Source: Candidatus Nanoanaerosalina archaeon (GTDB taxonomy: Archaea > Nanohalarchaeota > Nanosalinia > Nanosalinales > Nanoanaerosalinaceae). From it: DNA of 50,651 nucleotides. Shown here piece after piece: positions 1 through 50,651 of the stretch (positions are counted from its first letter, which is position 1; the number at the start of each line of letters is the position of its first letter). The notes under the pieces were generated by a model. It had not been told where the DNA came from. It ran no database searches and was given only the letters and a program-made list of their open reading frames with translations. The translations under genes and the position numbers were made by a program. The stretch is from the NCBI GenBank assembly GCA_022729275.1, contig JALDAH010000001.1, positions 1 to 50,651 on the forward strand, in the 5' to 3' direction.

Positions 1-255
1 CTCAAGTTCTGTACCTTCCCATTCAAGTGAAAAGTTTGTGAGGTTTGCTGAAACGTTGACAGGGTGTTCATGGTAGGTTAATATCTGCGTAGTTCTCCCC
101 ACCTCTAACTCTTCGGGCATCAAAATGTTTGAGACAAGGTTGAAGGAACTTTGTCCGCTTTCAACACTTAAATCAGGGTTATTTCCAATAACTAGTCCTG
201 TTAAAAAAACAATGGTCAATAAAACTGTAAAAGTTCTAATATATTTCCTAGACAT
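1..255 (-). CDS. N-terminal part of a secreted or membrane-anchored hypothetical protein; the gene continues past the window start
   Basis: ATG at 253-255 (minus) opens a frame with no stop down to position 1 (85 codons, hand-translated: MSRKYIRTFTVLLTIVFLTGLVIGNNPDLSVESGQ...). A basic n-region followed by a hydrophobic stretch suggests a signal or anchor. It is absent from the ORF track because no stop lies in the window. Confidence 0.4.
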   Translation of the reverse strand, partial: MSRKYIRTFTVLLTIVFLTGLVIGNNPDLSVESGQSSFNLVSNILMPEELEVGRTTQILTYHEHPVNVSANLTNFSLEWEGTELE

Positions 256-311
256 TACTAACAACTTTGTTTATTATTGGTAAAACCTAATTTATACCTT
301 TTACGACTTTC

Positions 312-327
312 CCTGAAAGATTTCAGG
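312..327. promoter_or_regulatory. Palindrome CCTGAAA-GA-TTTCAGG just downstream of a TATA-like box (TTTATA, 291-296); candidate operator for the nitroreductase gene
   Basis: 7-bp perfect inverted arms with a 2-nt spacer, read directly. It lies about 20 nt downstream of the TATA-like element and about 38 nt upstream of the ATG at 365. Confidence 0.3.
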
Positions 328-364
328 ATAAAACTCAAAAAGATTCTATTAAACAATTAATTTC

Positions 365-853
365 ATGGATACGATAAAATGTATCAAGGAGAGAAGATCG
401 ATTCGAAACTACAAAGAAGAAAAAATTCCTGAAGAGGACATCAGAAAGATTCTTGACTGTGCAAGGCATGCACCATCTGCCAACAACAAACAGCCTTGGG
501 AATTCGTGGTTGTGGAAAACGATGAACTGCTGGAAGAACTTGGAAGTATCTGCAGTTACGGAAAGTTCATAGAGAACTGCTCTCATTGCATAATCGTTCT
601 TGGGAAAAAAGGCGAGAAGTATTTCCTTGAAGATGGGTGTGCAGCTACAATGAACATACTGTTATCTGTTAATGCGCTCGGCTATGGAAGTTGCTGGGTT
701 GCTGGTCATGGAAAAAAATATGAGCAAGAAGTTCTTGAAGCATTAAAAAAGAAGGAAAAGAAACTTGTGTCTATTTTACCGATTGGAGTACCCAATGAAA
801 AACCTGGAAAAAATAAGAAACCTCTTGAAAAAGTTACTGAATGGGTTAAATGA
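365..853 (+). CDS. Nitroreductase-family NAD(P)H-flavin oxidoreductase
   Basis: N-terminus IKERRSIRNYKEEKIPEEDIRKILDCARHAPSANNKQPWEFVVV is the classic nitroreductase-fold signature (RRS.R.F, AP S..N.QPW.F). The 162-aa length is typical. Confidence 0.85.
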   Translation: MDTIKCIKERRSIRNYKEEKIPEEDIRKILDCARHAPSANNKQPWEFVVVENDELLEELGSICSYGKFIENCSHCIIVLGKKGEKYFLEDGCAATMNILLSVNALGYGSCWVAGHGKKYEQEVLEALKKKEKKLVSILPIGVPNEKPGKNKKPLEKVTEWVK

Positions 854-947
854 TCTTAAAATCAATTAATCTTCATATCAGCCTTATTATAAGGAAAAAA
901 AGGATAAAAAGGAAAAACACAGTAAAAACTCTTTGAAGCTCTCCATC

Positions 948-1379
948 TCATTCAGCCCTAAAATATTTAGCAGAGATGCTTTCCAATACTTTCTCCACGT
1001 CATTTTCCAAACTTCCAAGATCTTCGTAAAACATAAGGTGGGATCCGCATTTACAGTCGGAGCAGCCAAATTTCCCGATTGACTTCCCGGAAAGTTTCTG
1101 GGCTAGAGAACATTCGATTTTTTCTCCGGGTATCCTGTAAACCATTGTCAACTCTGAATGATTGTTCCCGTTCAGATAATCAATATGCCAGTGTCTCTTA
1201 TTATTATCTCCATTTACAACTTTTCTATGTCTATTTATTCTCTTGAATCCTCCGGGACCAAAAGCTGAACCGATATAAGTGTAAAAACCTCTTTCCAAAC
1301 TAATATTTCCAAGACTTCCAACATTTACCTCACAGCTGTCTTTCAAGTTCAAAACAAGAATGTATGTGCCTTTTTCCAT
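948..1379 (-). CDS. GIY-YIG-superfamily (DUF123/Uri-like) putative endonuclease
   Basis: Motifs GFYTYIGSA...RHWHIDYL plus a C-terminal Cys cluster (CSDCKCGSHL) match my recollection of the archaeal DUF123 GIY-YIG family. It ends 1 nt before the upstream membrane-protein gene. Confidence 0.7.
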   Translation of the reverse strand: MEKGTYILVLNLKDSCEVNVGSLGNISLERGFYTYIGSAFGPGGFKRINRHRKVVNGDNNKRHWHIDYLNGNNHSELTMVYRIPGEKIECSLAQKLSGKSIGKFGCSDCKCGSHLMFYEDLGSLENDVEKVLESISAKYFRAE

Positions 1380-1380
1380 C

Positions 1381-1917
1381 TTAATCGCTCACAACTCCTA
1401 CTTCACATTTGTTCTCAGATTCCTTTGAGGAAATGTAAAAAACCGAAAATGTCAGAAATATAATTGATAGGAAGTTGATCTCAAAACCATAGAAAGGTAG
1501 GAAACTTAGACCCATTGAAAATCCGAATAAGGACAGGATACTTGCAGTGCATGCAGGACAGCCCGTAAAAACTAGACCTATAAACGCTCCTGGAGTCGCA
1601 ACTAATCCGTCAAATGAAAAGTTCTTCTTGATCAACAAGAAGTTGAAACCTAATAGAAAAGAAGTGATCAACGTTATTGAAACACGATGCCAGTGATGGT
1701 ATAAACCGTAATGAATTATTGAATTGATAAGTTCAAATGGCAGATAATAAATACCTGATTCGAAAATTGCTGTTGAAATCCTTGATGAGTTGTCTATGAT
1801 CGCTATAACCGAATAGGCTATAGACGAGAAAAAAATCAGAAAAATCAGGTTGCCCTTATCCTTTAATTTTTGTAGAATGTTTTCAATATTCTTCCGGCTG
1901 AAAAAATTTCCAACCAT
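1381..1917 (-). CDS. Polytopic membrane protein with an intramembrane CPAC motif (unknown function)
   Basis: Four to five hydrophobic segments, with GCPACTASILSLFGF in a predicted TM helix. A TATA-like CTTTATATTAGC lies about 20 nt upstream of the ATG, suggesting a leaderless transcript. Confidence 0.55.
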   Translation of the reverse strand: MVGNFFSRKNIENILQKLKDKGNLIFLIFFSSIAYSVIAIIDNSSRISTAIFESGIYYLPFELINSIIHYGLYHHWHRVSITLITSFLLGFNFLLIKKNFSFDGLVATPGAFIGLVFTGCPACTASILSLFGFSMGLSFLPFYGFEINFLSIIFLTFSVFYISSKESENKCEVGVVSD

Positions 1918-2013
1918 AAAAATAGTTTGCTAATATAAAGATTAATAAGTTTGTGTAGAATATATAAACTGGTTTACACAGTCTTAAAAAAGATTCCAAC
2001 GGGTGGAAGAATA

Positions 2014-2229
2014 TTAGTCTTCCCCGTTTCCATGGTCATGAGCTTTGTGCTGTTCCTGGATATCCTTAATTATTTCCTGAGCTTTTTCGTTGATCTCTTC
2101 CTGATCAACAATGTCCTTGTCAACAAGTACCCCTAGAAGTGCGTTCATTGTCAGTTCAAGGTTTCCAATTTTCTGTTGAATCGCCTGCATTATCTGCTGC
2201 TGGCTGGGCTGATTTTGATTTTCTGCCAT
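2014..2229 (-). CDS. Small helical hypothetical protein (71 aa)
   Basis: The ORF track starts at a TTG (2259). An internal ATG at 2227-2229 is preceded by AGGTGA at 5-nt spacing, so the shorter form MAENQNQPSQQQIMQAIQQK... is preferred. Confidence 0.5.
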   Translation of the reverse strand: MAENQNQPSQQQIMQAIQQKIGNLELTMNALLGVLVDKDIVDQEEINEKAQEIIKDIQEQHKAHDHGNGED

Positions 2230-2348
2230 TTTTTCACCTAAGCGGTTTTTTCCCTCCAAGGTTTTTAATAGTTGGTGTGTACTGGAAAAAGAACAGATAT
2301 TTTAGATTAATGGCCTAAGTCTTTGATAGATCTTTTGAGGAAAACAAA

Positions 2349-2421
2349 AGCCCGGTGGTGTAGTGGTCAATCATACGAGGTTCTGGGCCTCGTGACTCTG
2401 GTTCGAATCCAGGCCGGGCTA
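2349..2421 (+). tRNA. tRNA-Gln (anticodon CUG), no intron
   Basis: Cloverleaf folded by hand: acceptor AGCCCGG/CCGGGCT (A1-U72, as in archaeal tRNA-Gln), D-loop AGTGGTCAA, anticodon stem CGAGG/CCTCG with loop TTCTGGG, T-arm TCTGG-TTCGAAT-CCAGG, discriminator A. No encoded CCA. Confidence 0.9.
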
Positions 2422-2493
2422 TACTTTATTGTCAATTCGAATTGATCGTGTGTCTTCTGTTAATCTCTAAAATTTTTTTTGAACCCTAAAAAC

Positions 2494-3306
2494 CTATTCT
2501 CTTATAAATTCTCCATAAGAAACAGCTGAAGCCATCAACATAGTGGCTCCCAGCAGTTCCAAGCTTTCCTCAAGAAAACTGTCTATAAACCTATACCTTA
2601 CGTCCATGAAGCCATTTGATGCTTGTTCAGCCAACCTTTCATCCGTCTCTTCGTAAAGTTCTCTCAGTTCCTCTCCACCTATATAGACCGTTGCTTCATA
2701 AAATCCGTTACCTATTATCCTGTTGATAGGTGTCAGATCAGCAGGACCTGATAAAAAAACAGCTGTTCCATAAAACAAAAATCCTAATGCCAGGAGAATC
2801 GCTGTTAACCTGCTTTTCTTTATGAGTTTTCCGTATCTGATAACAGCGTATACAGGTAGAAAAGCTATAGCTCCGAAGTAAAGTGTCTCAAGTACATTGA
2901 GTGTCCCCCATTCGAAAGAAAGGTATTCTCTAAGTACAAAGTGTCTAATGTTACCTGCATCCTCCATAAGCATCATTACTGAAACTACACCGAAGATAAG
3001 CCAGAAAATACCTTCTTTTTTCCTGTCTCTTTCATCAAGTCTTCCATACAATACGCCACATGTAACAGCGAAGATACCGAGAAAAAACCATTGAAACATC
3101 TCTACAGGAGCTCTTTCCTTGAAAAGAAAATCAAATAAAAAAGGTACATTCAACCCAGAATAAATCTCTCTAGTGCCAAAAACGTTCAGTACATCTGAAA
3201 ATAAGACCATCAACCAGAAAACAACGAGAACTCCAACACCCAATCCAACGAAGTGTTTGTAACTTACTTCAAATTTCTTACCCATATTTGAACTTATGAT
3301 TGGCAT
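2494..3306 (-). CDS. Polytopic integral membrane protein (unknown function)
   Basis: About 7 hydrophobic segments. The track start at 3309 is TTG, so the adjacent ATG at 3304-3306 was chosen. Confidence 0.55.
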   Translation of the reverse strand: MPIISSNMGKKFEVSYKHFVGLGVGVLVVFWLMVLFSDVLNVFGTREIYSGLNVPFLFDFLFKERAPVEMFQWFFLGIFAVTCGVLYGRLDERDRKKEGIFWLIFGVVSVMMLMEDAGNIRHFVLREYLSFEWGTLNVLETLYFGAIAFLPVYAVIRYGKLIKKSRLTAILLALGFLFYGTAVFLSGPADLTPINRIIGNGFYEATVYIGGEELRELYEETDERLAEQASNGFMDVRYRFIDSFLEESLELLGATMLMASAVSYGEFIRE

Positions 3307-3348
3307 CAAAGTTTTTTATTAGTAAAATAAAGGAAAAAAAGAGATGCT

Positions 3349-4329
3349 TCACTGTAAAAGTTGACTGTGTTCTCCAAGCAATGAATCCCTTACCTCTGCA
3401 TTTTTTAGCCTAGCCTTCTGGTCAACGATTGAACCTTCGACAGTGGAGTCTTCAATCCTTGCTTCCGGAAACACTATACAGTCTTTTAACTGACAATTCC
3501 TCACTTCTGCTCCAGCCATAACGTACACGTTTCCTTCCATCTTGGTATTTTCTGTTCTTCCCTCAACTATCTGTTGACCCATTCCATGAACTGCCTGGTG
3601 GGCTTCGAGGTAACCTTCTCTTGTACCTACATCAACCCATTCACCCTTGAAAGGAAAACCTTTGAAAGTTCTTTCGTTGTGAGCCCATTCTATAAGTCTT
3701 CCAGGTTCATCTAGGTACTGTTCAGCTGGTATGTCAGTCTTTGAGAAGTGCTCCTCGTATAGGTTAAAAATATCTAGGTCTTTCTCTGGGAAGAAGTAGC
3801 AAGCTGTGGATGCGAGTGTTGAATTTGGATTCTCGGGTTTCTCCTGAAAACCTATGATCTCGTTGTTCCCGTTTGTCTCAACAACTCCGAAGGAAGTGGC
3901 TTTCTCTTTCGAGTCAAGGTCATAACATGCGAGTGCAGGATATCCGTTTACCTCATCCAAAAATTCCTTTATGTCAAGAGAATAGTAGTTGTCTCCTCCG
4001 ATTATAACATAGTCATCGGAAGGTTTTTGATCCAATAAGTTGATCATAGCTCCTATTGTACCTGGTTTCTCCTCTTCACAGTCCTGGTCCTCAACCACGA
4101 CTTCGACAACACCTTCATAACCAAAATCATTTACATACTCCCTGAAATCGTCTCCAAACTTCTTGTTGGTAGAAATAAATATCTCTTCTATGTTCTCATT
4201 TTCAGCAAGATCTTTTATAATAAAATCTATGATCGGTCTTCCGTTTATAGGTAATAGTGGTTTTGCTCTGTTTTTCGTTATGGGCCAAAGCCTTGTTGCA
4301 TGTCCTCCCGCTAATACTATTGCTCTCAT
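3349..4329 (-). CDS. Sugar-1-phosphate nucleotidyltransferase (NTP-transferase domain plus C-terminal left-handed beta-helix)
   Basis: MRAIVLAGGHATRLWPITKNRAKPLLPINGRPII carries the G-x-G-T-R-L nucleotidyltransferase signature, and the C-terminus has hexapeptide-like repeats. The ATG at 4329 is preceded by AAGGTG at 9 nt; the track start at 4341 is GTG. Confidence 0.85.
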   Translation of the reverse strand: MRAIVLAGGHATRLWPITKNRAKPLLPINGRPIIDFIIKDLAENENIEEIFISTNKKFGDDFREYVNDFGYEGVVEVVVEDQDCEEEKPGTIGAMINLLDQKPSDDYVIIGGDNYYSLDIKEFLDEVNGYPALACYDLDSKEKATSFGVVETNGNNEIIGFQEKPENPNSTLASTACYFFPEKDLDIFNLYEEHFSKTDIPAEQYLDEPGRLIEWAHNERTFKGFPFKGEWVDVGTREGYLEAHQAVHGMGQQIVEGRTENTKMEGNVYVMAGAEVRNCQLKDCIVFPEARIEDSTVEGSIVDQKARLKNAEVRDSLLGEHSQLLQ

Positions 4330-4433
4330 AGATAGATACACCTTAACGTATCAAAAAATGTATTACGTTATATTATTCATTCGAAAACCTTCTTTAAATA
4401 ATTTCTGTATAAGAAATAAAAGAAAAAAAAAGA

Positions 4434-5765
4434 TCAGGCGAAGATTTCTTCGTGGATGTTTTCAGGAGACAAGAAATCCTTCTCCATCCCTATGTTTCCA
4501 TCTTCAAGATCTTTTATAGCGTGTTCAAAATCCTCCATCTTCACCTTTAAATCAGTCAAATCATCTCCCCTGTAAATAGCAGATAAAGCTGACTGTTTGG
4601 CTATCTGTTCTATGTCTCTACCACTTACCTGATCAGGCATCTTGTCAACTATCTCCCAAATATCAACATCATCATCTATGTCGAATTTTCTCGTGTGCAC
4701 CTGTAATATCTCCTTCTTGGCGTTATTATCAGGCATGCTTACCTCTATAGCTGAACATCTGTTGATTATAGCAGGATCAATTATAGATGGTTTGTTGGTT
4801 GCAAAAATGGAAACAACGTTCTGATTTCCTTCTTCTTTTCCAAGACCATCAAGTTCTGATAGAAGCTGCGACATCGTTCTTTCAACTTCTTCTCCTCCAT
4901 GTCTACGGTTCTCCTGTCTTTTTTTGGCTATAGAATCAATCTCATCAATAAATACTATGGCAGGTCTATCACTACTTCTTGCCTGGTCATAAAGTCTCCT
5001 AACCTTTTTGGCTCCCTCTCCAATAAACTTTTCAACGAGCTGAGGACCGTTTATCATGAACATATCGGCCTCGTACTCGTTCGCAAGAGCCTTGACCATC
5101 AAGGTTTTACCTGTCCCTGGAGGACCTACAAGCATCAAACTTTTATCTAGATCAACACCCCACTTCTCGATCACTTCACGTCTTTCTTTCTCTAGCTGGA
5201 TTCCAACGTTCCTCCTAAGAGTCTGTATAACATCATCAAGTCCTCCTATATCCTGAAATGTCTTAGAAGTATTGATGCATTCAAAATCAGGATCCTTTCT
5301 CTTCTTCAGAACATCTATTATCTGAAAGTTTTGAGGGTTCAAAGCAACCTCGGTGCCAACGGTGAGGTTCCTTTGAGATAAATGACTGGGGAATCTCACA
5401 CCGTACTCTCCTTTCTGTGCGGACTGAGGTTCTACCCATATCCAGTCCCCTTCATACTCCTTGACTATAATACCTCTGAGAACTGTTGGGTGTTTTCGAC
5501 TATCTTTCTTGCTCTTTTTAGAATTTTTCACCATTTCCACCCTGTCCGACTTTTTCTTGGAATTTATCTTAGATGCTAATTTTTTAATATGTTCTTTGTA
5601 AAATTTTTCATCCTTCTTTCCATCAAGAGAATTATTGTAATACTTCAAAAGGTTTTTTAAATCCGATGATTCCTCCACAGCTTCCCTGATTTTTTTAAGT
5701 TCCTCATCGGATATCTCACCATCAAGAATTTCCTCCCTGATATCGGGTTCTTTCGACATATACAT
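4434..5765 (-). CDS. pan: Proteasome-activating-nucleotidase-like AAA+ ATPase (divergent PAN)
   Basis: Charged coiled-coil N-terminus, an OB-like segment (GIIVKEYEGDWIWVEP...VALNPQNFQIIDVL), Walker A GPPGTGKT, pore loop KFIGEG, and Walker B VFIDEID. The second region of homology is atypical (IDPAIINRCSAIEV) and the C-terminus is ...EIFA. Confidence 0.75.
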   Translation of the reverse strand: MYMSKEPDIREEILDGEISDEELKKIREAVEESSDLKNLLKYYNNSLDGKKDEKFYKEHIKKLASKINSKKKSDRVEMVKNSKKSKKDSRKHPTVLRGIIVKEYEGDWIWVEPQSAQKGEYGVRFPSHLSQRNLTVGTEVALNPQNFQIIDVLKKRKDPDFECINTSKTFQDIGGLDDVIQTLRRNVGIQLEKERREVIEKWGVDLDKSLMLVGPPGTGKTLMVKALANEYEADMFMINGPQLVEKFIGEGAKKVRRLYDQARSSDRPAIVFIDEIDSIAKKRQENRRHGGEEVERTMSQLLSELDGLGKEEGNQNVVSIFATNKPSIIDPAIINRCSAIEVSMPDNNAKKEILQVHTRKFDIDDDVDIWEIVDKMPDQVSGRDIEQIAKQSALSAIYRGDDLTDLKVKMEDFEHAIKDLEDGNIGMEKDFLSPENIHEEIFA

Positions 5766-5833
5766 TCATTACCATTAAATTATTTAAATTTGGAGTAACT
5801 CACTAGAAAACTTAACATTTATAATATTTGAAC

Positions 5834-7093
5834 CTACTGTAAGAACTCTATCTCAGGTTTTTCTATCTCTGTTGTACAGACACCATCATCACAGATACCC
5901 ATACACTCGTCATCATCATCACAACCTGTGTTCGGAGGCTGTACAAATTTTACTGTATCCATGTATCGGATATTTGAATTTCCTATGATATCTATAGCCT
6001 GAACATATAGATTGACTTCCTCATATTCAGATGAAGTGTAATCATACTTTATGGTATCTCCGTTCTCAAGGCCGCTTTCACTGTATATCTCGTTATTACA
6101 CTGGTTGTCCTTACAGAACTTAACATCTCTCAGTGGATAAAGAACAGAGTTATCTGAGAAATCTGCTTCGAAACCGTTCTCATTATAATTAGGTCCATCC
6201 ATCCGGGGATAAATATCCTGACCTATCTCCATCTTAAATTCTACGGATTCACCTGTAACAAAAGTGTCATCCGAAACACATTCTCCGGTATAACAATCTA
6301 TACGTGGGTAATAAGAGTGGTCTGTTATATTAAGGTATATGTCCAGTTTTGAATGTTCATTTGAATCTCCGAAAAGATGTGAGTTAACAGTCGAGTAATC
6401 ATTTGCGTGTCTATTAGTTGCAAATGAGATAAGTCTGAAACAGGTATCCTCATTCAGACAATCATTTTCGAACTCAGAACCGGAAAGATATTCTTCTTTC
6501 CCTGTCCTCATATCATAATGTGCTGCATCTCCGGTTGAAGTGTTGTATCTAAGAACCTCCGATATCTCAAAAGGGGTCTTATCAATATCTTCCACCGCTT
6601 CAGGCACAAATCCCATGCAAACAGATCTGTCAGTACCATAATCTCCGGGTGTACCAGCATGACCTCCATATGCTCCATCTTCAAAGTTTCTGTAATCTTC
6701 AGAGATGGATAACACATTTCTAGTTCTCTCATGACAACCTACATCGTTATCCTGGTAATAATCAACGTGGAAATAACTATTTACAATTCTTGTGTAAAAC
6801 TCATCAACTCCGTGTTCGTCAATACCCTTTACATCTGCTCCATCGAAGAAAGAATCATCCAGACAGACAGCTCTGTCTCTTGCAAGTGACTTATCATCCA
6901 TATTCTTGATGTGAGATCCGTACTCATCATAATCATCTGTATAGGATGTTAAAAGAAAAACTTTTGTCTCATCATCACCACAGCTACCATCATCATTAAC
7001 AGTCTGAATACCTATTATAATACTTGCTCCTACTATAAAAACAAGTAAGAACACCAGAAAATGTCTGTTCCGTACAATTATTTTTTCCATCAC
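5834..7093 (-). CDS. Secreted or anchored Cys-rich acidic hypothetical protein
   Basis: N-terminal TM/signal (FLVFLLVFIVGASIIIGI), many Cys including the C-terminal CDDDDECMGICDDGVC, and a 4-nt overlap with the upstream ORF. Confidence 0.55.
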   Translation of the reverse strand: MMEKIIVRNRHFLVFLLVFIVGASIIIGIQTVNDDGSCGDDETKVFLLTSYTDDYDEYGSHIKNMDDKSLARDRAVCLDDSFFDGADVKGIDEHGVDEFYTRIVNSYFHVDYYQDNDVGCHERTRNVLSISEDYRNFEDGAYGGHAGTPGDYGTDRSVCMGFVPEAVEDIDKTPFEISEVLRYNTSTGDAAHYDMRTGKEEYLSGSEFENDCLNEDTCFRLISFATNRHANDYSTVNSHLFGDSNEHSKLDIYLNITDHSYYPRIDCYTGECVSDDTFVTGESVEFKMEIGQDIYPRMDGPNYNENGFEADFSDNSVLYPLRDVKFCKDNQCNNEIYSESGLENGDTIKYDYTSSEYEEVNLYVQAIDIIGNSNIRYMDTVKFVQPPNTGCDDDDECMGICDDGVCTTEIEKPEIEFLQ

Positions 7094-7494
7094 CAGATCA
7101 CCCTTAAACTGTCCTCTCCCTCAATCTCGTATTCGTTACCCTCAACTCTGAAAACACCTTCAAAGTCATATTCACCTTGTCGGTGTGTACTAAAATCATA
7201 TGTTACTGATTCGCCTGTTGAAACTCCATAAAACTCGTACAGTTTACCATCAATCTCATCTATTATGTAAACTGAACCCTCGTAGTCTCCAAATATTTCT
7301 AGAGTGACTTTCGTATTCGCCAGGACAAAATTCTCCTCATACTCTATGCTTCTAACAACTTCAACATCTGGTCTTGAAAAAAAACCTATATAGGTAATTA
7401 ATCCTATAAGCAAAAGACAAATAAGGGAAAGAACTGCATGTGTGGATCTCCTGTTAAGAAGATCAGGTTTTTTTCGGATATCTCTCTCAGACAT
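7090..7494 (-). CDS. Membrane-anchored hypothetical protein (single N-terminal TM plus a beta-rich ectodomain)
   Basis: MSERDIRKKPDLLNRRSTHAVLSLICLLLIGLITYIGFF anchor. It overlaps the downstream Cys-rich gene by an ATGA-type junction. Confidence 0.5.
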   Translation of the reverse strand: MSERDIRKKPDLLNRRSTHAVLSLICLLLIGLITYIGFFSRPDVEVVRSIEYEENFVLANTKVTLEIFGDYEGSVYIIDEIDGKLYEFYGVSTGESVTYDFSTHRQGEYDFEGVFRVEGNEYEIEGEDSLRVIW

Positions 7495-7560
7495 AAAAAT
7501 TACTCTAGATAAATTTGCGTATAACTATTATATAAAAATTTTAATAAGTGAATTTAAACA

Positions 7561-7658
7561 CGGACCCGGAGGGATTTGAACCCTCGACCTACAGCTTTCT
7601 CCTACAATAAAAAAATTATTAGGAGGCTGTCGCTCTATCCGGGCTGAGCTACGGGCCC
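7561..7658 (-). tRNA. tRNA-Arg (anticodon CCU) with a 23-nt intron at the canonical 37/38 position (intron about 7597-7619)
   Basis: Reverse complement reads GGGCCCG-TA-GCTCAGCCCGGATAGAGC-G-ACAGC-CTCCTA[intron ATAATTTTTTTATTGTAGGAGAA]A-GCTGT-AGGTC-GAGGG-TTCAAAT-CCCTC-CGGGTCC-G. The intron contains TAGGAG, complementary to the anticodon region, as expected for a bulge-helix-bulge substrate. Confidence 0.85.
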
Positions 7659-7687
7659 TTTTTTTCCGTTAAAATTCATCTTCAGGA

Positions 7688-7697
7688 TTTTTATAAA
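7688..7697 (-). promoter_or_regulatory. TATA box (TTTATAAAAA on minus strand) for tRNA-Arg
   Basis: Matches the archaeal TATA consensus (TTTAWA). Its 3' edge lies 30 nt upstream of the mature tRNA 5' end. Confidence 0.45.
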
Positions 7698-7700
7698 TTG

Positions 7701-8057
7701 TTATATGTCGTAAAAAAAGTCTTTATCAGAACCCACCAAAGAATAAAAATCTTCTTTACCTATAAAAACTTCGCAAAACTCTTTGTACGTACTTTCCATA
7801 TCATTTTTTGAACCATCGGTTGTCACCAAAGTAGTTATCTCAGAGGCTAATTTGTCAAGGTCTTCATCTCCTTTTATTTCTTTTGATAAATAACCTCTTT
7901 GACTATGTAGGTATTGAGAAACAGCTGGTTGTGTTATCTCAAGTAGTTCAGCTATTTCATTCTGGGTATATCCTCTATCATATAGTTTTTCCGCTACAAC
8001 TTTTCTGAGAGCTGGAAGTACTTTTTCAATCATTGGTTCTGTGACCGGGTTCAACAT
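7701..8057 (-). CDS. Small helix-turn-helix transcriptional regulator
   Basis: YDRGYTQNEIAELLEITQPAVSQYLHSQRG is a clear HTH. The track ORF (to 8177) would overlap the divergent gene starting at 8168, so an internal ATG was preferred (8057; 8096 is also possible). Confidence 0.6.
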   Translation of the reverse strand: MLNPVTEPMIEKVLPALRKVVAEKLYDRGYTQNEIAELLEITQPAVSQYLHSQRGYLSKEIKGDEDLDKLASEITTLVTTDGSKNDMESTYKEFCEVFIGKEDFYSLVGSDKDFFYDI

Positions 8058-8167
8058 ACATGTGTATAACGCGGTTATAGTTTTAACTCTTACCATGAAA
8101 GATAGAACCAAAAAGTGTTCAGAAACATATTTAGTAAAAAGCAGACAAAATATTCGTTGGTAGTAAG

Positions 8168-9355
8168 ATGAAAGCAATAATACTTGCAGCGGGAAACGGC
8201 ACCAGGATGAGACCTCTTGCAGAAAAAATTCCTAAACCTCTACTAAAGGTTGGAGGCAAACCCATCATTGATTACAATATCAGCAACATAAGAGACCATG
8301 TGGAAGAAATAATCATTGTAGCTGGTTACAAAAAAGAGATTATAGAGGAGAGATACGGAAGCGATGAAAAGATAAAGATTGTTGTACAAGATCCTCCGCT
8401 CGGAACAGCGGATGCAGCTCTAAAAGCGGAAAAGTTCATCGATGACACGGCTGTTATAATGAACGGAGACGATATATATGGAAAAGATGTCTCCAAACTT
8501 AAAAATTATGATAGAGCGTTTCTAGTAGCTGAATCCGAAACACCTGAAAAATTCGGTGTTTTTGAGAAAAAAGGCAAAAAAATCGTTGGTATAAAGGAAA
8601 AACCTGACAATCCTCCGTCTAATTTGGTCAATGTGGGTTGTTTCAAGGTCTGTAAGAACTTCTTCAATCACCTGAAGAAAGTTGAGAAATCCGAGAGAGG
8701 AGAGTACGAAATAACCGATGCGATGCAGGAGTATCTTGAAAAAGAAGATATAGGGTTTGTAAAGACGGATACATGGTACCCTTGCAGCTATCCATGGCAG
8801 CTATTGGAGGCTAATGAAAAAATACTTGGAAGTATTCATAGAAAAATTGATGGTGAAGTATCCGAATCAGCTGTGATAAATGGCGAAGTTATTGTGGAGA
8901 AAGGAGCTGTGATAAAGGAAAACACAGTTATCGAGGGACCAGCAATAATAAAGAAAGGTTGTAGGATAGGTCCCATGGCTCACATAAGACCCTTTACTGT
9001 TATAGAAGAAGATGTCAAGATATCTAAATCAGAGGTCAAGAACTCTGTTGTCTGTGAAGGTACAGCACTTCCTCACTTCAATTATGTCGGGGATTCCTAC
9101 ATAGGAAAAAATGTTAACTTCGGTGCTGGTTCTATCACCGCGAACCTGAGAAACGATGGTGAAAACGTTAAGGTCAAGGTAAAGGGAGAGCTTCTTGAAA
9201 CAGGTAGGAAAAAGATAGGTGCCTTCGTGGGTTCAGATACCAAGATAGGAGTTAACTGTACGTTGAACCCTGGTGTAAAAGTAGGTGCTGATGTCATAAC
9301 TGATTCAAACATCCGTATAAATAAAGATGTGGGTAACGGAGAAGTACTTAAATGA
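8168..9355 (+). CDS. Bifunctional-type sugar-1-phosphate nucleotidyltransferase/acetyltransferase (archaeal GlmU-like)
   Basis: MKAIILAAGNGTRMRPLAEKIPKPLLKVGGKPII nucleotidyltransferase signature. The C-terminal hexapeptide-repeat beta-helix (IGKNVNFGAGSITANL...) follows the ST0452/GlmU architecture. Confidence 0.8.
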   Translation: MKAIILAAGNGTRMRPLAEKIPKPLLKVGGKPIIDYNISNIRDHVEEIIIVAGYKKEIIEERYGSDEKIKIVVQDPPLGTADAALKAEKFIDDTAVIMNGDDIYGKDVSKLKNYDRAFLVAESETPEKFGVFEKKGKKIVGIKEKPDNPPSNLVNVGCFKVCKNFFNHLKKVEKSERGEYEITDAMQEYLEKEDIGFVKTDTWYPCSYPWQLLEANEKILGSIHRKIDGEVSESAVINGEVIVEKGAVIKENTVIEGPAIIKKGCRIGPMAHIRPFTVIEEDVKISKSEVKNSVVCEGTALPHFNYVGDSYIGKNVNFGAGSITANLRNDGENVKVKVKGELLETGRKKIGAFVGSDTKIGVNCTLNPGVKVGADVITDSNIRINKDVGNGEVLK

Positions 9356-9876
9356 AGCTTGGACTGGACTTTGATGGGGTGTTATTTAACTCGAAACTTC
9401 TTAAAAAAAAGTTGGATGAAAAATATGATTGTTTCAGGGACAGTTATCAGGAACACAAAGACAACTGCCTATACAACAGTATATATGATTACAGAAGCCA
9501 GTGCGAAGAGATGGGTGTGAATTCAAAGGAATTCCTCAAGACGGTTAGAGATATCTCAAAGAACTGTCTATATGATGATATTGAAAGGTTGAACGATATA
9601 GATATCGAAAAGATCATAATCACAAGGGGTAAAAGGGATTTTCAGAGGGCTAAGATTGAAGGCTCGGGAATAATGGAGTACGTGGATGATTACAGAATAG
9701 TCGATGGATACTATTCCAAAAACTTTGAGGACATCGATATACTTATCGATGATACACTGGACGAACTTTATGGTTTTAATGGAAGGAAGATACATTTTGA
9801 CCGTGAAGAAGCTGATTTAGATCTTCTAATAACAACATTGGAAAGCTTCAACTACGTTGAGACAAAATTTCATTAA
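9352..9876 (+). CDS. HAD-superfamily-like hydrolase (putative phosphatase)
   Basis: N-terminal DxDGV motif (LGLDFDGVLFN) and a distal ILIDD motif. ATGA overlap with the upstream gene. Confidence 0.5.
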   Translation: MKLGLDFDGVLFNSKLLKKKLDEKYDCFRDSYQEHKDNCLYNSIYDYRSQCEEMGVNSKEFLKTVRDISKNCLYDDIERLNDIDIEKIIITRGKRDFQRAKIEGSGIMEYVDDYRIVDGYYSKNFEDIDILIDDTLDELYGFNGRKIHFDREEADLDLLITTLESFNYVETKFH

Positions 9877-9883
9877 TAGAAAA

Positions 9884-11179
9884 ATGGATCCGAGAAAAGT
9901 ATTCAAAAGGTATGACATAAGAGGAGAGTATCCAAGAGAGATTGATGAAAATTTTTCTGAGGATATAGGTAAAGCCACAGGTACTTTCTCATTAAAAAAA
10001 GGGGTTAACAAGATTATTGTTTCAAGGGATAACAGAGAGTCATCTAAACATGTAAAGAAAGCTCTTATAGACGGCCTGAGATATACAGGTGTCAACATAA
10101 TAGATATAGGTGAAGGACCAACCGATAGACTTGCTATAGCTGCCAAGATACATGGAGCTATTGGGATACAGGTAACAGCATCACATCTTTCATGGGATAA
10201 AACAGGTTTCAAGATGGTCTACAGAAAGGGTAACGGCTTCAGCAACGATGACATGGATGAGATAAAAAAAACTTTTCTTGAAAAAGACTTTGTAACCAGG
10301 GGAGAAAGCTTCGAGATAGATAATTCTTTTGAGTTCGACGAAACATATGAGGAGGAATTACTGGACTATATAGGAGATATAAACGGCAGAAAAAGGAAAG
10401 TTGTTCTTGACTGTTGTAATGGTACCGCCAAGAGGTTCGCACCTAGAATTTTTGAGAAACTTGGATTCCATGTGATTGAAGCAGAGAGAGAAGAAATAGA
10501 CCCTTATCCTAGAGAAGAAAACAGGAAATTCGTTGAAAAAATGGTTAAGGAATCGGATGCAATTCTAGGGATAGGTTTCGATCCTGATGCTGATCGTGTA
10601 TATGTCATACATCCTGAAAAAGGTTGGATAGATGGCAACAATATCATATACTGTTTGATAAAAATGAAAGGTGCTGAAAAGGTTGCTTTATCTGTGGACA
10701 CATCTAAAATAGTTGAGAACACAGGTGCTGATATCAGATATTCGAGGGTTGGAGATATATTCGTATCAGAACTTGGTTTAGATATGGAAGCTGATCTTTT
10801 GGGCGAACCCAATGGACACTACGCTTTGACCGATTTCTGCTGGTACAACTCGGGTATCATGATAGGAGCCTATATTGCGAACAATGAAGAAGAATTCTCA
10901 GAACTGCTCGATGAGATACCTAAAAATCATACCGTAAACAGAAATTTACAGACCACAGGGAAAGCTGCAAAGATGAGAAAGATAGAGAAAGCTATAAAGT
11001 ATGTTGTAAATAACTTCGATGTCTTGAACAATATTGACGGTATTAAATTCGAGGGTGAAGGTTTCACAGCTCTTATAAGATCTTCAGGTACCAGCAACAA
11101 GATAAGGATAACGGTGAACGGTGAAAAAAAGTCCAGGGTTGAAGAAATTGCTGATATGCTTTATGAACTGCTTTCCTGA
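9884..11179 (+). CDS. Phosphohexomutase (phosphoglucosamine/phosphomanno/phosphoglucomutase family)
   Basis: FKRYDIRG N-terminus, active-site loop TASHLSWDKTGFK, and metal loop GFDPDADRV. The ATG at 9884 is preferred over the TTG at 9857, which overlaps the HAD gene. Confidence 0.85.
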   Translation: MDPRKVFKRYDIRGEYPREIDENFSEDIGKATGTFSLKKGVNKIIVSRDNRESSKHVKKALIDGLRYTGVNIIDIGEGPTDRLAIAAKIHGAIGIQVTASHLSWDKTGFKMVYRKGNGFSNDDMDEIKKTFLEKDFVTRGESFEIDNSFEFDETYEEELLDYIGDINGRKRKVVLDCCNGTAKRFAPRIFEKLGFHVIEAEREEIDPYPREENRKFVEKMVKESDAILGIGFDPDADRVYVIHPEKGWIDGNNIIYCLIKMKGAEKVALSVDTSKIVENTGADIRYSRVGDIFVSELGLDMEADLLGEPNGHYALTDFCWYNSGIMIGAYIANNEEEFSELLDEIPKNHTVNRNLQTTGKAAKMRKIEKAIKYVVNNFDVLNNIDGIKFEGEGFTALIRSSGTSNKIRITVNGEKKSRVEEIADMLYELLS

Positions 11180-12042
11180 TTTCTTATGAAATGGAAAAGG
11201 TATTCCTGAGCATACCCCACTTTTTTTTCCCCAAAATAATCTCTAAAATTATCTCCTAGCCTGAAATAATTTTTGTCATATTTTTCAGGATAGTACCTCT
11301 TAACGGCTTTTTTGATCCATGTATCAACCGGAAAGGCTTCAAGTTTTCCAACACCAAATAGAAGGACGCAGTCAGCGACCTTGTTTCCAACCCCGAAAAG
11401 CTTTTTAATCTCGTTATGAGCTTCCCTGTACTCCATTTCAACAAGGTTTTTCGGCTCCACTATTCCTTTTAAAATCTGTTCTACTGTTTTAACAATGTAT
11501 TTAGCTCGGTAACCTATACCTAAATCTCTTAAATCCTCTTCAGAGGCTTTTGAAAGCTGTTTAACATTTGGAAACTGTAAGAAAGTTTCTCCACCAACCT
11601 TTATTTTATCTCCAAAACGCTCTGCAATACCATTGAACATCTTCTTTATTCTTGGAATTCTCATCTGTGGACTGCAGAGATATGATATTAGGCAAGGGAA
11701 AAAATCGTCTTTTATCAGTCTCATACCTGTGTATTTATCCAGAGCTCTGTCAAGTATATCGTCCTTTCCCCTCAAATCTTCCTTGATATCAGTTATTGAA
11801 TCATATAGATGAAATCTTTCTTCGATCTGTTTTTCCATACCTCCTGTAGCCTTGTAGAATAACCTGTCATCTTTTTGCCACAGTATCAGAACATTACCCT
11901 TGGATGTGGTGAAATACTTGTCGCCTTCTCCACTGTAAAGTGTACCTTCTGAGAGTCTGTACCATGAAAATGTTTGGCCAACCTCCAGTGTCGTCTCAAG
12001 ATCCAGTTCGTCTCTTGAAATATTCAAGTAACCTTCCTTCAT
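11161..12042 (-). CDS. ogg: 8-oxoguanine DNA glycosylase/AP lyase (Ogg1-type, HhH-GPD)
   Basis: OGG_N-like TLEVGQTFSW; HhH-GPD with catalytic Lys and Asp in LFGVGNKVADCVLLFG...FPVDTWI; GIGYRAKYI motif. Confidence 0.85.
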   Translation of the reverse strand: MKEGYLNISRDELDLETTLEVGQTFSWYRLSEGTLYSGEGDKYFTTSKGNVLILWQKDDRLFYKATGGMEKQIEERFHLYDSITDIKEDLRGKDDILDRALDKYTGMRLIKDDFFPCLISYLCSPQMRIPRIKKMFNGIAERFGDKIKVGGETFLQFPNVKQLSKASEEDLRDLGIGYRAKYIVKTVEQILKGIVEPKNLVEMEYREAHNEIKKLFGVGNKVADCVLLFGVGKLEAFPVDTWIKKAVKRYYPEKYDKNYFRLGDNFRDYFGEKKVGYAQEYLFHFIRNQESSS

Positions 12043-12078
12043 CAAGAAGTTTTTTGGTTCACAACACTTTTTAAATTG

Positions 12079-12258
12079 TCACTGATCGCCGCTTTTGAAC
12101 CTGAAAAAATCATCTCCCTTATCACTGTCAGGTTTCTTAGAAGCTTTTTTTGCCTTTCTCGGGTCGTATGTCCTTCCACATTTGTGGCACTTCACTTTTT
12201 TCAAAGCATTTGATTTTTGTTTGAATCCGCATTCAGGACAAACATAGTACTTAGCCAT
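12079..12258 (-). CDS. Small basic zinc-ribbon protein (59 aa), missing from the ORF track
   Basis: Hand translation: MAKYYVCPECGFKQKSNALKKVKCHKCGRTYDPRKAKKASKKPDSDKGDDFFRFKSGDQ*. It has a CPEC-x13-CHKC ribbon, fills an otherwise empty 256-nt gap, and is one residue short of the track's apparent 60-aa cutoff. Confidence 0.5.
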   Translation of the reverse strand: MAKYYVCPECGFKQKSNALKKVKCHKCGRTYDPRKAKKASKKPDSDKGDDFFRFKSGDQ

Positions 12259-12301
12259 AAGAAAAATTCATCGAGGAATTCTTAAACAACTTTCCTATTT
12301 T

Positions 12302-12802
12302 TTAATCGCCATCTTCATCGATGGACATCATTCTCTTCTGAAAGTTGAACTGTTCAAGAAGCTGTCTGGAGCAGTGAGGAACCAGTTTCTTCCACCCTTC
12401 TTCTTCTCTAGACGCCAAATCTCTTATTACTGTTCCCCGGAACTTTTCCCTGTTCAAAAAATCGGGTTCCTCCACTTCATAGCCTTCCTCTTCAAAACAG
12501 CTTTTGGTCCACTCGTTTCCCGAAACAATCTTTTCGAAACTTAATTTTCTTTCTATACACCGTACCCATTCCTTGTCTTTATCCTTATCAGGTACAGGGA
12601 ATACATCTATGCCTGGAAAACAGTTATTGATAATTTTTCTTCTCTCATTGAACGATAAAGGGTTTTTAAAAGTGTTGATCTTCTCTGAGCTTCCTACAAC
12701 GATGACAGGTCTGCACTCTTTTTTTAATCGAGTGATTACGTGTTTGTGTCCTCTGTGGAAGGGCTGGAATCTACCTATGAAGATTTTTATTGTGATGGAC
12801 AA
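12302..12802 (-). CDS. Nicotinamide-nucleotide adenylyltransferase (archaeal NMNAT)
   Basis: IGRFQPFHRGH (the H/T-x-G-H nucleotidyltransferase motif of archaeal NMNAT), about 165 aa. TTG start immediately after GGAGGT. Confidence 0.85.
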   Translation of the reverse strand: MSITIKIFIGRFQPFHRGHKHVITRLKKECRPVIVVGSSEKINTFKNPLSFNERRKIINNCFPGIDVFPVPDKDKDKEWVRCIERKLSFEKIVSGNEWTKSCFEEEGYEVEEPDFLNREKFRGTVIRDLASREEEGWKKLVPHCSRQLLEQFNFQKRMMSIDEDGD

Positions 12803-12811
12803 ATACCTCCT

Positions 12812-13465
12812 TCAAAGGCTTCTTAAAAGGTTTTTAATGGCTTCTTTCTGTTTATCAGCCTTAACTATACCTGATGCAACTAATACTCCTATTGAACCAA
12901 GTTCCAGCGCTTTTTCTACATCTTTATGAGTTTTAACACCTGCCCCTGTTAAAACTGGTGTTTCAACCACCTTCACAACTTTCCTAAGAACTTCTGGTTT
13001 GGCCTCTGAGACAGAGATGTCTCCACCTATCAGCTCTGGTGGTTCATATGCAATAAAGTCAGGTCCGAAAGAATCCACTTTTTCAGCCAGTTCTACTGTA
13101 TCAACACATACCAGAGAGGTAAGTGAGAGTTCTGTGCATCTCTTAATATTTTTTTCTATTTTTTCAGTAGGTATCTGATCCTCTGAATGGTTTATAAGGG
13201 TTCCAGAAGCACCATTGTATTTCAGGGTTTCAGGTATATCTTTCCCAGTATTAGAACCATATCTCTCCGAATCCACATGTTGTGCATAAACAGGTAGAGA
13301 TACCTTCTTGGATAATCTGAAAATATCTGTGTTTTGAACCACCAAAACGATGTTCTTACCGGTCTCTCTACTCAATTTCTCACATCTTTTGGCAAGTTTA
13401 ACGGCTTTCTCCTTTGAACCTCTTTTGTATGTCTTGAGATTCACAACGAGTGATGGTGTTCTCAT
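12812..13465 (-). CDS. tpiA: Triosephosphate isomerase (archaeal short type)
   Basis: VVNLKTY..., GTLINHSE (catalytic His) and YEPPELIG (catalytic Glu) are typical of archaeal TIM. ATG at 13465 chosen; the track start at 13507 is GTG. Confidence 0.85.
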   Translation of the reverse strand: MRTPSLVVNLKTYKRGSKEKAVKLAKRCEKLSRETGKNIVLVVQNTDIFRLSKKVSLPVYAQHVDSERYGSNTGKDIPETLKYNGASGTLINHSEDQIPTEKIEKNIKRCTELSLTSLVCVDTVELAEKVDSFGPDFIAYEPPELIGGDISVSEAKPEVLRKVVKVVETPVLTGAGVKTHKDVEKALELGSIGVLVASGIVKADKQKEAIKNLLRSL

Positions 13466-13520
13466 AAACACTTTTACTAATCGACAAGTTTTAAATTGTA
13501 GGTTCACACCTTAACTTGTT

Positions 13521-14033
13521 ATGGTTACATCCAGGATACAGGAATTTTTCACTGAATTATCCGAATTTTATACGACCGAGCAGTTTATGTTTTTCTTCTT
13601 CATACAGATGGCCGTTCTTATATTGATAATTACTGATATGGCTTACAGGGACTTTACTACTGTAGAAAAAATTGCTTTGTTGGTAATAGTTGTTGTTTTA
13701 CCTGTACCCGGACCTGTTATTTATGCACTTTTTGTTATATTTAGGGATGAACCAGAAAAAAAAGTCAAGTGTCCTATGTGTAAGAGAGATATTGAAGTGA
13801 CCGATAAATGTCCTGAATGTAATTATGTGTTAGTTGTAAATAAAAAAGAAGATAAAGAATATATTTGTGGTTGTGGAAAAAAGTTTGAGACATGGATGGG
13901 CCTCAAGAAACATTCAAAGGGTTGTGAGAAATCAGAAAAAACAGTTGAAGAGAAAGATAATATTTGCGAAATCTGTGGAAGGTCTTTTGATACCTTAAAG
14001 GGTCTCAATATACACAAGAGCAAAAAACACTGA
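13521..14033 (+). CDS. Membrane-tethered zinc-finger protein (PLDc_N-like 2-TM N-terminus, zinc ribbon, two C2H2/C2HC fingers)
   Basis: TM pair with LPVPGPVIYALF (PLDc_N-like). CPMC...CPEC ribbon. CGCGKKFETWMGLKKHSKGC and CEICGRSFDTLKGLNIHKSKKH fit C-x2-C-x3-F-x5-L-x2-H-x4-H. Confidence 0.65.
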   Translation: MVTSRIQEFFTELSEFYTTEQFMFFFFIQMAVLILIITDMAYRDFTTVEKIALLVIVVVLPVPGPVIYALFVIFRDEPEKKVKCPMCKRDIEVTDKCPECNYVLVVNKKEDKEYICGCGKKFETWMGLKKHSKGCEKSEKTVEEKDNICEICGRSFDTLKGLNIHKSKKH

Positions 14034-16301
14034 TCAGAAGTAATCCATTATGTTCTCCTTGTCGAACACGTTCTCCTGACCAACCTGTTCCTTAAGTTTT
14101 TTAGCTGTCTTCTTACCTATAAGTTTTTTCAGTTTCGTGAACCCTGTCTCTCTTATATCCGTACTAGTTCTTATACCGTTATTGTATAACCTACGGGCTC
14201 TTACTCTTCCAATTTGTTTAAAACGTACAAGTTTAACAAGTTCTTCTTTAATACCATGCTGAATCCTTGTTCTCAATTTCCTGATATTATCATTAATATC
14301 CTCCCATCCTTTGAGATTGGTTAGCTCCTCTAATGAATATAGAAGCCAATCAGCATTGTTCACCTTTGCCCTGATACCTCCGGGTGTTATTCCGAACTTT
14401 TCCATCATCCTGTCCTCCTCCACCTCTTCAATCCAAGACTGCATCATTATAGCGGTCTTGAAAGATTCAAGGAAAGATTCATAGTCGGGATTCCATGGAT
14501 CAGGAGGTCTTTTAAACAACTTTTTCTCCTCCCTTCCAACTATATCCTCAAGATCCGCTACTTCTTTATTCTTAACTCTAAGTAATGGTTTCATCTCAAC
14601 TGTCTGGCATAACATGTTCAACAATGGTAATGATGTGGAAGAACCTCTTTTCGACTCCATACAATCTATAAAGTGGTAAGCAGTTTCAGGGTCAATGTAA
14701 AGTTCGGCTATCCTTCTCCCTATCCTCGTGGGTTTGAAACTGTTGTCCTCAAGTATATGAATAAAGTCGTACTCCTCCAGTTTTTCAGATACACCCATCA
14801 GTTTGTTTTCTATCTCACCTATATCGCCGTACTGATAAGCATAGAAAGTTTCTGAGAAAAATGATTTAAGCTGATTAAAGTTTTCAACAAATCCTGTTGC
14901 TATAAGAGAAAGTGTGTGCATCCTAAGTACCGGTTCTACCGCAAGTTTTGAGTATATGTTTTCGGGTTCCCCAAGTATATATCTATCACGTATTTCTTTT
15001 TTCATTCCCTGGTTTTTTGCAACTGATACTGCCTGTCCCTCCGAATGATGTTCTGGTCTTCCTGCTCTTCCAGCCATCTGTTTGTACTCCAGTACAGGTA
15101 TAAAGTTTAGACCAGAATCAGTATATCTCTTAAGATCTCTGATAATAATCCTGAAGGCAGGCAATGAAACACCTGCTGCTAGTGTCGGTGTCGCCGAGAC
15201 CGATTTGATGATATCTCTTCTGAAAGCTTCTTCCACCATTTTTCTCTGCTGAGATGTTAGACCAGCATGGTGGAAAGCTGAACCATTTTTCACACACCTT
15301 GAAAGTCGCTTACACTGTTTTGTCGGGCTTCCAAGTACTTCTCTTATATCCTCTGATAACTCTTCAAGCTTCTTTAAATCTTCTCTATCTAAAAAGCTTT
15401 TACATACTTTTCCAACCTTCTCAGCCTCAGCTTCCGCACTTTTTCTGGAATTCACAAAATTTATGGTCTGTTTATTTCCTTCTAAAGCATCCTGAAAAAG
15501 ATCAAGTGTGGGTTTGGAGTTCTTTTTCCCTATATCCTGCGACTCCGTTTCTATTTTTTCTTCAGCTTTTTCCTCCTCAAGCTTCTCTGATCCTCTCTTA
15601 AATAACTCATTCTCGCTCCTTGAACTAATATTCACGTCTTCTTTGTTCAAAAAAAACTCGATCTCTCCATCCCAATAAACACCCTCTTTTAGCTCTACAG
15701 GTCTGTAATTAGATTCAACAAGTACGGAATCAAGCCAATCAGCTAGAACATCAGAATTGTTAATGGTTGCGGACAGACCCAACAGCTGAAACTCCATGAG
15801 CTCTCTTAACCTTGTAAGGGTAACTTCCAATGTAGGACCTCGACTTTTCGAGTTCAAAAGGTGTATCTCATCCTCCACCACAAGATCAACATCTCTTATC
15901 CATGTAGGGTTATGTCTCAGAACAGCGTCTAGTTTTTCTACAGTCATGACTATTAGATCTTTGGAAGATAGACCTGAACCCGAGGAATCCTTGTCCCCAA
16001 TACTTATAGAAACATTATAATCATTGCCAAAGAGTTTCCGGTAATCCCTGTATTTTTCAGATGCAAGGGCTTTTAGTGGGACAAGATAAATGGCTTTTTT
16101 TCCTCTTTCAAGAACCTTTGAAATCGCCAAAGTAGCTATAAGAGTTTTTCCAGAAGCTGTTGGAGATGAAACTATCATACTCTTTCCTTTTAAAACTCCT
16201 TTGTCTACGGCCTGTTCCTGAGGTGGGTTGAGTTCCCTTATGCCTTTATTCAAAAGTTTCTCCGAGAGATCTTCAGATATATCAAGTTCTGTTACTTCCA
16301 T
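14034..16301 (-). CDS. hel308: Hel308/Hjm (Ski2-like) ATP-dependent DNA helicase
   Basis: Q-motif LNPPQ, Walker A SSPTASGKT, DEIH box, SAT, HHAGL, MAGRAGRP, and a C-terminal HhH-like domain. 755 aa. Confidence 0.9.
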   Translation of the reverse strand: MEVTELDISEDLSEKLLNKGIRELNPPQEQAVDKGVLKGKSMIVSSPTASGKTLIATLAISKVLERGKKAIYLVPLKALASEKYRDYRKLFGNDYNVSISIGDKDSSGSGLSSKDLIVMTVEKLDAVLRHNPTWIRDVDLVVEDEIHLLNSKSRGPTLEVTLTRLRELMEFQLLGLSATINNSDVLADWLDSVLVESNYRPVELKEGVYWDGEIEFFLNKEDVNISSRSENELFKRGSEKLEEEKAEEKIETESQDIGKKNSKPTLDLFQDALEGNKQTINFVNSRKSAEAEAEKVGKVCKSFLDREDLKKLEELSEDIREVLGSPTKQCKRLSRCVKNGSAFHHAGLTSQQRKMVEEAFRRDIIKSVSATPTLAAGVSLPAFRIIIRDLKRYTDSGLNFIPVLEYKQMAGRAGRPEHHSEGQAVSVAKNQGMKKEIRDRYILGEPENIYSKLAVEPVLRMHTLSLIATGFVENFNQLKSFFSETFYAYQYGDIGEIENKLMGVSEKLEEYDFIHILEDNSFKPTRIGRRIAELYIDPETAYHFIDCMESKRGSSTSLPLLNMLCQTVEMKPLLRVKNKEVADLEDIVGREEKKLFKRPPDPWNPDYESFLESFKTAIMMQSWIEEVEEDRMMEKFGITPGGIRAKVNNADWLLYSLEELTNLKGWEDINDNIRKLRTRIQHGIKEELVKLVRFKQIGRVRARRLYNNGIRTSTDIRETGFTKLKKLIGKKTAKKLKEQVGQENVFDKENIMDYF

Positions 16302-16400
16302 CGATACACATAATTTTTTTGTAGAGAATGATTTTTAACCATAAACGTTTACAAAGTCTTGAAGTGTAACATTTTATTAGGGGTAAACTTTATTTTAATT

Positions 16401-17366
16401 ATGGGAGAAAAAGTTTTAGCTTTTGAGACAGGAGGTTCGACTATTTTGTCGGGTATAATAGACCAGGAATACTCCAAGATTTATGGATTGAACAAGAAAA
16501 AAATCATAAGTGATAACAAGAGAGATTATATGAAAGACATTCTCCTATGCATAGAAGAAACATTAAAACAATCATCTTTTTCACTCAAAGAAATCACTTC
16601 CATAGGAGTAGTTTCAGCTGGAAAATGGAATTTCAAAAATGGTTTTGTCACACCTCCCAACCTTCCATTCAGGACAGAACCTATACCTGTAGCCAAAAGG
16701 ATTCAGAAAAATTTTGAGAAACCAGTTTACATGGAAAACGATGTTAATGCAGGTGTACTGGCTGAAGTGCTTTTTGGACATGGCAAAAAATCTGATTCGA
16801 GATATATAGGTTATCTTACAATTAGTAGTGGTATAGGCCTTGGTTTATATGATAAACAAAAAGAAGAGATTTTTTCAGGGGAAACAGGACAGGCACCAGA
16901 AGTGGGTCACAACGTTGTGGAAAAAAACGGTTTGAAATGTGGATGCGGTGGGAGAGGCCACTGGGAAAGTTATGGTTCAGGAAACGGGGTTGTAAATCTC
17001 TACGAAAAAATCCACGGAGAAAAAATGAGTGCAAAAGAGATATATGAGACAGCCTTTGAAGATGATGAAAAATCTTTAGAAGTCGTGGAAAAGGCAGCAG
17101 AATACAACGCCATAGGTGTAGGACAAATAATAAATGCCTATCAGCCAGGTCTCTTGGTTTTCGGAGGCACACCTGTATTTAAATCCAAGGAAATGGTATT
17201 TGGGAAGTTGAAAAAACTAATTGAGAACCCTACTAGAAACCATGAATACACATATATAGATGAGGAAAACATGCCCGAATTAAGAGTTTCTGAATTAGGT
17301 GAGAAGAACATTCTTCTGGGTGCTGGTGCGATAGCTCTAAAAAAATTCAATGACAAACGTCTATAA
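16401..17366 (+). CDS. ROK-family sugar kinase (glucokinase-like)
   Basis: AFETGGSTI phosphate-1, ENDVNAGVLAE, and the ROK zinc motif CGCGGRGHWESYGSG. ATG at 16401 preferred over the upstream TTG. Confidence 0.8.
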   Translation: MGEKVLAFETGGSTILSGIIDQEYSKIYGLNKKKIISDNKRDYMKDILLCIEETLKQSSFSLKEITSIGVVSAGKWNFKNGFVTPPNLPFRTEPIPVAKRIQKNFEKPVYMENDVNAGVLAEVLFGHGKKSDSRYIGYLTISSGIGLGLYDKQKEEIFSGETGQAPEVGHNVVEKNGLKCGCGGRGHWESYGSGNGVVNLYEKIHGEKMSAKEIYETAFEDDEKSLEVVEKAAEYNAIGVGQIINAYQPGLLVFGGTPVFKSKEMVFGKLKKLIENPTRNHEYTYIDEENMPELRVSELGEKNILLGAGAIALKKFNDKRL

Positions 17367-18224
17367 ATCAAAATCTTCTTTTAAAACTATGGAGACTTTT
17401 TTTCCAAGTTCTTCCAGTGAAAAACCAGGACCAATATCATCAAAAGCTTTTTCACCTGATTTACCAATAAGATAAGTTGCTAAACATGAGGATTTCAACC
17501 CATTGGTTTCCGATAAAAACCTAGCTAACACTCCAGCCAATAAATCCCCGGTACCTCCCTTTGAAAGGTATGGGCAACCTGTCTCATTTACAAAAACTGT
17601 TTTGCCATCACTTATAACATCTTTTTCTCCTTTTAACACTATTGTTGACTGGTATACTCTTGCAGCTTTTTTCACTTTTTCTTTTATAGCCGCCAAATCT
17701 CCCTCAACTTCTTCATAAAGTCTTTCAAACTCTTTGACATGTGGTGTCAGTACAACCTTTCTTCCCTCAAAATCCAGATCTTTTAACCTTGTTGTCAACA
17801 TATCAGCATCTATAACTACCGGTAAATCCGAGGATTTTAATACCTCTAGAAGGGTTTCAATGGTTTCAGGGTTTTTTGTTGTACCGTTACCTATCACCAT
17901 CGATGTACATCCCGAGATTTCTTCGACGATTTCTTGAATATTTCCATCATATTTATCGATTCTAGATGTCAGAAAACCTTTCTTGTGGTTACATGCTACT
18001 TCAACAGATTTCACATTTGACACAATCTTTACTAGATCAGCTCCTGATCTGAGAGCTCCTATACCTACAATAGAAGGAGTGGATATGTAGTTTTTGCTTC
18101 CTCCGACAACACCTATAACTCCGTTTTCACCCTTGGTAGAGTCTTTTTCCCTTTGAATGAAACTTTTATCCATCCATTTTATTACAGATTTTTCATCTTT
18201 CATCTTATTTTCCAACGACTTCAT
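17361..18224 (-). CDS. NAD(P)HX dehydratase (YjeF C-terminal/carbohydrate-kinase family)
   Basis: KGENGVIGVVGGSKNY..., GALRSGADLV, LSKGGTGDLLAGVLA. The start is ambiguous (TTG 18239, ATG 18224, ATG 18203). Confidence 0.75.
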   Translation of the reverse strand: MKSLENKMKDEKSVIKWMDKSFIQREKDSTKGENGVIGVVGGSKNYISTPSIVGIGALRSGADLVKIVSNVKSVEVACNHKKGFLTSRIDKYDGNIQEIVEEISGCTSMVIGNGTTKNPETIETLLEVLKSSDLPVVIDADMLTTRLKDLDFEGRKVVLTPHVKEFERLYEEVEGDLAAIKEKVKKAARVYQSTIVLKGEKDVISDGKTVFVNETGCPYLSKGGTGDLLAGVLARFLSETNGLKSSCLATYLIGKSGEKAFDDIGPGFSLEELGKKVSIVLKEDFDL

Positions 18225-19557
18225 TGATTGTTTGCTCAAGTTTATTGGAGAATTCTGATTTTATCTCCCTATAATCCTTCTCTGTCTTAGCTTCCATTGT
18301 AATCCTTATTTTTGGGGATGTATTAGATGCTCTAATAAGAACCCATCCGTTTTCAAGTTCGACTCTGACGCCATCCACTGTACTGGTCTCTTCGTATTCA
18401 TTTACAAGTTTATCCTTTATTTTTTCAACTACTTCAAACTTGTCTGAGTCAGGGCATTTAAAGGGTATCCTATCACCGAAATACTCAGGCATATCATCCA
18501 GTTCTTCCTCTATATCCTCGAATTCCGAAATCTTTGATGCGAAAAGTGCTGATGCTGCGACTCCATCATCAAGAGGAAATATCTGAGGTACAGCGAAGTG
18601 ACCGGCTCTCTCAACCCCAAATATTGCTTCATTTTCCTTAATAGCTTTGAAGAGGTATGTGTGTCCAACTCTCACCCTTTTAACTTTGCTACCGTGTTTT
18701 TCCGCAACATCCTCGATTCTTCTTGAGCACTCTACGTTGGCAACAACATCCCCCTTTTTCTCCTCTAAGAGCTTTTCTAGAACCAAGTAAGCTGTTTCAT
18801 CGGCTCTTAGAAGTTCTCCATTATTTGTGATTATAAAACACCTATCTGAGTCCCCATCATATGCCATTCCAATATCATAATCCTCTATAATTTCCAGCAT
18901 CTTGGATATCGACTCCTCATTGACATCGGATTCTCTGTTGGGGAAATCCCCATCAGGTTTTCCGTGTAGAACATCGACATTGAAACCCAGGTCATCCAAT
19001 ATATCTGGTGCGGTCAGACCTGCAACACCGTTACCACAGTCTATTACAACATCTAGATCTCCTCCAGTAACGTTTTCCACCACATAATCAATGTATTCAT
19101 CTCGAACATCATCCTTCAAAACTTTAGCTTCACTTCCTTCTTCAAAAGATTCTTCAAGGAATATATCCCTTATCTGATTGTTCTCCTCTTCAAGGTATCC
19201 AACTCCATTACTGTGGTAGAACTTCACACCGTTCCACATAGGTGGAAGATGCGAGGCGGTTATATAAGCTGTTTCAAAACCTCTCTTCCATCCATAGTAA
19301 AGTACTGTTCCAAAAGGCTCAAGTCCTAGGTCAACAATCCTTTTAACTTTGGAACTCTTTATACCAGTTATAAATGCTTTTTTTAATTTTATTGATGTGT
19401 TACGCGCATCATGACCAACTACAACTTTTTTATATCCTTTTTTATCTATAAAGGTTCCGAATGCTTTGCCTATTTTTTCCATAACTTCAAATGTAAGGTT
19501 TTCCTCCGTGTTTCCTCTGATATCATATGCCCTGAAGATTTCTCTTATCTCGGTCAT
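18205..19557 (-). CDS. Phosphomannomutase/phosphoglucomutase (second phosphohexomutase paralogue)
   Basis: FRAYDIRG, TASHLPPMWNGVKF, MAYDGDSDRC, GVERAGH, RASNTSPKIR. Confidence 0.85.
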   Translation of the reverse strand: MTEIREIFRAYDIRGNTEENLTFEVMEKIGKAFGTFIDKKGYKKVVVGHDARNTSIKLKKAFITGIKSSKVKRIVDLGLEPFGTVLYYGWKRGFETAYITASHLPPMWNGVKFYHSNGVGYLEEENNQIRDIFLEESFEEGSEAKVLKDDVRDEYIDYVVENVTGGDLDVVIDCGNGVAGLTAPDILDDLGFNVDVLHGKPDGDFPNRESDVNEESISKMLEIIEDYDIGMAYDGDSDRCFIITNNGELLRADETAYLVLEKLLEEKKGDVVANVECSRRIEDVAEKHGSKVKRVRVGHTYLFKAIKENEAIFGVERAGHFAVPQIFPLDDGVAASALFASKISEFEDIEEELDDMPEYFGDRIPFKCPDSDKFEVVEKIKDKLVNEYEETSTVDGVRVELENGWVLIRASNTSPKIRITMEAKTEKDYREIKSEFSNKLEQTINEVVGK

Positions 19558-19646
19558 AGAGATTTATTTTTGTAGGCATATTATTAATTTTTTATCAAAA
19601 AAATCGACGTGTTATTTTTATTAGTGAGAAATAACTGTTTTAAGTT

Positions 19647-19904
19647 ATGGTTAAAGATCTTGATGACTTCGAGGGTAACTATTTCGAGGAGCTAGAAGAG
19701 GTCAATGAAAAACTCAAAGAACTCGTCAAGATATTGATAGACCACATCAAAGGAGAAGGTGTCGAGTATCAGTACAAATACGGTGAAGGCTGGACGGTAA
19801 ATGAACATAACTCGATGAAGAAACAGCTTGATACTGAAGACCCTGAAGAGCAGTTAGAAGCGGTTAAGACTCTTATCAGGAACTACCAGATAGATAATGA
19901 CTGA
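19647..19904 (+). CDS. Small acidic hypothetical protein (85 aa)
   Basis: Clean ATG ORF in an otherwise unoccupied interval. No recognisable motif. Confidence 0.4.
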   Translation: MVKDLDDFEGNYFEELEEVNEKLKELVKILIDHIKGEGVEYQYKYGEGWTVNEHNSMKKQLDTEDPEEQLEAVKTLIRNYQIDND

Positions 19905-20477
19905 TCAATTGCTCTCCTTTTTTGCTTTTTCCAATATCTCCTTTATTCTTTCATCCCTGCTCTCATCCTCAAGCAGACGATCCCTCAATACCGATTCAAG
20001 AAGCTTCCATTCTCCATTTTTGACCATCTCATAAACATCTGTTCTCCTGAAAATGTTCAGAAACTCCTTTTTATCAAGAGAACTTATCTCTCCAAAAAGT
20101 CCTCTCTCCTCAAGAAAACTCTGTTTCTTCTTTATATTCACAATTGTATTAGTGACCTTTAAAGCATCCAGAAGTGCTTTGTGTTCATCCTGAAGCAATT
20201 TTATCTCACTCTCCACCGAGTAAATCTCTTCTGCGAGTTCTTTCTCGAGAAAATCATCTTCTGTATCGACAAGTTTTTTGAAAAGCTGGCATCGCTCCTC
20301 CAACAACTGAGTTCTCTTGTCTCTTCTGAGACTTATTTTTTCCTTTAATTCCCTTCTTTTATCCAAAAAATACTCCGTGTCTTTTTCTATAAGATCGAAT
20401 CCTTTTTTATTTCCTGGTATGATTCTGTTGAAGTATTTCTTGATCAATCCTTTTCTACCTTCCTCTGTATTCGACAA
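19905..20477 (-). CDS. Coiled-coil hypothetical protein (190 aa)
   Basis: Long heptad-like charged helices. TTG start preceded by AGGTGA at about 6 nt. Confidence 0.5.
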   Translation of the reverse strand: MSNTEEGRKGLIKKYFNRIIPGNKKGFDLIEKDTEYFLDKRRELKEKISLRRDKRTQLLEERCQLFKKLVDTEDDFLEKELAEEIYSVESEIKLLQDEHKALLDALKVTNTIVNIKKKQSFLEERGLFGEISSLDKKEFLNIFRRTDVYEMVKNGEWKLLESVLRDRLLEDESRDERIKEILEKAKKESN

Positions 20478-20555
20478 ATTTTTTCACCTAATACCAAAAA
20501 TTTTAAATCCAATATATTAAAAAATTGGAGTCAATTTATTTTAGAAGTGGTCCGT

Positions 20556-22067
20556 ATGTCGGAGAAAAAAGATTTTGTAGAAGAACTTGATTCACATGTC
20601 AAACAGAACGGTTTTATTTGGGGTCCTGAACCTGAAATATACAATGGACTTGCAGGATTTTACACTTACGGACCTTCAGGGAAACTTCTCAAGAACAAGC
20701 TAGAGAACGTCATGAGAGATGTCTTTAGAGATCACAAATTCTATGAGGTTGAAGCCCCTATAATCATGCCGAAAAAAGTTTGGGAGGCTTCAGGACATCT
20801 TGAAACGTTTATTGATCCAATGGTTCTCTGCTCAAAATGTGATAGCAGTTACAGAGCAGACAAACTTATAGAGGAAAAGACAAAGATTGAAACCGCTGAC
20901 GGATTCTCCGATGAAAAATTATTGAATATCCTCGATGACGAGGGAATCAAATGCCCTTCATGCGGAGGCGGTTTTAAAAAAGAGGTTCACGACTACAATC
21001 TGATGATGAAAACCTCTGTTGCTGGTCAGGAATCATATAACAGGCCTGAAACCGCTACAACAACCTATCTACCTTTCAAAAGGTACTGGAGATTTTTTAG
21101 GAAGAAGCTTCCTATGAAAGTCTTTCAAATTGGTAAAGCTTTCAGAAACGAGATAAGTCCTAGACAGCATGTTCTGAGGGGTAGAGAGTTTACACAGGCA
21201 GAGGGTCAAATATTCGTTCATCCTGATCATAAAAACAGCTGGAATGAATATGATAAAGTTAAGGAGACCAAGCTACCTCTGTATTCAGAGGAGATGCAGA
21301 ACCAGGAAAAGAAATGGGAAATGATAACCATCAAAGAAGCAAGAAAAAAAGGTTATCTTTCTTCAGAAGCATATTCCTGGTGTTTATCAGTTGCCTATGA
21401 TCTTTTTGTATCAATAGGTATACCAAAAAATAGGATAAGATTAAGAGAGCACGGTGACGACGAAAAATCTCACTACGCCAGAGAGGCCTGGGACGTCGAA
21501 ATAAGGCTGGACAGTTTCGGATGGACAGAGGTATGCGGTGTCCATGACAGGACAGACTACGATCTTTCAAGCCATGATAAATATTCACACGAAGATCTGA
21601 GTGTTACGACAAACGATGGTAAAAAAGTAATACCTCATATATTGGAGATAGCTTTTGGAACTGACAGACCCACATTCGCCGTTCTGGACATATTTTTCGA
21701 CATGGAAGAAGGAGTTCTTAATATACCAAAACATGTGGCTCCAATCGATGTATCCGTATTCCCTCTTGTCAGTAAAGAGGGTTTACCGGACATTGCAGAA
21801 GAGATATACAGACAGCTTCATGAGCAGAAGTTCGATGTTGAGTACGATGACAGGGGAAGCATAGGTAAAAGATACGCCAGGAACGATGCCAAAGGTACAG
21901 CTGTTTGTGTAACAGTTGATTTTGACACGAAAAAAGACGATACTGTTACGATGAGAGACAGAAATTCTCAGGAACAGGTAAGGGTAAAGATATCGGAACT
22001 TTCGAACAAGCTGGAGAGATGGCTCTACACGGACATGAATTTTGAAGATCTGGGAGAACTTGTGTAA
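20556..22067 (+). CDS. glyS: Glycyl-tRNA synthetase (archaeal/eukaryotic alpha2 type)
   Basis: GPSGKLLKNKL, class II motif 2 FRNEISPRQHVLRGREFTQAE, Zn-ribbon insertion CSKC...CPSC, motif 3 FGTDR, anticodon-binding C-terminus. The ATG at 20556 lies 9 nt after the track's GTG. Confidence 0.9.
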   Translation: MSEKKDFVEELDSHVKQNGFIWGPEPEIYNGLAGFYTYGPSGKLLKNKLENVMRDVFRDHKFYEVEAPIIMPKKVWEASGHLETFIDPMVLCSKCDSSYRADKLIEEKTKIETADGFSDEKLLNILDDEGIKCPSCGGGFKKEVHDYNLMMKTSVAGQESYNRPETATTTYLPFKRYWRFFRKKLPMKVFQIGKAFRNEISPRQHVLRGREFTQAEGQIFVHPDHKNSWNEYDKVKETKLPLYSEEMQNQEKKWEMITIKEARKKGYLSSEAYSWCLSVAYDLFVSIGIPKNRIRLREHGDDEKSHYAREAWDVEIRLDSFGWTEVCGVHDRTDYDLSSHDKYSHEDLSVTTNDGKKVIPHILEIAFGTDRPTFAVLDIFFDMEEGVLNIPKHVAPIDVSVFPLVSKEGLPDIAEEIYRQLHEQKFDVEYDDRGSIGKRYARNDAKGTAVCVTVDFDTKKDDTVTMRDRNSQEQVRVKISELSNKLERWLYTDMNFEDLGELV

Positions 22068-22118
22068 AAACAGGTTCCAAACCTTTGTTTTTTATTGTTT
22101 GATTACAACTTCAGTTAT

Positions 22119-23015
22119 ATGGTCAAATGTTCGGAATGTGGGGAAACTATATCGATACCCTTCAAGTGCAAGTTCTGTGGGGAGAAGCTGTGTTCAAAAC
22201 ACAGGTTACCAGAGAACCATGGCTGTGAAAAAATGAAACCGTATTTGGAGCAGCAGAAGAACAGAAAAATAATATATAATGCGGTTCAGGAGGAAAAAGA
22301 ATACAGGGAGAAAAATATGAGAGGAAAAGGTAGTATCATTGGAAGAATAAAGAAAAAAATAGATAGTTATAGATCTCCTAGGAGTACATCTTATAGAAGA
22401 AGTCCTACATCAGAAGCTTTAAGATACGCTTTTCCTGACATGGCAACATTCACATTGCTTGGAATGATTTTTCTGGGATACCTATTCCAGCTATTTGTAC
22501 CTGGTTTCAACGAGCTATTTCAGCTGGTTCCTGAGCTTGCCTTCACAGAACCATGGAGACTAATATCTCCAATATTCCTTCATGGTAATCCCACACATCT
22601 CTTTGTAAACTCGATAGTTCTCTTCTTCTTTGGTTCGGAACTGGAAAAGAGAATAGGAACATGGAGGTTTGTAAAAATGTTCTTTTTATCAGGCATAATA
22701 GCATCAATTGGTTACGCTATTTACATGCTGGAGATAACAGGTCTGAACACACCAGCAGTAGGAGCTTCAGGGGCTTTATATGGTGTATTCGCTGCACTTG
22801 CCATTATAGCACCTGAGATAAGAGTTTTAGCATTTTTTATAATACCTATGGGTATAAGAACGGCTCTTGTAGTATTTGCTTTATTCGACTTATTCCTTTT
22901 AACCCAGCAAACTCCTATCGCAAGTATAGCGCATCTTACAGGTCTTGTAGTAGGTCTTTACTACGGTTACAAGGTTAGTAAAAGTGGTGATTACAGACGT
23001 AGCTGGGTAATTTGA
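22119..23015 (+). CDS. Rhomboid intramembrane serine protease with an N-terminal AN1-type zinc finger
   Basis: CSECGETISIPFKCKFCGEKLCSKHRLPENHGC fits C-x2-C-x9-C-x2-C-x4-C-x2-H-x5-H-x-C exactly. Rhomboid motifs HGNPTHLFVN, GASGALYG (catalytic Ser) and AHLTG (catalytic His). Confidence 0.85.
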   Translation: MVKCSECGETISIPFKCKFCGEKLCSKHRLPENHGCEKMKPYLEQQKNRKIIYNAVQEEKEYREKNMRGKGSIIGRIKKKIDSYRSPRSTSYRRSPTSEALRYAFPDMATFTLLGMIFLGYLFQLFVPGFNELFQLVPELAFTEPWRLISPIFLHGNPTHLFVNSIVLFFFGSELEKRIGTWRFVKMFFLSGIIASIGYAIYMLEITGLNTPAVGASGALYGVFAALAIIAPEIRVLAFFIIPMGIRTALVVFALFDLFLLTQQTPIASIAHLTGLVVGLYYGYKVSKSGDYRRSWVI

Positions 23016-23591
23016 TTATTGACCGGATTTTTCTGTCTTGACCCATACCTCATTGAACATCTCAGTTCTTCCATAGATAATATAAAAAGGTTTTTCCTGG
23101 AAATCAACAGTTTCAAAACTTTCATCAAATAACAGACCTATATTCTCTGTCTCTTGATCTAGATCAAGAACAACGGTTTCGGTATACTCTCCGGAGTCAA
23201 AAAATATCGATTCTTCAACAGAACCATCAACAGTAATGTTTACAAAATCAATACCATCCCAGTAATTACCAACAACAATATCATGGTCACCGTTCTCGTT
23301 TTCTATACCTGTAATTAAAACATAATTAGCTCCGATACCCTTACCGGAGTTTACTGTTACCAAAAAATTCATGTAGCCCTCTATGTTTTCCTCAACATTA
23401 CTTGAAGTGTAACTTTGACTCAAACTGTTATCTATAAGATAAGGTATCTCCTCAATCCCCTTTTCAAAGAACTCTCTCGTATGAGGATCAGAATCTTCTG
23501 TTAAAAAAGCTCTTCCTTGTAATCCAACGACTACAAGTATCATTATAGCAAGCAATATAAGACCTATGGTGAAAAACTGGCCCTTCCTCAT
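23016..23591 (-). CDS. Class-III-signal-peptide (archaeal type IV pilin-like) protein
   Basis: MRKG|QFFTIGLILLAIMILVVVGL: a basic n-region, a KG-Q prepilin-peptidase-type site, and a roughly 20-aa hydrophobic helix. 4-nt overlap with the upstream gene. Confidence 0.55.
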   Translation of the reverse strand: MRKGQFFTIGLILLAIMILVVVGLQGRAFLTEDSDPHTREFFEKGIEEIPYLIDNSLSQSYTSSNVEENIEGYMNFLVTVNSGKGIGANYVLITGIENENGDHDIVVGNYWDGIDFVNITVDGSVEESIFFDSGEYTETVVLDLDQETENIGLLFDESFETVDFQEKPFYIIYGRTEMFNEVWVKTEKSGQ

Positions 23592-24106
23592 CGGTATCCT
23601 ACCTCCAAATTGACCTTCCCATCAGTTTCGCCCCTGTTTCTAAACCGAAGATTGGAGAATCCCTGCCCAAAATTTATTCTCTCTCTTCCATCCGGATCCG
23701 TGAGATTTATTTTTTCATCTGAGTAATCAAGGGAAAGTTTAATGTTAACTCCATCAGTTGAAGACATATTTACAGGTCCAATACGAGTATGAGCGCCTGC
23801 AGAGACAACTTCCGCTTCTGTTTCAATCGTGTAGTAAAAAGTATCATTGGTGGGTTCGAAAGTGTATCTACCATAGTCCGAAGTGATAGTTAAATCCGTC
23901 ATCGTTCCTTCACCATATGAGACAGTTTCTCTAATCTTTGAATCGATGTTCAGCAGAGTGTCTTGAGCACTCTGTATTGATGCGACCTGTCTTGATCTCT
24001 CCAACAGAGGCATACCCATAGTAAGAACAATAATAACACCCGAAATAATTAAAAAAACAACAAGCATATAGGAAACCAGTGGAGATACAGCTTTTCTTCT
24101 CACCAT
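23588..24106 (-). CDS. Class-III-signal-peptide (archaeal type IV pilin-like) protein
   Basis: MVRRKA|VSPLVSYMLVVFLIISGVIIVL resembles the archaeal pilin/archaellin N-terminal motif (R-x-AVSPVI...). It overlaps both neighbours. Confidence 0.6.
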   Translation of the reverse strand: MVRRKAVSPLVSYMLVVFLIISGVIIVLTMGMPLLERSRQVASIQSAQDTLLNIDSKIRETVSYGEGTMTDLTITSDYGRYTFEPTNDTFYYTIETEAEVVSAGAHTRIGPVNMSSTDGVNIKLSLDYSDEKINLTDPDGRERINFGQGFSNLRFRNRGETDGKVNLEVGYR

Positions 24107-24522
24107 ATATAGACGTACACCACCGAATAAGTAACTTCGTTTCCGTTTTCCAACACGTCTTCATCAACGGTAACTACATAACCAGCACTGACCTTAAAAT
24201 CTTCTGGATAGTCTCCACTTAAATCAAAATCAGTTTCTCCCTCCTTGTCCATATAAATTATTTCTACGGCTGTGTTTGTAGACACATATTTGTTGATTTC
24301 ATCGTGTATGGATTCCGGATCTCTTTCAACAATTTTCTCTCTCAAAAGACCCTTTGAATCCATAGATTCCAGAGTTTCCATTGTGATTCTGTAAGAAATT
24401 TCTTGTGTAACCGGCTGACTAACAAGAGATGGAAGTATATTTATTAAGAAAACGAAAAAAATAGTTGAAGCGATCACCGCCTCAAGAGTTGATACAAATC
24501 CCTTTCTCTCAACCATAGACAT
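24100..24522 (-). CDS. Class-III-signal-peptide (archaeal type IV pilin-like) protein
   Basis: MSMVERKG|FVSTLEAVIASTIFFVFLINIL has a KG-F site with Glu in the early mature region. It starts 26 nt after the rad50 stop. Confidence 0.55.
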   Translation of the reverse strand: MSMVERKGFVSTLEAVIASTIFFVFLINILPSLVSQPVTQEISYRITMETLESMDSKGLLREKIVERDPESIHDEINKYVSTNTAVEIIYMDKEGETDFDLSGDYPEDFKVSAGYVVTVDEDVLENGNEVTYSVVYVYIW

Positions 24523-24548
24523 TTATTATCCATGATGGAGGTTAAAGT

Positions 24549-26837
24549 TTACGGTCTATGCTGCTCCATGTAAATTTCTTCTGAAACCGATATTCCTGAT
24601 CCCTCTTTTGAAACCCTGTAAAGATAAGATGTAACTGAATCCTCTAGATCTTTGTCATGGGTGATCAAAAGAAGCTGGTCCACTATAATCGATATATCCT
24701 CCCTAAGAGTATCCGACAAATCTGAAACAGTTCTTTCGTCAAGATTATGGGTTGGTTCATCCAACATCAAAACATTAAATCTTTTTCCAAGTACGGCTGA
24801 AAGCGCTAATCTCATGGTCAAAGCGGCTGAATGTCTTTCTCCACCCGAAACTTCACCCTCTACAGGTACCTTATTACCTCTTGAATCACAGATTTTCAGT
24901 ATATAATCCTCCTCTACACTGATCTCGATATCAGAATAATAATCATAGGGATATATATTGGCCCATATATCCTGCATAACGTCATTTAGATTCTCTATGA
25001 ATTGTTTCCTCAGTTGTTCCTGAGCTTCTTTAAGCTTTTTCCTAAAAGACACGAAAAAATCCTCTAAAATCCTGTATCTCTCAATATCCTCCTCAATATC
25101 ATCTATCAAAGACTTCCTCTCTTTCAGTTCTTCAACACGTTTTTTATACTGTTCAAGGACTTCTTTCTTTGATTCTTTCTCCTTTTCAACTACTCTTATA
25201 TCAGATTTAACATCATTGAATTTTTTCTCGATATTTTTGAATCGATCAATATCAAAATCGTTTTCCTCCCTACTTTTCTCAATAAATGTTAGGGCTTTCC
25301 TTCTCTCTTCTAACTTCTTCTTGAATTTGAAGACATCCTTCAATTTTTTCATCCTTTCCTTTTCCTCTTTCAGCTTTTCTCTGTTCAAATCCTTTAGCTT
25401 CTCTTCAAGTTCTTCTATTTTCCCTGATAAAACTTTCTTCTCAGATCTTTCTTCCCTTAGTTTTTTCTTTTTATCACTGATTTTTTCCTCAACATCCCCA
25501 AGTTTCAAGATATCGGCCCTCCTATTATTCAATTTCTGAAGTTCCTCAGATATCTCTTCAATCTTCTCTCCTATACTTTCTTTTCTTGATTCTAAATTTT
25601 TCTTCTCCTCTCTGAAGGATATGATTAACTCTTCTCTGTGTTCATCATCCAGATCTCTGTTGCAGGTCGGGCATTTTCCCTCAGCATCTGATAGTTGCTC
25701 GATGGAATCATCCAGGTTTTGTTTTTTACTTTTTAATCCGGATATCTTATCTTTATTATCATCCAACTTTTTCTTTTTCTTTTCTATAGATTTCTCAACG
25801 TCTTCCAGTTTTTCAAACTCTTCTTTATCTTCATTTAACTCTTCAATCTTTTTTTCAATTTTTCCAATGTTTTTATCCTTATATCCTACTTTGTTCTTCT
25901 TTTTGGAAAGTCTCTCCTTTACTTTTTCTGCCTTTGATATTTTTTCATCGATCTCAGAGATTTTTTTATCTATTTTATCTTTATCTTCAATATTTATCTC
26001 TTCCAATTCCTCCTCTAATTCGTCCAGATTCTCCTTTAAAGAATTAATCTCGCCTTTCACTTCCCCTATTTTTCTTTCCAATTTTTCGTGTTTCTTTTTG
26101 GCTTTTTTTTCTGATTCATACTTTTCATTTAAAACTTGCTTTTTTTCCGAGAGTTTTTTCCTCCTATCCTCAAGTTCTTCTATCTTATCCTCAATTTTTC
26201 CTCTTTTTTCCATAATTTTCTCAAAATCTTTCTCCTCAAAGCTCTCTTTGTTGTCCTTCAAATCACTCTCCTTGTATTCACGCTTGTTTCTCACAGAATT
26301 TTTAAGTTTCACAAGAGATTTGCGTGCTTTTTCAAATCTGTCCAACCCGAGAAGTTTATCTATTTTTTCTTTCCTTTCACCTGGTCGCATATCAAGAAAA
26401 AAATCCAGGGAGTTCTGTTCAGAAAAAACAATGGTGGTGAAAAGATCGAAGTTAAGACCTATAATTTCCTCGATTTTTTCAGATACCTCAGTTGCCTGAG
26501 GACCGGCAATCACATCACCTTCCTTTCTAAGAATCGATTTTGTGGTCCCTCTACCTCTCTTTATTATTCTCTCAACAGAATATGTATCCTCTATCTCAAA
26601 AACTATTTTTACTTTGGCCGAATCCTCTTGATTTGGAGATCTTCTAATTACATCATCTATATTTATCCTTCTCTCCTTTATAGATGGTAAAGTTCCGTAA
26701 AGACCAAAAACTATGGATTCAAGTACCGATGATTTTCCGGATCCCATCTCTCCCACCAGGGCATTTACCCCTCCATCAAAAACTAATTCTTCCTCCCTGT
26801 ATGATTTCCAGTTCTCCAGACCTACTTTTTTTATCAT
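24549..26837 (-). CDS. rad50: Rad50 DNA double-strand-break repair ATPase (short coiled-coil form)
   Basis: Walker A GEMGSGKSS, long K/E coiled coil with zinc hook CPTC, signature SGGERHSAAL, Walker B LMLDEPTHNLD. Starts 4 nt after mre11. Confidence 0.9.
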   Translation of the reverse strand: MIKKVGLENWKSYREEELVFDGGVNALVGEMGSGKSSVLESIVFGLYGTLPSIKERRINIDDVIRRSPNQEDSAKVKIVFEIEDTYSVERIIKRGRGTTKSILRKEGDVIAGPQATEVSEKIEEIIGLNFDLFTTIVFSEQNSLDFFLDMRPGERKEKIDKLLGLDRFEKARKSLVKLKNSVRNKREYKESDLKDNKESFEEKDFEKIMEKRGKIEDKIEELEDRRKKLSEKKQVLNEKYESEKKAKKKHEKLERKIGEVKGEINSLKENLDELEEELEEINIEDKDKIDKKISEIDEKISKAEKVKERLSKKKNKVGYKDKNIGKIEKKIEELNEDKEEFEKLEDVEKSIEKKKKKLDDNKDKISGLKSKKQNLDDSIEQLSDAEGKCPTCNRDLDDEHREELIISFREEKKNLESRKESIGEKIEEISEELQKLNNRRADILKLGDVEEKISDKKKKLREERSEKKVLSGKIEELEEKLKDLNREKLKEEKERMKKLKDVFKFKKKLEERRKALTFIEKSREENDFDIDRFKNIEKKFNDVKSDIRVVEKEKESKKEVLEQYKKRVEELKERKSLIDDIEEDIERYRILEDFFVSFRKKLKEAQEQLRKQFIENLNDVMQDIWANIYPYDYYSDIEISVEEDYILKICDSRGNKVPVEGEVSGGERHSAALTMRLALSAVLGKRFNVLMLDEPTHNLDERTVSDLSDTLREDISIIVDQLLLITHDKDLEDSVTSYLYRVSKEGSGISVSEEIYMEQHRP

Positions 26838-26841
26838 TTAT

Positions 26842-28089
26842 TCAACCTCCAAAATAATCAAGTACGGTCTTTCCATCCTTCTTAACATCTTTCTCCTCGT
26901 TTTTTTCTTCATTTATTTTCTCCATGAAATCTTTAAGTTCTTCCAGGTTTTTTTCCTCAAACCTTTCAAGTACGGATTTTGTTTCTTCCTCACAGAGCTT
27001 CTCAAAAATTTCTCTTATACCATTAAAACTAAAATCCCTTGAAATATATCTGAAACCTAATTCATTAACCTTCTTTCCTGTATCAATACTCTTATCTGTA
27101 TCTTGAATCCCTTCTGTGTTATCACCTATCTTGATTATTGCGGAATCTATTTTTTCTCTTATCTCTTTATTACTAAAGGATGCTTCTGTTTTTCCCTTTA
27201 AAACAACCCTAACGAGAGGTTTCTTGTCTTTTTCTAATGATATATCTTCCACCTGTTCTATTAACTCATCCACTATCTCTCTGCCTTCCATTTCTGAGAC
27301 ATCAATTTCAAGGTGAAAAACGTCTCTAGGGGATTTTAATGGTTCAAAGCTGATATCTCTTTTTTCAGTATCTATAAAGATTATGCCCTTCTCTTCTTCA
27401 GCCTCTTTTTTCCTTACCTGTGTGGTTATGGTAGAACCTGGAAAAACGAGAGGCATCTCTCTGCTTTCAAAGTCAAGGTTTTTCCAGTGTATGTGCCCAT
27501 CTATAATGTAATCGAAACCATCTGGGATATCCGAAAGTGAAAGCCCCTTGTTTATTTTATCTGTATATACAAAATTCTCGATCGACTGGTGAAGCATCAG
27601 CACATTAATACCTTTTCTTGGTGTTGGACTCCAGTTTTTCAGTATCTCTGAAGCGTATCTTTCTGGTACACCTGACATACCAAAAATGTTAACCCTTTCA
27701 CCTTCTTTTTCAAGGGTGACATAATCGTTGTGAAGATGTATCAAAACTCCTGCCTCTTCCAACAGCTCTATAGGATTAACGTATTCGTTGCTCCTCCTCT
27801 CATGTGTGCCGTGTATTGCTATTACAGGTGTTTTATTATTTTTCCATCTATAATTTTTGATTCTTGCCGCATCATCTCTATCATCACCTAATAATTTGAA
27901 AATTTTGAATGCTTCCGAAAAAACTTCCTGGTTAGGTGTCTTAGAATCGAAAATATCACCTGGTAGGAGAACAGCATCTGCTTTTTTAGCCTTCTTAAAG
28001 GCTTCTCTTGCATTTTGGAAGCTGTCTTCATTTCTCTCAGAGTTCCACTTAAAACCAAAATGCGTGTCACTTACAACAGCTAATTTCAT
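26842..28089 (-). CDS. mre11: Mre11 nuclease
   Basis: Phosphoesterase motifs VVSDTHFG, LLPGDIFD, AIHGTHER, LMLHQS, DGHIHW. Confidence 0.9.
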   Translation of the reverse strand: MKLAVVSDTHFGFKWNSERNEDSFQNAREAFKKAKKADAVLLPGDIFDSKTPNQEVFSEAFKIFKLLGDDRDDAARIKNYRWKNNKTPVIAIHGTHERRSNEYVNPIELLEEAGVLIHLHNDYVTLEKEGERVNIFGMSGVPERYASEILKNWSPTPRKGINVLMLHQSIENFVYTDKINKGLSLSDIPDGFDYIIDGHIHWKNLDFESREMPLVFPGSTITTQVRKKEAEEEKGIIFIDTEKRDISFEPLKSPRDVFHLEIDVSEMEGREIVDELIEQVEDISLEKDKKPLVRVVLKGKTEASFSNKEIREKIDSAIIKIGDNTEGIQDTDKSIDTGKKVNELGFRYISRDFSFNGIREIFEKLCEEETKSVLERFEEKNLEELKDFMEKINEEKNEEKDVKKDGKTVLDYFGG

Positions 28090-28158
28090 TAAAACATTTT
28101 TTCGGAACCGAATCTTAAAAACGGTATAGAAAATAAGGAAAAAAGGGATTTTATGGAG

Positions 28159-28749
28159 TTAATCCATCATCCCGATTATTTCTCCCTTTTCAAGGTCTAT
28201 AGGATCTATTCCTGCAAGACTTCCCATGAACATTAGACCTGATCTCTTCGATACATACACATTAAATTCCTGGGTCTCTTGTTCATCCTCCAACAACATC
28301 GTCACAACAAATATATCCTCATAGGTCTCCTGATCTATGGAGATCACTGTAATATTTATGTCGTCATCTACATCTCCAATCTGCTGCACGATGTAATCCG
28401 TAACCATCTCATCGATTTCATTAAGAGTGAATTCTTCGGTCTCGACCATTTCAGCTGGATACATCACTATAAATGTAAACGCAAAACCTATAAGCATCCC
28501 TAATAAGATGTTAACGAAGGGTCGCTCCCAAGTGCTTATAGCTTCTTCATCAGAAACAGGTTCTTCTTCGAGTTCAACTTCTCTATCTTCGATTTTGTTT
28601 TGTATCCATTCCTTCAAAGTTTTTCTGTTTTTCCCTTCTTTTTCAGCTTCAAGTAACTCTTCCAGATCTATTTTTTCATCTTTTCCAACTTCTTGTTTTA
28701 CTTCAGAAATGGTTCCATCAAGGATTTCACCATAATTTTCATCTGTCAT
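28159..28749 (-). CDS. Acidic single-pass membrane protein (unknown function)
   Basis: Very acidic cytosolic N-terminus, one TM (FVNILLGMLIGFAFTFIVMY), and a small C-terminal ectodomain. Confidence 0.5.
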   Translation of the reverse strand: MTDENYGEILDGTISEVKQEVGKDEKIDLEELLEAEKEGKNRKTLKEWIQNKIEDREVELEEEPVSDEEAISTWERPFVNILLGMLIGFAFTFIVMYPAEMVETEEFTLNEIDEMVTDYIVQQIGDVDDDINITVISIDQETYEDIFVVTMLLEDEQETQEFNVYVSKRSGLMFMGSLAGIDPIDLEKGEIIGMMD

Positions 28750-28979
28750 CTTGACACCTAAACATTTATTAGGACTGATAGGTTAAAAAAATTAAGAAAG
28801 GTAAGGACTCGGGTTTTAAAAATGTTTATCACCTAAAAAGTTTTTAGGTGGATTGTTTTGAAGGGTGAATATGTTCCACGAAGTTGAAGAAAAACTCTTA
28901 GTTGGAAATCTATTTGTGAACTCCACTTTTTTCTTGAACAAAAATTTGTTCAGACAAAATTTCTACAGAAGTGATAGAT

Positions 28980-30425
28980 ATGTCTAAAAAACAAGAACTG
29001 GGTATAACAGTAAAGAAAGATGAAAACATTTCAGAATGGTACACGCAGGTTGTTAAAAAGGCCGATCTTGCGGATTATGCACCTGTAAAGGGCTGTATGA
29101 TTATTAGACCATACGGTATGAAAATCTGGGAAAGGATAAAAAAGAAGTTCAACCAAATGATCGAAAACGAGGTTGATAACGCCTATTTCCCTCTGCTAAT
29201 ACCAGAATCATATCTTGAGAAAGAGAAGGATATCGTTGAGGGATTCAACCCTGAAGTCGCATGGGTTGAAAATGCAGGTAAAGACGGTAAACTGGAGGAA
29301 AGACTTGCTATAAGACCTACTTCTGAATCCATAATAGCGGAGTACATGTCAAAAAACATCAGAAGTTACAGGGATCTTCCTTTCAGGATAAATCAATGGG
29401 CGAACATAATGAGATGGGAGGCTACAGACACAAGACCTTTCCTAAGAACCCGAGAGTTCCTTTGGCAGGAAGGACACACAGCACATGAAAACAAACAAAA
29501 AGCAGATGAGGAAGTGTTAAAGAGACTGGATCAGTATGGACAACTCTACGAAGATATAATGGCGATACCTGTGTTAAAAGGAAGAAAACCAGAACACGAT
29601 AAGTTCCCTGGAGCTGCCATGACCACTACAGTCGAATGTTTGATGCCTGATGGTAAATCTATCCAGGGAGGTACATCTCATAACCTCGGAACAAATTTTG
29701 CAAACGCATTCGAAATAGAATACGAAGATGAATATCAGGAAAAACATCTATGCCACACAGCTTCTTGGGGTATATCTACTAGAGCGATAGGAGCACTTAT
29801 CCTGGCTCATGGTGACGACAAGGGCCTGGTGCTACCTCCAAATATATCTCCATTGGAAGTGATCATAGTGCCGATATTTGTAGGGAAGGACGATGAAAAG
29901 GTGGAAAAATTTTCGGAAAAGGTAAAAGAGAAACTCAACGGATTCAGGACAGAGATAGATTATGACAGGGAAAAGAGCCCTGGCTTTAAATTCAACCACT
30001 GGGAGCTCAGAGGAGTTCCTATTAGAATAGAAATAGGGCCTAACGAGGTCAAAAAAAAGAAATTAACAGTGGTAAGACGGGACAACGGTGAAAAAAAGAC
30101 CGTCAAACTTGGAAAAATAGAGGACAATGTTGAGGATATCTTGGAGGATATCCAGTACAGTCTCTACAAGAAACTAGAAGATTACAGGGAGGAACATACA
30201 AGTAAAGCTGAAAGTTTTGAGGAAATACTGGAAAATATTGATAAGAAGAAGGGTTATGTCAAAAGTTTCTGGTGTGGAAGAGAAGAGTGTGAAGAAATGG
30301 TAAAAGAAGAAGTGCATGCAGAGATTGTTCTGGTGCCTTTAAAGAGAGAAAACTTAGAAGGTGAAAAATGTGCGGTTTGTGGACAAACTGCCAAAGAAAT
30401 AGCTTATTTTGCTAAGAACTATTGA
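28980..30425 (+). CDS. proS: Prolyl-tRNA synthetase (archaeal/eukaryotic type)
   Basis: ISEWYTQVVKKADLADY..PVKGCMIIRPYG, motif 2 FLRTREFLWQEGHTAH, and a C-terminal Zn-binding domain (CGREEC...CAVCG) ending in Y. Confidence 0.9.
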   Translation: MSKKQELGITVKKDENISEWYTQVVKKADLADYAPVKGCMIIRPYGMKIWERIKKKFNQMIENEVDNAYFPLLIPESYLEKEKDIVEGFNPEVAWVENAGKDGKLEERLAIRPTSESIIAEYMSKNIRSYRDLPFRINQWANIMRWEATDTRPFLRTREFLWQEGHTAHENKQKADEEVLKRLDQYGQLYEDIMAIPVLKGRKPEHDKFPGAAMTTTVECLMPDGKSIQGGTSHNLGTNFANAFEIEYEDEYQEKHLCHTASWGISTRAIGALILAHGDDKGLVLPPNISPLEVIIVPIFVGKDDEKVEKFSEKVKEKLNGFRTEIDYDREKSPGFKFNHWELRGVPIRIEIGPNEVKKKKLTVVRRDNGEKKTVKLGKIEDNVEDILEDIQYSLYKKLEDYREEHTSKAESFEEILENIDKKKGYVKSFWCGREECEEMVKEEVHAEIVLVPLKRENLEGEKCAVCGQTAKEIAYFAKNY

Positions 30426-30457
30426 AGGGTTTAAGAACTCTTCAGTGCCTTTATTTT

Positions 30458-30907
30458 TTAATGGTTGTGATTGTTTCTTTTTCTCCTTAATTCTCTTCTT
30501 CGTTTCCTTCTCTCCCTTTTATCAGTTCTTGAAGGAGCTCTCTCATAATGTTGTTCTTCTTCATCTACATTTTTCTCACTTTCAGGTTCTTTGGATGGAT
30601 CAGATTTTTCTTCGATGTTGCCCTCTATTTTTTCTTCTTCATCAATCTCCCCAATGCTTTCAATTCTCTTTTTCTCCCTGTATTTTTTGAAAACCATCAC
30701 TCCGATCCTTATAAGACCAACAGCTATTAGTAATGCTCCAATCCCCAACATTATATTTTGAACGTATGTGGCTATAAGTTCCAAATTAAACGGAAAGAAG
30801 TCCGGTATCTCTCCAACCTGTTCAATCACGGAATTGTACATTTCCATTATATAGAAACCTATCGCAAAAACAATTATACCTATGAAAAGGTTCGAGTATT
30901 TTCCCAT
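30458..30907 (-). CDS. Small membrane protein with a highly charged tail
   Basis: Three hydrophobic segments followed by an E/K/R-rich C-terminus. Convergent with proS. Confidence 0.45.
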   Translation of the reverse strand: MGKYSNLFIGIIVFAIGFYIMEMYNSVIEQVGEIPDFFPFNLELIATYVQNIMLGIGALLIAVGLIRIGVMVFKKYREKKRIESIGEIDEEEKIEGNIEEKSDPSKEPESEKNVDEEEQHYERAPSRTDKRERRKRRRELRRKRNNHNH

Positions 30908-31041
30908 TGTAAAAAATTATGTCTTCATTACATAAAATATTTTACTGTCAAACATTCTAATCCGGATCACAAACAACCACTTATTTAAATGTTAGAGTTG
31001 TAAGTTGTTTTAGAATTCTTGAAGCAGTCTGGTGTTTTACC

Positions 31042-31692
31042 ATGAATAGTATGGATGGACAGAAAATGCAAGGAAAAGATATGAAAAAGATGCAGACAGG
31101 TACAACTACACTTGGATTAATTACAGATAAAGGTGTTGTACTTGCAGCTGACAACCGAGCAACAATCGGTCATCTTAAAGCCTCAAAAAAAGCTAAAAAA
31201 GTTTTTAAACTACATGATGATATTGCGATGACTATTGCAGGATCAGTAGGAGATGCACAAAAAATCGTCAGGTTGATGAGGGCTCAAATCAATCTTTACA
31301 ATATTGAAAATAGAGATTTATCAGTAAAAGGCGCTTCAACTCTTCTATCAAATGTTTTAAATGCTAACAAGATGCTTCCATTCATGAATCAGTTTATAAT
31401 AGGTGGAACCAACCCGCAGGATGTTTTATATGATCTGGATCCTGTTGGAGGATTGATGGATCACAAAGAATTTACTGCAACTGGTTCAGGATCGCCTACA
31501 GCCTATGGTGTTTTAGAAGATAGGTATGAAGAGGATATTCCTCATGAAGAAGGTATTAAACTTGCAATAAGAGCTATAAAAGCAGCAAGTGAAAGAGATA
31601 CTGCTTCTGGGGACGGTATGGATGTAGTAACCATCACCGAAGAAGGTTACCAGGAACTCGATGAATCAGATATTGAAGAGTACCTTGGTTAA
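31042..31692 (+). CDS. psmB: Proteasome beta subunit (with propeptide)
   Basis: Propeptide followed by G|TTTLGLITDKGVVLAADNRAT (catalytic Thr1). GGTG lies 8 nt upstream of the ATG. Confidence 0.9.
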   Translation: MNSMDGQKMQGKDMKKMQTGTTTLGLITDKGVVLAADNRATIGHLKASKKAKKVFKLHDDIAMTIAGSVGDAQKIVRLMRAQINLYNIENRDLSVKGASTLLSNVLNANKMLPFMNQFIIGGTNPQDVLYDLDPVGGLMDHKEFTATGSGSPTAYGVLEDRYEEDIPHEEGIKLAIRAIKAASERDTASGDGMDVVTITEEGYQELDESDIEEYLG

Positions 31693-31736
31693 AAAACATT
31701 TCATTTTAAAAAATATAACAAGGAGAGGATTTCTGA

Positions 31737-33614
31737 GTGACAGGATTAGACGAAGTAAAGAAGATGCTGCCGCATGATGCAGCCATACAGGAAGCGTGTT
31801 ATGAGGCATCCGATATAGTTTTCTATACGAGAAACAAGGATTTCTTCCTTAACAACGAAGATATAATTAAACAGATAGTATCAAATTTCAAGAAGAGAGT
31901 GGAAGTTAGACCAGCACCCAACATACGTGTAGATGCTTCCGAAGCCAAGAAGGTTATACAGAAACTCGTACCTGATGAGGCAGGACTTGGAAATATTCAT
32001 TTCCAGCCCGGTTTCGGTAAAGTGATAATAGAGGCAAAAAAACCTGGTCTAGTCATAGGAAAGTCTGGAAAAACCCTCGAAGAGATCAAGAAAAAAACAA
32101 GATGGATGCCTTTAGTCAACAGAATACCTGCGATAGATTCTAAAGTAGTCGATAGAGCACGTGAAATAATACAGGAAGGTTCAGAGTTCAGAAAAGATTT
32201 CTTAAATGATATAGGTAAAAAAATCCAGTTAAACAAATCGATAGGCAACGAATGGATCAGAATAACCGGACTTGGTAGTTGCAGGCAGGTAGGAAGATCC
32301 AGCTTTTTGCTTCAGACAGAGGAATCAAACGTTATGCTTGACTGTGGAATAAATCCTTCAGGAAAAGACAGGGATTCATACCCTATACTAAATGTGCCTG
32401 AACTTGATTTGAAGGCTCTCGATGCCGTGATTATCACTCATGCACACCTGGATCACTGCGGATTTTTACCCTATCTTTTTGCGTACGGCTACGATGGACC
32501 TGTTTACTGTACAGAACCCACAAGAGATCTTATGATACTCTTACAACTAGATTATCTGGATGTGCTTCACCGAGAAGGTAAAAGCTCTCCCTACGACTCA
32601 ACACATATCAAAGAAGAGATAAAAAGAACTATACCCCTCTCATATGGAGAAGTAGCGGACATAACTCCTGACATGAGACTCACATTTAACAACGCAGGAC
32701 ATATACTGGGAAGTGCTTCTGTGCATCTTCATATTGGTGAAGGTCTCCACAACATAGTCTACACAGGCGACATAAAATATGATAAGTCAGAGCTTCTAAG
32801 ACCTGCTGATCCAAAGTTCAACAGGGTTGAAACCCTGATCTTGGAATCCACATATGGTGATCAGAAGGACAAGAAGATTTCGAGAAAGAAATCGACAGAA
32901 CAATTCAAGAAGATGGTAAGGGAGACTATCAAAAACGATGGTCATGTTATCATACCTGCTTTTGCAGTTGGTAGATCTCAGGAAGTTATGATGCTTCTTG
33001 CGGAGGAAGCAGAGAAAGATTATTTCGATGTTCCTGTCTATCTTGACGGGATGATCTGGGATGCAACTGCTTTACATACAGCCTATCCAGAATATCTCTC
33101 CAAAAAAGTACAGAAAAAGATATTCAACGATGAAAATAATCCTTTCCTCCATGAATGTTTCCAGAGGATTGGCGGACAGGAGGAAAGAAGAGAAGTTGTT
33201 AAGGAAGATTCTAACGTTATACTTGCGACTTCTGGAATGATTTCAGGTGGCCCAATAATGTATTATCTCGATGAGCTTGCAGAAGACAAAAATAACAGAC
33301 TTATTTTTGTTGGGTACCAGGCAAAGGGCACATACGGCAACAAAATACAAAATGGAACAAAAAAAGTCACTTTCCCTGGCAACGAAAAACCAACAAAGAT
33401 GAACTTGGAAATAAAGACTGCCACGGGTTTTTCAGGACATTCAACCAAGAGCCAGCTTATAAACTATGTCTCCAATTTACCGAACAAACCCAAGAAAATC
33501 CTAACAAACCACGGAGACAGCAACGCAACTTTCAGACTTTCCTCAACCCTGCACAAAATGTTTAATATCAACACGACTTCTCCCAGAAACCTTGAGACCA
33601 TAAGACTGGACTGA
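31737..33614 (+). CDS. aCPSF1/FttA: KH-domain plus metallo-beta-lactamase/beta-CASP ribonuclease
   Basis: Two N-terminal KH-like segments (GLVIGKSGKTLEEI), HAHLDHCG, and beta-CASP motifs. GTG start with AAGGAGAGG 8-9 nt upstream. Confidence 0.9.
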   Translation: MTGLDEVKKMLPHDAAIQEACYEASDIVFYTRNKDFFLNNEDIIKQIVSNFKKRVEVRPAPNIRVDASEAKKVIQKLVPDEAGLGNIHFQPGFGKVIIEAKKPGLVIGKSGKTLEEIKKKTRWMPLVNRIPAIDSKVVDRAREIIQEGSEFRKDFLNDIGKKIQLNKSIGNEWIRITGLGSCRQVGRSSFLLQTEESNVMLDCGINPSGKDRDSYPILNVPELDLKALDAVIITHAHLDHCGFLPYLFAYGYDGPVYCTEPTRDLMILLQLDYLDVLHREGKSSPYDSTHIKEEIKRTIPLSYGEVADITPDMRLTFNNAGHILGSASVHLHIGEGLHNIVYTGDIKYDKSELLRPADPKFNRVETLILESTYGDQKDKKISRKKSTEQFKKMVRETIKNDGHVIIPAFAVGRSQEVMMLLAEEAEKDYFDVPVYLDGMIWDATALHTAYPEYLSKKVQKKIFNDENNPFLHECFQRIGGQEERREVVKEDSNVILATSGMISGGPIMYYLDELAEDKNNRLIFVGYQAKGTYGNKIQNGTKKVTFPGNEKPTKMNLEIKTATGFSGHSTKSQLINYVSNLPNKPKKILTNHGDSNATFRLSSTLHKMFNINTTSPRNLETIRLD

Positions 33615-33721
33615 TCCTGTTTTTCTTTTTTTCTTCTTTCCTACCAAACCTTTTTAAATGTTTATATAGATTACTTATAAACAAACATTTTCTTTTTAAG
33701 TATTTTTTTAGGAAGCCCAAA

Positions 33722-34357
33722 ATGGAAAAGGAAAAATATAGGGAAGAAAATATAGAAGACATATATAGTAAACAGATTAAGGATATATTTGATTCCTATG
33801 TTATGTGGGGCAAAGACGTTAAAAGAAGGCTTGAAGGAGAAAAAAAGGACCAGAGAGAAGAAGATAAAATAACTGGTGAAAACCTCTATAAATTGGCTAT
33901 AAATGAACTTAAATTGTATGAAACAGAAAAATACAAACAGAACTCTGTCAACAAATTTATAGAAAAGTACAGAGATATCTTCAAAGTTAAGGACGGATAT
34001 TTTCTTTCAGGACTTCTAAATTTCACCGAAAAACAAGAAATACCCAATAGTAAGGCTGAGATTCTGGAAAAGACCGGAAAGGAAGATATAATAGAAGATT
34101 TCATAAGCATACCTGACATAGAAGAGATTTCTGCACTTGGATTCCTTGAAAACACTTTTCTTGAGATAAGGGGAAGAGCAGGTATGCTGCTGGGAAGAAA
34201 CTCTTATCAGAGCATAATAGAAGTCGAAGAAGTCGAATCCTTGGGTCTTGATTCTGAACAGACAGATTATTTTGTACACAGCAGTGATGTAAAACCTATT
34301 CTTATGGGATCGGGGCGTATATGGTATAAAAAAGATGGTGAATGGGAGCTGTACTGA
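33722..34357 (+). CDS. Hypothetical protein (211 aa, acidic)
   Basis: Clean ATG ORF in its own interval. No motif recognised. Confidence 0.45.
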   Translation: MEKEKYREENIEDIYSKQIKDIFDSYVMWGKDVKRRLEGEKKDQREEDKITGENLYKLAINELKLYETEKYKQNSVNKFIEKYRDIFKVKDGYFLSGLLNFTEKQEIPNSKAEILEKTGKEDIIEDFISIPDIEEISALGFLENTFLEIRGRAGMLLGRNSYQSIIEVEEVESLGLDSEQTDYFVHSSDVKPILMGSGRIWYKKDGEWELY

Positions 34358-34366
34358 ACTTTTTAG

Positions 34367-36013
34367 CTACATTTCCTCGAGACAATCGATACCAAGAAGA
34401 CCCATACCTTCTGAAGAAACACTCTCAAACAATTCTACAAGTTTCAACCTTCTTTTCATTGTAGTTTCATCCGCTTTTAGAACCGGACATTTATGGTAAA
34501 AACTATTGAAAATCTCGCATAGTTCCGATAAATAATTGGCTATTTTTGCAGGTTCTCTTGATTCCACTGCATTTTCAATCATTTCAGGAAATTTCGATAA
34601 TTTTTTCAAAAAAGAGTACTCCATCTCCGACAAATCTCCCTTGAATTCGCCTTTCAAATCAGTTTTTTGAACAATAGATTTAGCTCTTGTATTGGAATAC
34701 TGGAGATAAGGACCTGAATCACCTTCAAAGGTAAGAACATCATCCCAGTTAAAAACTATATCTTTCTGTTTAGTTACACACAAATTAGCATATTTTAAAG
34801 CACCTATACCTATCTTATCAGCATTTTTCTTAAGTTCTTGAGAATCTATTCTTTTTTTAGCTTTCTCAATGGCTTTATCCATCAGTTCAGATATCCTGAC
34901 AATATTTCCAGACCTTGAGGACATAGAACCATCCTTAAGGTTCAATAAACCATAAGATATATGTTCACATCCATCAGTATCTATACCCATCCTTTCACAT
35001 ATCTTGAAAAGTTGTTGAAAGTGAAGATCCTGTTCAGAAGCTACCACATATAAATTCAGATCGAAGCCCTCATCCTCTTTCCTTTTTTTCAAATTCGCTA
35101 TATCTCTTGAAAGGTATAATGTCGTCCCGTCAGATTTTTTAAGCACTGTTGCCGGCATTTCATCACCAAAATCCACAAAAAGACTACCATCAGGATCTTT
35201 ATTTATAATTCCTTTATTTAGACCTTCTTCAAGGACTTCTTTTGTCTCCTCAAGTATTTTTGATTCTCCTGTCCATCTGTCAAAACTGATACCCATCCTA
35301 TTGTAATCATTCTTGTGATAATCTATCGATGCTTCTCTAAAGAGTTTCCAGAGGCGATATGCCTCTTCTTCTTTATTTTCTATTCTGTTCGCCCACTCCC
35401 TTCCTTTTTCCAAGAGTTTATCATCGGTTTCCATTTTTTCGTGGAACTCAACGTATAATTCATATAGATGTTCCATGGAGTTCTGCTCAAATTTCTTGAG
35501 GCTGCCGTACTCTTTGAAAGCATAAACAAGTTTACCGTATTGAGTTCCCCAGTCACCTATATAGTTTTCGGATACAGTGTCATATCCAATGAAATTTAAC
35601 ATTCTCTGTATTGAATCACCTAGAACATTGTTTCTGAAATGTCCTATGTGCATCGGTTTCGCAACATTGGGCGATGAAAATTCTACAAGTGCCTTCCCTG
35701 TTTTTTTCTTTACACCCATCCTGTCTTTACTCAATGTTTCATCAAGTTTTCTGGCAAAGAATTCTTCTTTTATGAAAAAGTTTACGAATCCTGGTCCTGC
35801 TACTTCAACTTTTTCCAAGAAATCAAGATCGATATTTTTTCTTAATTTTTCAGCTATCTCTCTAGGTTTTCCATCCAGTTCAGATGCAATTTTCATCGCA
35901 GGAAAAGCAAAATCTCCTCTGTCCCCTTCTGAATCTTCAATATCTTTTACTGAAACGTTAACATTAAAAACTTCATTTATGCCTTTCACAATTTTATTTT
36001 TGAAATATTTCAT
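34367..36013 (-). CDS. argS: Arginyl-tRNA synthetase
   Basis: Class I HIGH variant SSPNVAKPMHIGHFRNNVLGD, and a C-terminal DALR anticodon-binding-like domain. 548 aa. Confidence 0.9.
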   Translation of the reverse strand: MKYFKNKIVKGINEVFNVNVSVKDIEDSEGDRGDFAFPAMKIASELDGKPREIAEKLRKNIDLDFLEKVEVAGPGFVNFFIKEEFFARKLDETLSKDRMGVKKKTGKALVEFSSPNVAKPMHIGHFRNNVLGDSIQRMLNFIGYDTVSENYIGDWGTQYGKLVYAFKEYGSLKKFEQNSMEHLYELYVEFHEKMETDDKLLEKGREWANRIENKEEEAYRLWKLFREASIDYHKNDYNRMGISFDRWTGESKILEETKEVLEEGLNKGIINKDPDGSLFVDFGDEMPATVLKKSDGTTLYLSRDIANLKKRKEDEGFDLNLYVVASEQDLHFQQLFKICERMGIDTDGCEHISYGLLNLKDGSMSSRSGNIVRISELMDKAIEKAKKRIDSQELKKNADKIGIGALKYANLCVTKQKDIVFNWDDVLTFEGDSGPYLQYSNTRAKSIVQKTDLKGEFKGDLSEMEYSFLKKLSKFPEMIENAVESREPAKIANYLSELCEIFNSFYHKCPVLKADETTMKRRLKLVELFESVSSEGMGLLGIDCLEEM

Positions 36014-36348
36014 TTCTACACCTAGTGAAACAGGTTTCTTCCAAAGTTATGGGGTTAAATTGGTTGTCAACATTGAAAAAAAGAATTGTTACTATTTCTA
36101 AAAATTATTTAAAAATAATAAAATAGATTTAAATCTTTTAAAAATATTTTAAAACTCATAAAACTACTTATAAATCTTTTCCAGAAAAATATATATAACA
36201 TCTTATCTAAAAACCTTTTAGTGATCTATTTTGTTACTAGAAAGAAAAAATGCTATAAGAAACAGAGATATTGACAAGATTTGGGCCAGGATCGATCCAT
36301 TAATGCACAGGAGATACGAAAAAACTACTTACGAGAAGAAATCAGAAT

Positions 36349-36377
36349 AAAAAAACAAAAAATCAGAGAGAAAAAAA
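36349..36377 (-). terminator. Oligo-T tracts (T7, T6, T7 on minus strand) immediately downstream of sepF
   Basis: Minus strand reads TGA-cagg...GAGTTTTTTTCTCTCTGATTTTTTGTTTTTTTATT. Archaeal RNA polymerase terminates at T-runs. Confidence 0.4.
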
Positions 36378-36386
36378 CTCTCCTTC

Positions 36387-36731
36387 TTACCTGTGAACGT
36401 GTGCATAATGAGGTGTCGCCACAAGCCATTCTTCGTCTATGCCTGCAACATCTCCATCAATTGACCTCACAGTCTTCTTGATACGGTCAATAGCTCTCTT
36501 AAGATCTGTCATGTCTTTTTCCTTGAGAGGCTTTATTTTCACCCATACGATGTCTCCGTTTCTCAACATCTTTTGTACCGATTCTGAATCTCGGAACTCA
36601 TGAAGGGTAGCAACCCTAATTTTTACCTTCTTGTTCTTATTATCGTTTCCTGGCTCAAGCTCTACGTACTCTTCAGGCTCAAGTTTTTCAATTTGATTGT
36701 TTTTTCCACCAAAAATGTTCTTCAAGGGCAC
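36387..36731 (-). CDS. sepF: SepF-like cell-division protein (DUF552 family)
   Basis: About 114 aa with the SepF core pattern: KIRVATLHEFRDSESVQKMLRNGDIVWVKIKPL...DLKRAIDRIKKTVRSIDGDVAGIDEEWLVATP. GTG start with AGGAGGT 7 nt upstream. Confidence 0.65.
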   Translation of the reverse strand: MPLKNIFGGKNNQIEKLEPEEYVELEPGNDNKNKKVKIRVATLHEFRDSESVQKMLRNGDIVWVKIKPLKEKDMTDLKRAIDRIKKTVRSIDGDVAGIDEEWLVATPHYAHVHR

Positions 36732-36866
36732 AGTATAAACCTCCTACAATCATATGTTCGACACAAGTTTACTTAAATCTAACCTGTCAAAAAAAGGTTC
36801 ATCAGATTTTATATATCTAAGGTTTAAAGAATTGTATCAACAGCAACAAAGTCTTTCAGATAGGAA

Positions 36867-36878
36867 AAAGATATAAAC
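36867..36878 (+). promoter_or_regulatory. TATA-like box (AAAGATATAAAC) for tRNA-Tyr
   Basis: Ends 30 nt upstream of the tRNA 5' end, the same spacing as at tRNA-Arg. Confidence 0.4.
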
Positions 36879-36907
36879 GAACAGTAATATCTCATCTAAA
36901 ATAGAAA

Positions 36908-37014
36908 CCCTCCTTAGCTCAGTCTGGCAGAGCGTCCGCCTGTAGTTCCAGCCGGGTGCTGACCAATGGAAGCCAGTCAGCGGAATGCCCCCCGTTCAAA
37001 TCGGGGAGGAGGGA
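36908..37014 (+). tRNA. tRNA-Tyr (anticodon GUA) with a 33-nt intron at 37/38 (about 36946-36978)
   Basis: CCCTCCT-TA-GCTCAGTCTGGCAGAGC-G-TCCGC-CTGTAG[TTCCAGCCGGGTGCTGACCAATGGAAGCCAGTC]A-GCGGA-ATGCC-CCCCG-TTCAAAT-CGGGG-AGGAGGG-A. The C1-G72 pair is the archaeal/eukaryal tRNA-Tyr identity element. Confidence 0.85.
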
Positions 37015-37028
37015 TTTTTTTGTTTTTT
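37015..37028 (+). terminator. T7-G-T6 tract directly after tRNA-Tyr
   Basis: TTTTTTTGTTTTTT starts at the first nucleotide after the discriminator base. Confidence 0.5.
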
Positions 37029-37075
37029 ACCAATTTTCCGAAACAATTAATACGTTCAGTTCATTTTCTTTATCT

Positions 37076-37927
37076 ATGGAAATCAAAATCGGTGCTCATG
37101 TATCAATTTCAGGAGGTTTCATAAAAGCTCTTGACAGAGAGGAAAAACTGGGTGGTAACTGTGGACAGGTATTTGTCCATTCTCCCAGGGTATGGAAGTT
37201 CGGCAAACTCTCAGAAAAAGAAGCCAGAAATTTTAGGGAGGAGTACAATAAGAGAGGTTGGGGTCCTATCCTAGTACACTCCAACTACCTGATAAACCTT
37301 GCAACACCTAAACCAGATCTCTTTAAGAGATCCGTGGAAACATTGAAGGAGGAATTGAGAAGGGCTAAAATGCTGGGTATGGAATATGTCGTGTTTCACC
37401 CAGGAAGCCATACAGGTTCTGGAGAAGAAAAAGGAATACAGAGCATAATTCAAGGCTTAAATATGGTCAAAGAAGTTATAGACGATAATACTAAGCTTCT
37501 TCTGGAGAACACTGCAGGGAAGGGAACTTCTCTTGGAAAAAACGTCGATCAACTGTCACAGATGTTTGAAAAATCTAAACTGACGTTCGATGAGGCAGGT
37601 GTATGTATTGATACTTGTCATGCTTTTTCCGCTGGTTACAATATCCATACCGAAAAAGGTCTTGATGATTTTGTAGAGGAATTCGATTCAAAGATTGGTT
37701 GGGATAACGTTAAAGCTATTCATCTGAATGATTCTAAGTATTCTCAGGGTTCTGAAAAGGATGAACACGCCCATATAGGAGAAGGAAAGATAGGTGAACA
37801 GGGTATGGAAAACATAGTGAACCATCCTAGGATCAAGGAAAAACCTTTGATACTTGAGACACCTGTGGATAAAGAAAAAGGTTACAGGGAAAACATCGAA
37901 AAAGTTGCAGATCTTATGAAGAATTAA
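37076..37927 (+). CDS. nfo: Endonuclease IV (AP endonuclease, TIM-barrel)
   Basis: IGAHVSISGG, HSNYLINLA, VFHPGSH, LLENTAG, CIDTCHAFSAGY, HLNDSK. The track ORF's 5' extension (36956-37075) overlaps tRNA-Tyr and is rejected. Confidence 0.9.
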   Translation: MEIKIGAHVSISGGFIKALDREEKLGGNCGQVFVHSPRVWKFGKLSEKEARNFREEYNKRGWGPILVHSNYLINLATPKPDLFKRSVETLKEELRRAKMLGMEYVVFHPGSHTGSGEEKGIQSIIQGLNMVKEVIDDNTKLLLENTAGKGTSLGKNVDQLSQMFEKSKLTFDEAGVCIDTCHAFSAGYNIHTEKGLDDFVEEFDSKIGWDNVKAIHLNDSKYSQGSEKDEHAHIGEGKIGEQGMENIVNHPRIKEKPLILETPVDKEKGYRENIEKVADLMKN

Positions 37928-38157
37928 TCAAAACTTATCTCCGTTATCTCTACACCTCTCTCCTTTGAAATTCTCTTCTTGAACTCTTTGATAGCTGAAT
38001 CATTTCCTTCAACATCCAGTAGGATAACACCTGTTTCTCCTCCTCTGTTAAAGCCTATCCTTGTTTTTATTAAACTTCCAAATCCTGTTAATACTTTTTG
38101 AAGTTTTTGAGCGTTTTTCCTTCTCTTAGAAAGCTTTAGTGCTATTATCTCCTCCAT
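37924..38157 (-). CDS. Small ACT/NikR-C-like protein (77 aa); possible iron-only-hydrogenase-system regulator (TM1266-like)
   Basis: Only the last 77 codons of track ORF 37924-38385 are taken (ATG at 38155-38157). MEEIIALKLS...GVILLDVEGNDSAIKEFKKRISKERGVEITEISFD has a beta-alpha-beta-beta-alpha-beta pattern. The family assignment rests on size, fold pattern and divergent position next to hydCBA, and was not verified. Confidence 0.4.
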   Translation of the reverse strand: MEEIIALKLSKRRKNAQKLQKVLTGFGSLIKTRIGFNRGGETGVILLDVEGNDSAIKEFKKRISKERGVEITEISFD

Positions 38158-38237
38158 GAAAATTATTTTGATTCGAACTGTAAAAAATATTACTGTATGA
38201 AAAAGTATTTTTAACAGACAGCCGAATTTATTCATGT

Positions 38238-38657
38238 ATGGAGTTGCCTGAAGAACCTCTACTAAATATTTTGAAGAAAGAGCAGGAGAGACACGGATAC
38301 CTATCCGATCATGTATTGAAACAGGTAAGTATCGAGATCGATGTTCCTCTTTCAAAACTATATGGCATAACTCAGTTCTACACAATGCTAAGAACTGAAC
38401 CTGTTGGAAAAAATGTCATAGAGATATGCATGTCGACTCCGTGTTTTCTAAACGAAAGCGACACTTTGAAGGATTACCTTGAGGAAAAACTCGGTATAAA
38501 AACAGGTGAAACCAGTGAAGATGGTGAATTTTCTCTTTTCAGGGTTTCTTGTATCGGTTGTTGTAACGAACCACCTGCAATGCTGGTGAACGATGAACCA
38601 TACACCAAACTGACAGAAGAAAGAATAGATTTTATAATAAAAGAGTTGAGAGACTGA
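38238..38657 (+). CDS. hydC: [FeFe]-hydrogenase gamma subunit, NuoE-like thioredoxin-fold 2Fe-2S protein
   Basis: Cys pattern C-x4-C-x35-C-x3-C (ICMSTPC...VSCIGCCNEPPAMLVN) as in NuoE/HydC. The stop overlaps the hydB ATG (TGATG). Confidence 0.8.
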   Translation: MELPEEPLLNILKKEQERHGYLSDHVLKQVSIEIDVPLSKLYGITQFYTMLRTEPVGKNVIEICMSTPCFLNESDTLKDYLEEKLGIKTGETSEDGEFSLFRVSCIGCCNEPPAMLVNDEPYTKLTEERIDFIIKELRD

Positions 38658-39772
38658 TGCAGATATTGAGAAAAACAAAGATGGAGGCTCTGAAACTACT
38701 TGGAAGTATGAAAAGAGAAGAAATGCTGGAGAGGATGGAGGAAAAAAGCCTTGTAGGTAGAGGTGGTGCGGGTTTTCCAACTGCTAAAAAATGGAGAATG
38801 GCTCTGGAACAAGAAGAAAACATATATCTTGTGGTCAATGCTGATGAAGGAGAACCAGGCACTTTCAAGGACAAGTTTATTCTTGAGAACAACCTTGATA
38901 CATTTATAGAAGGAGTTATGATGGCTTCAAAAATTTTGGATGTTGAAAAGACGTATATATACCTTAGGGGGGAATACGAATACCTGAGAGATGATATTGA
39001 GGAAAAAATAAAAGAACTTAACAATAAAACCCCCAGAAATTTCGATATAAATATGGTCAGAGGTGCTGGAGCATATGTATGCGGTGAAGAAACCTCTATA
39101 CTACAATCAATCATGGGCCACAGAGGTAATTCCATGAAAAAACCTCCATACCCCACACAGAAAGGACTCTGGGGTAAACCAACTGTTGTAAACAACGTTG
39201 AGACAATAACATGTGTACCTCAACTGCTCTTATACGATGACTGGAATCCGAATCTCAGGCTTTTCTCGCTTTCAGGAAATGTTTCTAATCCTGGACTTTT
39301 TGAAGCGCCGCTCGGAGTTAAAGTTTCAACCCTTATAGATCTTGCTAGACCAAAAAACAAATTAAAAGCAATGTCTTTAGGTAATTTTGGAGGTATAATG
39401 CCTATAGAAAAAGATATGAAAATAACACCTGAACTGATAAGCGATGAAAACTGTTTCCACGGAACTTACTCCCTTATATGGATCGATGAGACCAACAACA
39501 TCGTGGATATATGCAAAAACATCTCCGAGTTCTATACTTATGAGTCATGTGGAAAATGCACACCATGCAGAGAAGGTTCAAAAGAAATTCTGGATCTTCT
39601 TGGAAAAATATGTAATGGAAAAGGAACTAAAAAAGATATAGAGGAACTTGAAAAAACTGCAAGTCACGTCAACCAGACAAGCCTTTGTGGCCTCGGCAAA
39701 ACTGTTGGCAAACACGTTTTGACGGGTCTGGAACATTTCAAAAATGATTTTATTGAGAAGGTTGAACAATGA
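38657..39772 (+). CDS. hydB: [FeFe]-hydrogenase beta subunit, minimal NuoF-like NADH/FMN/4Fe-4S protein
   Basis: GRGGAGFPTAKKW (FMN), NADEGEPGTFKDKFILE (NADH), GAGAYVCGEETSILQSI, NNVETI, and the N3 cluster ESCGKCTPCREG...CGLG. At 371 aa it has no extra ferredoxin domains. Confidence 0.85.
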   Translation: MQILRKTKMEALKLLGSMKREEMLERMEEKSLVGRGGAGFPTAKKWRMALEQEENIYLVVNADEGEPGTFKDKFILENNLDTFIEGVMMASKILDVEKTYIYLRGEYEYLRDDIEEKIKELNNKTPRNFDINMVRGAGAYVCGEETSILQSIMGHRGNSMKKPPYPTQKGLWGKPTVVNNVETITCVPQLLLYDDWNPNLRLFSLSGNVSNPGLFEAPLGVKVSTLIDLARPKNKLKAMSLGNFGGIMPIEKDMKITPELISDENCFHGTYSLIWIDETNNIVDICKNISEFYTYESCGKCTPCREGSKEILDLLGKICNGKGTKKDIEELEKTASHVNQTSLCGLGKTVGKHVLTGLEHFKNDFIEKVEQ

Positions 39773-41421
39773 ATATAGAACTTGACGGAAGAGAGATAGA
39801 AGTAGATGAAGAAAACACACTTCTTGAGATATGCAGGCAAGAAGGGAAAGAAATACCTACAAAGTGTTATCTGAAAGAAATCGGATCCGATTCAAGGTGC
39901 AGAGTTTGCCTCGTGGAAGTTGATGGAAGACTCGTTACTTCCTGTTCAACCTATCCAAAAAAAGGTTCAAAAATAAAGACCGACACTGAAAGAGTTTTGG
40001 AGGCCCGTGAAAAAAATCTTGAGCTAATGAAACAAAAAAAGGATTCATCTGAAGCTTACAAGCTTTTTAAAGAGGTTGGTTTGGGTAACAACAGGTTCGA
40101 CAAGGAAGACCACAAGCTGGAGATAATGGGGCAGTCACTTCTGAGAGAGATGGAGGAATGTGTCAACTGTGGCAGATGTGTAAAGGTTTGTGACCATATT
40201 CAAGGTGTTCATGCAATCGACTTTGCGGGTAGAGGCCACGAATCAAGGGTCACACCACACAGAGAAAAAAAGTTATCTGAAGTAGCGTGTATAAGGTGTG
40301 GGCAGTGCATCTTGAGATGTGAAGAAGATGCCCTGAAGGAAAAAAGCCACTTGAAAAAAGTAGAAGAAGCTCTCTCAGATAAAACAAAGTTCGTTGTTGC
40401 ACAAACAGCTCCTGCGGTAAGAGCCTCTCTGGGAGAATTATTTGCGATGGAACCAGGTACAAATGTGGAGGGAGAGATGGTCGCCGCATTGAGAAAAAAA
40501 GGATTTGACAGGGTTTTCGACACAGTATTCGGTGCTGATCTGACAATAGTGGAAGAAGCATCGGAGTTGATAGAAAGGATCAAAGGTGGTGGACCTTTCC
40601 CTATGATAACAAGTTGCTGTCCTGCATGGATAATTTACATGGAACATTTTCATCCTGAACTAAAGAAAAATGTATCAAGCTGTAAAAGCCCTCACATGAT
40701 GGTAGGGGCCCTGACAAAGACATTTTTTGCGGAAAAAATGGATAAAAACAAAGAAGATATTGTTGTTGTTTCCATAATGCCCTGTACATCAAAGAAATTC
40801 GAGGTATCAAGGACAGAAATGAAAGAGGATGTTGATTACGTGTTAACGACAAGAGAAACCGCAAAAATGTTCAAAAAAGAATCTATAGACCTCAATAATA
40901 TGGAAAAACAAGATTTTGATGATCCAATGGGAATATCCACAGGTGCAGGCAAGATCTTCGGTGCTACAGGCGGAGTGATGGAAGCAGCAATTAGAACAGC
41001 TAATGATAAACTTGATGGGGGACAAATCGATTTCAGGCTTGAAGAAGTCAGGGGAGAACACGGAATCAAAAGAGGAGAAGTAGATATAGATGGTCAAAAA
41101 GTAAGGTTCATTGTGGCCCATGGAGGTAAAAATATTGGGAAGACTATTGAGATGTTAGATGACGGAGATGAGGTACATTTCATAGAATTCATGGCTTGTC
41201 CAGGAGGATGTGTCTGTGGAGGAGGCCAGCCCAGATCAGAAAACAATCTTTTCCCAGAAAGAGCGGCCGCATTGTATATAAGCGATGAAAATTCTGATTT
41301 AAGGCTCTCACACAATAACCCTGCTGTAAAGAAGATCTACGATGATTTTCTGGATGAACCTCTTTCAGACAAATCGGAAAAGTTGCTTCACACCTTCTAC
41401 CTTGAAAGAGATGGTTTCTAG
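39769..41421 (+). CDS. hydA: [FeFe]-hydrogenase catalytic subunit (H-cluster domain, N-terminal 2Fe-2S and 2x[4Fe-4S])
   Basis: H-cluster motifs TSCCPAW, MPCTSKKFE and EFMACPGGCVCGGGQP; GATGGVMEAA; CVNCGRCVKVC and CIRCGQCILRC; N-terminal C-x10-C-x2-C-x11-C (CYLKEIGSDSRCRVCLVEVDGRLVTSC); C-terminal small-subunit-like tail. ATGA overlap with hydB. Confidence 0.9.
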   Translation: MNIELDGREIEVDEENTLLEICRQEGKEIPTKCYLKEIGSDSRCRVCLVEVDGRLVTSCSTYPKKGSKIKTDTERVLEAREKNLELMKQKKDSSEAYKLFKEVGLGNNRFDKEDHKLEIMGQSLLREMEECVNCGRCVKVCDHIQGVHAIDFAGRGHESRVTPHREKKLSEVACIRCGQCILRCEEDALKEKSHLKKVEEALSDKTKFVVAQTAPAVRASLGELFAMEPGTNVEGEMVAALRKKGFDRVFDTVFGADLTIVEEASELIERIKGGGPFPMITSCCPAWIIYMEHFHPELKKNVSSCKSPHMMVGALTKTFFAEKMDKNKEDIVVVSIMPCTSKKFEVSRTEMKEDVDYVLTTRETAKMFKKESIDLNNMEKQDFDDPMGISTGAGKIFGATGGVMEAAIRTANDKLDGGQIDFRLEEVRGEHGIKRGEVDIDGQKVRFIVAHGGKNIGKTIEMLDDGDEVHFIEFMACPGGCVCGGGQPRSENNLFPERAAALYISDENSDLRLSHNNPAVKKIYDDFLDEPLSDKSEKLLHTFYLERDGF

Positions 41422-42032
41422 TCTCTCAAAAGTCTTTCATATATATTTTCAAACCTGTTTTTTACAGTTTTAACTTTCTCAACTGCCTCTGAGTATTTTT
41501 TATCCGAAAATTTGTCTATTATGCAGCATATTCCTTCTTTTAGTTCATTAGATAATTCTTCCTCGATATCCATAACCTTCAAGTACTCATTAGCCATCCT
41601 CATCCTGGCACTAGAGAGACTGTATTCGCTAAATTTAGGGGTATTTTCCTCATCGGATAACTTCTTCAATGTCTCTTCAAAATAATTATCGACTTTTTCA
41701 AGGTATCCCTTTCTTCTTATCAGTTTTATAGAAGTCTTAGGTAACTCCACTCCAAGTTTCTCAGAATATTCCTTCGCTTTTTTAAGGTCATCCTCCATTC
41801 TGTACACGTTTCCGGCTAAAGCGAACTCCCTTGCATTCCTCATGTGAAAAGGTATGCCTCTCTCAAAAGCCCTATTCATTATCTCATTTCTTTCTCTTGA
41901 ATCCAAATCGGTTTTTTCAAGGTGATACATTGCTCCCTTGACCATTCCATGTTCTGCTTCGACCTTTGCATCGAATAAAGGACCTCCATTAATAATATCC
42001 TCCTCTTCGAAAAAGAATTTCTTGTAAAACAT
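41418..42032 (-). CDS. Hypothetical helical protein (204 aa)
   Basis: Clean ORF convergent with hydA, with a 4-nt overlap of the 3' ends. No motif recognised. Confidence 0.45.
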   Translation of the reverse strand: MFYKKFFFEEEDIINGGPLFDAKVEAEHGMVKGAMYHLEKTDLDSRERNEIMNRAFERGIPFHMRNAREFALAGNVYRMEDDLKKAKEYSEKLGVELPKTSIKLIRRKGYLEKVDNYFEETLKKLSDEENTPKFSEYSLSSARMRMANEYLKVMDIEEELSNELKEGICCIIDKFSDKKYSEAVEKVKTVKNRFENIYERLLRD

Positions 42033-42085
42033 GTACAGATAAAGAGAGATAAACGTTTTAAATTTTCACTAGAAATCACAAAAAA

Positions 42086-42772
42086 CTATTTTCCGAAGTT
42101 TCTCTCGGATGATCTGTAGAATTCTATCGCTTTTTCGAACTCTTGCTCAGAAAATTCGGGCCAAAGCTGGTCAGTAAAGAAAAGTTCAGCATACGAGCTC
42201 TGCCAAATCAGAAAATTGCTAAGCCTCTGATATCCTCCTGTTCTGATAACAAGGTCTATACTGGAACTGGTGTAAAGGTTTTCCTCCAGATTTTTTTCAT
42301 TGAATTCCAGATTTTTTAGCTTCAAATCTCTTGCTGCATCTACTATCTCCTTTTTACCGCCATAACCTATACATATATTCAATTTATAACTGTCTCTCTC
42401 TTTAGTATTTTCTTCTATTTCTTTTATGGTTTCAGAAATAGGTTCAAGAAGTTCCTCTCTACCCAGAAACTCTATGCTCACGTCATATTCTTTCATAATC
42501 TCTGACTCATAGAGATCATAAGCTTTTCTATTGAACAGATCAAAGATGATTTCAATCTCTCTTTCATCCCTTTTCAAGTTTTCCGTGCTTAAAGCATAGA
42601 AAAAAACTTCTTCTATATAGTCCTGATCAAGAACCCATTTATAAACTTCTTCTACTTTTTCAAATCCTTTTTCATAAGCTTTTCTGTGAGTCAAACCTTC
42701 TTTTCTTGCGTATCTTCTGTTACCATCCGGTATAATACCAAGAGACTTAGGAAAACTCTCTTCTTCCACCAT
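42086..42772 (-). CDS. uppS: cis-Prenyltransferase (undecaprenyl/dehydrodolichyl diphosphate synthase)
   Basis: LGIIPDGNRRYARKEG, FYALSTENLKR, LVIRTGGYQRLSNFLIWQSSYAELFF. Confidence 0.9.
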   Translation of the reverse strand: MVEEESFPKSLGIIPDGNRRYARKEGLTHRKAYEKGFEKVEEVYKWVLDQDYIEEVFFYALSTENLKRDEREIEIIFDLFNRKAYDLYESEIMKEYDVSIEFLGREELLEPISETIKEIEENTKERDSYKLNICIGYGGKKEIVDAARDLKLKNLEFNEKNLEENLYTSSSIDLVIRTGGYQRLSNFLIWQSSYAELFFTDQLWPEFSEQEFEKAIEFYRSSERNFGK

Positions 42773-42848
42773 TTAAAGACCTCACGAAAACTATTTTTAG
42801 GTCTGAAAGTTATAAAAATTTGTCTCCCGTATTTTTATTGTGATCTCA

Positions 42849-43718
42849 ATGGATGAAATGAAAAATTATGCCACAGAAGTAACAGTTTTGCTCGAGAATG
42901 AAGAGAAGAGAACTGTTGATGAATACATTGAGACCCTTGAAAAGTTCAAGGATGCTACTGGTTACAGGGAGATAGAGTTCTCGGACCTTCCTGATATTAT
43001 TGGTGGAGTAACTATCCCATATATAGAGCCCTCAGAAACCGGTGTGGGAATTAGAGGTGGAGAAATCAAGATCAACGACAAGTTTCTTGAAATACCTGAA
43101 TCCGAACAGAACTACAGAGATTTTGTGGAAACACTTTTCCATGAAGCAGTTCACCTTGAGGATTTCAGGCTAGAATCGGAAAGCGATTACGGTTTCAACA
43201 GAAAAGAAAGGGAATACAAAACTATTCTTTCTGAAGGGCTTGCCTCAAAGATAGGTAAGAACGGTTACCATGATGCTGAAAGGTTCTACGACATGTTTTA
43301 TGATGAGGCTGAAGATTATTTCTACGATGAAATCTTGAATGAGAAGGGTTCAAACGTGGGAGAAATACTGGAGGATATCAGCGAGGACAAATACCTTGTA
43401 CATGTGGGCCTTAATTCTAAGGAGAATGTTTACGATTTTCAGATGCTGGACAAGGAGATCTTCGATAGTAACAAGGAGTTAGGGGAAGAAGATATATATG
43501 AAATACTTGATGATATATACCAAGAAGGGATAGATAGAGACAGGAGCTATTTGATAGATTTCCGGGATGAAGATGTTGATTCCGAGAAAATCGCAGAACA
43601 TTACCTGGAGACACATGAAAGAGTGGAGAGCAATATACTGGATTTCAAAGATGAAATGGATAAGAACGGTTACAGTTTTCCAAATAAATTACTTCCTTTT
43701 GCTGAACTCGAATATTAA
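42849..43718 (+). CDS. Very acidic hypothetical protein with an HExxH motif (possible zinc metallopeptidase-like)
   Basis: LFHEAVHLED is the only recognisable motif. ATG at 42849 preferred to GTG at 42840. Confidence 0.45.
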   Translation: MDEMKNYATEVTVLLENEEKRTVDEYIETLEKFKDATGYREIEFSDLPDIIGGVTIPYIEPSETGVGIRGGEIKINDKFLEIPESEQNYRDFVETLFHEAVHLEDFRLESESDYGFNRKEREYKTILSEGLASKIGKNGYHDAERFYDMFYDEAEDYFYDEILNEKGSNVGEILEDISEDKYLVHVGLNSKENVYDFQMLDKEIFDSNKELGEEDIYEILDDIYQEGIDRDRSYLIDFRDEDVDSEKIAEHYLETHERVESNILDFKDEMDKNGYSFPNKLLPFAELEY

Positions 43719-43744
43719 GGAAAGATTTCTGAGGTTTTATTCAA

Positions 43745-44101
43745 ATGGATTTTGTTGGACACAAAGATGGATGGATAAACAAAAACAATTACAGGAAAAA
43801 AATTCTGGCAGATCAAGATATACTTGGAGATGGAAGGATTATACAGATAGTGGAAGTAAAACCTGGTAATGAAGTAAAAACACACAGGCACAAAAAAACA
43901 GAGGAAATTTTCTATATTTTGAGGCCTGCGGGAAAGATAGTGATCAACGGTGATGAGGTGGAGACCAGAAAGGAACAGATACTGTTGTGTGAAGCTGGAG
44001 ATACTCACAGCGTTGTGAACAACTCTGATGAAACTTTAAGGATACTTGTCTTCAAATCTAACTTTGTTGAGGACGACACGGAATGGTTGAATAATGGATA
44101 G
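43745..44101 (+). CDS. Cupin-domain protein
   Basis: GNEVKTHRHKKTEEIFYIL...GDEVETRKEQILLCEAGDTHSVVN matches the two cupin motifs (G-x5-H-x-H...E; G-x5-P-x-G-x2-H-x3-N-like). Confidence 0.65.
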   Translation: MDFVGHKDGWINKNNYRKKILADQDILGDGRIIQIVEVKPGNEVKTHRHKKTEEIFYILRPAGKIVINGDEVETRKEQILLCEAGDTHSVVNNSDETLRILVFKSNFVEDDTEWLNNG

Positions 44102-44969
44102 GTATAGCGAAATCATACCTGACTATGATGTGTTCATGGAAGTGGTTGAGACTCATCAGCCATTCGATATTAGAGTTAATACGAACAAGACAAGTATAAA
44201 AGAAATCAAAAAAAGCTTTAAAGAACAGGGTATAGGATTTCAACAGAGAAAATGGAACGAAAAATTCTTCAAGGTGGATGAAAGACCTGGTAAACTGTTT
44301 CAGCACTGGATGGGAATGATATATTCTCAAGAATCAACTTCCGGGATACCTCCCACTGCATTCAACCTGAAAAGTAATGACAAGATAATCGATATGTGTG
44401 CCGCCCCGGGTTCAAAAACTACGCAGATATCTGCATTGATGAATAACAAAGGAGACATACTTGCGAACGACAGATATTCCAACAGAATAAAAAGTTTACT
44501 TGCTAATATATACAGACTTGGTTGTCTCAACGTTAAAGTCATTGAGAGAGATGCGAGAGAGATAACGGAAAGAAAAAAGTTCGACAAGGTACTGATTGAC
44601 TCACCATGCTCTGCTGAAGGAAATCTTAGAGAGAAAGAATATCTTCGAGAGGGTGCGGATCCGGAGGACATAAGGAATATCTCATTACTCCAAGAGCAGC
44701 TCCTGGACAAAGCGTTTAGATTGTGCAAGAAAGGCGGCGAGATAGTTTACTCCACATGCACTTTCGCTCCGGAGGAGAACGAATTAAACGTGCAAAAATT
44801 TCTTGAAAGAGGAGAATTAGTTGACCCTAAATTTTGTTTCGAACATTCCAAGGGTTTGATTGAATGGAATGGACAAAAACTTTCGGAAGAGCTGAAAAAA
44901 TGTGTGAGGGTTTACCCTCACCAGCTTGACTCAGGAGGGATATTTATTGCCAAGTTCAAAAAGATGTAA
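44094..44969 (+). CDS. NOL1/NOP2/Sun-family RNA cytosine-C5 methyltransferase (catalytic domain)
   Basis: SAM motif DMCAAPGSKTTQI, catalytic Cys motifs VLIDSPCSAEGNLR and VYSTCTFAPEENE, and family-typical end GGIFIAKFKK. Confidence 0.85.
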   Translation: MDRYSEIIPDYDVFMEVVETHQPFDIRVNTNKTSIKEIKKSFKEQGIGFQQRKWNEKFFKVDERPGKLFQHWMGMIYSQESTSGIPPTAFNLKSNDKIIDMCAAPGSKTTQISALMNNKGDILANDRYSNRIKSLLANIYRLGCLNVKVIERDAREITERKKFDKVLIDSPCSAEGNLREKEYLREGADPEDIRNISLLQEQLLDKAFRLCKKGGEIVYSTCTFAPEENELNVQKFLERGELVDPKFCFEHSKGLIEWNGQKLSEELKKCVRVYPHQLDSGGIFIAKFKKM

Positions 44970-45393
44970 GATATACATCAAGGAAAGGTTTGGAGTTGAA
45001 AATATATTTGAAGACTACAAGTTTGTTGAGAGAAGTGGTGATTACTGGATTATACCAAGAAATATGGAAGTTAAAGACAAATGCATAACAGCGGGTATAA
45101 GAGCTTTAAGAGATACAGGTATGGGCTTAAAACCAACCACATATTTTTTACAGGTGGTTGGAGAAGATATTTCCAAAAATGTTATCGAGCTTGACAGGGC
45201 ATCCCTTAAAAAGATGGTCTTTGACAGAGAAAAAATCAGTTTGAATGAAAGTAAAAACAATGTTGAAAACGGTTATGTTGCCCTGGAATTCATGGGAGAA
45301 ATCATTGGATGCGGTTTGAAGAAAAATGATGGTCTGGTCACACAGATACCCAAGGGAAGGGCAAAAATACTGGAAGACATACTTATTGATTAG
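44926..45393 (+). CDS. RsmF-type C-terminal (pre-PUA plus PUA-like) domain ORF in the +1 frame relative to the methyltransferase; likely the detached or frameshifted C-terminus of the same protein
   Basis: There is no ATG before residue 47 and the homologous region starts right at the overlap. The tail GYVALEFMGEIIGCGLKKNDGLVTQIPKGRAKIL resembles the RsmF PUA end (G..LG.GK...g.lKN.yPKg.R). Confidence 0.5.
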   Translation: MTQEGYLLPSSKRCKIYIKERFGVENIFEDYKFVERSGDYWIIPRNMEVKDKCITAGIRALRDTGMGLKPTTYFLQVVGEDISKNVIELDRASLKKMVFDREKISLNESKNNVENGYVALEFMGEIIGCGLKKNDGLVTQIPKGRAKILEDILID

Positions 45394-45412
45394 AGTTGGA
45401 ATAGACTTGGAA

Positions 45413-45425
45413 AAGTATAAAAAAG
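45413..45425 (+). promoter_or_regulatory. TATA box (AAGTATAAAAAAG) for 5S rRNA
   Basis: Located about 20-30 nt upstream of the 5S helix I start. Confidence 0.4.
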
Positions 45426-45444
45426 TTGCTATATATCAAATAGT

Positions 45445-45561
45445 TGCTGACGGCCAGAGCGAGGGGGCAACACCCGTACCCATCTCGAACACGGAAGTAA
45501 AGTCCCTCAGCGATCAGGTGAGTACTGCCTAATCGGCGGAAAAATCCGGACGCTGTCAGCC
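45445..45561 (+). rRNA. rrf: 5S ribosomal RNA, stand-alone
   Basis: Helix I GCTGACGGC/GCTGTCAGC (9 bp). Conserved core CCACACCCGTACCCATCTCGAACACGGAAGTAAAG...CAGCGATCAGGTGAGTACTG. Followed by CTATTTTTAC. The ends are +/- 2 nt. Confidence 0.85.
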
Positions 45562-45599
45562 TATTTTTACCCTTTCTTTGAATTATCCGATCGAATTTA

Positions 45600-46451
45600 T
45601 CATAAAGGGTCAACTGCTAGATCTCCGAAACCGTAATCTCCTGAATCATCGTTGATATCTTCATATGGAGGAATTTCTAGACCTATATTTTTCCTTAACC
45701 AGTACCTCTGAGAACTGTAACATATAATATTATTGGATAGACTTGTCATGAGCTCATAGTATGCATTTTGTTTTTTGAAACGTGTTGATACATGTTCATC
45801 AAGTTCAATACTGCCCAGATTCTCGTTCAAGATACCTTCTTTTACTTTTTCGACATGATCAACAAGTCCATAAGCTATTGATAAAATCCTGAAATCATTC
45901 TTTTCTCTTCCCGTTTCTAGAATTTTGTTATAGACATCTTCAAAACGTTTGTCAAACCGAGGTGCATCATCCCTTGGTTCATGGAGAAGATCTGTTAGAA
46001 AAATGTAGCTTCTACCGGAAGTCAAAAAACTTTCACATGTTTTTCCAACAGCATCAAGGTATTTATCTCTCCATAACACTGTATCCTCAAGATCGTTTCC
46101 TTCCAGCAATTTAACAGCTGATGCATAGACATCTGGGTTTTTAGTATCATCACCAATAGCCATGAAGTTCTCATATGCTCTTTCTATTTCTGAAAAATCT
46201 GATTCTCCATCTATTTCAACGATATCTATAAATCTTTTTAGATATGCTGCTCCATAGGGATTGGATTTTTTCATCTCATCGTATTTTTCCTCGTAACTAA
46301 CATCTCGTTTTTCTCCTTTTGAGAAGACAATTTCCATCTCCCTGTTTAAACTTTCTATCTCTTCACCATATTTTTCCATCAAGGATCTGTTAGAAAAAAT
46401 TTTCTTAATAAACTCGTTTCTCTCAGGGTTTTTCAAAATTTTTTTCATCAT
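45600..46451 (-). CDS. Hypothetical protein (283 aa)
   Basis: Long clean ORF with no motif recognised. Confidence 0.5.
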   Translation of the reverse strand: MMKKILKNPERNEFIKKIFSNRSLMEKYGEEIESLNREMEIVFSKGEKRDVSYEEKYDEMKKSNPYGAAYLKRFIDIVEIDGESDFSEIERAYENFMAIGDDTKNPDVYASAVKLLEGNDLEDTVLWRDKYLDAVGKTCESFLTSGRSYIFLTDLLHEPRDDAPRFDKRFEDVYNKILETGREKNDFRILSIAYGLVDHVEKVKEGILNENLGSIELDEHVSTRFKKQNAYYELMTSLSNNIICYSSQRYWLRKNIGLEIPPYEDINDDSGDYGFGDLAVDPL

Positions 46452-46862
46452 AGATTCCTCTTCTTATAAAATCATCTGAAAAATCCCCCAAAAACAATTA
46501 ACTTTTTAAAGTAGCTTAACCTTAATATTAAGTTAACTTCTGGGTTCATTAGGATTTCTTAGAGGGTTACACCACAACCCTCTATCTAATACCCATCCGA
46601 TTCTTATAAATGTATCGTAAACTTCTCCATAATCTTTTTAACAAATGTAAATCAGTTTTTGGAAAGTAGTTTTGGACTATATATTTTAGCGGAACAAGCA
46701 TATTAATAATATTTCATGGTAAAAAAAAATCATGAATGAAGAGAAGAAAAATGAGGATAAAGACCCTGCGGAATCGATAATGGATATGATAAGAAAGTAT
46801 TATGAAGGAATAAAGAAGAGGGAGAACGAAGGTGTTGGAGCAGACTGAATTAGGTGTATGAA

Positions 46863-48119
46863 ATGGATATAGATTTGGGAAACAACAGCATGGAGACTTT
46901 GTGCAAAACTTGTTCTATACAGCTGGACAAGATCAAAAACGGTGGAAGATTCATAGATAAGAAGGAGATATTAAAAACCCCGAGAAAAACGTTTACAGCT
47001 AATATACCATTAAAGATGGATGATGGATCGGTGGAAATATTTCCAGCATTCAGGATACAGTACAATGATGCAAGAGGACCGACAAAAGGAGGAATCAGGT
47101 TTCATCAAAATGTCTCCCAAGAGGAAGTAAAAAAACTGGCTTTTCTCATGACAATCAAATCAGCTGTAGTGGATATACCTTTCGGAGGAGGAAAGGGAGG
47201 TGTAAAAGTCAATCCATCAAAAATCTCAGAGTCCGAGAAGGAAAGACTTTCCAGAGAATATATCAGACATTTCCACAGATTTATAGGTCCTGAACAGGAT
47301 ATACCTGCACCTGATGTGAATACGAACGAAAAGATCATGGGTTGGATGACCGACGAGTACGAAAAAATAAAGGGCAGGAAGCTGCCCGGAATTCTAACAG
47401 GCAAACCACTTTCGCTCGGAGGAAGCAAGGGAAGAAGCTATGCAACAAGTCTTGGAGGAGCCATAATCCTTGAAGAATACTTGAAAGAGGAAAGTATTGA
47501 CAGGGTTGAAGTCGCTATACAGGGATTCGGTAACGTGGGTTCGAACCTAGCAAAGATACTTCACGATAAAGGTCACAAGATAGTTGCAGTTAGCGATGCA
47601 GAGGGAGGTATTATAGACAACGAAGGTATAGATATAATGGATCTTTACGGAAAATATGATGGAGATGGTGATCTAAGTAAGATGAAAGATGTCGAAGAGA
47701 TATCCAACAAGGAACTGCTGGAACTGGACGTGGATGTCCTGATACCTGCAGCTATAGAAAACCAGATTCATGAAGAAAATGTTGATAAAATAAAGGCAAA
47801 CATAATACTTGAGATGGCCAACAGCCCAGTCACAACCGAAGCAGATAAGGTTTTGGAAAATAGCAATACAGTTGTGATCCCTGACATACTTGCAAATGCT
47901 GGAGGTGTTACTGTATCCTACTTTGAATGGTTGCAGAACATATCACACGAGTACTGGACAGAAGAACAAGTCAACAATAAACTTAAAGCATACATGGTGA
48001 GAGCCTTTAAACAGGTCAGGGAGACAAGTGAAAATGACGAATGCGGATTAAGAGAAGCTGCTTACATCTTGGGTATTAGAAGAGTGCTCGAAGCAGAAAA
48101 ATCCAGGGGAAATCTTTAA
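46863..48119 (+). CDS. gdhA: Glutamate dehydrogenase
   Basis: GPTKGGIRFH, catalytic-Lys loop PFGGGKGG, Rossmann QGFGNVGS. The ATG at 46863 sits 6 nt after AGGTG; the track's GTG lies inside that SD. Confidence 0.9.
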   Translation: MDIDLGNNSMETLCKTCSIQLDKIKNGGRFIDKKEILKTPRKTFTANIPLKMDDGSVEIFPAFRIQYNDARGPTKGGIRFHQNVSQEEVKKLAFLMTIKSAVVDIPFGGGKGGVKVNPSKISESEKERLSREYIRHFHRFIGPEQDIPAPDVNTNEKIMGWMTDEYEKIKGRKLPGILTGKPLSLGGSKGRSYATSLGGAIILEEYLKEESIDRVEVAIQGFGNVGSNLAKILHDKGHKIVAVSDAEGGIIDNEGIDIMDLYGKYDGDGDLSKMKDVEEISNKELLELDVDVLIPAAIENQIHEENVDKIKANIILEMANSPVTTEADKVLENSNTVVIPDILANAGGVTVSYFEWLQNISHEYWTEEQVNNKLKAYMVRAFKQVRETSENDECGLREAAYILGIRRVLEAEKSRGNL

Positions 48120-48276
48120 AAAAAGGTCTTGGTTTTTTTATATTTAAGGCTTCCACCATTTATAAAAAAGATTTCTTCCCGTTTTATACCGGGACAGAAG
48201 TAGGAACACGGCATAGTTTAAAACAGTTGTGTTTCAATTAATACAACATAAAACCTTTTTTAACAGGTGCTTACAG

Positions 48277-50469
48277 ATGGCAGACGAAGAAACAAAGAAA
48301 ATAATGGAGATAATTGGGAATCCTGAACAAATCAGGAACATTGGAATAGTGGCACATATAGACCACGGAAAAACAACCTTATCAGATAACTTGCTTGCAA
48401 GGGCCGGAATGATTTCGGATCAGCTTGCTGGTTCTCAACTTTTTATGGACTACGATGATCAGGAACAGGAGAGAGGAATCACTATTTATTCCGCAAACGT
48501 TTCGATGGTTCACGAGTTCAAGGACGATAAATTTTTGATAAACCTTATAGACACACCGGGGCACGTTGACTTTGGAGGCGACGTTACCAGAGCTATGAGA
48601 GCTGTTGACGGAGCTATGGTAGTAGTTGATGCAGTTGACGGTGTTATGCCTCAGACCGAAACGGTTTTGGAACAGGCATTGAAGGAAAGAGTTAAACCTA
48701 TACTTTTCATAAACAAGGTTGATAGACTGATCAAAGAACTTGAGCTTACAGGACAGGAGATGCAGGAAAGATTTCAGAAAATAATCGCAGAGGTAAACAG
48801 ATTGATAAGGAAGATGTGTCCTGAAGAATTCAAGGACGAGTGGCAGGTCAAAGTTAAAGAAGGATCCGTTGCCTTTGGTTCAGCACTACTTAACTGGGCT
48901 ATCTCGATACCATATATGAAAGAGACAGGTATCAATTTCAATGATATCGTGAATCATGTGAACAATGATGAGGATAAAGAACTTGCGAATAAAGCACCTA
49001 TAGAAGAAGTAACACTCAACATGGTTATCAAACATCTTGTAAATCCCAAGGACGCTCAGAGATATAGGATACCTGCTATATGGAATGGAGATATGGAGTC
49101 AGAGTACGGCAAGTCCATGTCAACTTGTAACAGTAAAGGACCTTTCGTAGGTGTTGTAACAAACGTAGAGACAGACAAGCACGCAGGCACCATCTGTACC
49201 GTTAGGATGTTTTCTGGAAAAGTAAATGAAGGAGAAGAGATCTTCGGTGTAGGATCCAGGCAGGAACAGAGGGTTCAGAAGGTAGGTATCTATTCAGGTC
49301 CTAGAAAACTTCCAGTAAACTCTGTGCCGGCGGGTAACATCGCAGCACTTACCGGTGTGGATTACTCTACAGGAGAAACCATTGTTGAAAAAGGATACGA
49401 TATCCAGCCCTTCGAACAGATCGAGCACGTTTTCGAACCTGTTGTGACAAAATCTATAGAACCTAAAAGGACTTCAGATCTTCCTGATCTTATAGAAGCT
49501 CTAAGAAACAGGGCGAAAGAAGATAACACCATAGCGATCTCAATAGATGAGGAAACCGGAGAGACACTTGTATCAGGTCTTGGAGAGCTTCACATTGAAG
49601 CAAAGATAGAAAGATACTTGCAGGAACAGGGTATTGATATACAGGTTTCAGAACCTATCGTTGTTTACAGAGAATCCATAGAAGGTAAATCAGAAGAGTT
49701 CATGGGTAAATCTCCAAACAGACACAACAAGTTCTTCATGTCCGTAGAACCCCTACCTCAGGAAGCATACGAGAAGATAATAGCTGGAGAAGTTCCAGAA
49801 GGAAAAGTAAGGGATCAGGATGAACAGAAGGTCAGGGATGTTCTTATGGAAGCGGGCATAGAAAAAGAAGATGCTAGTAAGGTTCACAACATACATAAAG
49901 GAAACCTTTTCGTCGACCGGACAAGAGGTGTAAAGTTTCTTAACGATGTGATGGAACTAGTCGTAAAGGCTTTCCAGAACATTTGTGACGAAGGACCTCT
50001 CGCAGCAGAGCCTTGTGTTAAACTGATGGTTAAGATACACGATGCATCCATTCACGAGGACCACGTTCACAGGGGACCTGCACAGGTTATCCCAGCCGTT
50101 AGAGAAGCGATTACAAGGGCTATGATTGATGCGGATGCGACGATACTTGAACCAAAACAGATTATCAGGATAGACTCGCCTTCCGACAAGATGGGGCAAG
50201 CCATGAAAGAAGTTAACAACAGAAGAGGAAAAATCATTGATATGGAAGAGGAAGAAGGATCTTCAAAGATTCAGGCAGCTCTTCCAGTTGCAGAGATGTT
50301 CGGTTTTGAGGCTTCACTGAAGTCAGCAACTCGTGGAAGAGGTTTTTACAACCTGATGGACCAGGTGTTTGAACCACTTCCAAAGAACCTGATGAAACAA
50401 ACCGTCCTTGAAATCAGAAAGAGGAAAGGAATGAAAACTGAAATCCCAGGTATGGAGCAGGAACAATAA
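48277..50469 (+). CDS. fusA: Translation elongation factor 2 (aEF-2)
   Basis: G1 AHIDHGKTT, G3 DTPGH, G4 NKVD, and the diphthamide-region HEDHVHRG. The ATG at 48277 is preceded by AGGTG at 8 nt; the track's 5' extension is rejected. Confidence 0.92.
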   Translation: MADEETKKIMEIIGNPEQIRNIGIVAHIDHGKTTLSDNLLARAGMISDQLAGSQLFMDYDDQEQERGITIYSANVSMVHEFKDDKFLINLIDTPGHVDFGGDVTRAMRAVDGAMVVVDAVDGVMPQTETVLEQALKERVKPILFINKVDRLIKELELTGQEMQERFQKIIAEVNRLIRKMCPEEFKDEWQVKVKEGSVAFGSALLNWAISIPYMKETGINFNDIVNHVNNDEDKELANKAPIEEVTLNMVIKHLVNPKDAQRYRIPAIWNGDMESEYGKSMSTCNSKGPFVGVVTNVETDKHAGTICTVRMFSGKVNEGEEIFGVGSRQEQRVQKVGIYSGPRKLPVNSVPAGNIAALTGVDYSTGETIVEKGYDIQPFEQIEHVFEPVVTKSIEPKRTSDLPDLIEALRNRAKEDNTIAISIDEETGETLVSGLGELHIEAKIERYLQEQGIDIQVSEPIVVYRESIEGKSEEFMGKSPNRHNKFFMSVEPLPQEAYEKIIAGEVPEGKVRDQDEQKVRDVLMEAGIEKEDASKVHNIHKGNLFVDRTRGVKFLNDVMELVVKAFQNICDEGPLAAEPCVKLMVKIHDASIHEDHVHRGPAQVIPAVREAITRAMIDADATILEPKQIIRIDSPSDKMGQAMKEVNNRRGKIIDMEEEEGSSKIQAALPVAEMFGFEASLKSATRGRGFYNLMDQVFEPLPKNLMKQTVLEIRKRKGMKTEIPGMEQEQ

Positions 50470-50492
50470 ATTTTTTAAAAACCATTTTGGAA

Positions 50493-50530
50493 GGTTTATA
50501 ACAGGTTTAAAAGCCTGTAAACCTTTTTTT
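50493..50530 (+). terminator. Hairpin (GGTTT-ATA-ACAGG / CCTGT-AAACC) followed by T7, downstream of aEF-2
   Basis: Read directly. The 10 paired positions have a 3-nt bulge and an 8-nt loop, followed by TTTTTTT at 50524-50530. Confidence 0.4.
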
Positions 50531-50612
50531 ATATCCTTCCAGGACCGGTTATATTTATAAAGTTTTTTTTGGAAAAAGGGTTTAGACGTATTAATGCTAA
50601 AAGGTGAATACT

Positions 50613-50651
50613 ATGGCAGAAAAGAAACCACACATAAATCTCGTATCAATC
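50613..50651 (+). CDS. tuf: Translation elongation factor 1-alpha (aEF-1alpha), first 13 codons only
   Basis: MAEKKPHINLVSI matches the conserved aEF-1alpha N-terminus (M..KPH.NL..IGHVDHGKS). AAGGTGA lies 6 nt upstream. Position after aEF-2 is canonical. Confidence 0.7.
   Translation, partial: MAEKKPHINLVSI

What the first reader, a model, noticed from the sequence alone, without database searches (positions are those of the whole stretch)
23016..28089. mre11-rad50 operon without herA/nurA that continues into three overlapping type-IV-pilin-like genes
In most archaea, mre11 and rad50 are clustered with the HerA helicase and NurA nuclease. Neither is here. Instead, 26 nt after the rad50 stop come three same-strand ORFs whose junctions overlap (24100-24106 and 23588-23591). 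Each begins with a class III signal peptide: MSMVERKG|FVSTLEAVIA..., MVRRKA|VSPLVSYMLVVFL..., MRKG|QFFTIGLILLAIMIL.... No pilus ATPase or platform gene (PilB/PilC-like) lies nearby.

Tight linkage of a DSB-repair machine with surface-filament or pseudopilin-like subunits recalls DNA-exchange and uptake systems, such as the Sulfolobus UV-induced pili and bacterial competence pseudopili. A host-dependent archaeon could plausibly couple DNA import to recombination. That functional link is speculative.
Basis: partly seen in the sequence, partly recalled or inferred. Interest (0 to 1): 0.6.

Follow-up and report, generated by a model that had tools for sequence, protein, structure and literature searches.

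The report
Rad50 operon abutting pilin-like genes
In this tiny salt-loving symbiotic archaeon, a normal DNA-break-repair gene pair sits next to three pilus-subunit-like genes only because an evolutionarily recent genome rearrangement put them together, so it is two ordinary systems side by side and not a new DNA-uptake machine.

Summary
Intact mre11 and rad50 are followed on the minus strand by three overlapping ORFs (pA, pB, pC) with class III, prepilin-type signal peptides. There is no herA, nurA or pilus motor gene in the window.

The proposed functional link is not supported.
- **Lineage-restricted:** the rad50-pA junction occurs in 4 of 23 related nanohaloarchaeal genomes that have both genes, in one genus plus one neighbouring genus.
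- **Ancestral order:** elsewhere the trio belongs to a four-gene module, p0-pA-pB-pC, usually lying between the tRNA endonuclease gene and rhomboid/glyRS. There, rad50 is followed by a convergent herA.
- **Breakpoint here:** p0 stayed behind with the endonuclease gene on contig C59. herA is on C13 and nurA on C7/C65.
- **Own promoter signal:** pA has the genome's typical leaderless-promoter signature, TTTAA at -30 and no Shine-Dalgarno. So does mre11. rad50, pB and pC have Shine-Dalgarno sites instead. Two transcription units are predicted.
- **Machinery elsewhere:** the genome encodes pilus ATPases, TadC platforms and two prepilin peptidases on other contigs. The full pilus locus on C70 carries a longer look-alike gene set.

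The trio most likely encodes minor-pilin-like subunits assembled in trans. The scan noted the same arrangement before on another genome (e1-2221720). This is ordinary and of low interest.

The parts
26842..28089 (-). mre11 (415 aa), DSB-repair nuclease and first gene of the mre11-rad50 unit
   Evidence: Metallophos 3.9e-11; NCBIfam Mre11_Sulfo 4.7e-29, below its cut-off. Motifs DTH, GDIFD, GTHE, LHQ and GHIH are present.
28115..28119 (-). TTTAA, predicted TATA box of mre11, 30 nt before its ATG (leaderless geometry)
   Evidence: Sequence; genome-wide TATA peak at -30 to -28.
24549..26837 (-). rad50 (762 aa), SMC-like ATPase with zinc hook, translationally coupled to mre11
   Evidence: NCBIfam Rad50 1.7e-65; Rad50_zn_hook 3.4e-9; AAA_23; SbcC_Walker_B. 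GGAGGT Shine-Dalgarno and no TATA upstream.
24542..24546 (-). TTTAA, predicted TATA box for a leaderless pA-pB-pC transcript, 30 nt before the ATG at 24516 and just after the rad50 stop
   Evidence: Sequence. TTTAAC is conserved at -30/-31 in G001 and G003. Genome statistics.
24100..24516 (-). pA (138 aa from the second ATG; the longest ORF starts at 24522): class III signal peptide protein, MVERKG|FVSTLEAVIAS..., weakly DUF7288-like
   Evidence: Orthologs found in 30 of 41 related genomes.
23588..24106 (-). pB (172 aa): archaeal pilin-like protein, RRKA|VSPLVSY..., DUF7289-like, overlapping pA by 7 nt
   Evidence: DUF7289 hits in 7 of 7 orthologs, best 6.8e-10. AlphaFold model pLDDT 81.5 with helix 9-64 plus beta-sandwich. 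Paralogs on C31 and C70.
23016..23591 (-). pC (191 aa): class III signal peptide protein, MRKG|QFFTIGL..., in a widespread family without a Pfam name, overlapping pB by 4 nt
   Evidence: 192 clusters at 50% identity reach E<=1e-3. No Pfam family. The model is low-confidence.
22119..23015 (+). AN1-zinc-finger rhomboid protease, convergent with pC and abutting it tail to tail; the conserved syntenic neighbour of the pilin-like module
   Evidence: Rhomboid 6.9e-34; zf-AN1 6e-11. Adjacent to pC in G001, G003, G004, G005, G006, G007, G008, G013, G017 and L050.

Best explanation
Two unrelated, individually ordinary gene sets lie side by side because of a lineage-specific genome rearrangement.

**Set 1: mre11-rad50.** This is an intact operon for DNA double-strand-break end processing. 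mre11 has a leaderless promoter and rad50 is coupled to it by a Shine-Dalgarno site.

**Set 2: pA-pB-pC.** These are three of the four subunits of a module of class III signal peptide proteins (p0-pA-pB-pC) conserved across the order. They are most likely transcribed from their own leaderless promoter, which sits at the rad50 stop codon.

**Inferred mechanism.**
1. The proteins insert into the membrane.
2. One of the genome's two A24 prepilin peptidases cleaves them after K-G or K-A.
3. Together with p0, they form a minor-pilin-like complex that primes, caps or decorates a type IV pilus-like filament.
4. The filament is built in trans by the ATPase/TadC machinery encoded on other contigs, chiefly the C70 locus, which has its own longer p0'-pA'-pC' and pB' look-alikes.

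This would resemble the bacterial GspHIJK and PilVWX-FimU quartets.

**Ancestral layout.** It was [EndA > p0 > pA > pB > pC > < rhomboid < glyRS] and [mre11 > rad50 > < herA]. A break between p0 and pA, and another between rad50 and herA, produced today's junction in genera g1 and g4.

**Shown:** gene identities, distribution, synteny and the promoter motif.
**Inferred:** transcription units, signal peptide cleavage, filament incorporation and the role of the complex.
For: **Synteny**
- rad50 and pA are adjacent only in G000, G001, G003 (genus g1) and G006 (g4). In 19 other genomes with both genes they lie on different contigs or 65-866 kb apart.
- A fourth class III gene, p0, overlaps the start of pA in G007, G013, G010 and metagenome contig L050. 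It follows the tRNA endonuclease gene there.
- The module is also present in g2, g3, f3 and f4 genomes.
- In G000, p0 sits at C59:29041-30270 between EndA and thrRS. The same holds in G001, G002 and G003. In G006, p0 also stands without pA.

**herA and nurA**
- The herA ortholog (G000 C13:4185-5693) lies convergent just beyond rad50 in G007, G011, G019, G020, G023, G026, G029, G030, G033, G034 and G037.
- nurA is present in G000, split over contig ends C7 and C65.

**Promoter**
- Genome-wide, TTTA[AT] peaks at -30 to -28 before first genes.
- TATA with no Shine-Dalgarno occurs in 22% of first genes and 1.5% of tightly coupled genes. pA and mre11 show this signature; rad50, pB and pC show Shine-Dalgarno without TATA.
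- The TTTAAC is conserved in G001 and G003.

**Pilin nature**
- Class III N-termini are present on all three.
- pB matches DUF7289 in 7 of 7 orthologs, with a confident lollipop-shaped model.
- pA weakly matches DUF7288. p0 and the C70 p0' both weakly match DUF7287.
- Peptidase_A24 is present twice. T2SSE ATPases are on C70, C51 and C74. T2SSF/TadC is on C70 and C19 above the cut-off, with sub-threshold matches on C74 and C80.
- The C70 locus carries p0'-pA'-pC' in the same order, with matching N-terminal motifs.
Against: - There is no obvious terminator in the 32-nt spacer, so read-through from rad50 into pA is not excluded.
- The promoter call rests on one 5-nt motif plus the absence of a Shine-Dalgarno site.
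- Homology of pA, pC and p0 to their long C70 counterparts is weak. E-values are 0.023, 0.0019 and not significant, and the matches cover N-termini only.
- All Pfam DUF728x scores for the window's own proteins are below gathering cut-offs.
- The pC model is unreliable, with pLDDT 55.
- The pB model has no significant match to solved pilins or archaellins, only generic Ig-like folds.
- A minor-pilin priming or tip role is an analogy with bacteria and has not been shown for any archaeal homolog of these families.
Confidence: 0.72

Rival explanations
1. This is a functional super-operon. After the rearrangement, the trio is co-transcribed with mre11-rad50 and forms a pilus or pseudopilus that brings in or exchanges DNA. 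That would couple DNA import to recombination, as with Sulfolobus Ups pili or bacterial competence pseudopili.
For: - The genes are on the same strand with only a 26-32 nt spacer and no recognisable terminator between rad50 and pA.
- The junction is retained in four independently assembled genomes of two genera.
- Published hypotheses propose that DPANN archaea import DNA via pili (PMC9563170).
Against: - The junction is missing in 19 of 23 relatives that have both genes.
- The trio is older than the junction and is normally led by p0 behind the tRNA endonuclease gene.
- pA has its own leaderless promoter signature and lacks the Shine-Dalgarno site that coupled genes have in this genome.
- No ComEC-type channel was found in the 86%-complete genome.
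- No DNA-binding domain was detected in pA, pB or pC.
Confidence: 0.07
2. The three proteins are processed by the prepilin peptidase but do not enter a filament. They would act as membrane-anchored or short pseudopilus-like surface proteins, for example a bindosome-like platform, an envelope or S-layer anchor, or a host-contact complex. Their conserved neighbour, the rhomboid protease, might be involved.
For: - The module is always encoded away from ATPase and TadC genes in families f1, f4 and f5, and abuts the AN1-rhomboid gene tail to tail in ten genomes or contigs.
- Archaeal class III signal peptides are known on non-pilin surface proteins such as sugar-binding proteins (PMC13705601).
- Ectodomains are small and acidic, with pI 4.1-5.1.
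Against: - pB belongs to a pilin-type family (DUF7289, with a weak Pilin_N hit) and is modelled as a long helix plus beta-sandwich.
- A look-alike gene set sits inside the bona fide pilus locus on C70.
- Convergent orientation with the rhomboid gene argues for inherited synteny and against co-expression.
Confidence: 0.18
3. The junction is an assembly chimera, or the small ORFs are not real genes.
For: The genome is a fragmented metagenome-assembled genome with 82 contigs, 86% complete.
Against: - The same junction is present in three other independent assemblies (NHA22, NHA20, DAL-9Gt).
- All three ORFs have orthologs with conserved length and motifs across the order.
Confidence: 0.01

Closest known systems
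Archaeal type IV pilus (T4F) pilin sets encoded apart from their ATPase/TadC module (Makarova, Koonin & Albers 2016, PMC4858521; Haloferax volcanii PilA pilins used in trans by PilB3-C3)
   Same: [quoted passage not shown]
- The ATPase, TadC and prepilin peptidase are encoded elsewhere in the genome.
- The ectodomain is Ig-like and all-beta (pB model).
- A MinD-type ATPase lies near the ancestral locus in relatives.
   Different: - The window's proteins score below the Pfam cut-offs.
- pC's family has no Pfam name.
- No experimental evidence for assembly exists.
- In this lineage the module is split, with p0 on another contig.
Pfam DUF7287 / DUF7288 / DUF7289 (uncharacterised archaeal families; all three ring above cut-off in the Haloferax volcanii control genome)
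   Same: p0, pA and pB hit these three consecutively numbered families in gene order. pB orthologs reach 6.8e-10, and several carry a precomputed PF23960 assignment.
   Different: - For p0 and pA the matches are short, N-terminal only and sub-threshold (14-19 bits against a 27-bit cut-off).
- I could not inspect the haloarchaeal gene neighbourhood of these families.
Type IV pilus-like 'Locus 1' of cluster-2 DPANN archaea (Hamm et al. 2024, PMC11291902)
   Same: G000 contig C70 has a similar composition: a coiled-coil protein, thermosome/GroEL, PilA-type pilins, a CpaF-type ATPase and TadC genes. I matched it by gene content only. This is the likely assembly machinery for the trio.
   Different: The window's trio lies outside that locus and is not described in that paper. 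Its relation to the locus rests on weak paralogy with p0', pA', pB' and pC'.
Bacterial minor-pilin / pseudopilin quartets (GspH-I-J-K, FimU-PilV-W-X, ComGD-G) that prime filament assembly
   Same: There are four different, single-copy, translationally coupled prepilin-like genes, kept together across an order and distinct from the major pilins.
   Different: There is no sequence or demonstrated structural homology. This is an analogy of function only, and it is untested.
Archaeal mre11-rad50-herA-nurA DSB end-resection cluster
   Same: Mre11 and Rad50 are intact. HerA and NurA orthologs are present in the genome. In many related nanohaloarchaea herA lies convergent next to rad50, and nurA lies next to herA in some.
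   Different: In this genus the four genes are scattered over three places: C11, C13 and C7/C65. Mre11 motif III reads GTHE rather than the usual GNH[DE].
Sulfolobus Ups pili and bacterial competence pseudopili (DNA exchange or uptake filaments)
   Same: Both are type IV filament subunits encoded in a cell that also has recombination and repair genes.
   Different: - There is no conserved linkage to repair genes.
- No dedicated ATPase or platform lies in the locus.
- No ComEC or ComEA was found.
- No homology to UpsA/B or ComG proteins was detected.

Membership tests
Archaeal class III signal peptide (type IV pilin-like) proteins | A short positively charged leader ending in [KR]-[GA], followed directly by a hydrophobic helix of about 20 residues | tested here: met
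   pA MVERKG|FVSTLEAVIASTIFFVFLINI; pB MVRRKA|VSPLVSYMLVVFLIISGVII; pC MRKG|QFFTIGLILLAIMILVVVGL. The motif rule is my own approximation of FlaFind, not FlaFind itself.
Archaeal class III signal peptide (type IV pilin-like) proteins | A cognate prepilin peptidase (PibD/FlaK/EppA type, Peptidase_A24) encoded in the genome | tested here: met
   PF01478 matches above the cut-off at C70:19527-19880 (1.6e-10) and C25:1927-2232 (1e-7).
Archaeal class III signal peptide (type IV pilin-like) proteins | An assembly ATPase (T2SSE/VirB11 family) and a TadC/PilC platform in the genome | tested here: met
   T2SSE above the cut-off on C70 (twice), C51, C74 and C64. T2SSF on C70 (three times) and C19 (twice). 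None is on the window's contig.
Archaeal class III signal peptide (type IV pilin-like) proteins | Pilin 'lollipop' fold: a long N-terminal helix carrying a beta-rich globular domain | tested here: inconclusive
   pB: pLDDT 81.5, helix 9-64 plus 10 strands, but no Foldseek PDB match at E<0.001. pC: pLDDT 55, unreliable.
Archaeal class III signal peptide (type IV pilin-like) proteins | Cleavage by the peptidase and incorporation into a filament | not testable with these tools
   Needs biochemistry, proteomics or imaging.
Pfam DUF7289 (pB) / DUF7288 (pA) / DUF7287 (p0) | A score above the Pfam gathering cut-off (27 bits) | tested here: not met
   Window pB scores 19.1 bits and pA 14.5 bits. G000 p0 scores 17.5 bits. 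pB orthologs in relatives do better, with a best E of 6.8e-10 and PF23960 precomputed for 4 of 7. pB is therefore a divergent relative. For pA and p0 the family link is only a lead.
Mre11-Rad50 complex | Mre11 calcineurin-like phosphoesterase motifs I-V; Rad50 Walker A and B, signature motif and CxxC zinc hook | tested here: met
   Mre11: DTH, GDIFD, GTHE (variant of GNH[DE]), LHQ and GHIH; Metallophos 3.9e-11. Rad50: GEMGSGKS, CPTC hook (PF04423, 3.4e-9), SGGE and LMLDEPT.
Archaeal mre11-rad50-herA-nurA gene cluster | herA and nurA adjacent to mre11-rad50 | tested here: not met
   In G000, herA is on C13 and nurA on C7/C65. herA lies next to rad50 in at least 11 related genomes.
DNA-uptake or DNA-exchange type IV filament (Ups-like or competence-like) | Conserved genetic linkage or co-regulation with DNA-processing genes | tested here: not met
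   Linkage is found in only 4 of 23 genomes. An independent promoter signature is present. Co-regulation could not be tested.
DNA-uptake or DNA-exchange type IV filament (Ups-like or competence-like) | A membrane DNA channel (ComEC) or DNA receptor | tested here: not met
   PF03772 has no match in G000, which is 86% complete. ComEA and DNA-binding pilins were not searched.

The most novel reading that the evidence does not exclude
The p0-pA-pB-pC module, conserved across the order, is an archaeal counterpart of the bacterial four-minor-pilin priming and tip complex. In nanohaloarchaea it would form the host-contacting tip of the pilus. In genera g1 and g4, the rearrangement that placed pA-pB-pC behind rad50 lets read-through transcription tie expression of the tip complex to DNA-damage repair. 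That would give a primitive coupling of host or DNA contact with recombination.
Probability: 0.05. Interest if true: 0.6.

Novelty: new member of a known kind. Interest (0 to 1): 0.2.

Why it matters
The practical value is negative. An eye-catching adjacency between DNA-repair genes and pilin-like genes should not be read as a DNA-uptake system, because it is a breakpoint shared by two genera.

Two modest positives remain.
- **A conserved module.** It documents a four-gene module of class III signal peptide proteins (p0, pA, pB, pC) that is kept across Nanohaloarchaeota and always encoded away from the pilus motor. One member, pC, belongs to a populous family (192 clusters at 50% identity) that has no Pfam name. 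This module is a concrete candidate for the minor-pilin or tip complex of the pili that these symbionts are thought to use on their hosts.
- **A promoter rule.** In this genome, the position of a TTTAA box at -30 together with the absence of a Shine-Dalgarno site separates first genes from coupled genes. This is useful for reading operons in uncultivated nanohaloarchaea.

Tried and rejected
- **Word-based homolog searches.** They returned only close orthologs: pC gave 2 hits and the pB profile gave 7.
- **The search for related loci.** A 4-sequence alignment then gave 3 genome loci and 2 metagenome loci, one a fragment and one a distant paralog.
- **Solved structures by sequence.** Profile searches with pA, pB and pC found nothing significant. 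The best was 0.016 to an uncharacterised protein, and 0.18 to an archaeal flagellin for pB.
- **Foldseek.** The pB model matched only generic Ig-like domains at E>0.01. I did not search with the pC model because its pLDDT of 55 makes matches meaningless.
- **Paralogy with the C70 set.** HMMs built from ortholog alignments did not detect the long C70 paralogs of pA, pC and p0 with default filters. With filters off, pA' and pC' were the top non-self hits, but only at E=0.023 and 0.0019. p0' was not detected. Paralogy of these three is therefore suggested, not shown.
- **Plasmid search.** tblastn of a pB ortholog against annotated plasmids, aimed at a haloarchaeal neighbourhood for DUF7289, found nothing.
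- **Literature.** A search for DUF7287, DUF7288, DUF7289 and DUF7266 found no paper.
- **Bacterial promoter and terminator scan.** It was uninformative: 19 promoter-like sites against 18.9 expected.
- **Assembly chimera.** I considered and rejected this, because the junction recurs in four independent assemblies.


Full report
**1. Observation**

The ORF list confirms five co-directional minus-strand genes.

| Gene | Coordinates | Length |
|---|---|---|
| mre11 | 26842-28089 | 415 aa |
| rad50 | 24549-26837 | 762 aa |
| pA | 24100-24522 | 140 aa |
| pB | 23588-24106 | 172 aa |
| pC | 23016-23591 | 191 aa |

- pA and pB overlap by 7 nt. pB and pC overlap by 4 nt. The spacer between rad50 and pA is 26 nt.
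- Pfam and NCBIfam identify Mre11 (Metallophos; Mre11 models) and Rad50 (Rad50 equivalog models at 1.7e-65; zinc hook PF04423 at 3.4e-9).
- The catalytic and ATPase motifs are present.
- Each small protein begins with a short basic leader ending K-G or K-A, then about 20 hydrophobic residues.
- The closest ortholog, in G001, begins at the second methionine (MVERKG), and the alignment to the G003 ortholog (MSGRKG) also starts at residue 3. The true pA start is therefore probably 24516.
- The window is contig C11 of an 849-kb, 82-contig, 86%-complete genome.
- The nearest public relatives are nanohaloarchaeal MAGs: 'Ca. Nanohalarchaeota archaeon NHA22', 'Ca. Nanoanaerosalina halalkaliphila NHA20' and an Asbonarchaeaceae MAG.

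**2. The 'missing' genes are elsewhere in the genome**

- **nurA.** NurA (PF09376) is present but split across two contig ends, C7:1-807 and C65:1-288. The two pieces share the peptide KRVKNFY.
- **herA.** The ortholog is C13:4185-5693 (502 aa, DUF87).
- **Pilus motor.** T2SSE ATPases lie on C70 (two), C51 and C74. TadC/T2SSF genes lie on C70 and C19 above the family cut-off, with sub-threshold matches on C74 and C80. Two A24 prepilin peptidases lie on C70 and C25.
- **The C70 locus.** It is a complete pilus locus: a coiled-coil protein, thermosome, two PilA-type pilins, a pB paralog, a small DUF7266-like pilin, an ATPase and two TadC genes. These are followed by three class III proteins whose N-termini mirror p0, pA and pC, in that order:
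  - RKA|QISIDY (p0-like)
  - KKG|YIYAIEGIIAG (pA-like)
  - RKA|QFFIITVL (pC-like, with a LamG domain)
- By gene content, this matches 'Locus 1' described for cluster-2 DPANN archaea (PMC11291902).

**3. The junction is not conserved**

I searched 40 related genomes with rad50 and with a pA profile.

- Both genes were found in 23 genomes, counting G000.
- They are adjacent only in G000, G001 and G003 (genus g1) and in G006 (genus g4).
- In the other 19 they lie on different contigs, or 65, 119 and 866 kb apart on the same contig.

Upstream of pA in G007, G013, G010 and an independent metagenome contig (L050) lies a fourth class III gene, p0. It overlaps the start of pA and is preceded by the tRNA-splicing endonuclease gene.

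Arrangement of the module across the order (unless stated):

| Group | Arrangement |
|---|---|
| g5, f5 (G007, G013), contig L050 | EndA-p0-pA-pB-pC, then convergent rhomboid-glyRS |
| f2 (G010) | EndA-p0-pA-pB-pC, then a glycosyltransferase; no rhomboid |
| g2, g3 (G004, G008, G005) | p0-pA-pC, then convergent rhomboid-glyRS; EndA directly upstream in G004, one gene away in G005, not recognised in G008 |
| f4 (G017) | pB-p0-pA-pC, then rhomboid |
| f3 (G026, G020) | p0-pA-pC-pB |
| g1 (G000, G001, G002, G003) | EndA-p0-thrRS, with pA-pB-pC elsewhere, behind rad50 in G000, G001 and G003 |
| g4 (G006) | p0 without pA; pA-pB-pC behind rad50 |

Conversely, herA lies convergent immediately beyond rad50 in at least 11 relatives. 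nurA lies next to herA in G019, G023 and G012.

The simplest history is one rearrangement, in the ancestor of g1 and g4, with breakpoints between p0|pA and between rad50|herA.

**4. Transcription units (inferred)**

In this genome TTTA[AT] peaks sharply 30-28 nt before the ATG of genes that head a transcription unit: 24, 23 and 25 counts against a background of about 5. This indicates frequent leaderless mRNAs.

Frequency of 'TATA at -32 to -27 and no Shine-Dalgarno' by gene class:

| Gene class | Frequency |
|---|---|
| First genes | 22% |
| Genes at most 10 nt behind a same-strand gene | 1.5% |
| Genes 11-45 nt behind a same-strand gene | 21% |

- pA (from 24516) and mre11 both carry TTTAA exactly at -30 and have no Shine-Dalgarno site.
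- rad50, pB and pC have GGAGGT, GGTGGTG and GGAGGT respectively, and no TATA.
- The TTTAAC element is conserved at -30/-31 in G001 and G003, although the neighbouring spacer bases differ.

I therefore predict two units, mre11-rad50 and pA-pB-pC. No terminator is evident in the spacer, so some read-through is possible.

**5. What the trio is**

- **pB.** It belongs to a large pilin-like paralog family.
  - All seven orthologs hit DUF7289, best 6.8e-10.
  - There are paralogs on C31 (1.4e-21) and C70 (3.1e-15).
  - The AlphaFold model (pLDDT 81.5, pTM 0.70) has a 56-residue N-terminal helix and a beta-sandwich.
  - Foldseek finds only generic Ig-like folds.
- **pA.** It weakly hits DUF7288. Its profile detects the N-termini of 557-1626-aa proteins in the pilus loci of relatives, at 2.6e-11 to 8.4e-4.
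- **p0.** p0 and the C70 p0' both weakly hit DUF7287.
- **The three DUFs.** All three ring above the cut-off in the Haloferax volcanii control genome.
- **pC.** It has no Pfam family, but its profile retrieves 192 clusters at 50% identity, mostly 175-205 aa. They share the N-terminus [KR]KGQFF[IL][IL]G and an E-[FI]-P-x-A-x-N motif. A few long members carry LamG or PKD domains, like the C70 pC'.
- **General properties.** The ectodomains are acidic (pI 4.1-5.1) and free of cysteine.

**6. Mechanism proposed**

The four proteins are distinct, single-copy and translationally coupled. They are kept together across an order and are separate from the PilA-type major pilins. By analogy with bacterial minor-pilin and pseudopilin quartets, I propose three steps:

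1. The A24 peptidases cleave them.
2. They form a minor-pilin complex.
3. That complex primes, caps or decorates the filament built by the C70-type machinery.

This is inference. A non-filament surface role is the main alternative. Archaeal pilin sets used in trans by separately encoded ATPase/TadC modules are well described (PMC4858521).

**7. Comparison and verdict**

Nothing here departs from known kinds.

- mre11-rad50 is standard, apart from a GTHE variant of motif III.
- The trio are new, sub-threshold members of known or nameless archaeal pilin-like families.
- The DNA-uptake reading fails its testable criteria:
  - The linkage is not conserved.
  - pA has its own promoter signature.
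  - No ComEC was found.
- The scan's first stage had already noted the same arrangement on another genome (e1-2221720). I confirmed it in G001.

Interest is low. The residual value lies in defining the conserved p0-pA-pB-pC module.

Noticed in passing
window 27799-27810 (Mre11 residues 94-97): Mre11 phosphoesterase motif III reads GTHE instead of the usual GNH[DE]. The Asn is a metal ligand in characterised Mre11 (from memory). The Thr is shared by the two other genus members examined, G001 and G003.
   Followed up: partly
G000 contig C31:2601-8489 (locus L013 covers part): A secreted 336-aa protein and a 437-aa pB paralog (class III N-terminus; pB profile 1.4e-21) lie directly upstream of a 426-aa DUF87/HerA_C-type ATPase and a Hef-like helicase. 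This is another pilin-like/HerA-like adjacency in the same genome. It resembles an earlier scan note, e1-2588954.
   Followed up: no
G000 contigs C7:1-807 and C65:1-288 (loci L001, L002): nurA is cut by an assembly gap; the two contig ends overlap in the peptide KRVKNFY. It is flanked by a LigD-phosphoesterase-like gene and a family-4 uracil-DNA glycosylase-like gene (my reading of the sequences), not by herA.
   Followed up: partly
window 24100-24516 compared with orthologs in L039, L040, L041 and L050: pA of genus g1 is 132-138 aa. Orthologs elsewhere are 187-231 aa. The g1 proteins lack an internal or C-terminal beta-rich stretch of about 80 residues but keep the final V-Y-[IL]-W. The shortening coincides with the lineage in which p0 was separated.
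   Followed up: partly
loci L053, L054, L058 (G004, G005, G008): In genera g2 and g3 the module reads p0-pA-pC with no pB between pA and pC. In family f4 (G017) a 630-aa pB precedes p0, and in f3 pB follows pC. pB is therefore the mobile member of the module.
   Followed up: partly
window 22119-23016: The AN1-zinc-finger rhomboid gene ends one base from the end of pC, so the stops abut at 23015/23016. This convergent adjacency is kept in ten genomes or contigs from three families (f1, f4, f5) plus contig L050. It is unclear whether this is more than inherited synteny.
   Followed up: partly
window 24457-24485, minus strand: A 9-bp hairpin followed by CTATTTTTTT was flagged as terminator-like. 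It lies inside the pA coding region, in the codons of the transmembrane helix. It could attenuate any read-through from rad50, but it may simply reflect Phe codons.
   Followed up: no
G000 contig C70:4767-7172 (locus L048): The 801-aa pC-like class III protein of the pilus locus carries Laminin_G_3 (1.8e-17) and DUF2341 domains. It is a plausible adhesin subunit.
   Followed up: no
window 28781-28790 and 24541-24547: The same heptamer, TTTAACC, occurs upstream of both pA and the 196-aa acidic membrane protein gene (28159-28749). In the latter it lies at about -38 and is combined with an AGGTG Shine-Dalgarno site.
   Followed up: no

Follow-up and report, generated by a model that had tools for sequence, protein, structure and literature searches.

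Archaeal HydABC [FeFe] hydrogenases are already on record. Six or more DPANN phyla have group A3 HydABC, and biochemical work exists for [FeFe] enzymes of other archaea (Greening et al. 2024, Cell, PMC11216029), and HydA of Nanohaloarchaeota had been found within the DPANN clade (Huang et al. 2021, Nat Commun, PMC8421398). The DPANN "group A3" loci have the same hydC-hydB-hydA cluster as the locus described here, with a HydA of about 550-557 aa that lacks the His-ligated cluster and a NuoF-like HydB of about 370 aa, as in our case, and maturases are generally absent from them. They were published as bifurcating, but their domain content speaks against it. The bifurcating HydABC enzymes of Thermotoga maritima, Thermoanaerobacter kivui and Acetobacterium woodii (PDB 7p5h, 8a6t, 7q4v) are built from the same subunit families and gene set, around a common NuoE/NuoF core. 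HydB discriminators of non-bifurcation have been published (Losey 2020, PMC7311640; Schut 2022, PMC9304861; Furlan 2022, PMC9499530), and these sequence criteria derive from few characterised enzymes; every characterised bifurcating enzyme has the C-terminal HydB domain, and the non-bifurcating ones lack it (PMC9304861, PMC9499530).

We analysed a stretch of 50,651 nucleotides from a Candidatus Nanoanaerosalina archaeon, called the window below. A first-pass annotation had presented its hydrogenase genes as a bacterial-type module with the gene order of Thermotoga maritima, archaeal examples coming only from uncultured lineages with very little biochemistry. The label was not sustained, since the nearest HydA relatives with a named source are mostly archaeal and both the extra HydB Fe-S domains and the His-ligated cluster are absent; the premise of novelty was outdated, DPANN HydABC and the lack of maturases having been published (Greening 2024; Huang 2021).

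The hydCBA Operon and Its Neighbours

The hydCBA genes are three intact ORFs on the forward strand, each start overlapping the preceding stop according to ORF calls and translations. hydC (38238..38657) encodes a NuoE-like thioredoxin-fold [2Fe-2S] subunit of 139 aa, hydB (38657..39772) a minimal NuoF-like NADH/FMN subunit of 371 aa with a single [4Fe-4S], and hydA (39769..41421) the catalytic [FeFe]-hydrogenase of 550 aa. The gene order, the extent of the module and the translational coupling through TGATG (38655-38659) and ATGA (39769-39772) overlaps, all read in the first pass, agree with the ORF coordinates. Purifying selection acts on the three genes, with dN/dS of 0.054 (hydC), 0.067 (hydB) and 0.092 (hydA).

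An 80-bp divergent intergenic region (38158..38237) separates hydC from a gene on the reverse strand (37924..38157) that encodes a TM1266/CPF_0552-like ACT-fold protein of 77 aa. In this spacer, AAAAGTATTTTTAAC (38201-38215) is kept in 5/5 related loci and the remaining sequence is variable; the exact match is the only one in the window. Its distance of about 28 nt to the ATG downstream makes it a likely BRE/TATA element suited to a leaderless hydCBA transcript. The 77-aa protein matches NF052672 (CPF_0552, 5.4e-17), TIGR03959 (5.7e-05) and PF21699 (2e-4), all below cut-off, and PDB 2nzc of TM1266 gave the best superposition on its AF2 model (pLDDT 70; TM 0.86, rmsd 1.7 A). The CPF_0552 match, the weak TM1266 match and the 2nzc fold uphold the earlier proposal of a divergent ACT-like, TM1266-type ORF. 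The TM1266/TIGR03959 ("iron-only hydrogenase system putative regulator") and CPF_0552 families have the beta-alpha-beta-beta-alpha-beta ACT/NikR-C-like fold in common with this protein and adjoin hydrogenase genes as its gene does, although its scores lie under both curated cut-offs. The gene adjoins hydC in all five lineage members and has a dN/dS of 0.053, and its relatives match CPF_0552 (34/34) and TM1266 (29/34). The protein is a ligand-binding-type domain without a DNA-binding domain. In bacteria the TM1266 family is said to go along with maturase genes; these companions are absent from the window around the 77-aa gene. The divergent gene is conserved in the window lineage but was not seen in the examined Woese- and Aenigmarchaeota loci.

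A 204-aa ORF without assigned function (41418..42032, reverse strand) converges on hydA, the two sharing 4 nt at the hydA stop; no Pfam or NCBIfam match was found for this ORF. It has a homologue in loci L003/L004, and a 200-aa gene, likened to it by size alone, has the same position in L089; there is no counterpart at this position in L005/L006 and L088. This ORF is probably outside the hydrogenase module.

Host Setting and Inheritance

The archaeal character of the flanks was confirmed with an AP_endonuc_2/nfo-like gene, a cis-prenyltransferase, aCPSF1 (871 bits, cut-off 580) and an intron-containing tRNA-Tyr(GTA) with C1-G72 (36908-37014, 33-nt intron), which was detected only with the ARAGORN intron option. 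The gene called PAN is PAN-like, but its 264 bits lie below the cut-off of 500 and the full PAN identity was not retained. The EF-2 of the window is 76-78% identical to that of Ca. Nanohaloarchaea/QJJ-9 and 62% to that of Nanohalobium, which assigns the contig to Nanohaloarchaeota, with Ca. Nanoanaerosalinaceae as the probable family. Genomes of Ca. Nanoanaerosalinaceae have about 38% GC (Zhao 2022), and the habitat of the host is most likely hypersaline soda-lake sediment. A catabolic, NAD(P)H-linked set is present in the window: glutamate dehydrogenase, ROK sugar kinase, triose-phosphate isomerase and phosphoglucomutases.

The hydCBA operon is vertically inherited, under purifying selection and halophile-adapted. 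That the module should instead be an assembly chimera, or bacterial contamination fused to an archaeal contig, is scarcely credible, and all that speaks for it is that one would expect [FeFe] hydrogenases to be bacterial in the first place. The ArgRS-SepF-nfo-TM1266-like-hydCBA order is common to five related lineages (four ENA metagenome assemblies and one NCBI genome, GCA_022729255.1) whose HydA proteins are 63-100% identical, and a contig of a separate Logan assembly reaches across the junctions, from the 3' part of hydB through hydA to the 3' end of the 204-aa ORF. No break in GC, GC3, codon usage or tetranucleotides was found across the module (tetranucleotide z-scores -0.1 to -0.6), so the k-mer check proposed in the first pass also argues against a chimera. 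The dS values of the hyd genes (0.93-1.12) match those of 7/9 flanking genes (0.78-1.28), SepF (0.23) and EF-2 (0.62) being lower. The HydA proteins of the lineage are acid-shifted like the host proteome (pI 4.6-5.4, D+E 18-21%) compared with 115 other homologues (median pI 8.4, 12.9%). The conserved site, flat composition, flank-like dS and acid shift rule out a chimeric or recently imported module.

The Catalytic Subunit HydA

HydA contains Fer2_4, two Fer4, Fe_hyd_lg_C (1.1e-93) and Fe_hyd_SSU (1e-19) Pfam domains, in the order N-terminal [2Fe-2S], two [4Fe-4S], H-domain and small-subunit-like tail. The HMM classification called for in the first pass places it in group A, as it passes TIGR02512 ("[FeFe] hydrogenase, group A") with 479 bits against a cut-off of 406. 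The best NCBIfam model is "NADH-dependent [FeFe] hydrogenase, group A6", yet its 680 bits are under the cut-off of 765. The H-cluster motifs lie exactly where they had been read, at T281-W287 (40609-40629), M337-E345 (40777-40803) and E473-P488 (41185-41232).

Residue conservation was followed in a set of 50 homologues, plus a separate 15-sequence alignment. Invariant among the 50 are the ligands of the [2Fe-2S] (C33/C44/C47/C59), of the two [4Fe-4S] (C131/134/137/141 and C174/177/180/184) and of the H-cluster (C284/C339/C477/C481), the proton relay (C283, E263, E266, R270, S303), and M337, K342, M475 and E345; F344 is nearly invariant. A linker without Cys, at about residues 74-124, takes the place of the His-ligated [4Fe-4S] site, and here the PDB alignment with 8a6t_A has "KQKKDSSEAYKLF" in place of "H..DC..C.....C"; the motif was found in 0/120 of the closest HydA homologues.

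The AF2 model of HydA (pLDDT 82) superposes on T. kivui HydA1 and CpI with TM 0.83-0.84. Identity is 43-44% to the T. kivui and A. woodii proteins and 37-38% to that of T. maritima, with TM of about 0.82-0.83 to the bifurcating enzymes. CpI of Clostridium pasteurianum, a monomeric M3-type group A1 enzyme (TM 0.84), has the H-domain, two [4Fe-4S], N-terminal [2Fe-2S] and small-subunit-like tail in common with it, but retains the His-ligated cluster, the presumed docking point of ferredoxin, and has no NuoE/F partners, the window HydA being the opposite on both counts.

The nearest HydA relatives outside the lineage are hundreds of proteins of about 555 aa, those with a named source coming mostly from Woese-, Pace-, Micr- and Nanoarchaeota, and these archaeal relatives come with the same minimal HydB. 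In the HydA tree the window sequence is on the DPANN side of the split from bacterial enzymes (support 99%), and the halophilic sequences form a separate subclade (bootstrap 100%). The phylogeny asked for in the first pass is thus at hand, at the expense of the novelty: the hydCBA operon belongs to an already described archaeal clade. The window HydA differs from other DPANN enzymes in its pI (about 5 versus about 8.4) and in the linker of the lost cluster, which has no Cys remnants.

The NADH-Side Subunits HydB and HydC

HydC is a 2Fe-2S_thioredx protein (PF01257, 1.6e-43) most similar in the PDB to NfnC (9n5u_C) and T. kivui HydC (8a6t_C), with the Cx4C...CxxCC ligands lining up. HydB has Complex1_51K, SLBB and NADH_4Fe-4S domains and aligns with residues 141-526 of the 597-aa 7t2r_B and 39-413 of Aquifex NuoF. 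It has neither the N-terminal [2Fe-2S] domain nor the C-terminal Zn hinge and 2x[4Fe-4S] "bridge" domain of bifurcating HydABC, and ends directly after the N3-type cluster; T. maritima-type HydB, with extra Fe-S domains, is about 600 aa. Together with the missing HydA His-ligated cluster, this leaves 5 accessory Fe-S clusters versus about 10 in T. maritima.

HydB carries ADEGEPGTFKD and PPYP and lacks GGPSG, with T/K for A/M and Y for F relative to the bifurcating type. In a survey of 89 loci, the full-length bacterial HydB proteins (587-1044 aa, n=55) had ADEGDPGAFMD in 54/55 (one variant, AYMN) and GGPSG in 55/55, and the nine archaeal loci whose HydB is complete all had the non-bifurcating pattern (ADEGEPGTFKD in 8/9, NANEGEPGTLKD in L085). 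HydB is 370/371 aa in the lineage loci L088/L089. The Y/F position discriminates incompletely, PPYP also occurring in some long HydB subunits. The bacterial loci L024 and L028 have the non-bifurcating HydB pattern too, yet retain the His-ligated cluster in HydA; compared with this bacterial type, the window HydA is archaeal, halophile-adapted and without that cluster.

By their published descriptions, Syntrophomonas wolfei-type non-bifurcating enzymes resemble the window enzyme in a beta subunit without extra Fe-S domains, with T/K and Y and without GGPSG, and S. wolfei has a separate gamma subunit like HydC. The hydrogenosomal Hyd-NuoE-NuoF of Caecomyces churrovis follows the same functional design of a hydrogenase combined with minimal NuoE/NuoF, and the fungal enzyme has been shown to produce H2 from NADH with no need of ferredoxin (mBio 2026, PMC13556243). 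The two differ in evolutionary origin, the NuoF of the fungus being mitochondrial; the fungal genes do not form an operon, and maturases were supplied in that study.

Proposed Function

We consider it probable, judging from the sequence, that this is a functional, vertically inherited hydCBA of a halophilic DPANN archaeon, encoding the smallest HydABC form, a non-bifurcating NADH:H+ oxidoreductase that vents NADH as H2. In the predicted HydABC complex, HydB would bind NADH, FMN and one [4Fe-4S], HydC would hold an off-pathway [2Fe-2S], and HydA the [2Fe-2S], two [4Fe-4S] and the H-cluster. Electrons would pass from NADH to FMN, the HydB [4Fe-4S], the HydA [2Fe-2S] and the two HydA [4Fe-4S] to the H-cluster, which would reduce protons to H2. 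The lack of a ferredoxin-binding domain, of bifurcation-specific clusters and of the His-ligated cluster suggests an enzyme that, like S. wolfei Hyd1ABC, is ferredoxin-independent, non-bifurcating and reversible.

A T. maritima-like bifurcating/confurcating HydABC, making H2 only through the joint oxidation of NADH and reduced ferredoxin, would fit the hydABC gene set, which defines HydDB group A3, the closest solved HydA structures, which are bifurcating (8a6t_A, 1e-148; 7q4v_A), and the label "group A3, electron-bifurcating" given to the DPANN clade (Greening 2024, PMC11216029; Huang 2021, PMC8421398). It is nevertheless quite unlikely with a HydB that lacks the N-terminal [2Fe-2S], Zn hinge, C-terminal 2x[4Fe-4S] and GGPSG and has T/K for A/M, a HydA without the His-ligated cluster, which serves to connect protomers or to take up ferredoxin electrons, and no ferredoxin or PFOR gene in the window. 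The same enzyme and mechanism could also serve mainly for uptake in vivo, as an NAD+-reducing hydrogenase oxidising sediment H2 to yield NADH. This is unlikely: Nanohaloarchaeota are described as fermentative, without a respiratory chain for extra NADH, catabolic genes that produce NAD(P)H lie in the window, and group A [FeFe] enzymes of fermenters usually evolve H2. Consistent with uptake are the reversible reaction catalysed by S. aciditrophicus HydAB, the inferred anoxic soda-lake sediment habitat, and an alkaline cytoplasm, in which by a Nernst estimate each pH unit moves the equilibrium about ten-fold in favour of H2 oxidation.

A domain search covering some 50 likely genes of 110 aa or more in the 50-kb window (62 six-frame ORFs, those beyond about 50 being antisense or overlapping) found no Radical_SAM or HydF-type domain, in line with the earlier remark that hydE, hydF and hydG are missing there. 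This says little, because the window is a small part of a genome of roughly 0.8 Mb. It is very unlikely that HydA is made but never given its [2Fe] subcluster, in a lineage without HydEFG, and has another Fe-S/NADH-linked, Nar1/NARF-like redox role. No maturase lies within 50 kb and the radical-SAM gene near the L005 locus is B12-type methyltransferase-like, neither HydE nor HydG, but the H-cluster ligands, proton-relay Cys and second-sphere residues are invariant among lineages 50-85% identical, with a hydA dN/dS of 0.09, and Nar1-type proteins have lost those residues (H-cluster ligand, proton-relay and second-sphere). Most HydA-bearing archaeal genomes lack HydEFG, the full set occurring in only 5/130, so its absence is the published norm for archaea; an active enzyme was obtained with the gene of a maturase-free archaeal genome (Greening 2024, PMC11216029).

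For the non-bifurcating NADH:H+ oxidoreductase, the Nernst estimate puts the H2 limit at about 65 Pa for pH 7, falling to roughly 2 Pa if the cytoplasm is at pH 8.5 (NADH/NAD+ = 1). NADH-driven H2 evolution is thermodynamically very tight in an alkaline cytoplasm, where the enzyme may run in either direction. The NADH-recycling H2 outlet envisaged in the first pass remains plausible. What is new here is the mechanistic reading of HydABC and not the existence of archaeal HydABC: a fermentative symbiont without a respiratory chain may vent glycolytic or amino-acid-derived NADH as H2, which would be downhill only if its neighbours hold H2 very low.

The Hydrogenase Operon and Its Catalytic Subunit

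Three hydrogenase genes lie on a common strand of the window, the stop of each overlapping the start of the next. The gene hydC (38238-38657, + strand) encodes a NuoE-type thioredoxin-like [2Fe-2S] protein of 139 aa (PF01257, 1.6e-43), hydB (38657-39772, +) a NuoF-type protein of 371 aa with an FMN domain, an SLBB domain, and an NADH_4Fe-4S domain, and hydA (39769-41421, +) a protein of 550 aa with a Fer2_4 domain, two ferredoxin-type 4Fe-4S motifs, the H-cluster domain PF02906 (1.1e-93), and a small-subunit-like tail, PF02256 (1e-19). The ORF coordinates and Pfam domains agree with the first-pass annotation, which had described the three genes as intact and coupled, and the H-cluster motif positions that it had reported match the translation to the exact nucleotide. 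The motifs were defined as TSCCPxW (L1), MPCxxKxxE (L2), and ExMxCxxGCxxGGGQP (L3); HydA carries ITSCCPAW, MPCTSKKFE, and EFMACPGGCVCGGGQP, respectively.

Two alignments, one of 15 and one of 50 homologues, show no variation in the H-cluster ligands C284/C339/C477/C481, the [2Fe-2S] ligands C33/C44/C47/C59, the eight cysteines of the two [4Fe-4S] clusters, or the proton-relay residues C283, E263, E266, R270, and S303. By motif position, we take the relay residues to be equivalent to C299, E279, S319, E282, and R286 of the Clostridium pasteurianum hydrogenase CpI. The proton-relay cysteine and the relay residues are lost in the sensory and Nar1-like relatives of [FeFe]-hydrogenase. HydA scores 479 bits against TIGR02512 ("[FeFe] hydrogenase, group A"), above the cut-off of 406. 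Its best-scoring model is NF040763 ("NADH-dependent [FeFe] hydrogenase, group A6") at 679.9 bits, below the cut-off of 765. The AlphaFold2 model (pLDDT 82) matches T. kivui HydA1 (8a6t_A) and CpI with TM-scores of 0.83-0.84. By its motifs, relay residues, HMM score, and fold, HydA is an [FeFe]-hydrogenase of group A, predicted to bind the H-cluster and to turn over H2. A sensory hydrogenase (HydS-like, group C) was ruled out, as the protein has neither a PAS nor an extra C-terminal domain and retains the proton-relay cysteine.

An ORF of 204 aa (41418-42032, -) that matches no family runs convergent to hydA and overlaps its stop by 4 nt. A homologue is present in the related loci L003/L004, and in the related locus L089 a gene of similar size (200 aa) occupies this position. 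The ORF is missing from the corresponding position in the relatives L005/L006 and L088 and is therefore unlikely to belong to the hydrogenase unit.

A Divergent TM1266-Like Protein

A 77-aa ORF (37924-38157) is divergent to hydC and matches the CPF_0552 family at 5e-17 and TM1266 weakly. Both scores fall below the cut-offs (61.3 bits against 85 for NF052672, CPF_0552; 22.8 bits against 60.8 for TIGR03959, TM1266). A word-indexed search returned near-identical relatives only. The distant ones, found by exhaustive HMMER search, match CPF_0552 in 34 of 34 cases and TM1266 in 29 of 34. No PDB match was obtained by sequence search, and a fold search was needed: the best match of the moderate-confidence model (pLDDT 70) is TM1266 itself (2nzc; TM-score 0.86, rmsd 1.7 Å). 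The fold and the weak HMM matches uphold the earlier suggestion of an ACT-like ORF in the place of TM1266-type proteins. In L088, the most divergent halophilic relative, a second TM1266-like paralogue (11762-11995, -; 1.9e-09) lies just downstream of hydA, and a weak match (6.7e-05) occupies the same place in Geosporobacter ferrireducens (L023, 11982-12242, +); the link of the small protein with hydA thus recurs outside the lineage of the window. Within the 80-bp divergent spacer, AAAAGTATTTTTAAC (38201-38215) is kept across the five related loci, and the rest of the spacer varies among them. By its distance to the hydC ATG, it is a candidate archaeal BRE/TATA element that would give a leaderless transcript.

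HydB Architecture and Electron Bifurcation

The encoding of hydA together with a NuoF-like hydB and a NuoE-like hydC is the gene set of bifurcating HydABC, which use NADH and reduced ferredoxin jointly (T. maritima type). The same subunits occur in non-bifurcating enzymes that use NADH alone (Syntrophomonas wolfei Hyd1ABC type), and Losey 2020 (PMC7311640) separates the two by A/E and M (bifurcating) against T/S and K/S/A near NADH, by F against Y near FMN, by GGPSG in the SLBB domain, and by extra Fe-S domains. According to Schut 2022 (PMC9304861), non-bifurcating homologues, that of S. wolfei included, are devoid of clusters B2-B5. Furlan 2022 (PMC9499530) found the HydB C-terminal domain in all characterised bifurcating enzymes and missing from the non-bifurcating ones, and described a His-ligated HydA cluster that joins protomers and that is believed to be the way to ferredoxin in CpI. 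A hydrogenase with a minimal NuoE/NuoF made H2 from NADH with ferredoxin absent in a 2026 study (PMC13556243).

The window HydB carries ADEGEPGTFKD, PPYP, and LGNFGG, which do not contain the bifurcation residues of Losey 2020; it has the FMN and NADH sites, a single N3-type [4Fe-4S] cluster, the T/S, K/S/A, and Y residues, and no GGPSG, as in non-bifurcating enzymes. It aligns from about residue 140-175 of bacterial HydB, the N-terminal thioredoxin-like [2Fe-2S] domain being absent, and stops 5 residues past the NADH_4Fe-4S domain. Beyond that point bacterial HydB continues with a KKCPAGVC... hinge and two CxxCxxCxxxCP motifs; the alignment shows that both the C-terminal domain with its two [4Fe-4S] clusters (B3/B4) and the Zn/[2Fe-2S] hinge are absent from the window protein.

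HydA, HydB, and HydC were compared across 87 loci, and two further halophilic loci, L088 and L089, were added later, outside the signature table (HydB of 370 and 371 aa). The archaeal loci (this lineage, two Woesearchaeota, and one Aenigmarchaeota) have a HydA that is devoid of the His-ligated site and a HydB of 370-372 aa with no GGPSG. ADEGEPGTFKD is found in 8 of the 9 with complete HydB, the Aenigmarchaeota locus (L085) having NANEGEPGTLKD. The alignment of HydA shows no cysteine at all in the lost-cluster segment of the halophilic subclade to which the window belongs. The bacterial set came from a scan of genome contigs, and the matches listed are mostly bacterial HydABC and do not include the closest relatives. 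At least 55 listed bacterial loci have a full-length HydB (587-1044 aa, mostly 595-662) with the N-terminal [2Fe-2S] domain, the C-terminal hinge, and the two CxxCxxCxxxCP motifs, next to a HydA with the His-ligated site; among 55 listed, GGPSG is present in every one and ADEGDPGAFMD in 54, with one variant. Of the discriminators, Y/F performed worst among the loci compared, and the remaining ones split the loci without exception. A Melioribacteraceae MAG (L024) and an unclassified bacterial MAG (L028) have a short HydB of the non-bifurcating type (402 and 546 aa; ADEGEPGTFKD, no GGPSG) together with a HydA in which the His-ligated cluster is retained, so that the HydB domains and the HydA cluster can be lost in separate events.

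As far as their sequences tell, the DPANN "group A3" enzymes, usually annotated as electron-bifurcating, lack every part tied to bifurcation by structure or biochemistry. We did not find a statement to this effect for DPANN HydABC in the literature searched.

Host, Inheritance, and Relation to Known Archaeal Enzymes

The window EF-2 shares 98% identity with its counterpart in the relative whose HydA is 85% identical, 76-78% with those of "Ca. Nanohaloarchaea" and QJJ-9, 70% with that of QJJ-7, and about 62% with those of Nanohalobium, Nanosalina, and Nanohalococcus. Placement of the host in Nanohaloarchaeota is well supported. From the sediments of soda-saline lakes, Zhao 2022 (PMC9765267) deposited the series JALDAE-JALDAI for the families Ca. 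Nanoanaerosalinaceae and Nanohalalkaliarchaeaceae, and the accession of GCA_022729255.1 (JALDAG01) lies within that series; the Nanoanaerosalinaceae MAGs have 38-41% GC, similar to the window, and we infer that this is the family of the host. The flanking genes are archaeal: aCPSF1 (871 bits), a proteasome subunit, a PAN-like AAA ATPase, a Hel308-type helicase with the archaeal domain 4, Mre11/Rad50, SepF, EF-2, and an archaeal-type ProRS. The tRNA-Tyr(GTA) gene (36908-37014, +) has a 33-nt intron and C1-G72; it was found only by the intron option of ARAGORN, having been missed by default ARAGORN and at the Rfam gathering threshold. The archaeal flanks proposed earlier stand for aCPSF1, an nfo-like gene, the cis-prenyltransferase, and the tRNA-Tyr with its intron and C1-G72, and the gene named PAN can be called only PAN-like.

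Other features of the window include a tRNA-Arg(CCT) gene with a 23-nt intron (7561-7658, -) and a 5S rRNA gene (45446-45561, +; 74 bits) between an uncharacterised gene and glutamate dehydrogenase, with no 16S or 23S nearby. The strongest compositional outlier is the Rad50 coiled-coil region (GC 0.32, GC skew -0.47, maximal tetranucleotide distance) within the Mre11-Rad50 pair (24549-28089, -), where the long antisense ORFs 25621-26499 and 26136-26690 are probably spurious. Three very acidic proteins (5834-7093, -; 42849-43718, +; 28159-28749, -; pI 4.05-4.24, D+E 21-27%) have no Pfam match, and the first two no NCBIfam match either; the very acidic protein of 289 aa is conserved beside the prenyltransferase in related genomes.

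The order ArgRS-SepF-nfo-(TM1266-like)-hydC-hydB-hydA recurs in contigs with HydA 85, 76, 69, and 63% identical, from four ENA metagenome assemblies and the NCBI genome GCA_022729255.1. A separate Logan assembly runs from the 3' part of hydB through hydA into the end of the ORF that follows. The composition check proposed earlier against a chimeric contig gave no break at the module in GC, GC3, codon usage, or tetranucleotides (z-scores -0.1 to -0.6). Against the 85% relative, dS of the three hyd genes is 0.93-1.12, and that of seven of nine flanking genes is 0.78-1.28 (SepF, 0.23, and EF-2, 0.62, are lower); dN/dS (hydC 0.054, hydB 0.067, hydA 0.092) resembles that of ArgRS, nfo, or GDH. We take the module to be genuine and no assembly artefact, and on composition, dS, and synteny we reject a recent transfer of it from bacteria.

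Outside the halophilic subclade, the nearest HydA are hundreds of proteins of about 555 aa and 50-55% identity. Those with a named source belong for the most part to Woese-, Pace-, Micr-, and Nanoarchaeota, and the best 120 matches, again about 555 aa, are mostly DPANN where a source is named. Classification by HMM and phylogeny, as called for earlier, placed HydA in group A and with DPANN, apart from bacterial sequences. The tree is a rough distance (neighbour-joining) one, in which the halophilic subclade has 100% bootstrap and the split of the DPANN side, with the window HydA, from the bacterial enzymes with the His-ligated cluster 99%, and the basal placement of the subclade may be a compositional artefact. 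HydA of the subclade has pI 4.6-5.4 and 18-21% D+E, against a median pI of 8.4 and 12.9% D+E among 115 further close homologues; it has thus been remodelled to suit an acidic proteome of the salt-in type.

Greening 2024 (PMC11216029) reported [FeFe]-hydrogenases in 130 archaeal genomes, with group A3 HydABC the most widespread (at least six DPANN phyla). Huang 2021 (PMC8421398) described a trimeric Woesearchaeota enzyme, termed bifurcating, whose NuoF-like gene has only 4Fe-4S, FMN, and SLBB domains and which is monophyletic with Micr-, Aenigm-, and Nanohaloarchaeota sequences. Compared with these, the window enzyme is a halophile-adapted member of a known archaeal clade. No discussion of the hydABC enzyme of Nanoanaerosalinaceae was found in the literature searched, and the word hydrogen is absent from the main text of Zhao 2022.

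Maturation

No radical-SAM or HydF-type domain was detected in the roughly 50 likely window genes of at least 110 aa, and HydE, HydF, and HydG, the maturases of the H-cluster [2Fe] subcluster, were found neither in the 50-kb window nor within 10 kb to either side of the related loci. The domain search thus agrees with the first-pass annotation on their absence from the 50 kb. Greening 2024 found full HydEFG in only five genomes and proposed an alternative maturation route. The archaeal host and the missing maturases, treated earlier as surprising, had both been published (Greening 2024, Huang 2021); the earlier observation is confirmed and its interpretation partly supported.

Beyond the position where the window contig ends, the relative with 69% HydA identity encodes a radical-SAM protein (about 500 aa) some 9 kb downstream of hydA (L005 20749-21650, -; L006 20128-21029, -). 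This protein is B12-binding and HpnJ/PhpK-like, and we rejected it as HydE or HydG. In Woesearchaeota B3_Woes (L007), where the hyd operon sits among ribosomal-protein genes, an Elp3-like radical-SAM/acetyltransferase gene (4193-5878, +) is found upstream of hydC at a distance of about 600 bp, with one 180-aa gene between; its closeness to hydC is probably a coincidence.

Proposed Electron Path and Energetics

Electrons would pass from NADH to FMN, the HydB [4Fe-4S] cluster, the HydA [2Fe-2S] cluster, two [4Fe-4S] clusters, and the H-cluster, with the HydC [2Fe-2S] cluster off the pathway, like N1a of complex I. The enzyme has five accessory clusters, compared with about ten in that of T. maritima, and no portion of it is fit for ferredoxin binding. 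Most likely it is a non-bifurcating enzyme of the S. wolfei type that draws on NADH alone. The reaction NADH + H+ = NAD+ + H2 is endergonic at standard conditions. By Nernst arithmetic, equal NADH and NAD+ balance at about 65 Pa H2 at pH 7, in agreement with the limit of <60 Pa of Losey 2020. Each further pH unit lowers the balance point ten-fold, which puts it at about 2 Pa for pH 8.5 (a pH assumed for the cytoplasm). With so low a balance point, venting of reductant is possible only with H2-scavenging partners, and the enzyme may instead run in the reverse direction in vivo. Genes for GDH, a ROK kinase, TIM, two phosphoglucomutases, and NAD(P)HX dehydratase lie near the operon; they are in keeping with a fermentative cell that generates NAD(P)H and say nothing decisive on the direction of the enzyme.

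One tentative reading, rather unlikely to hold in all its parts, joins these points. The H-cluster would be active by way of a maturation route other than HydE/F/G, and the smallest known HydABC, with five accessory Fe-S clusters, would serve as a ferredoxin-independent NADH-to-H2 valve in a molar-salt cytoplasm. Through its H2, the symbionts of hypersaline sediment would be tied to haloarchaea that consume H2 or to other partners there, and the TM1266-like protein might join in maturation or control.

With the window enzyme, the published archaeal hydrogenase clade reaches into a lineage of extreme halophiles, probably Ca. Nanoanaerosalinaceae. Acid-shifted and stripped down, the enzyme would be a small candidate, adapted to salt, for enzymology and for studies of HydEFG-independent maturation. 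The analysis also offers a testable correction, in that DPANN "group A3" is annotated as electron-bifurcating yet the parts for bifurcation are missing. If these enzymes use NADH only, they would vent reductant at very low H2 only, and the DPANN hosts would be obligate partners of H2 consumers, which would alter models of their metabolism and symbiosis.
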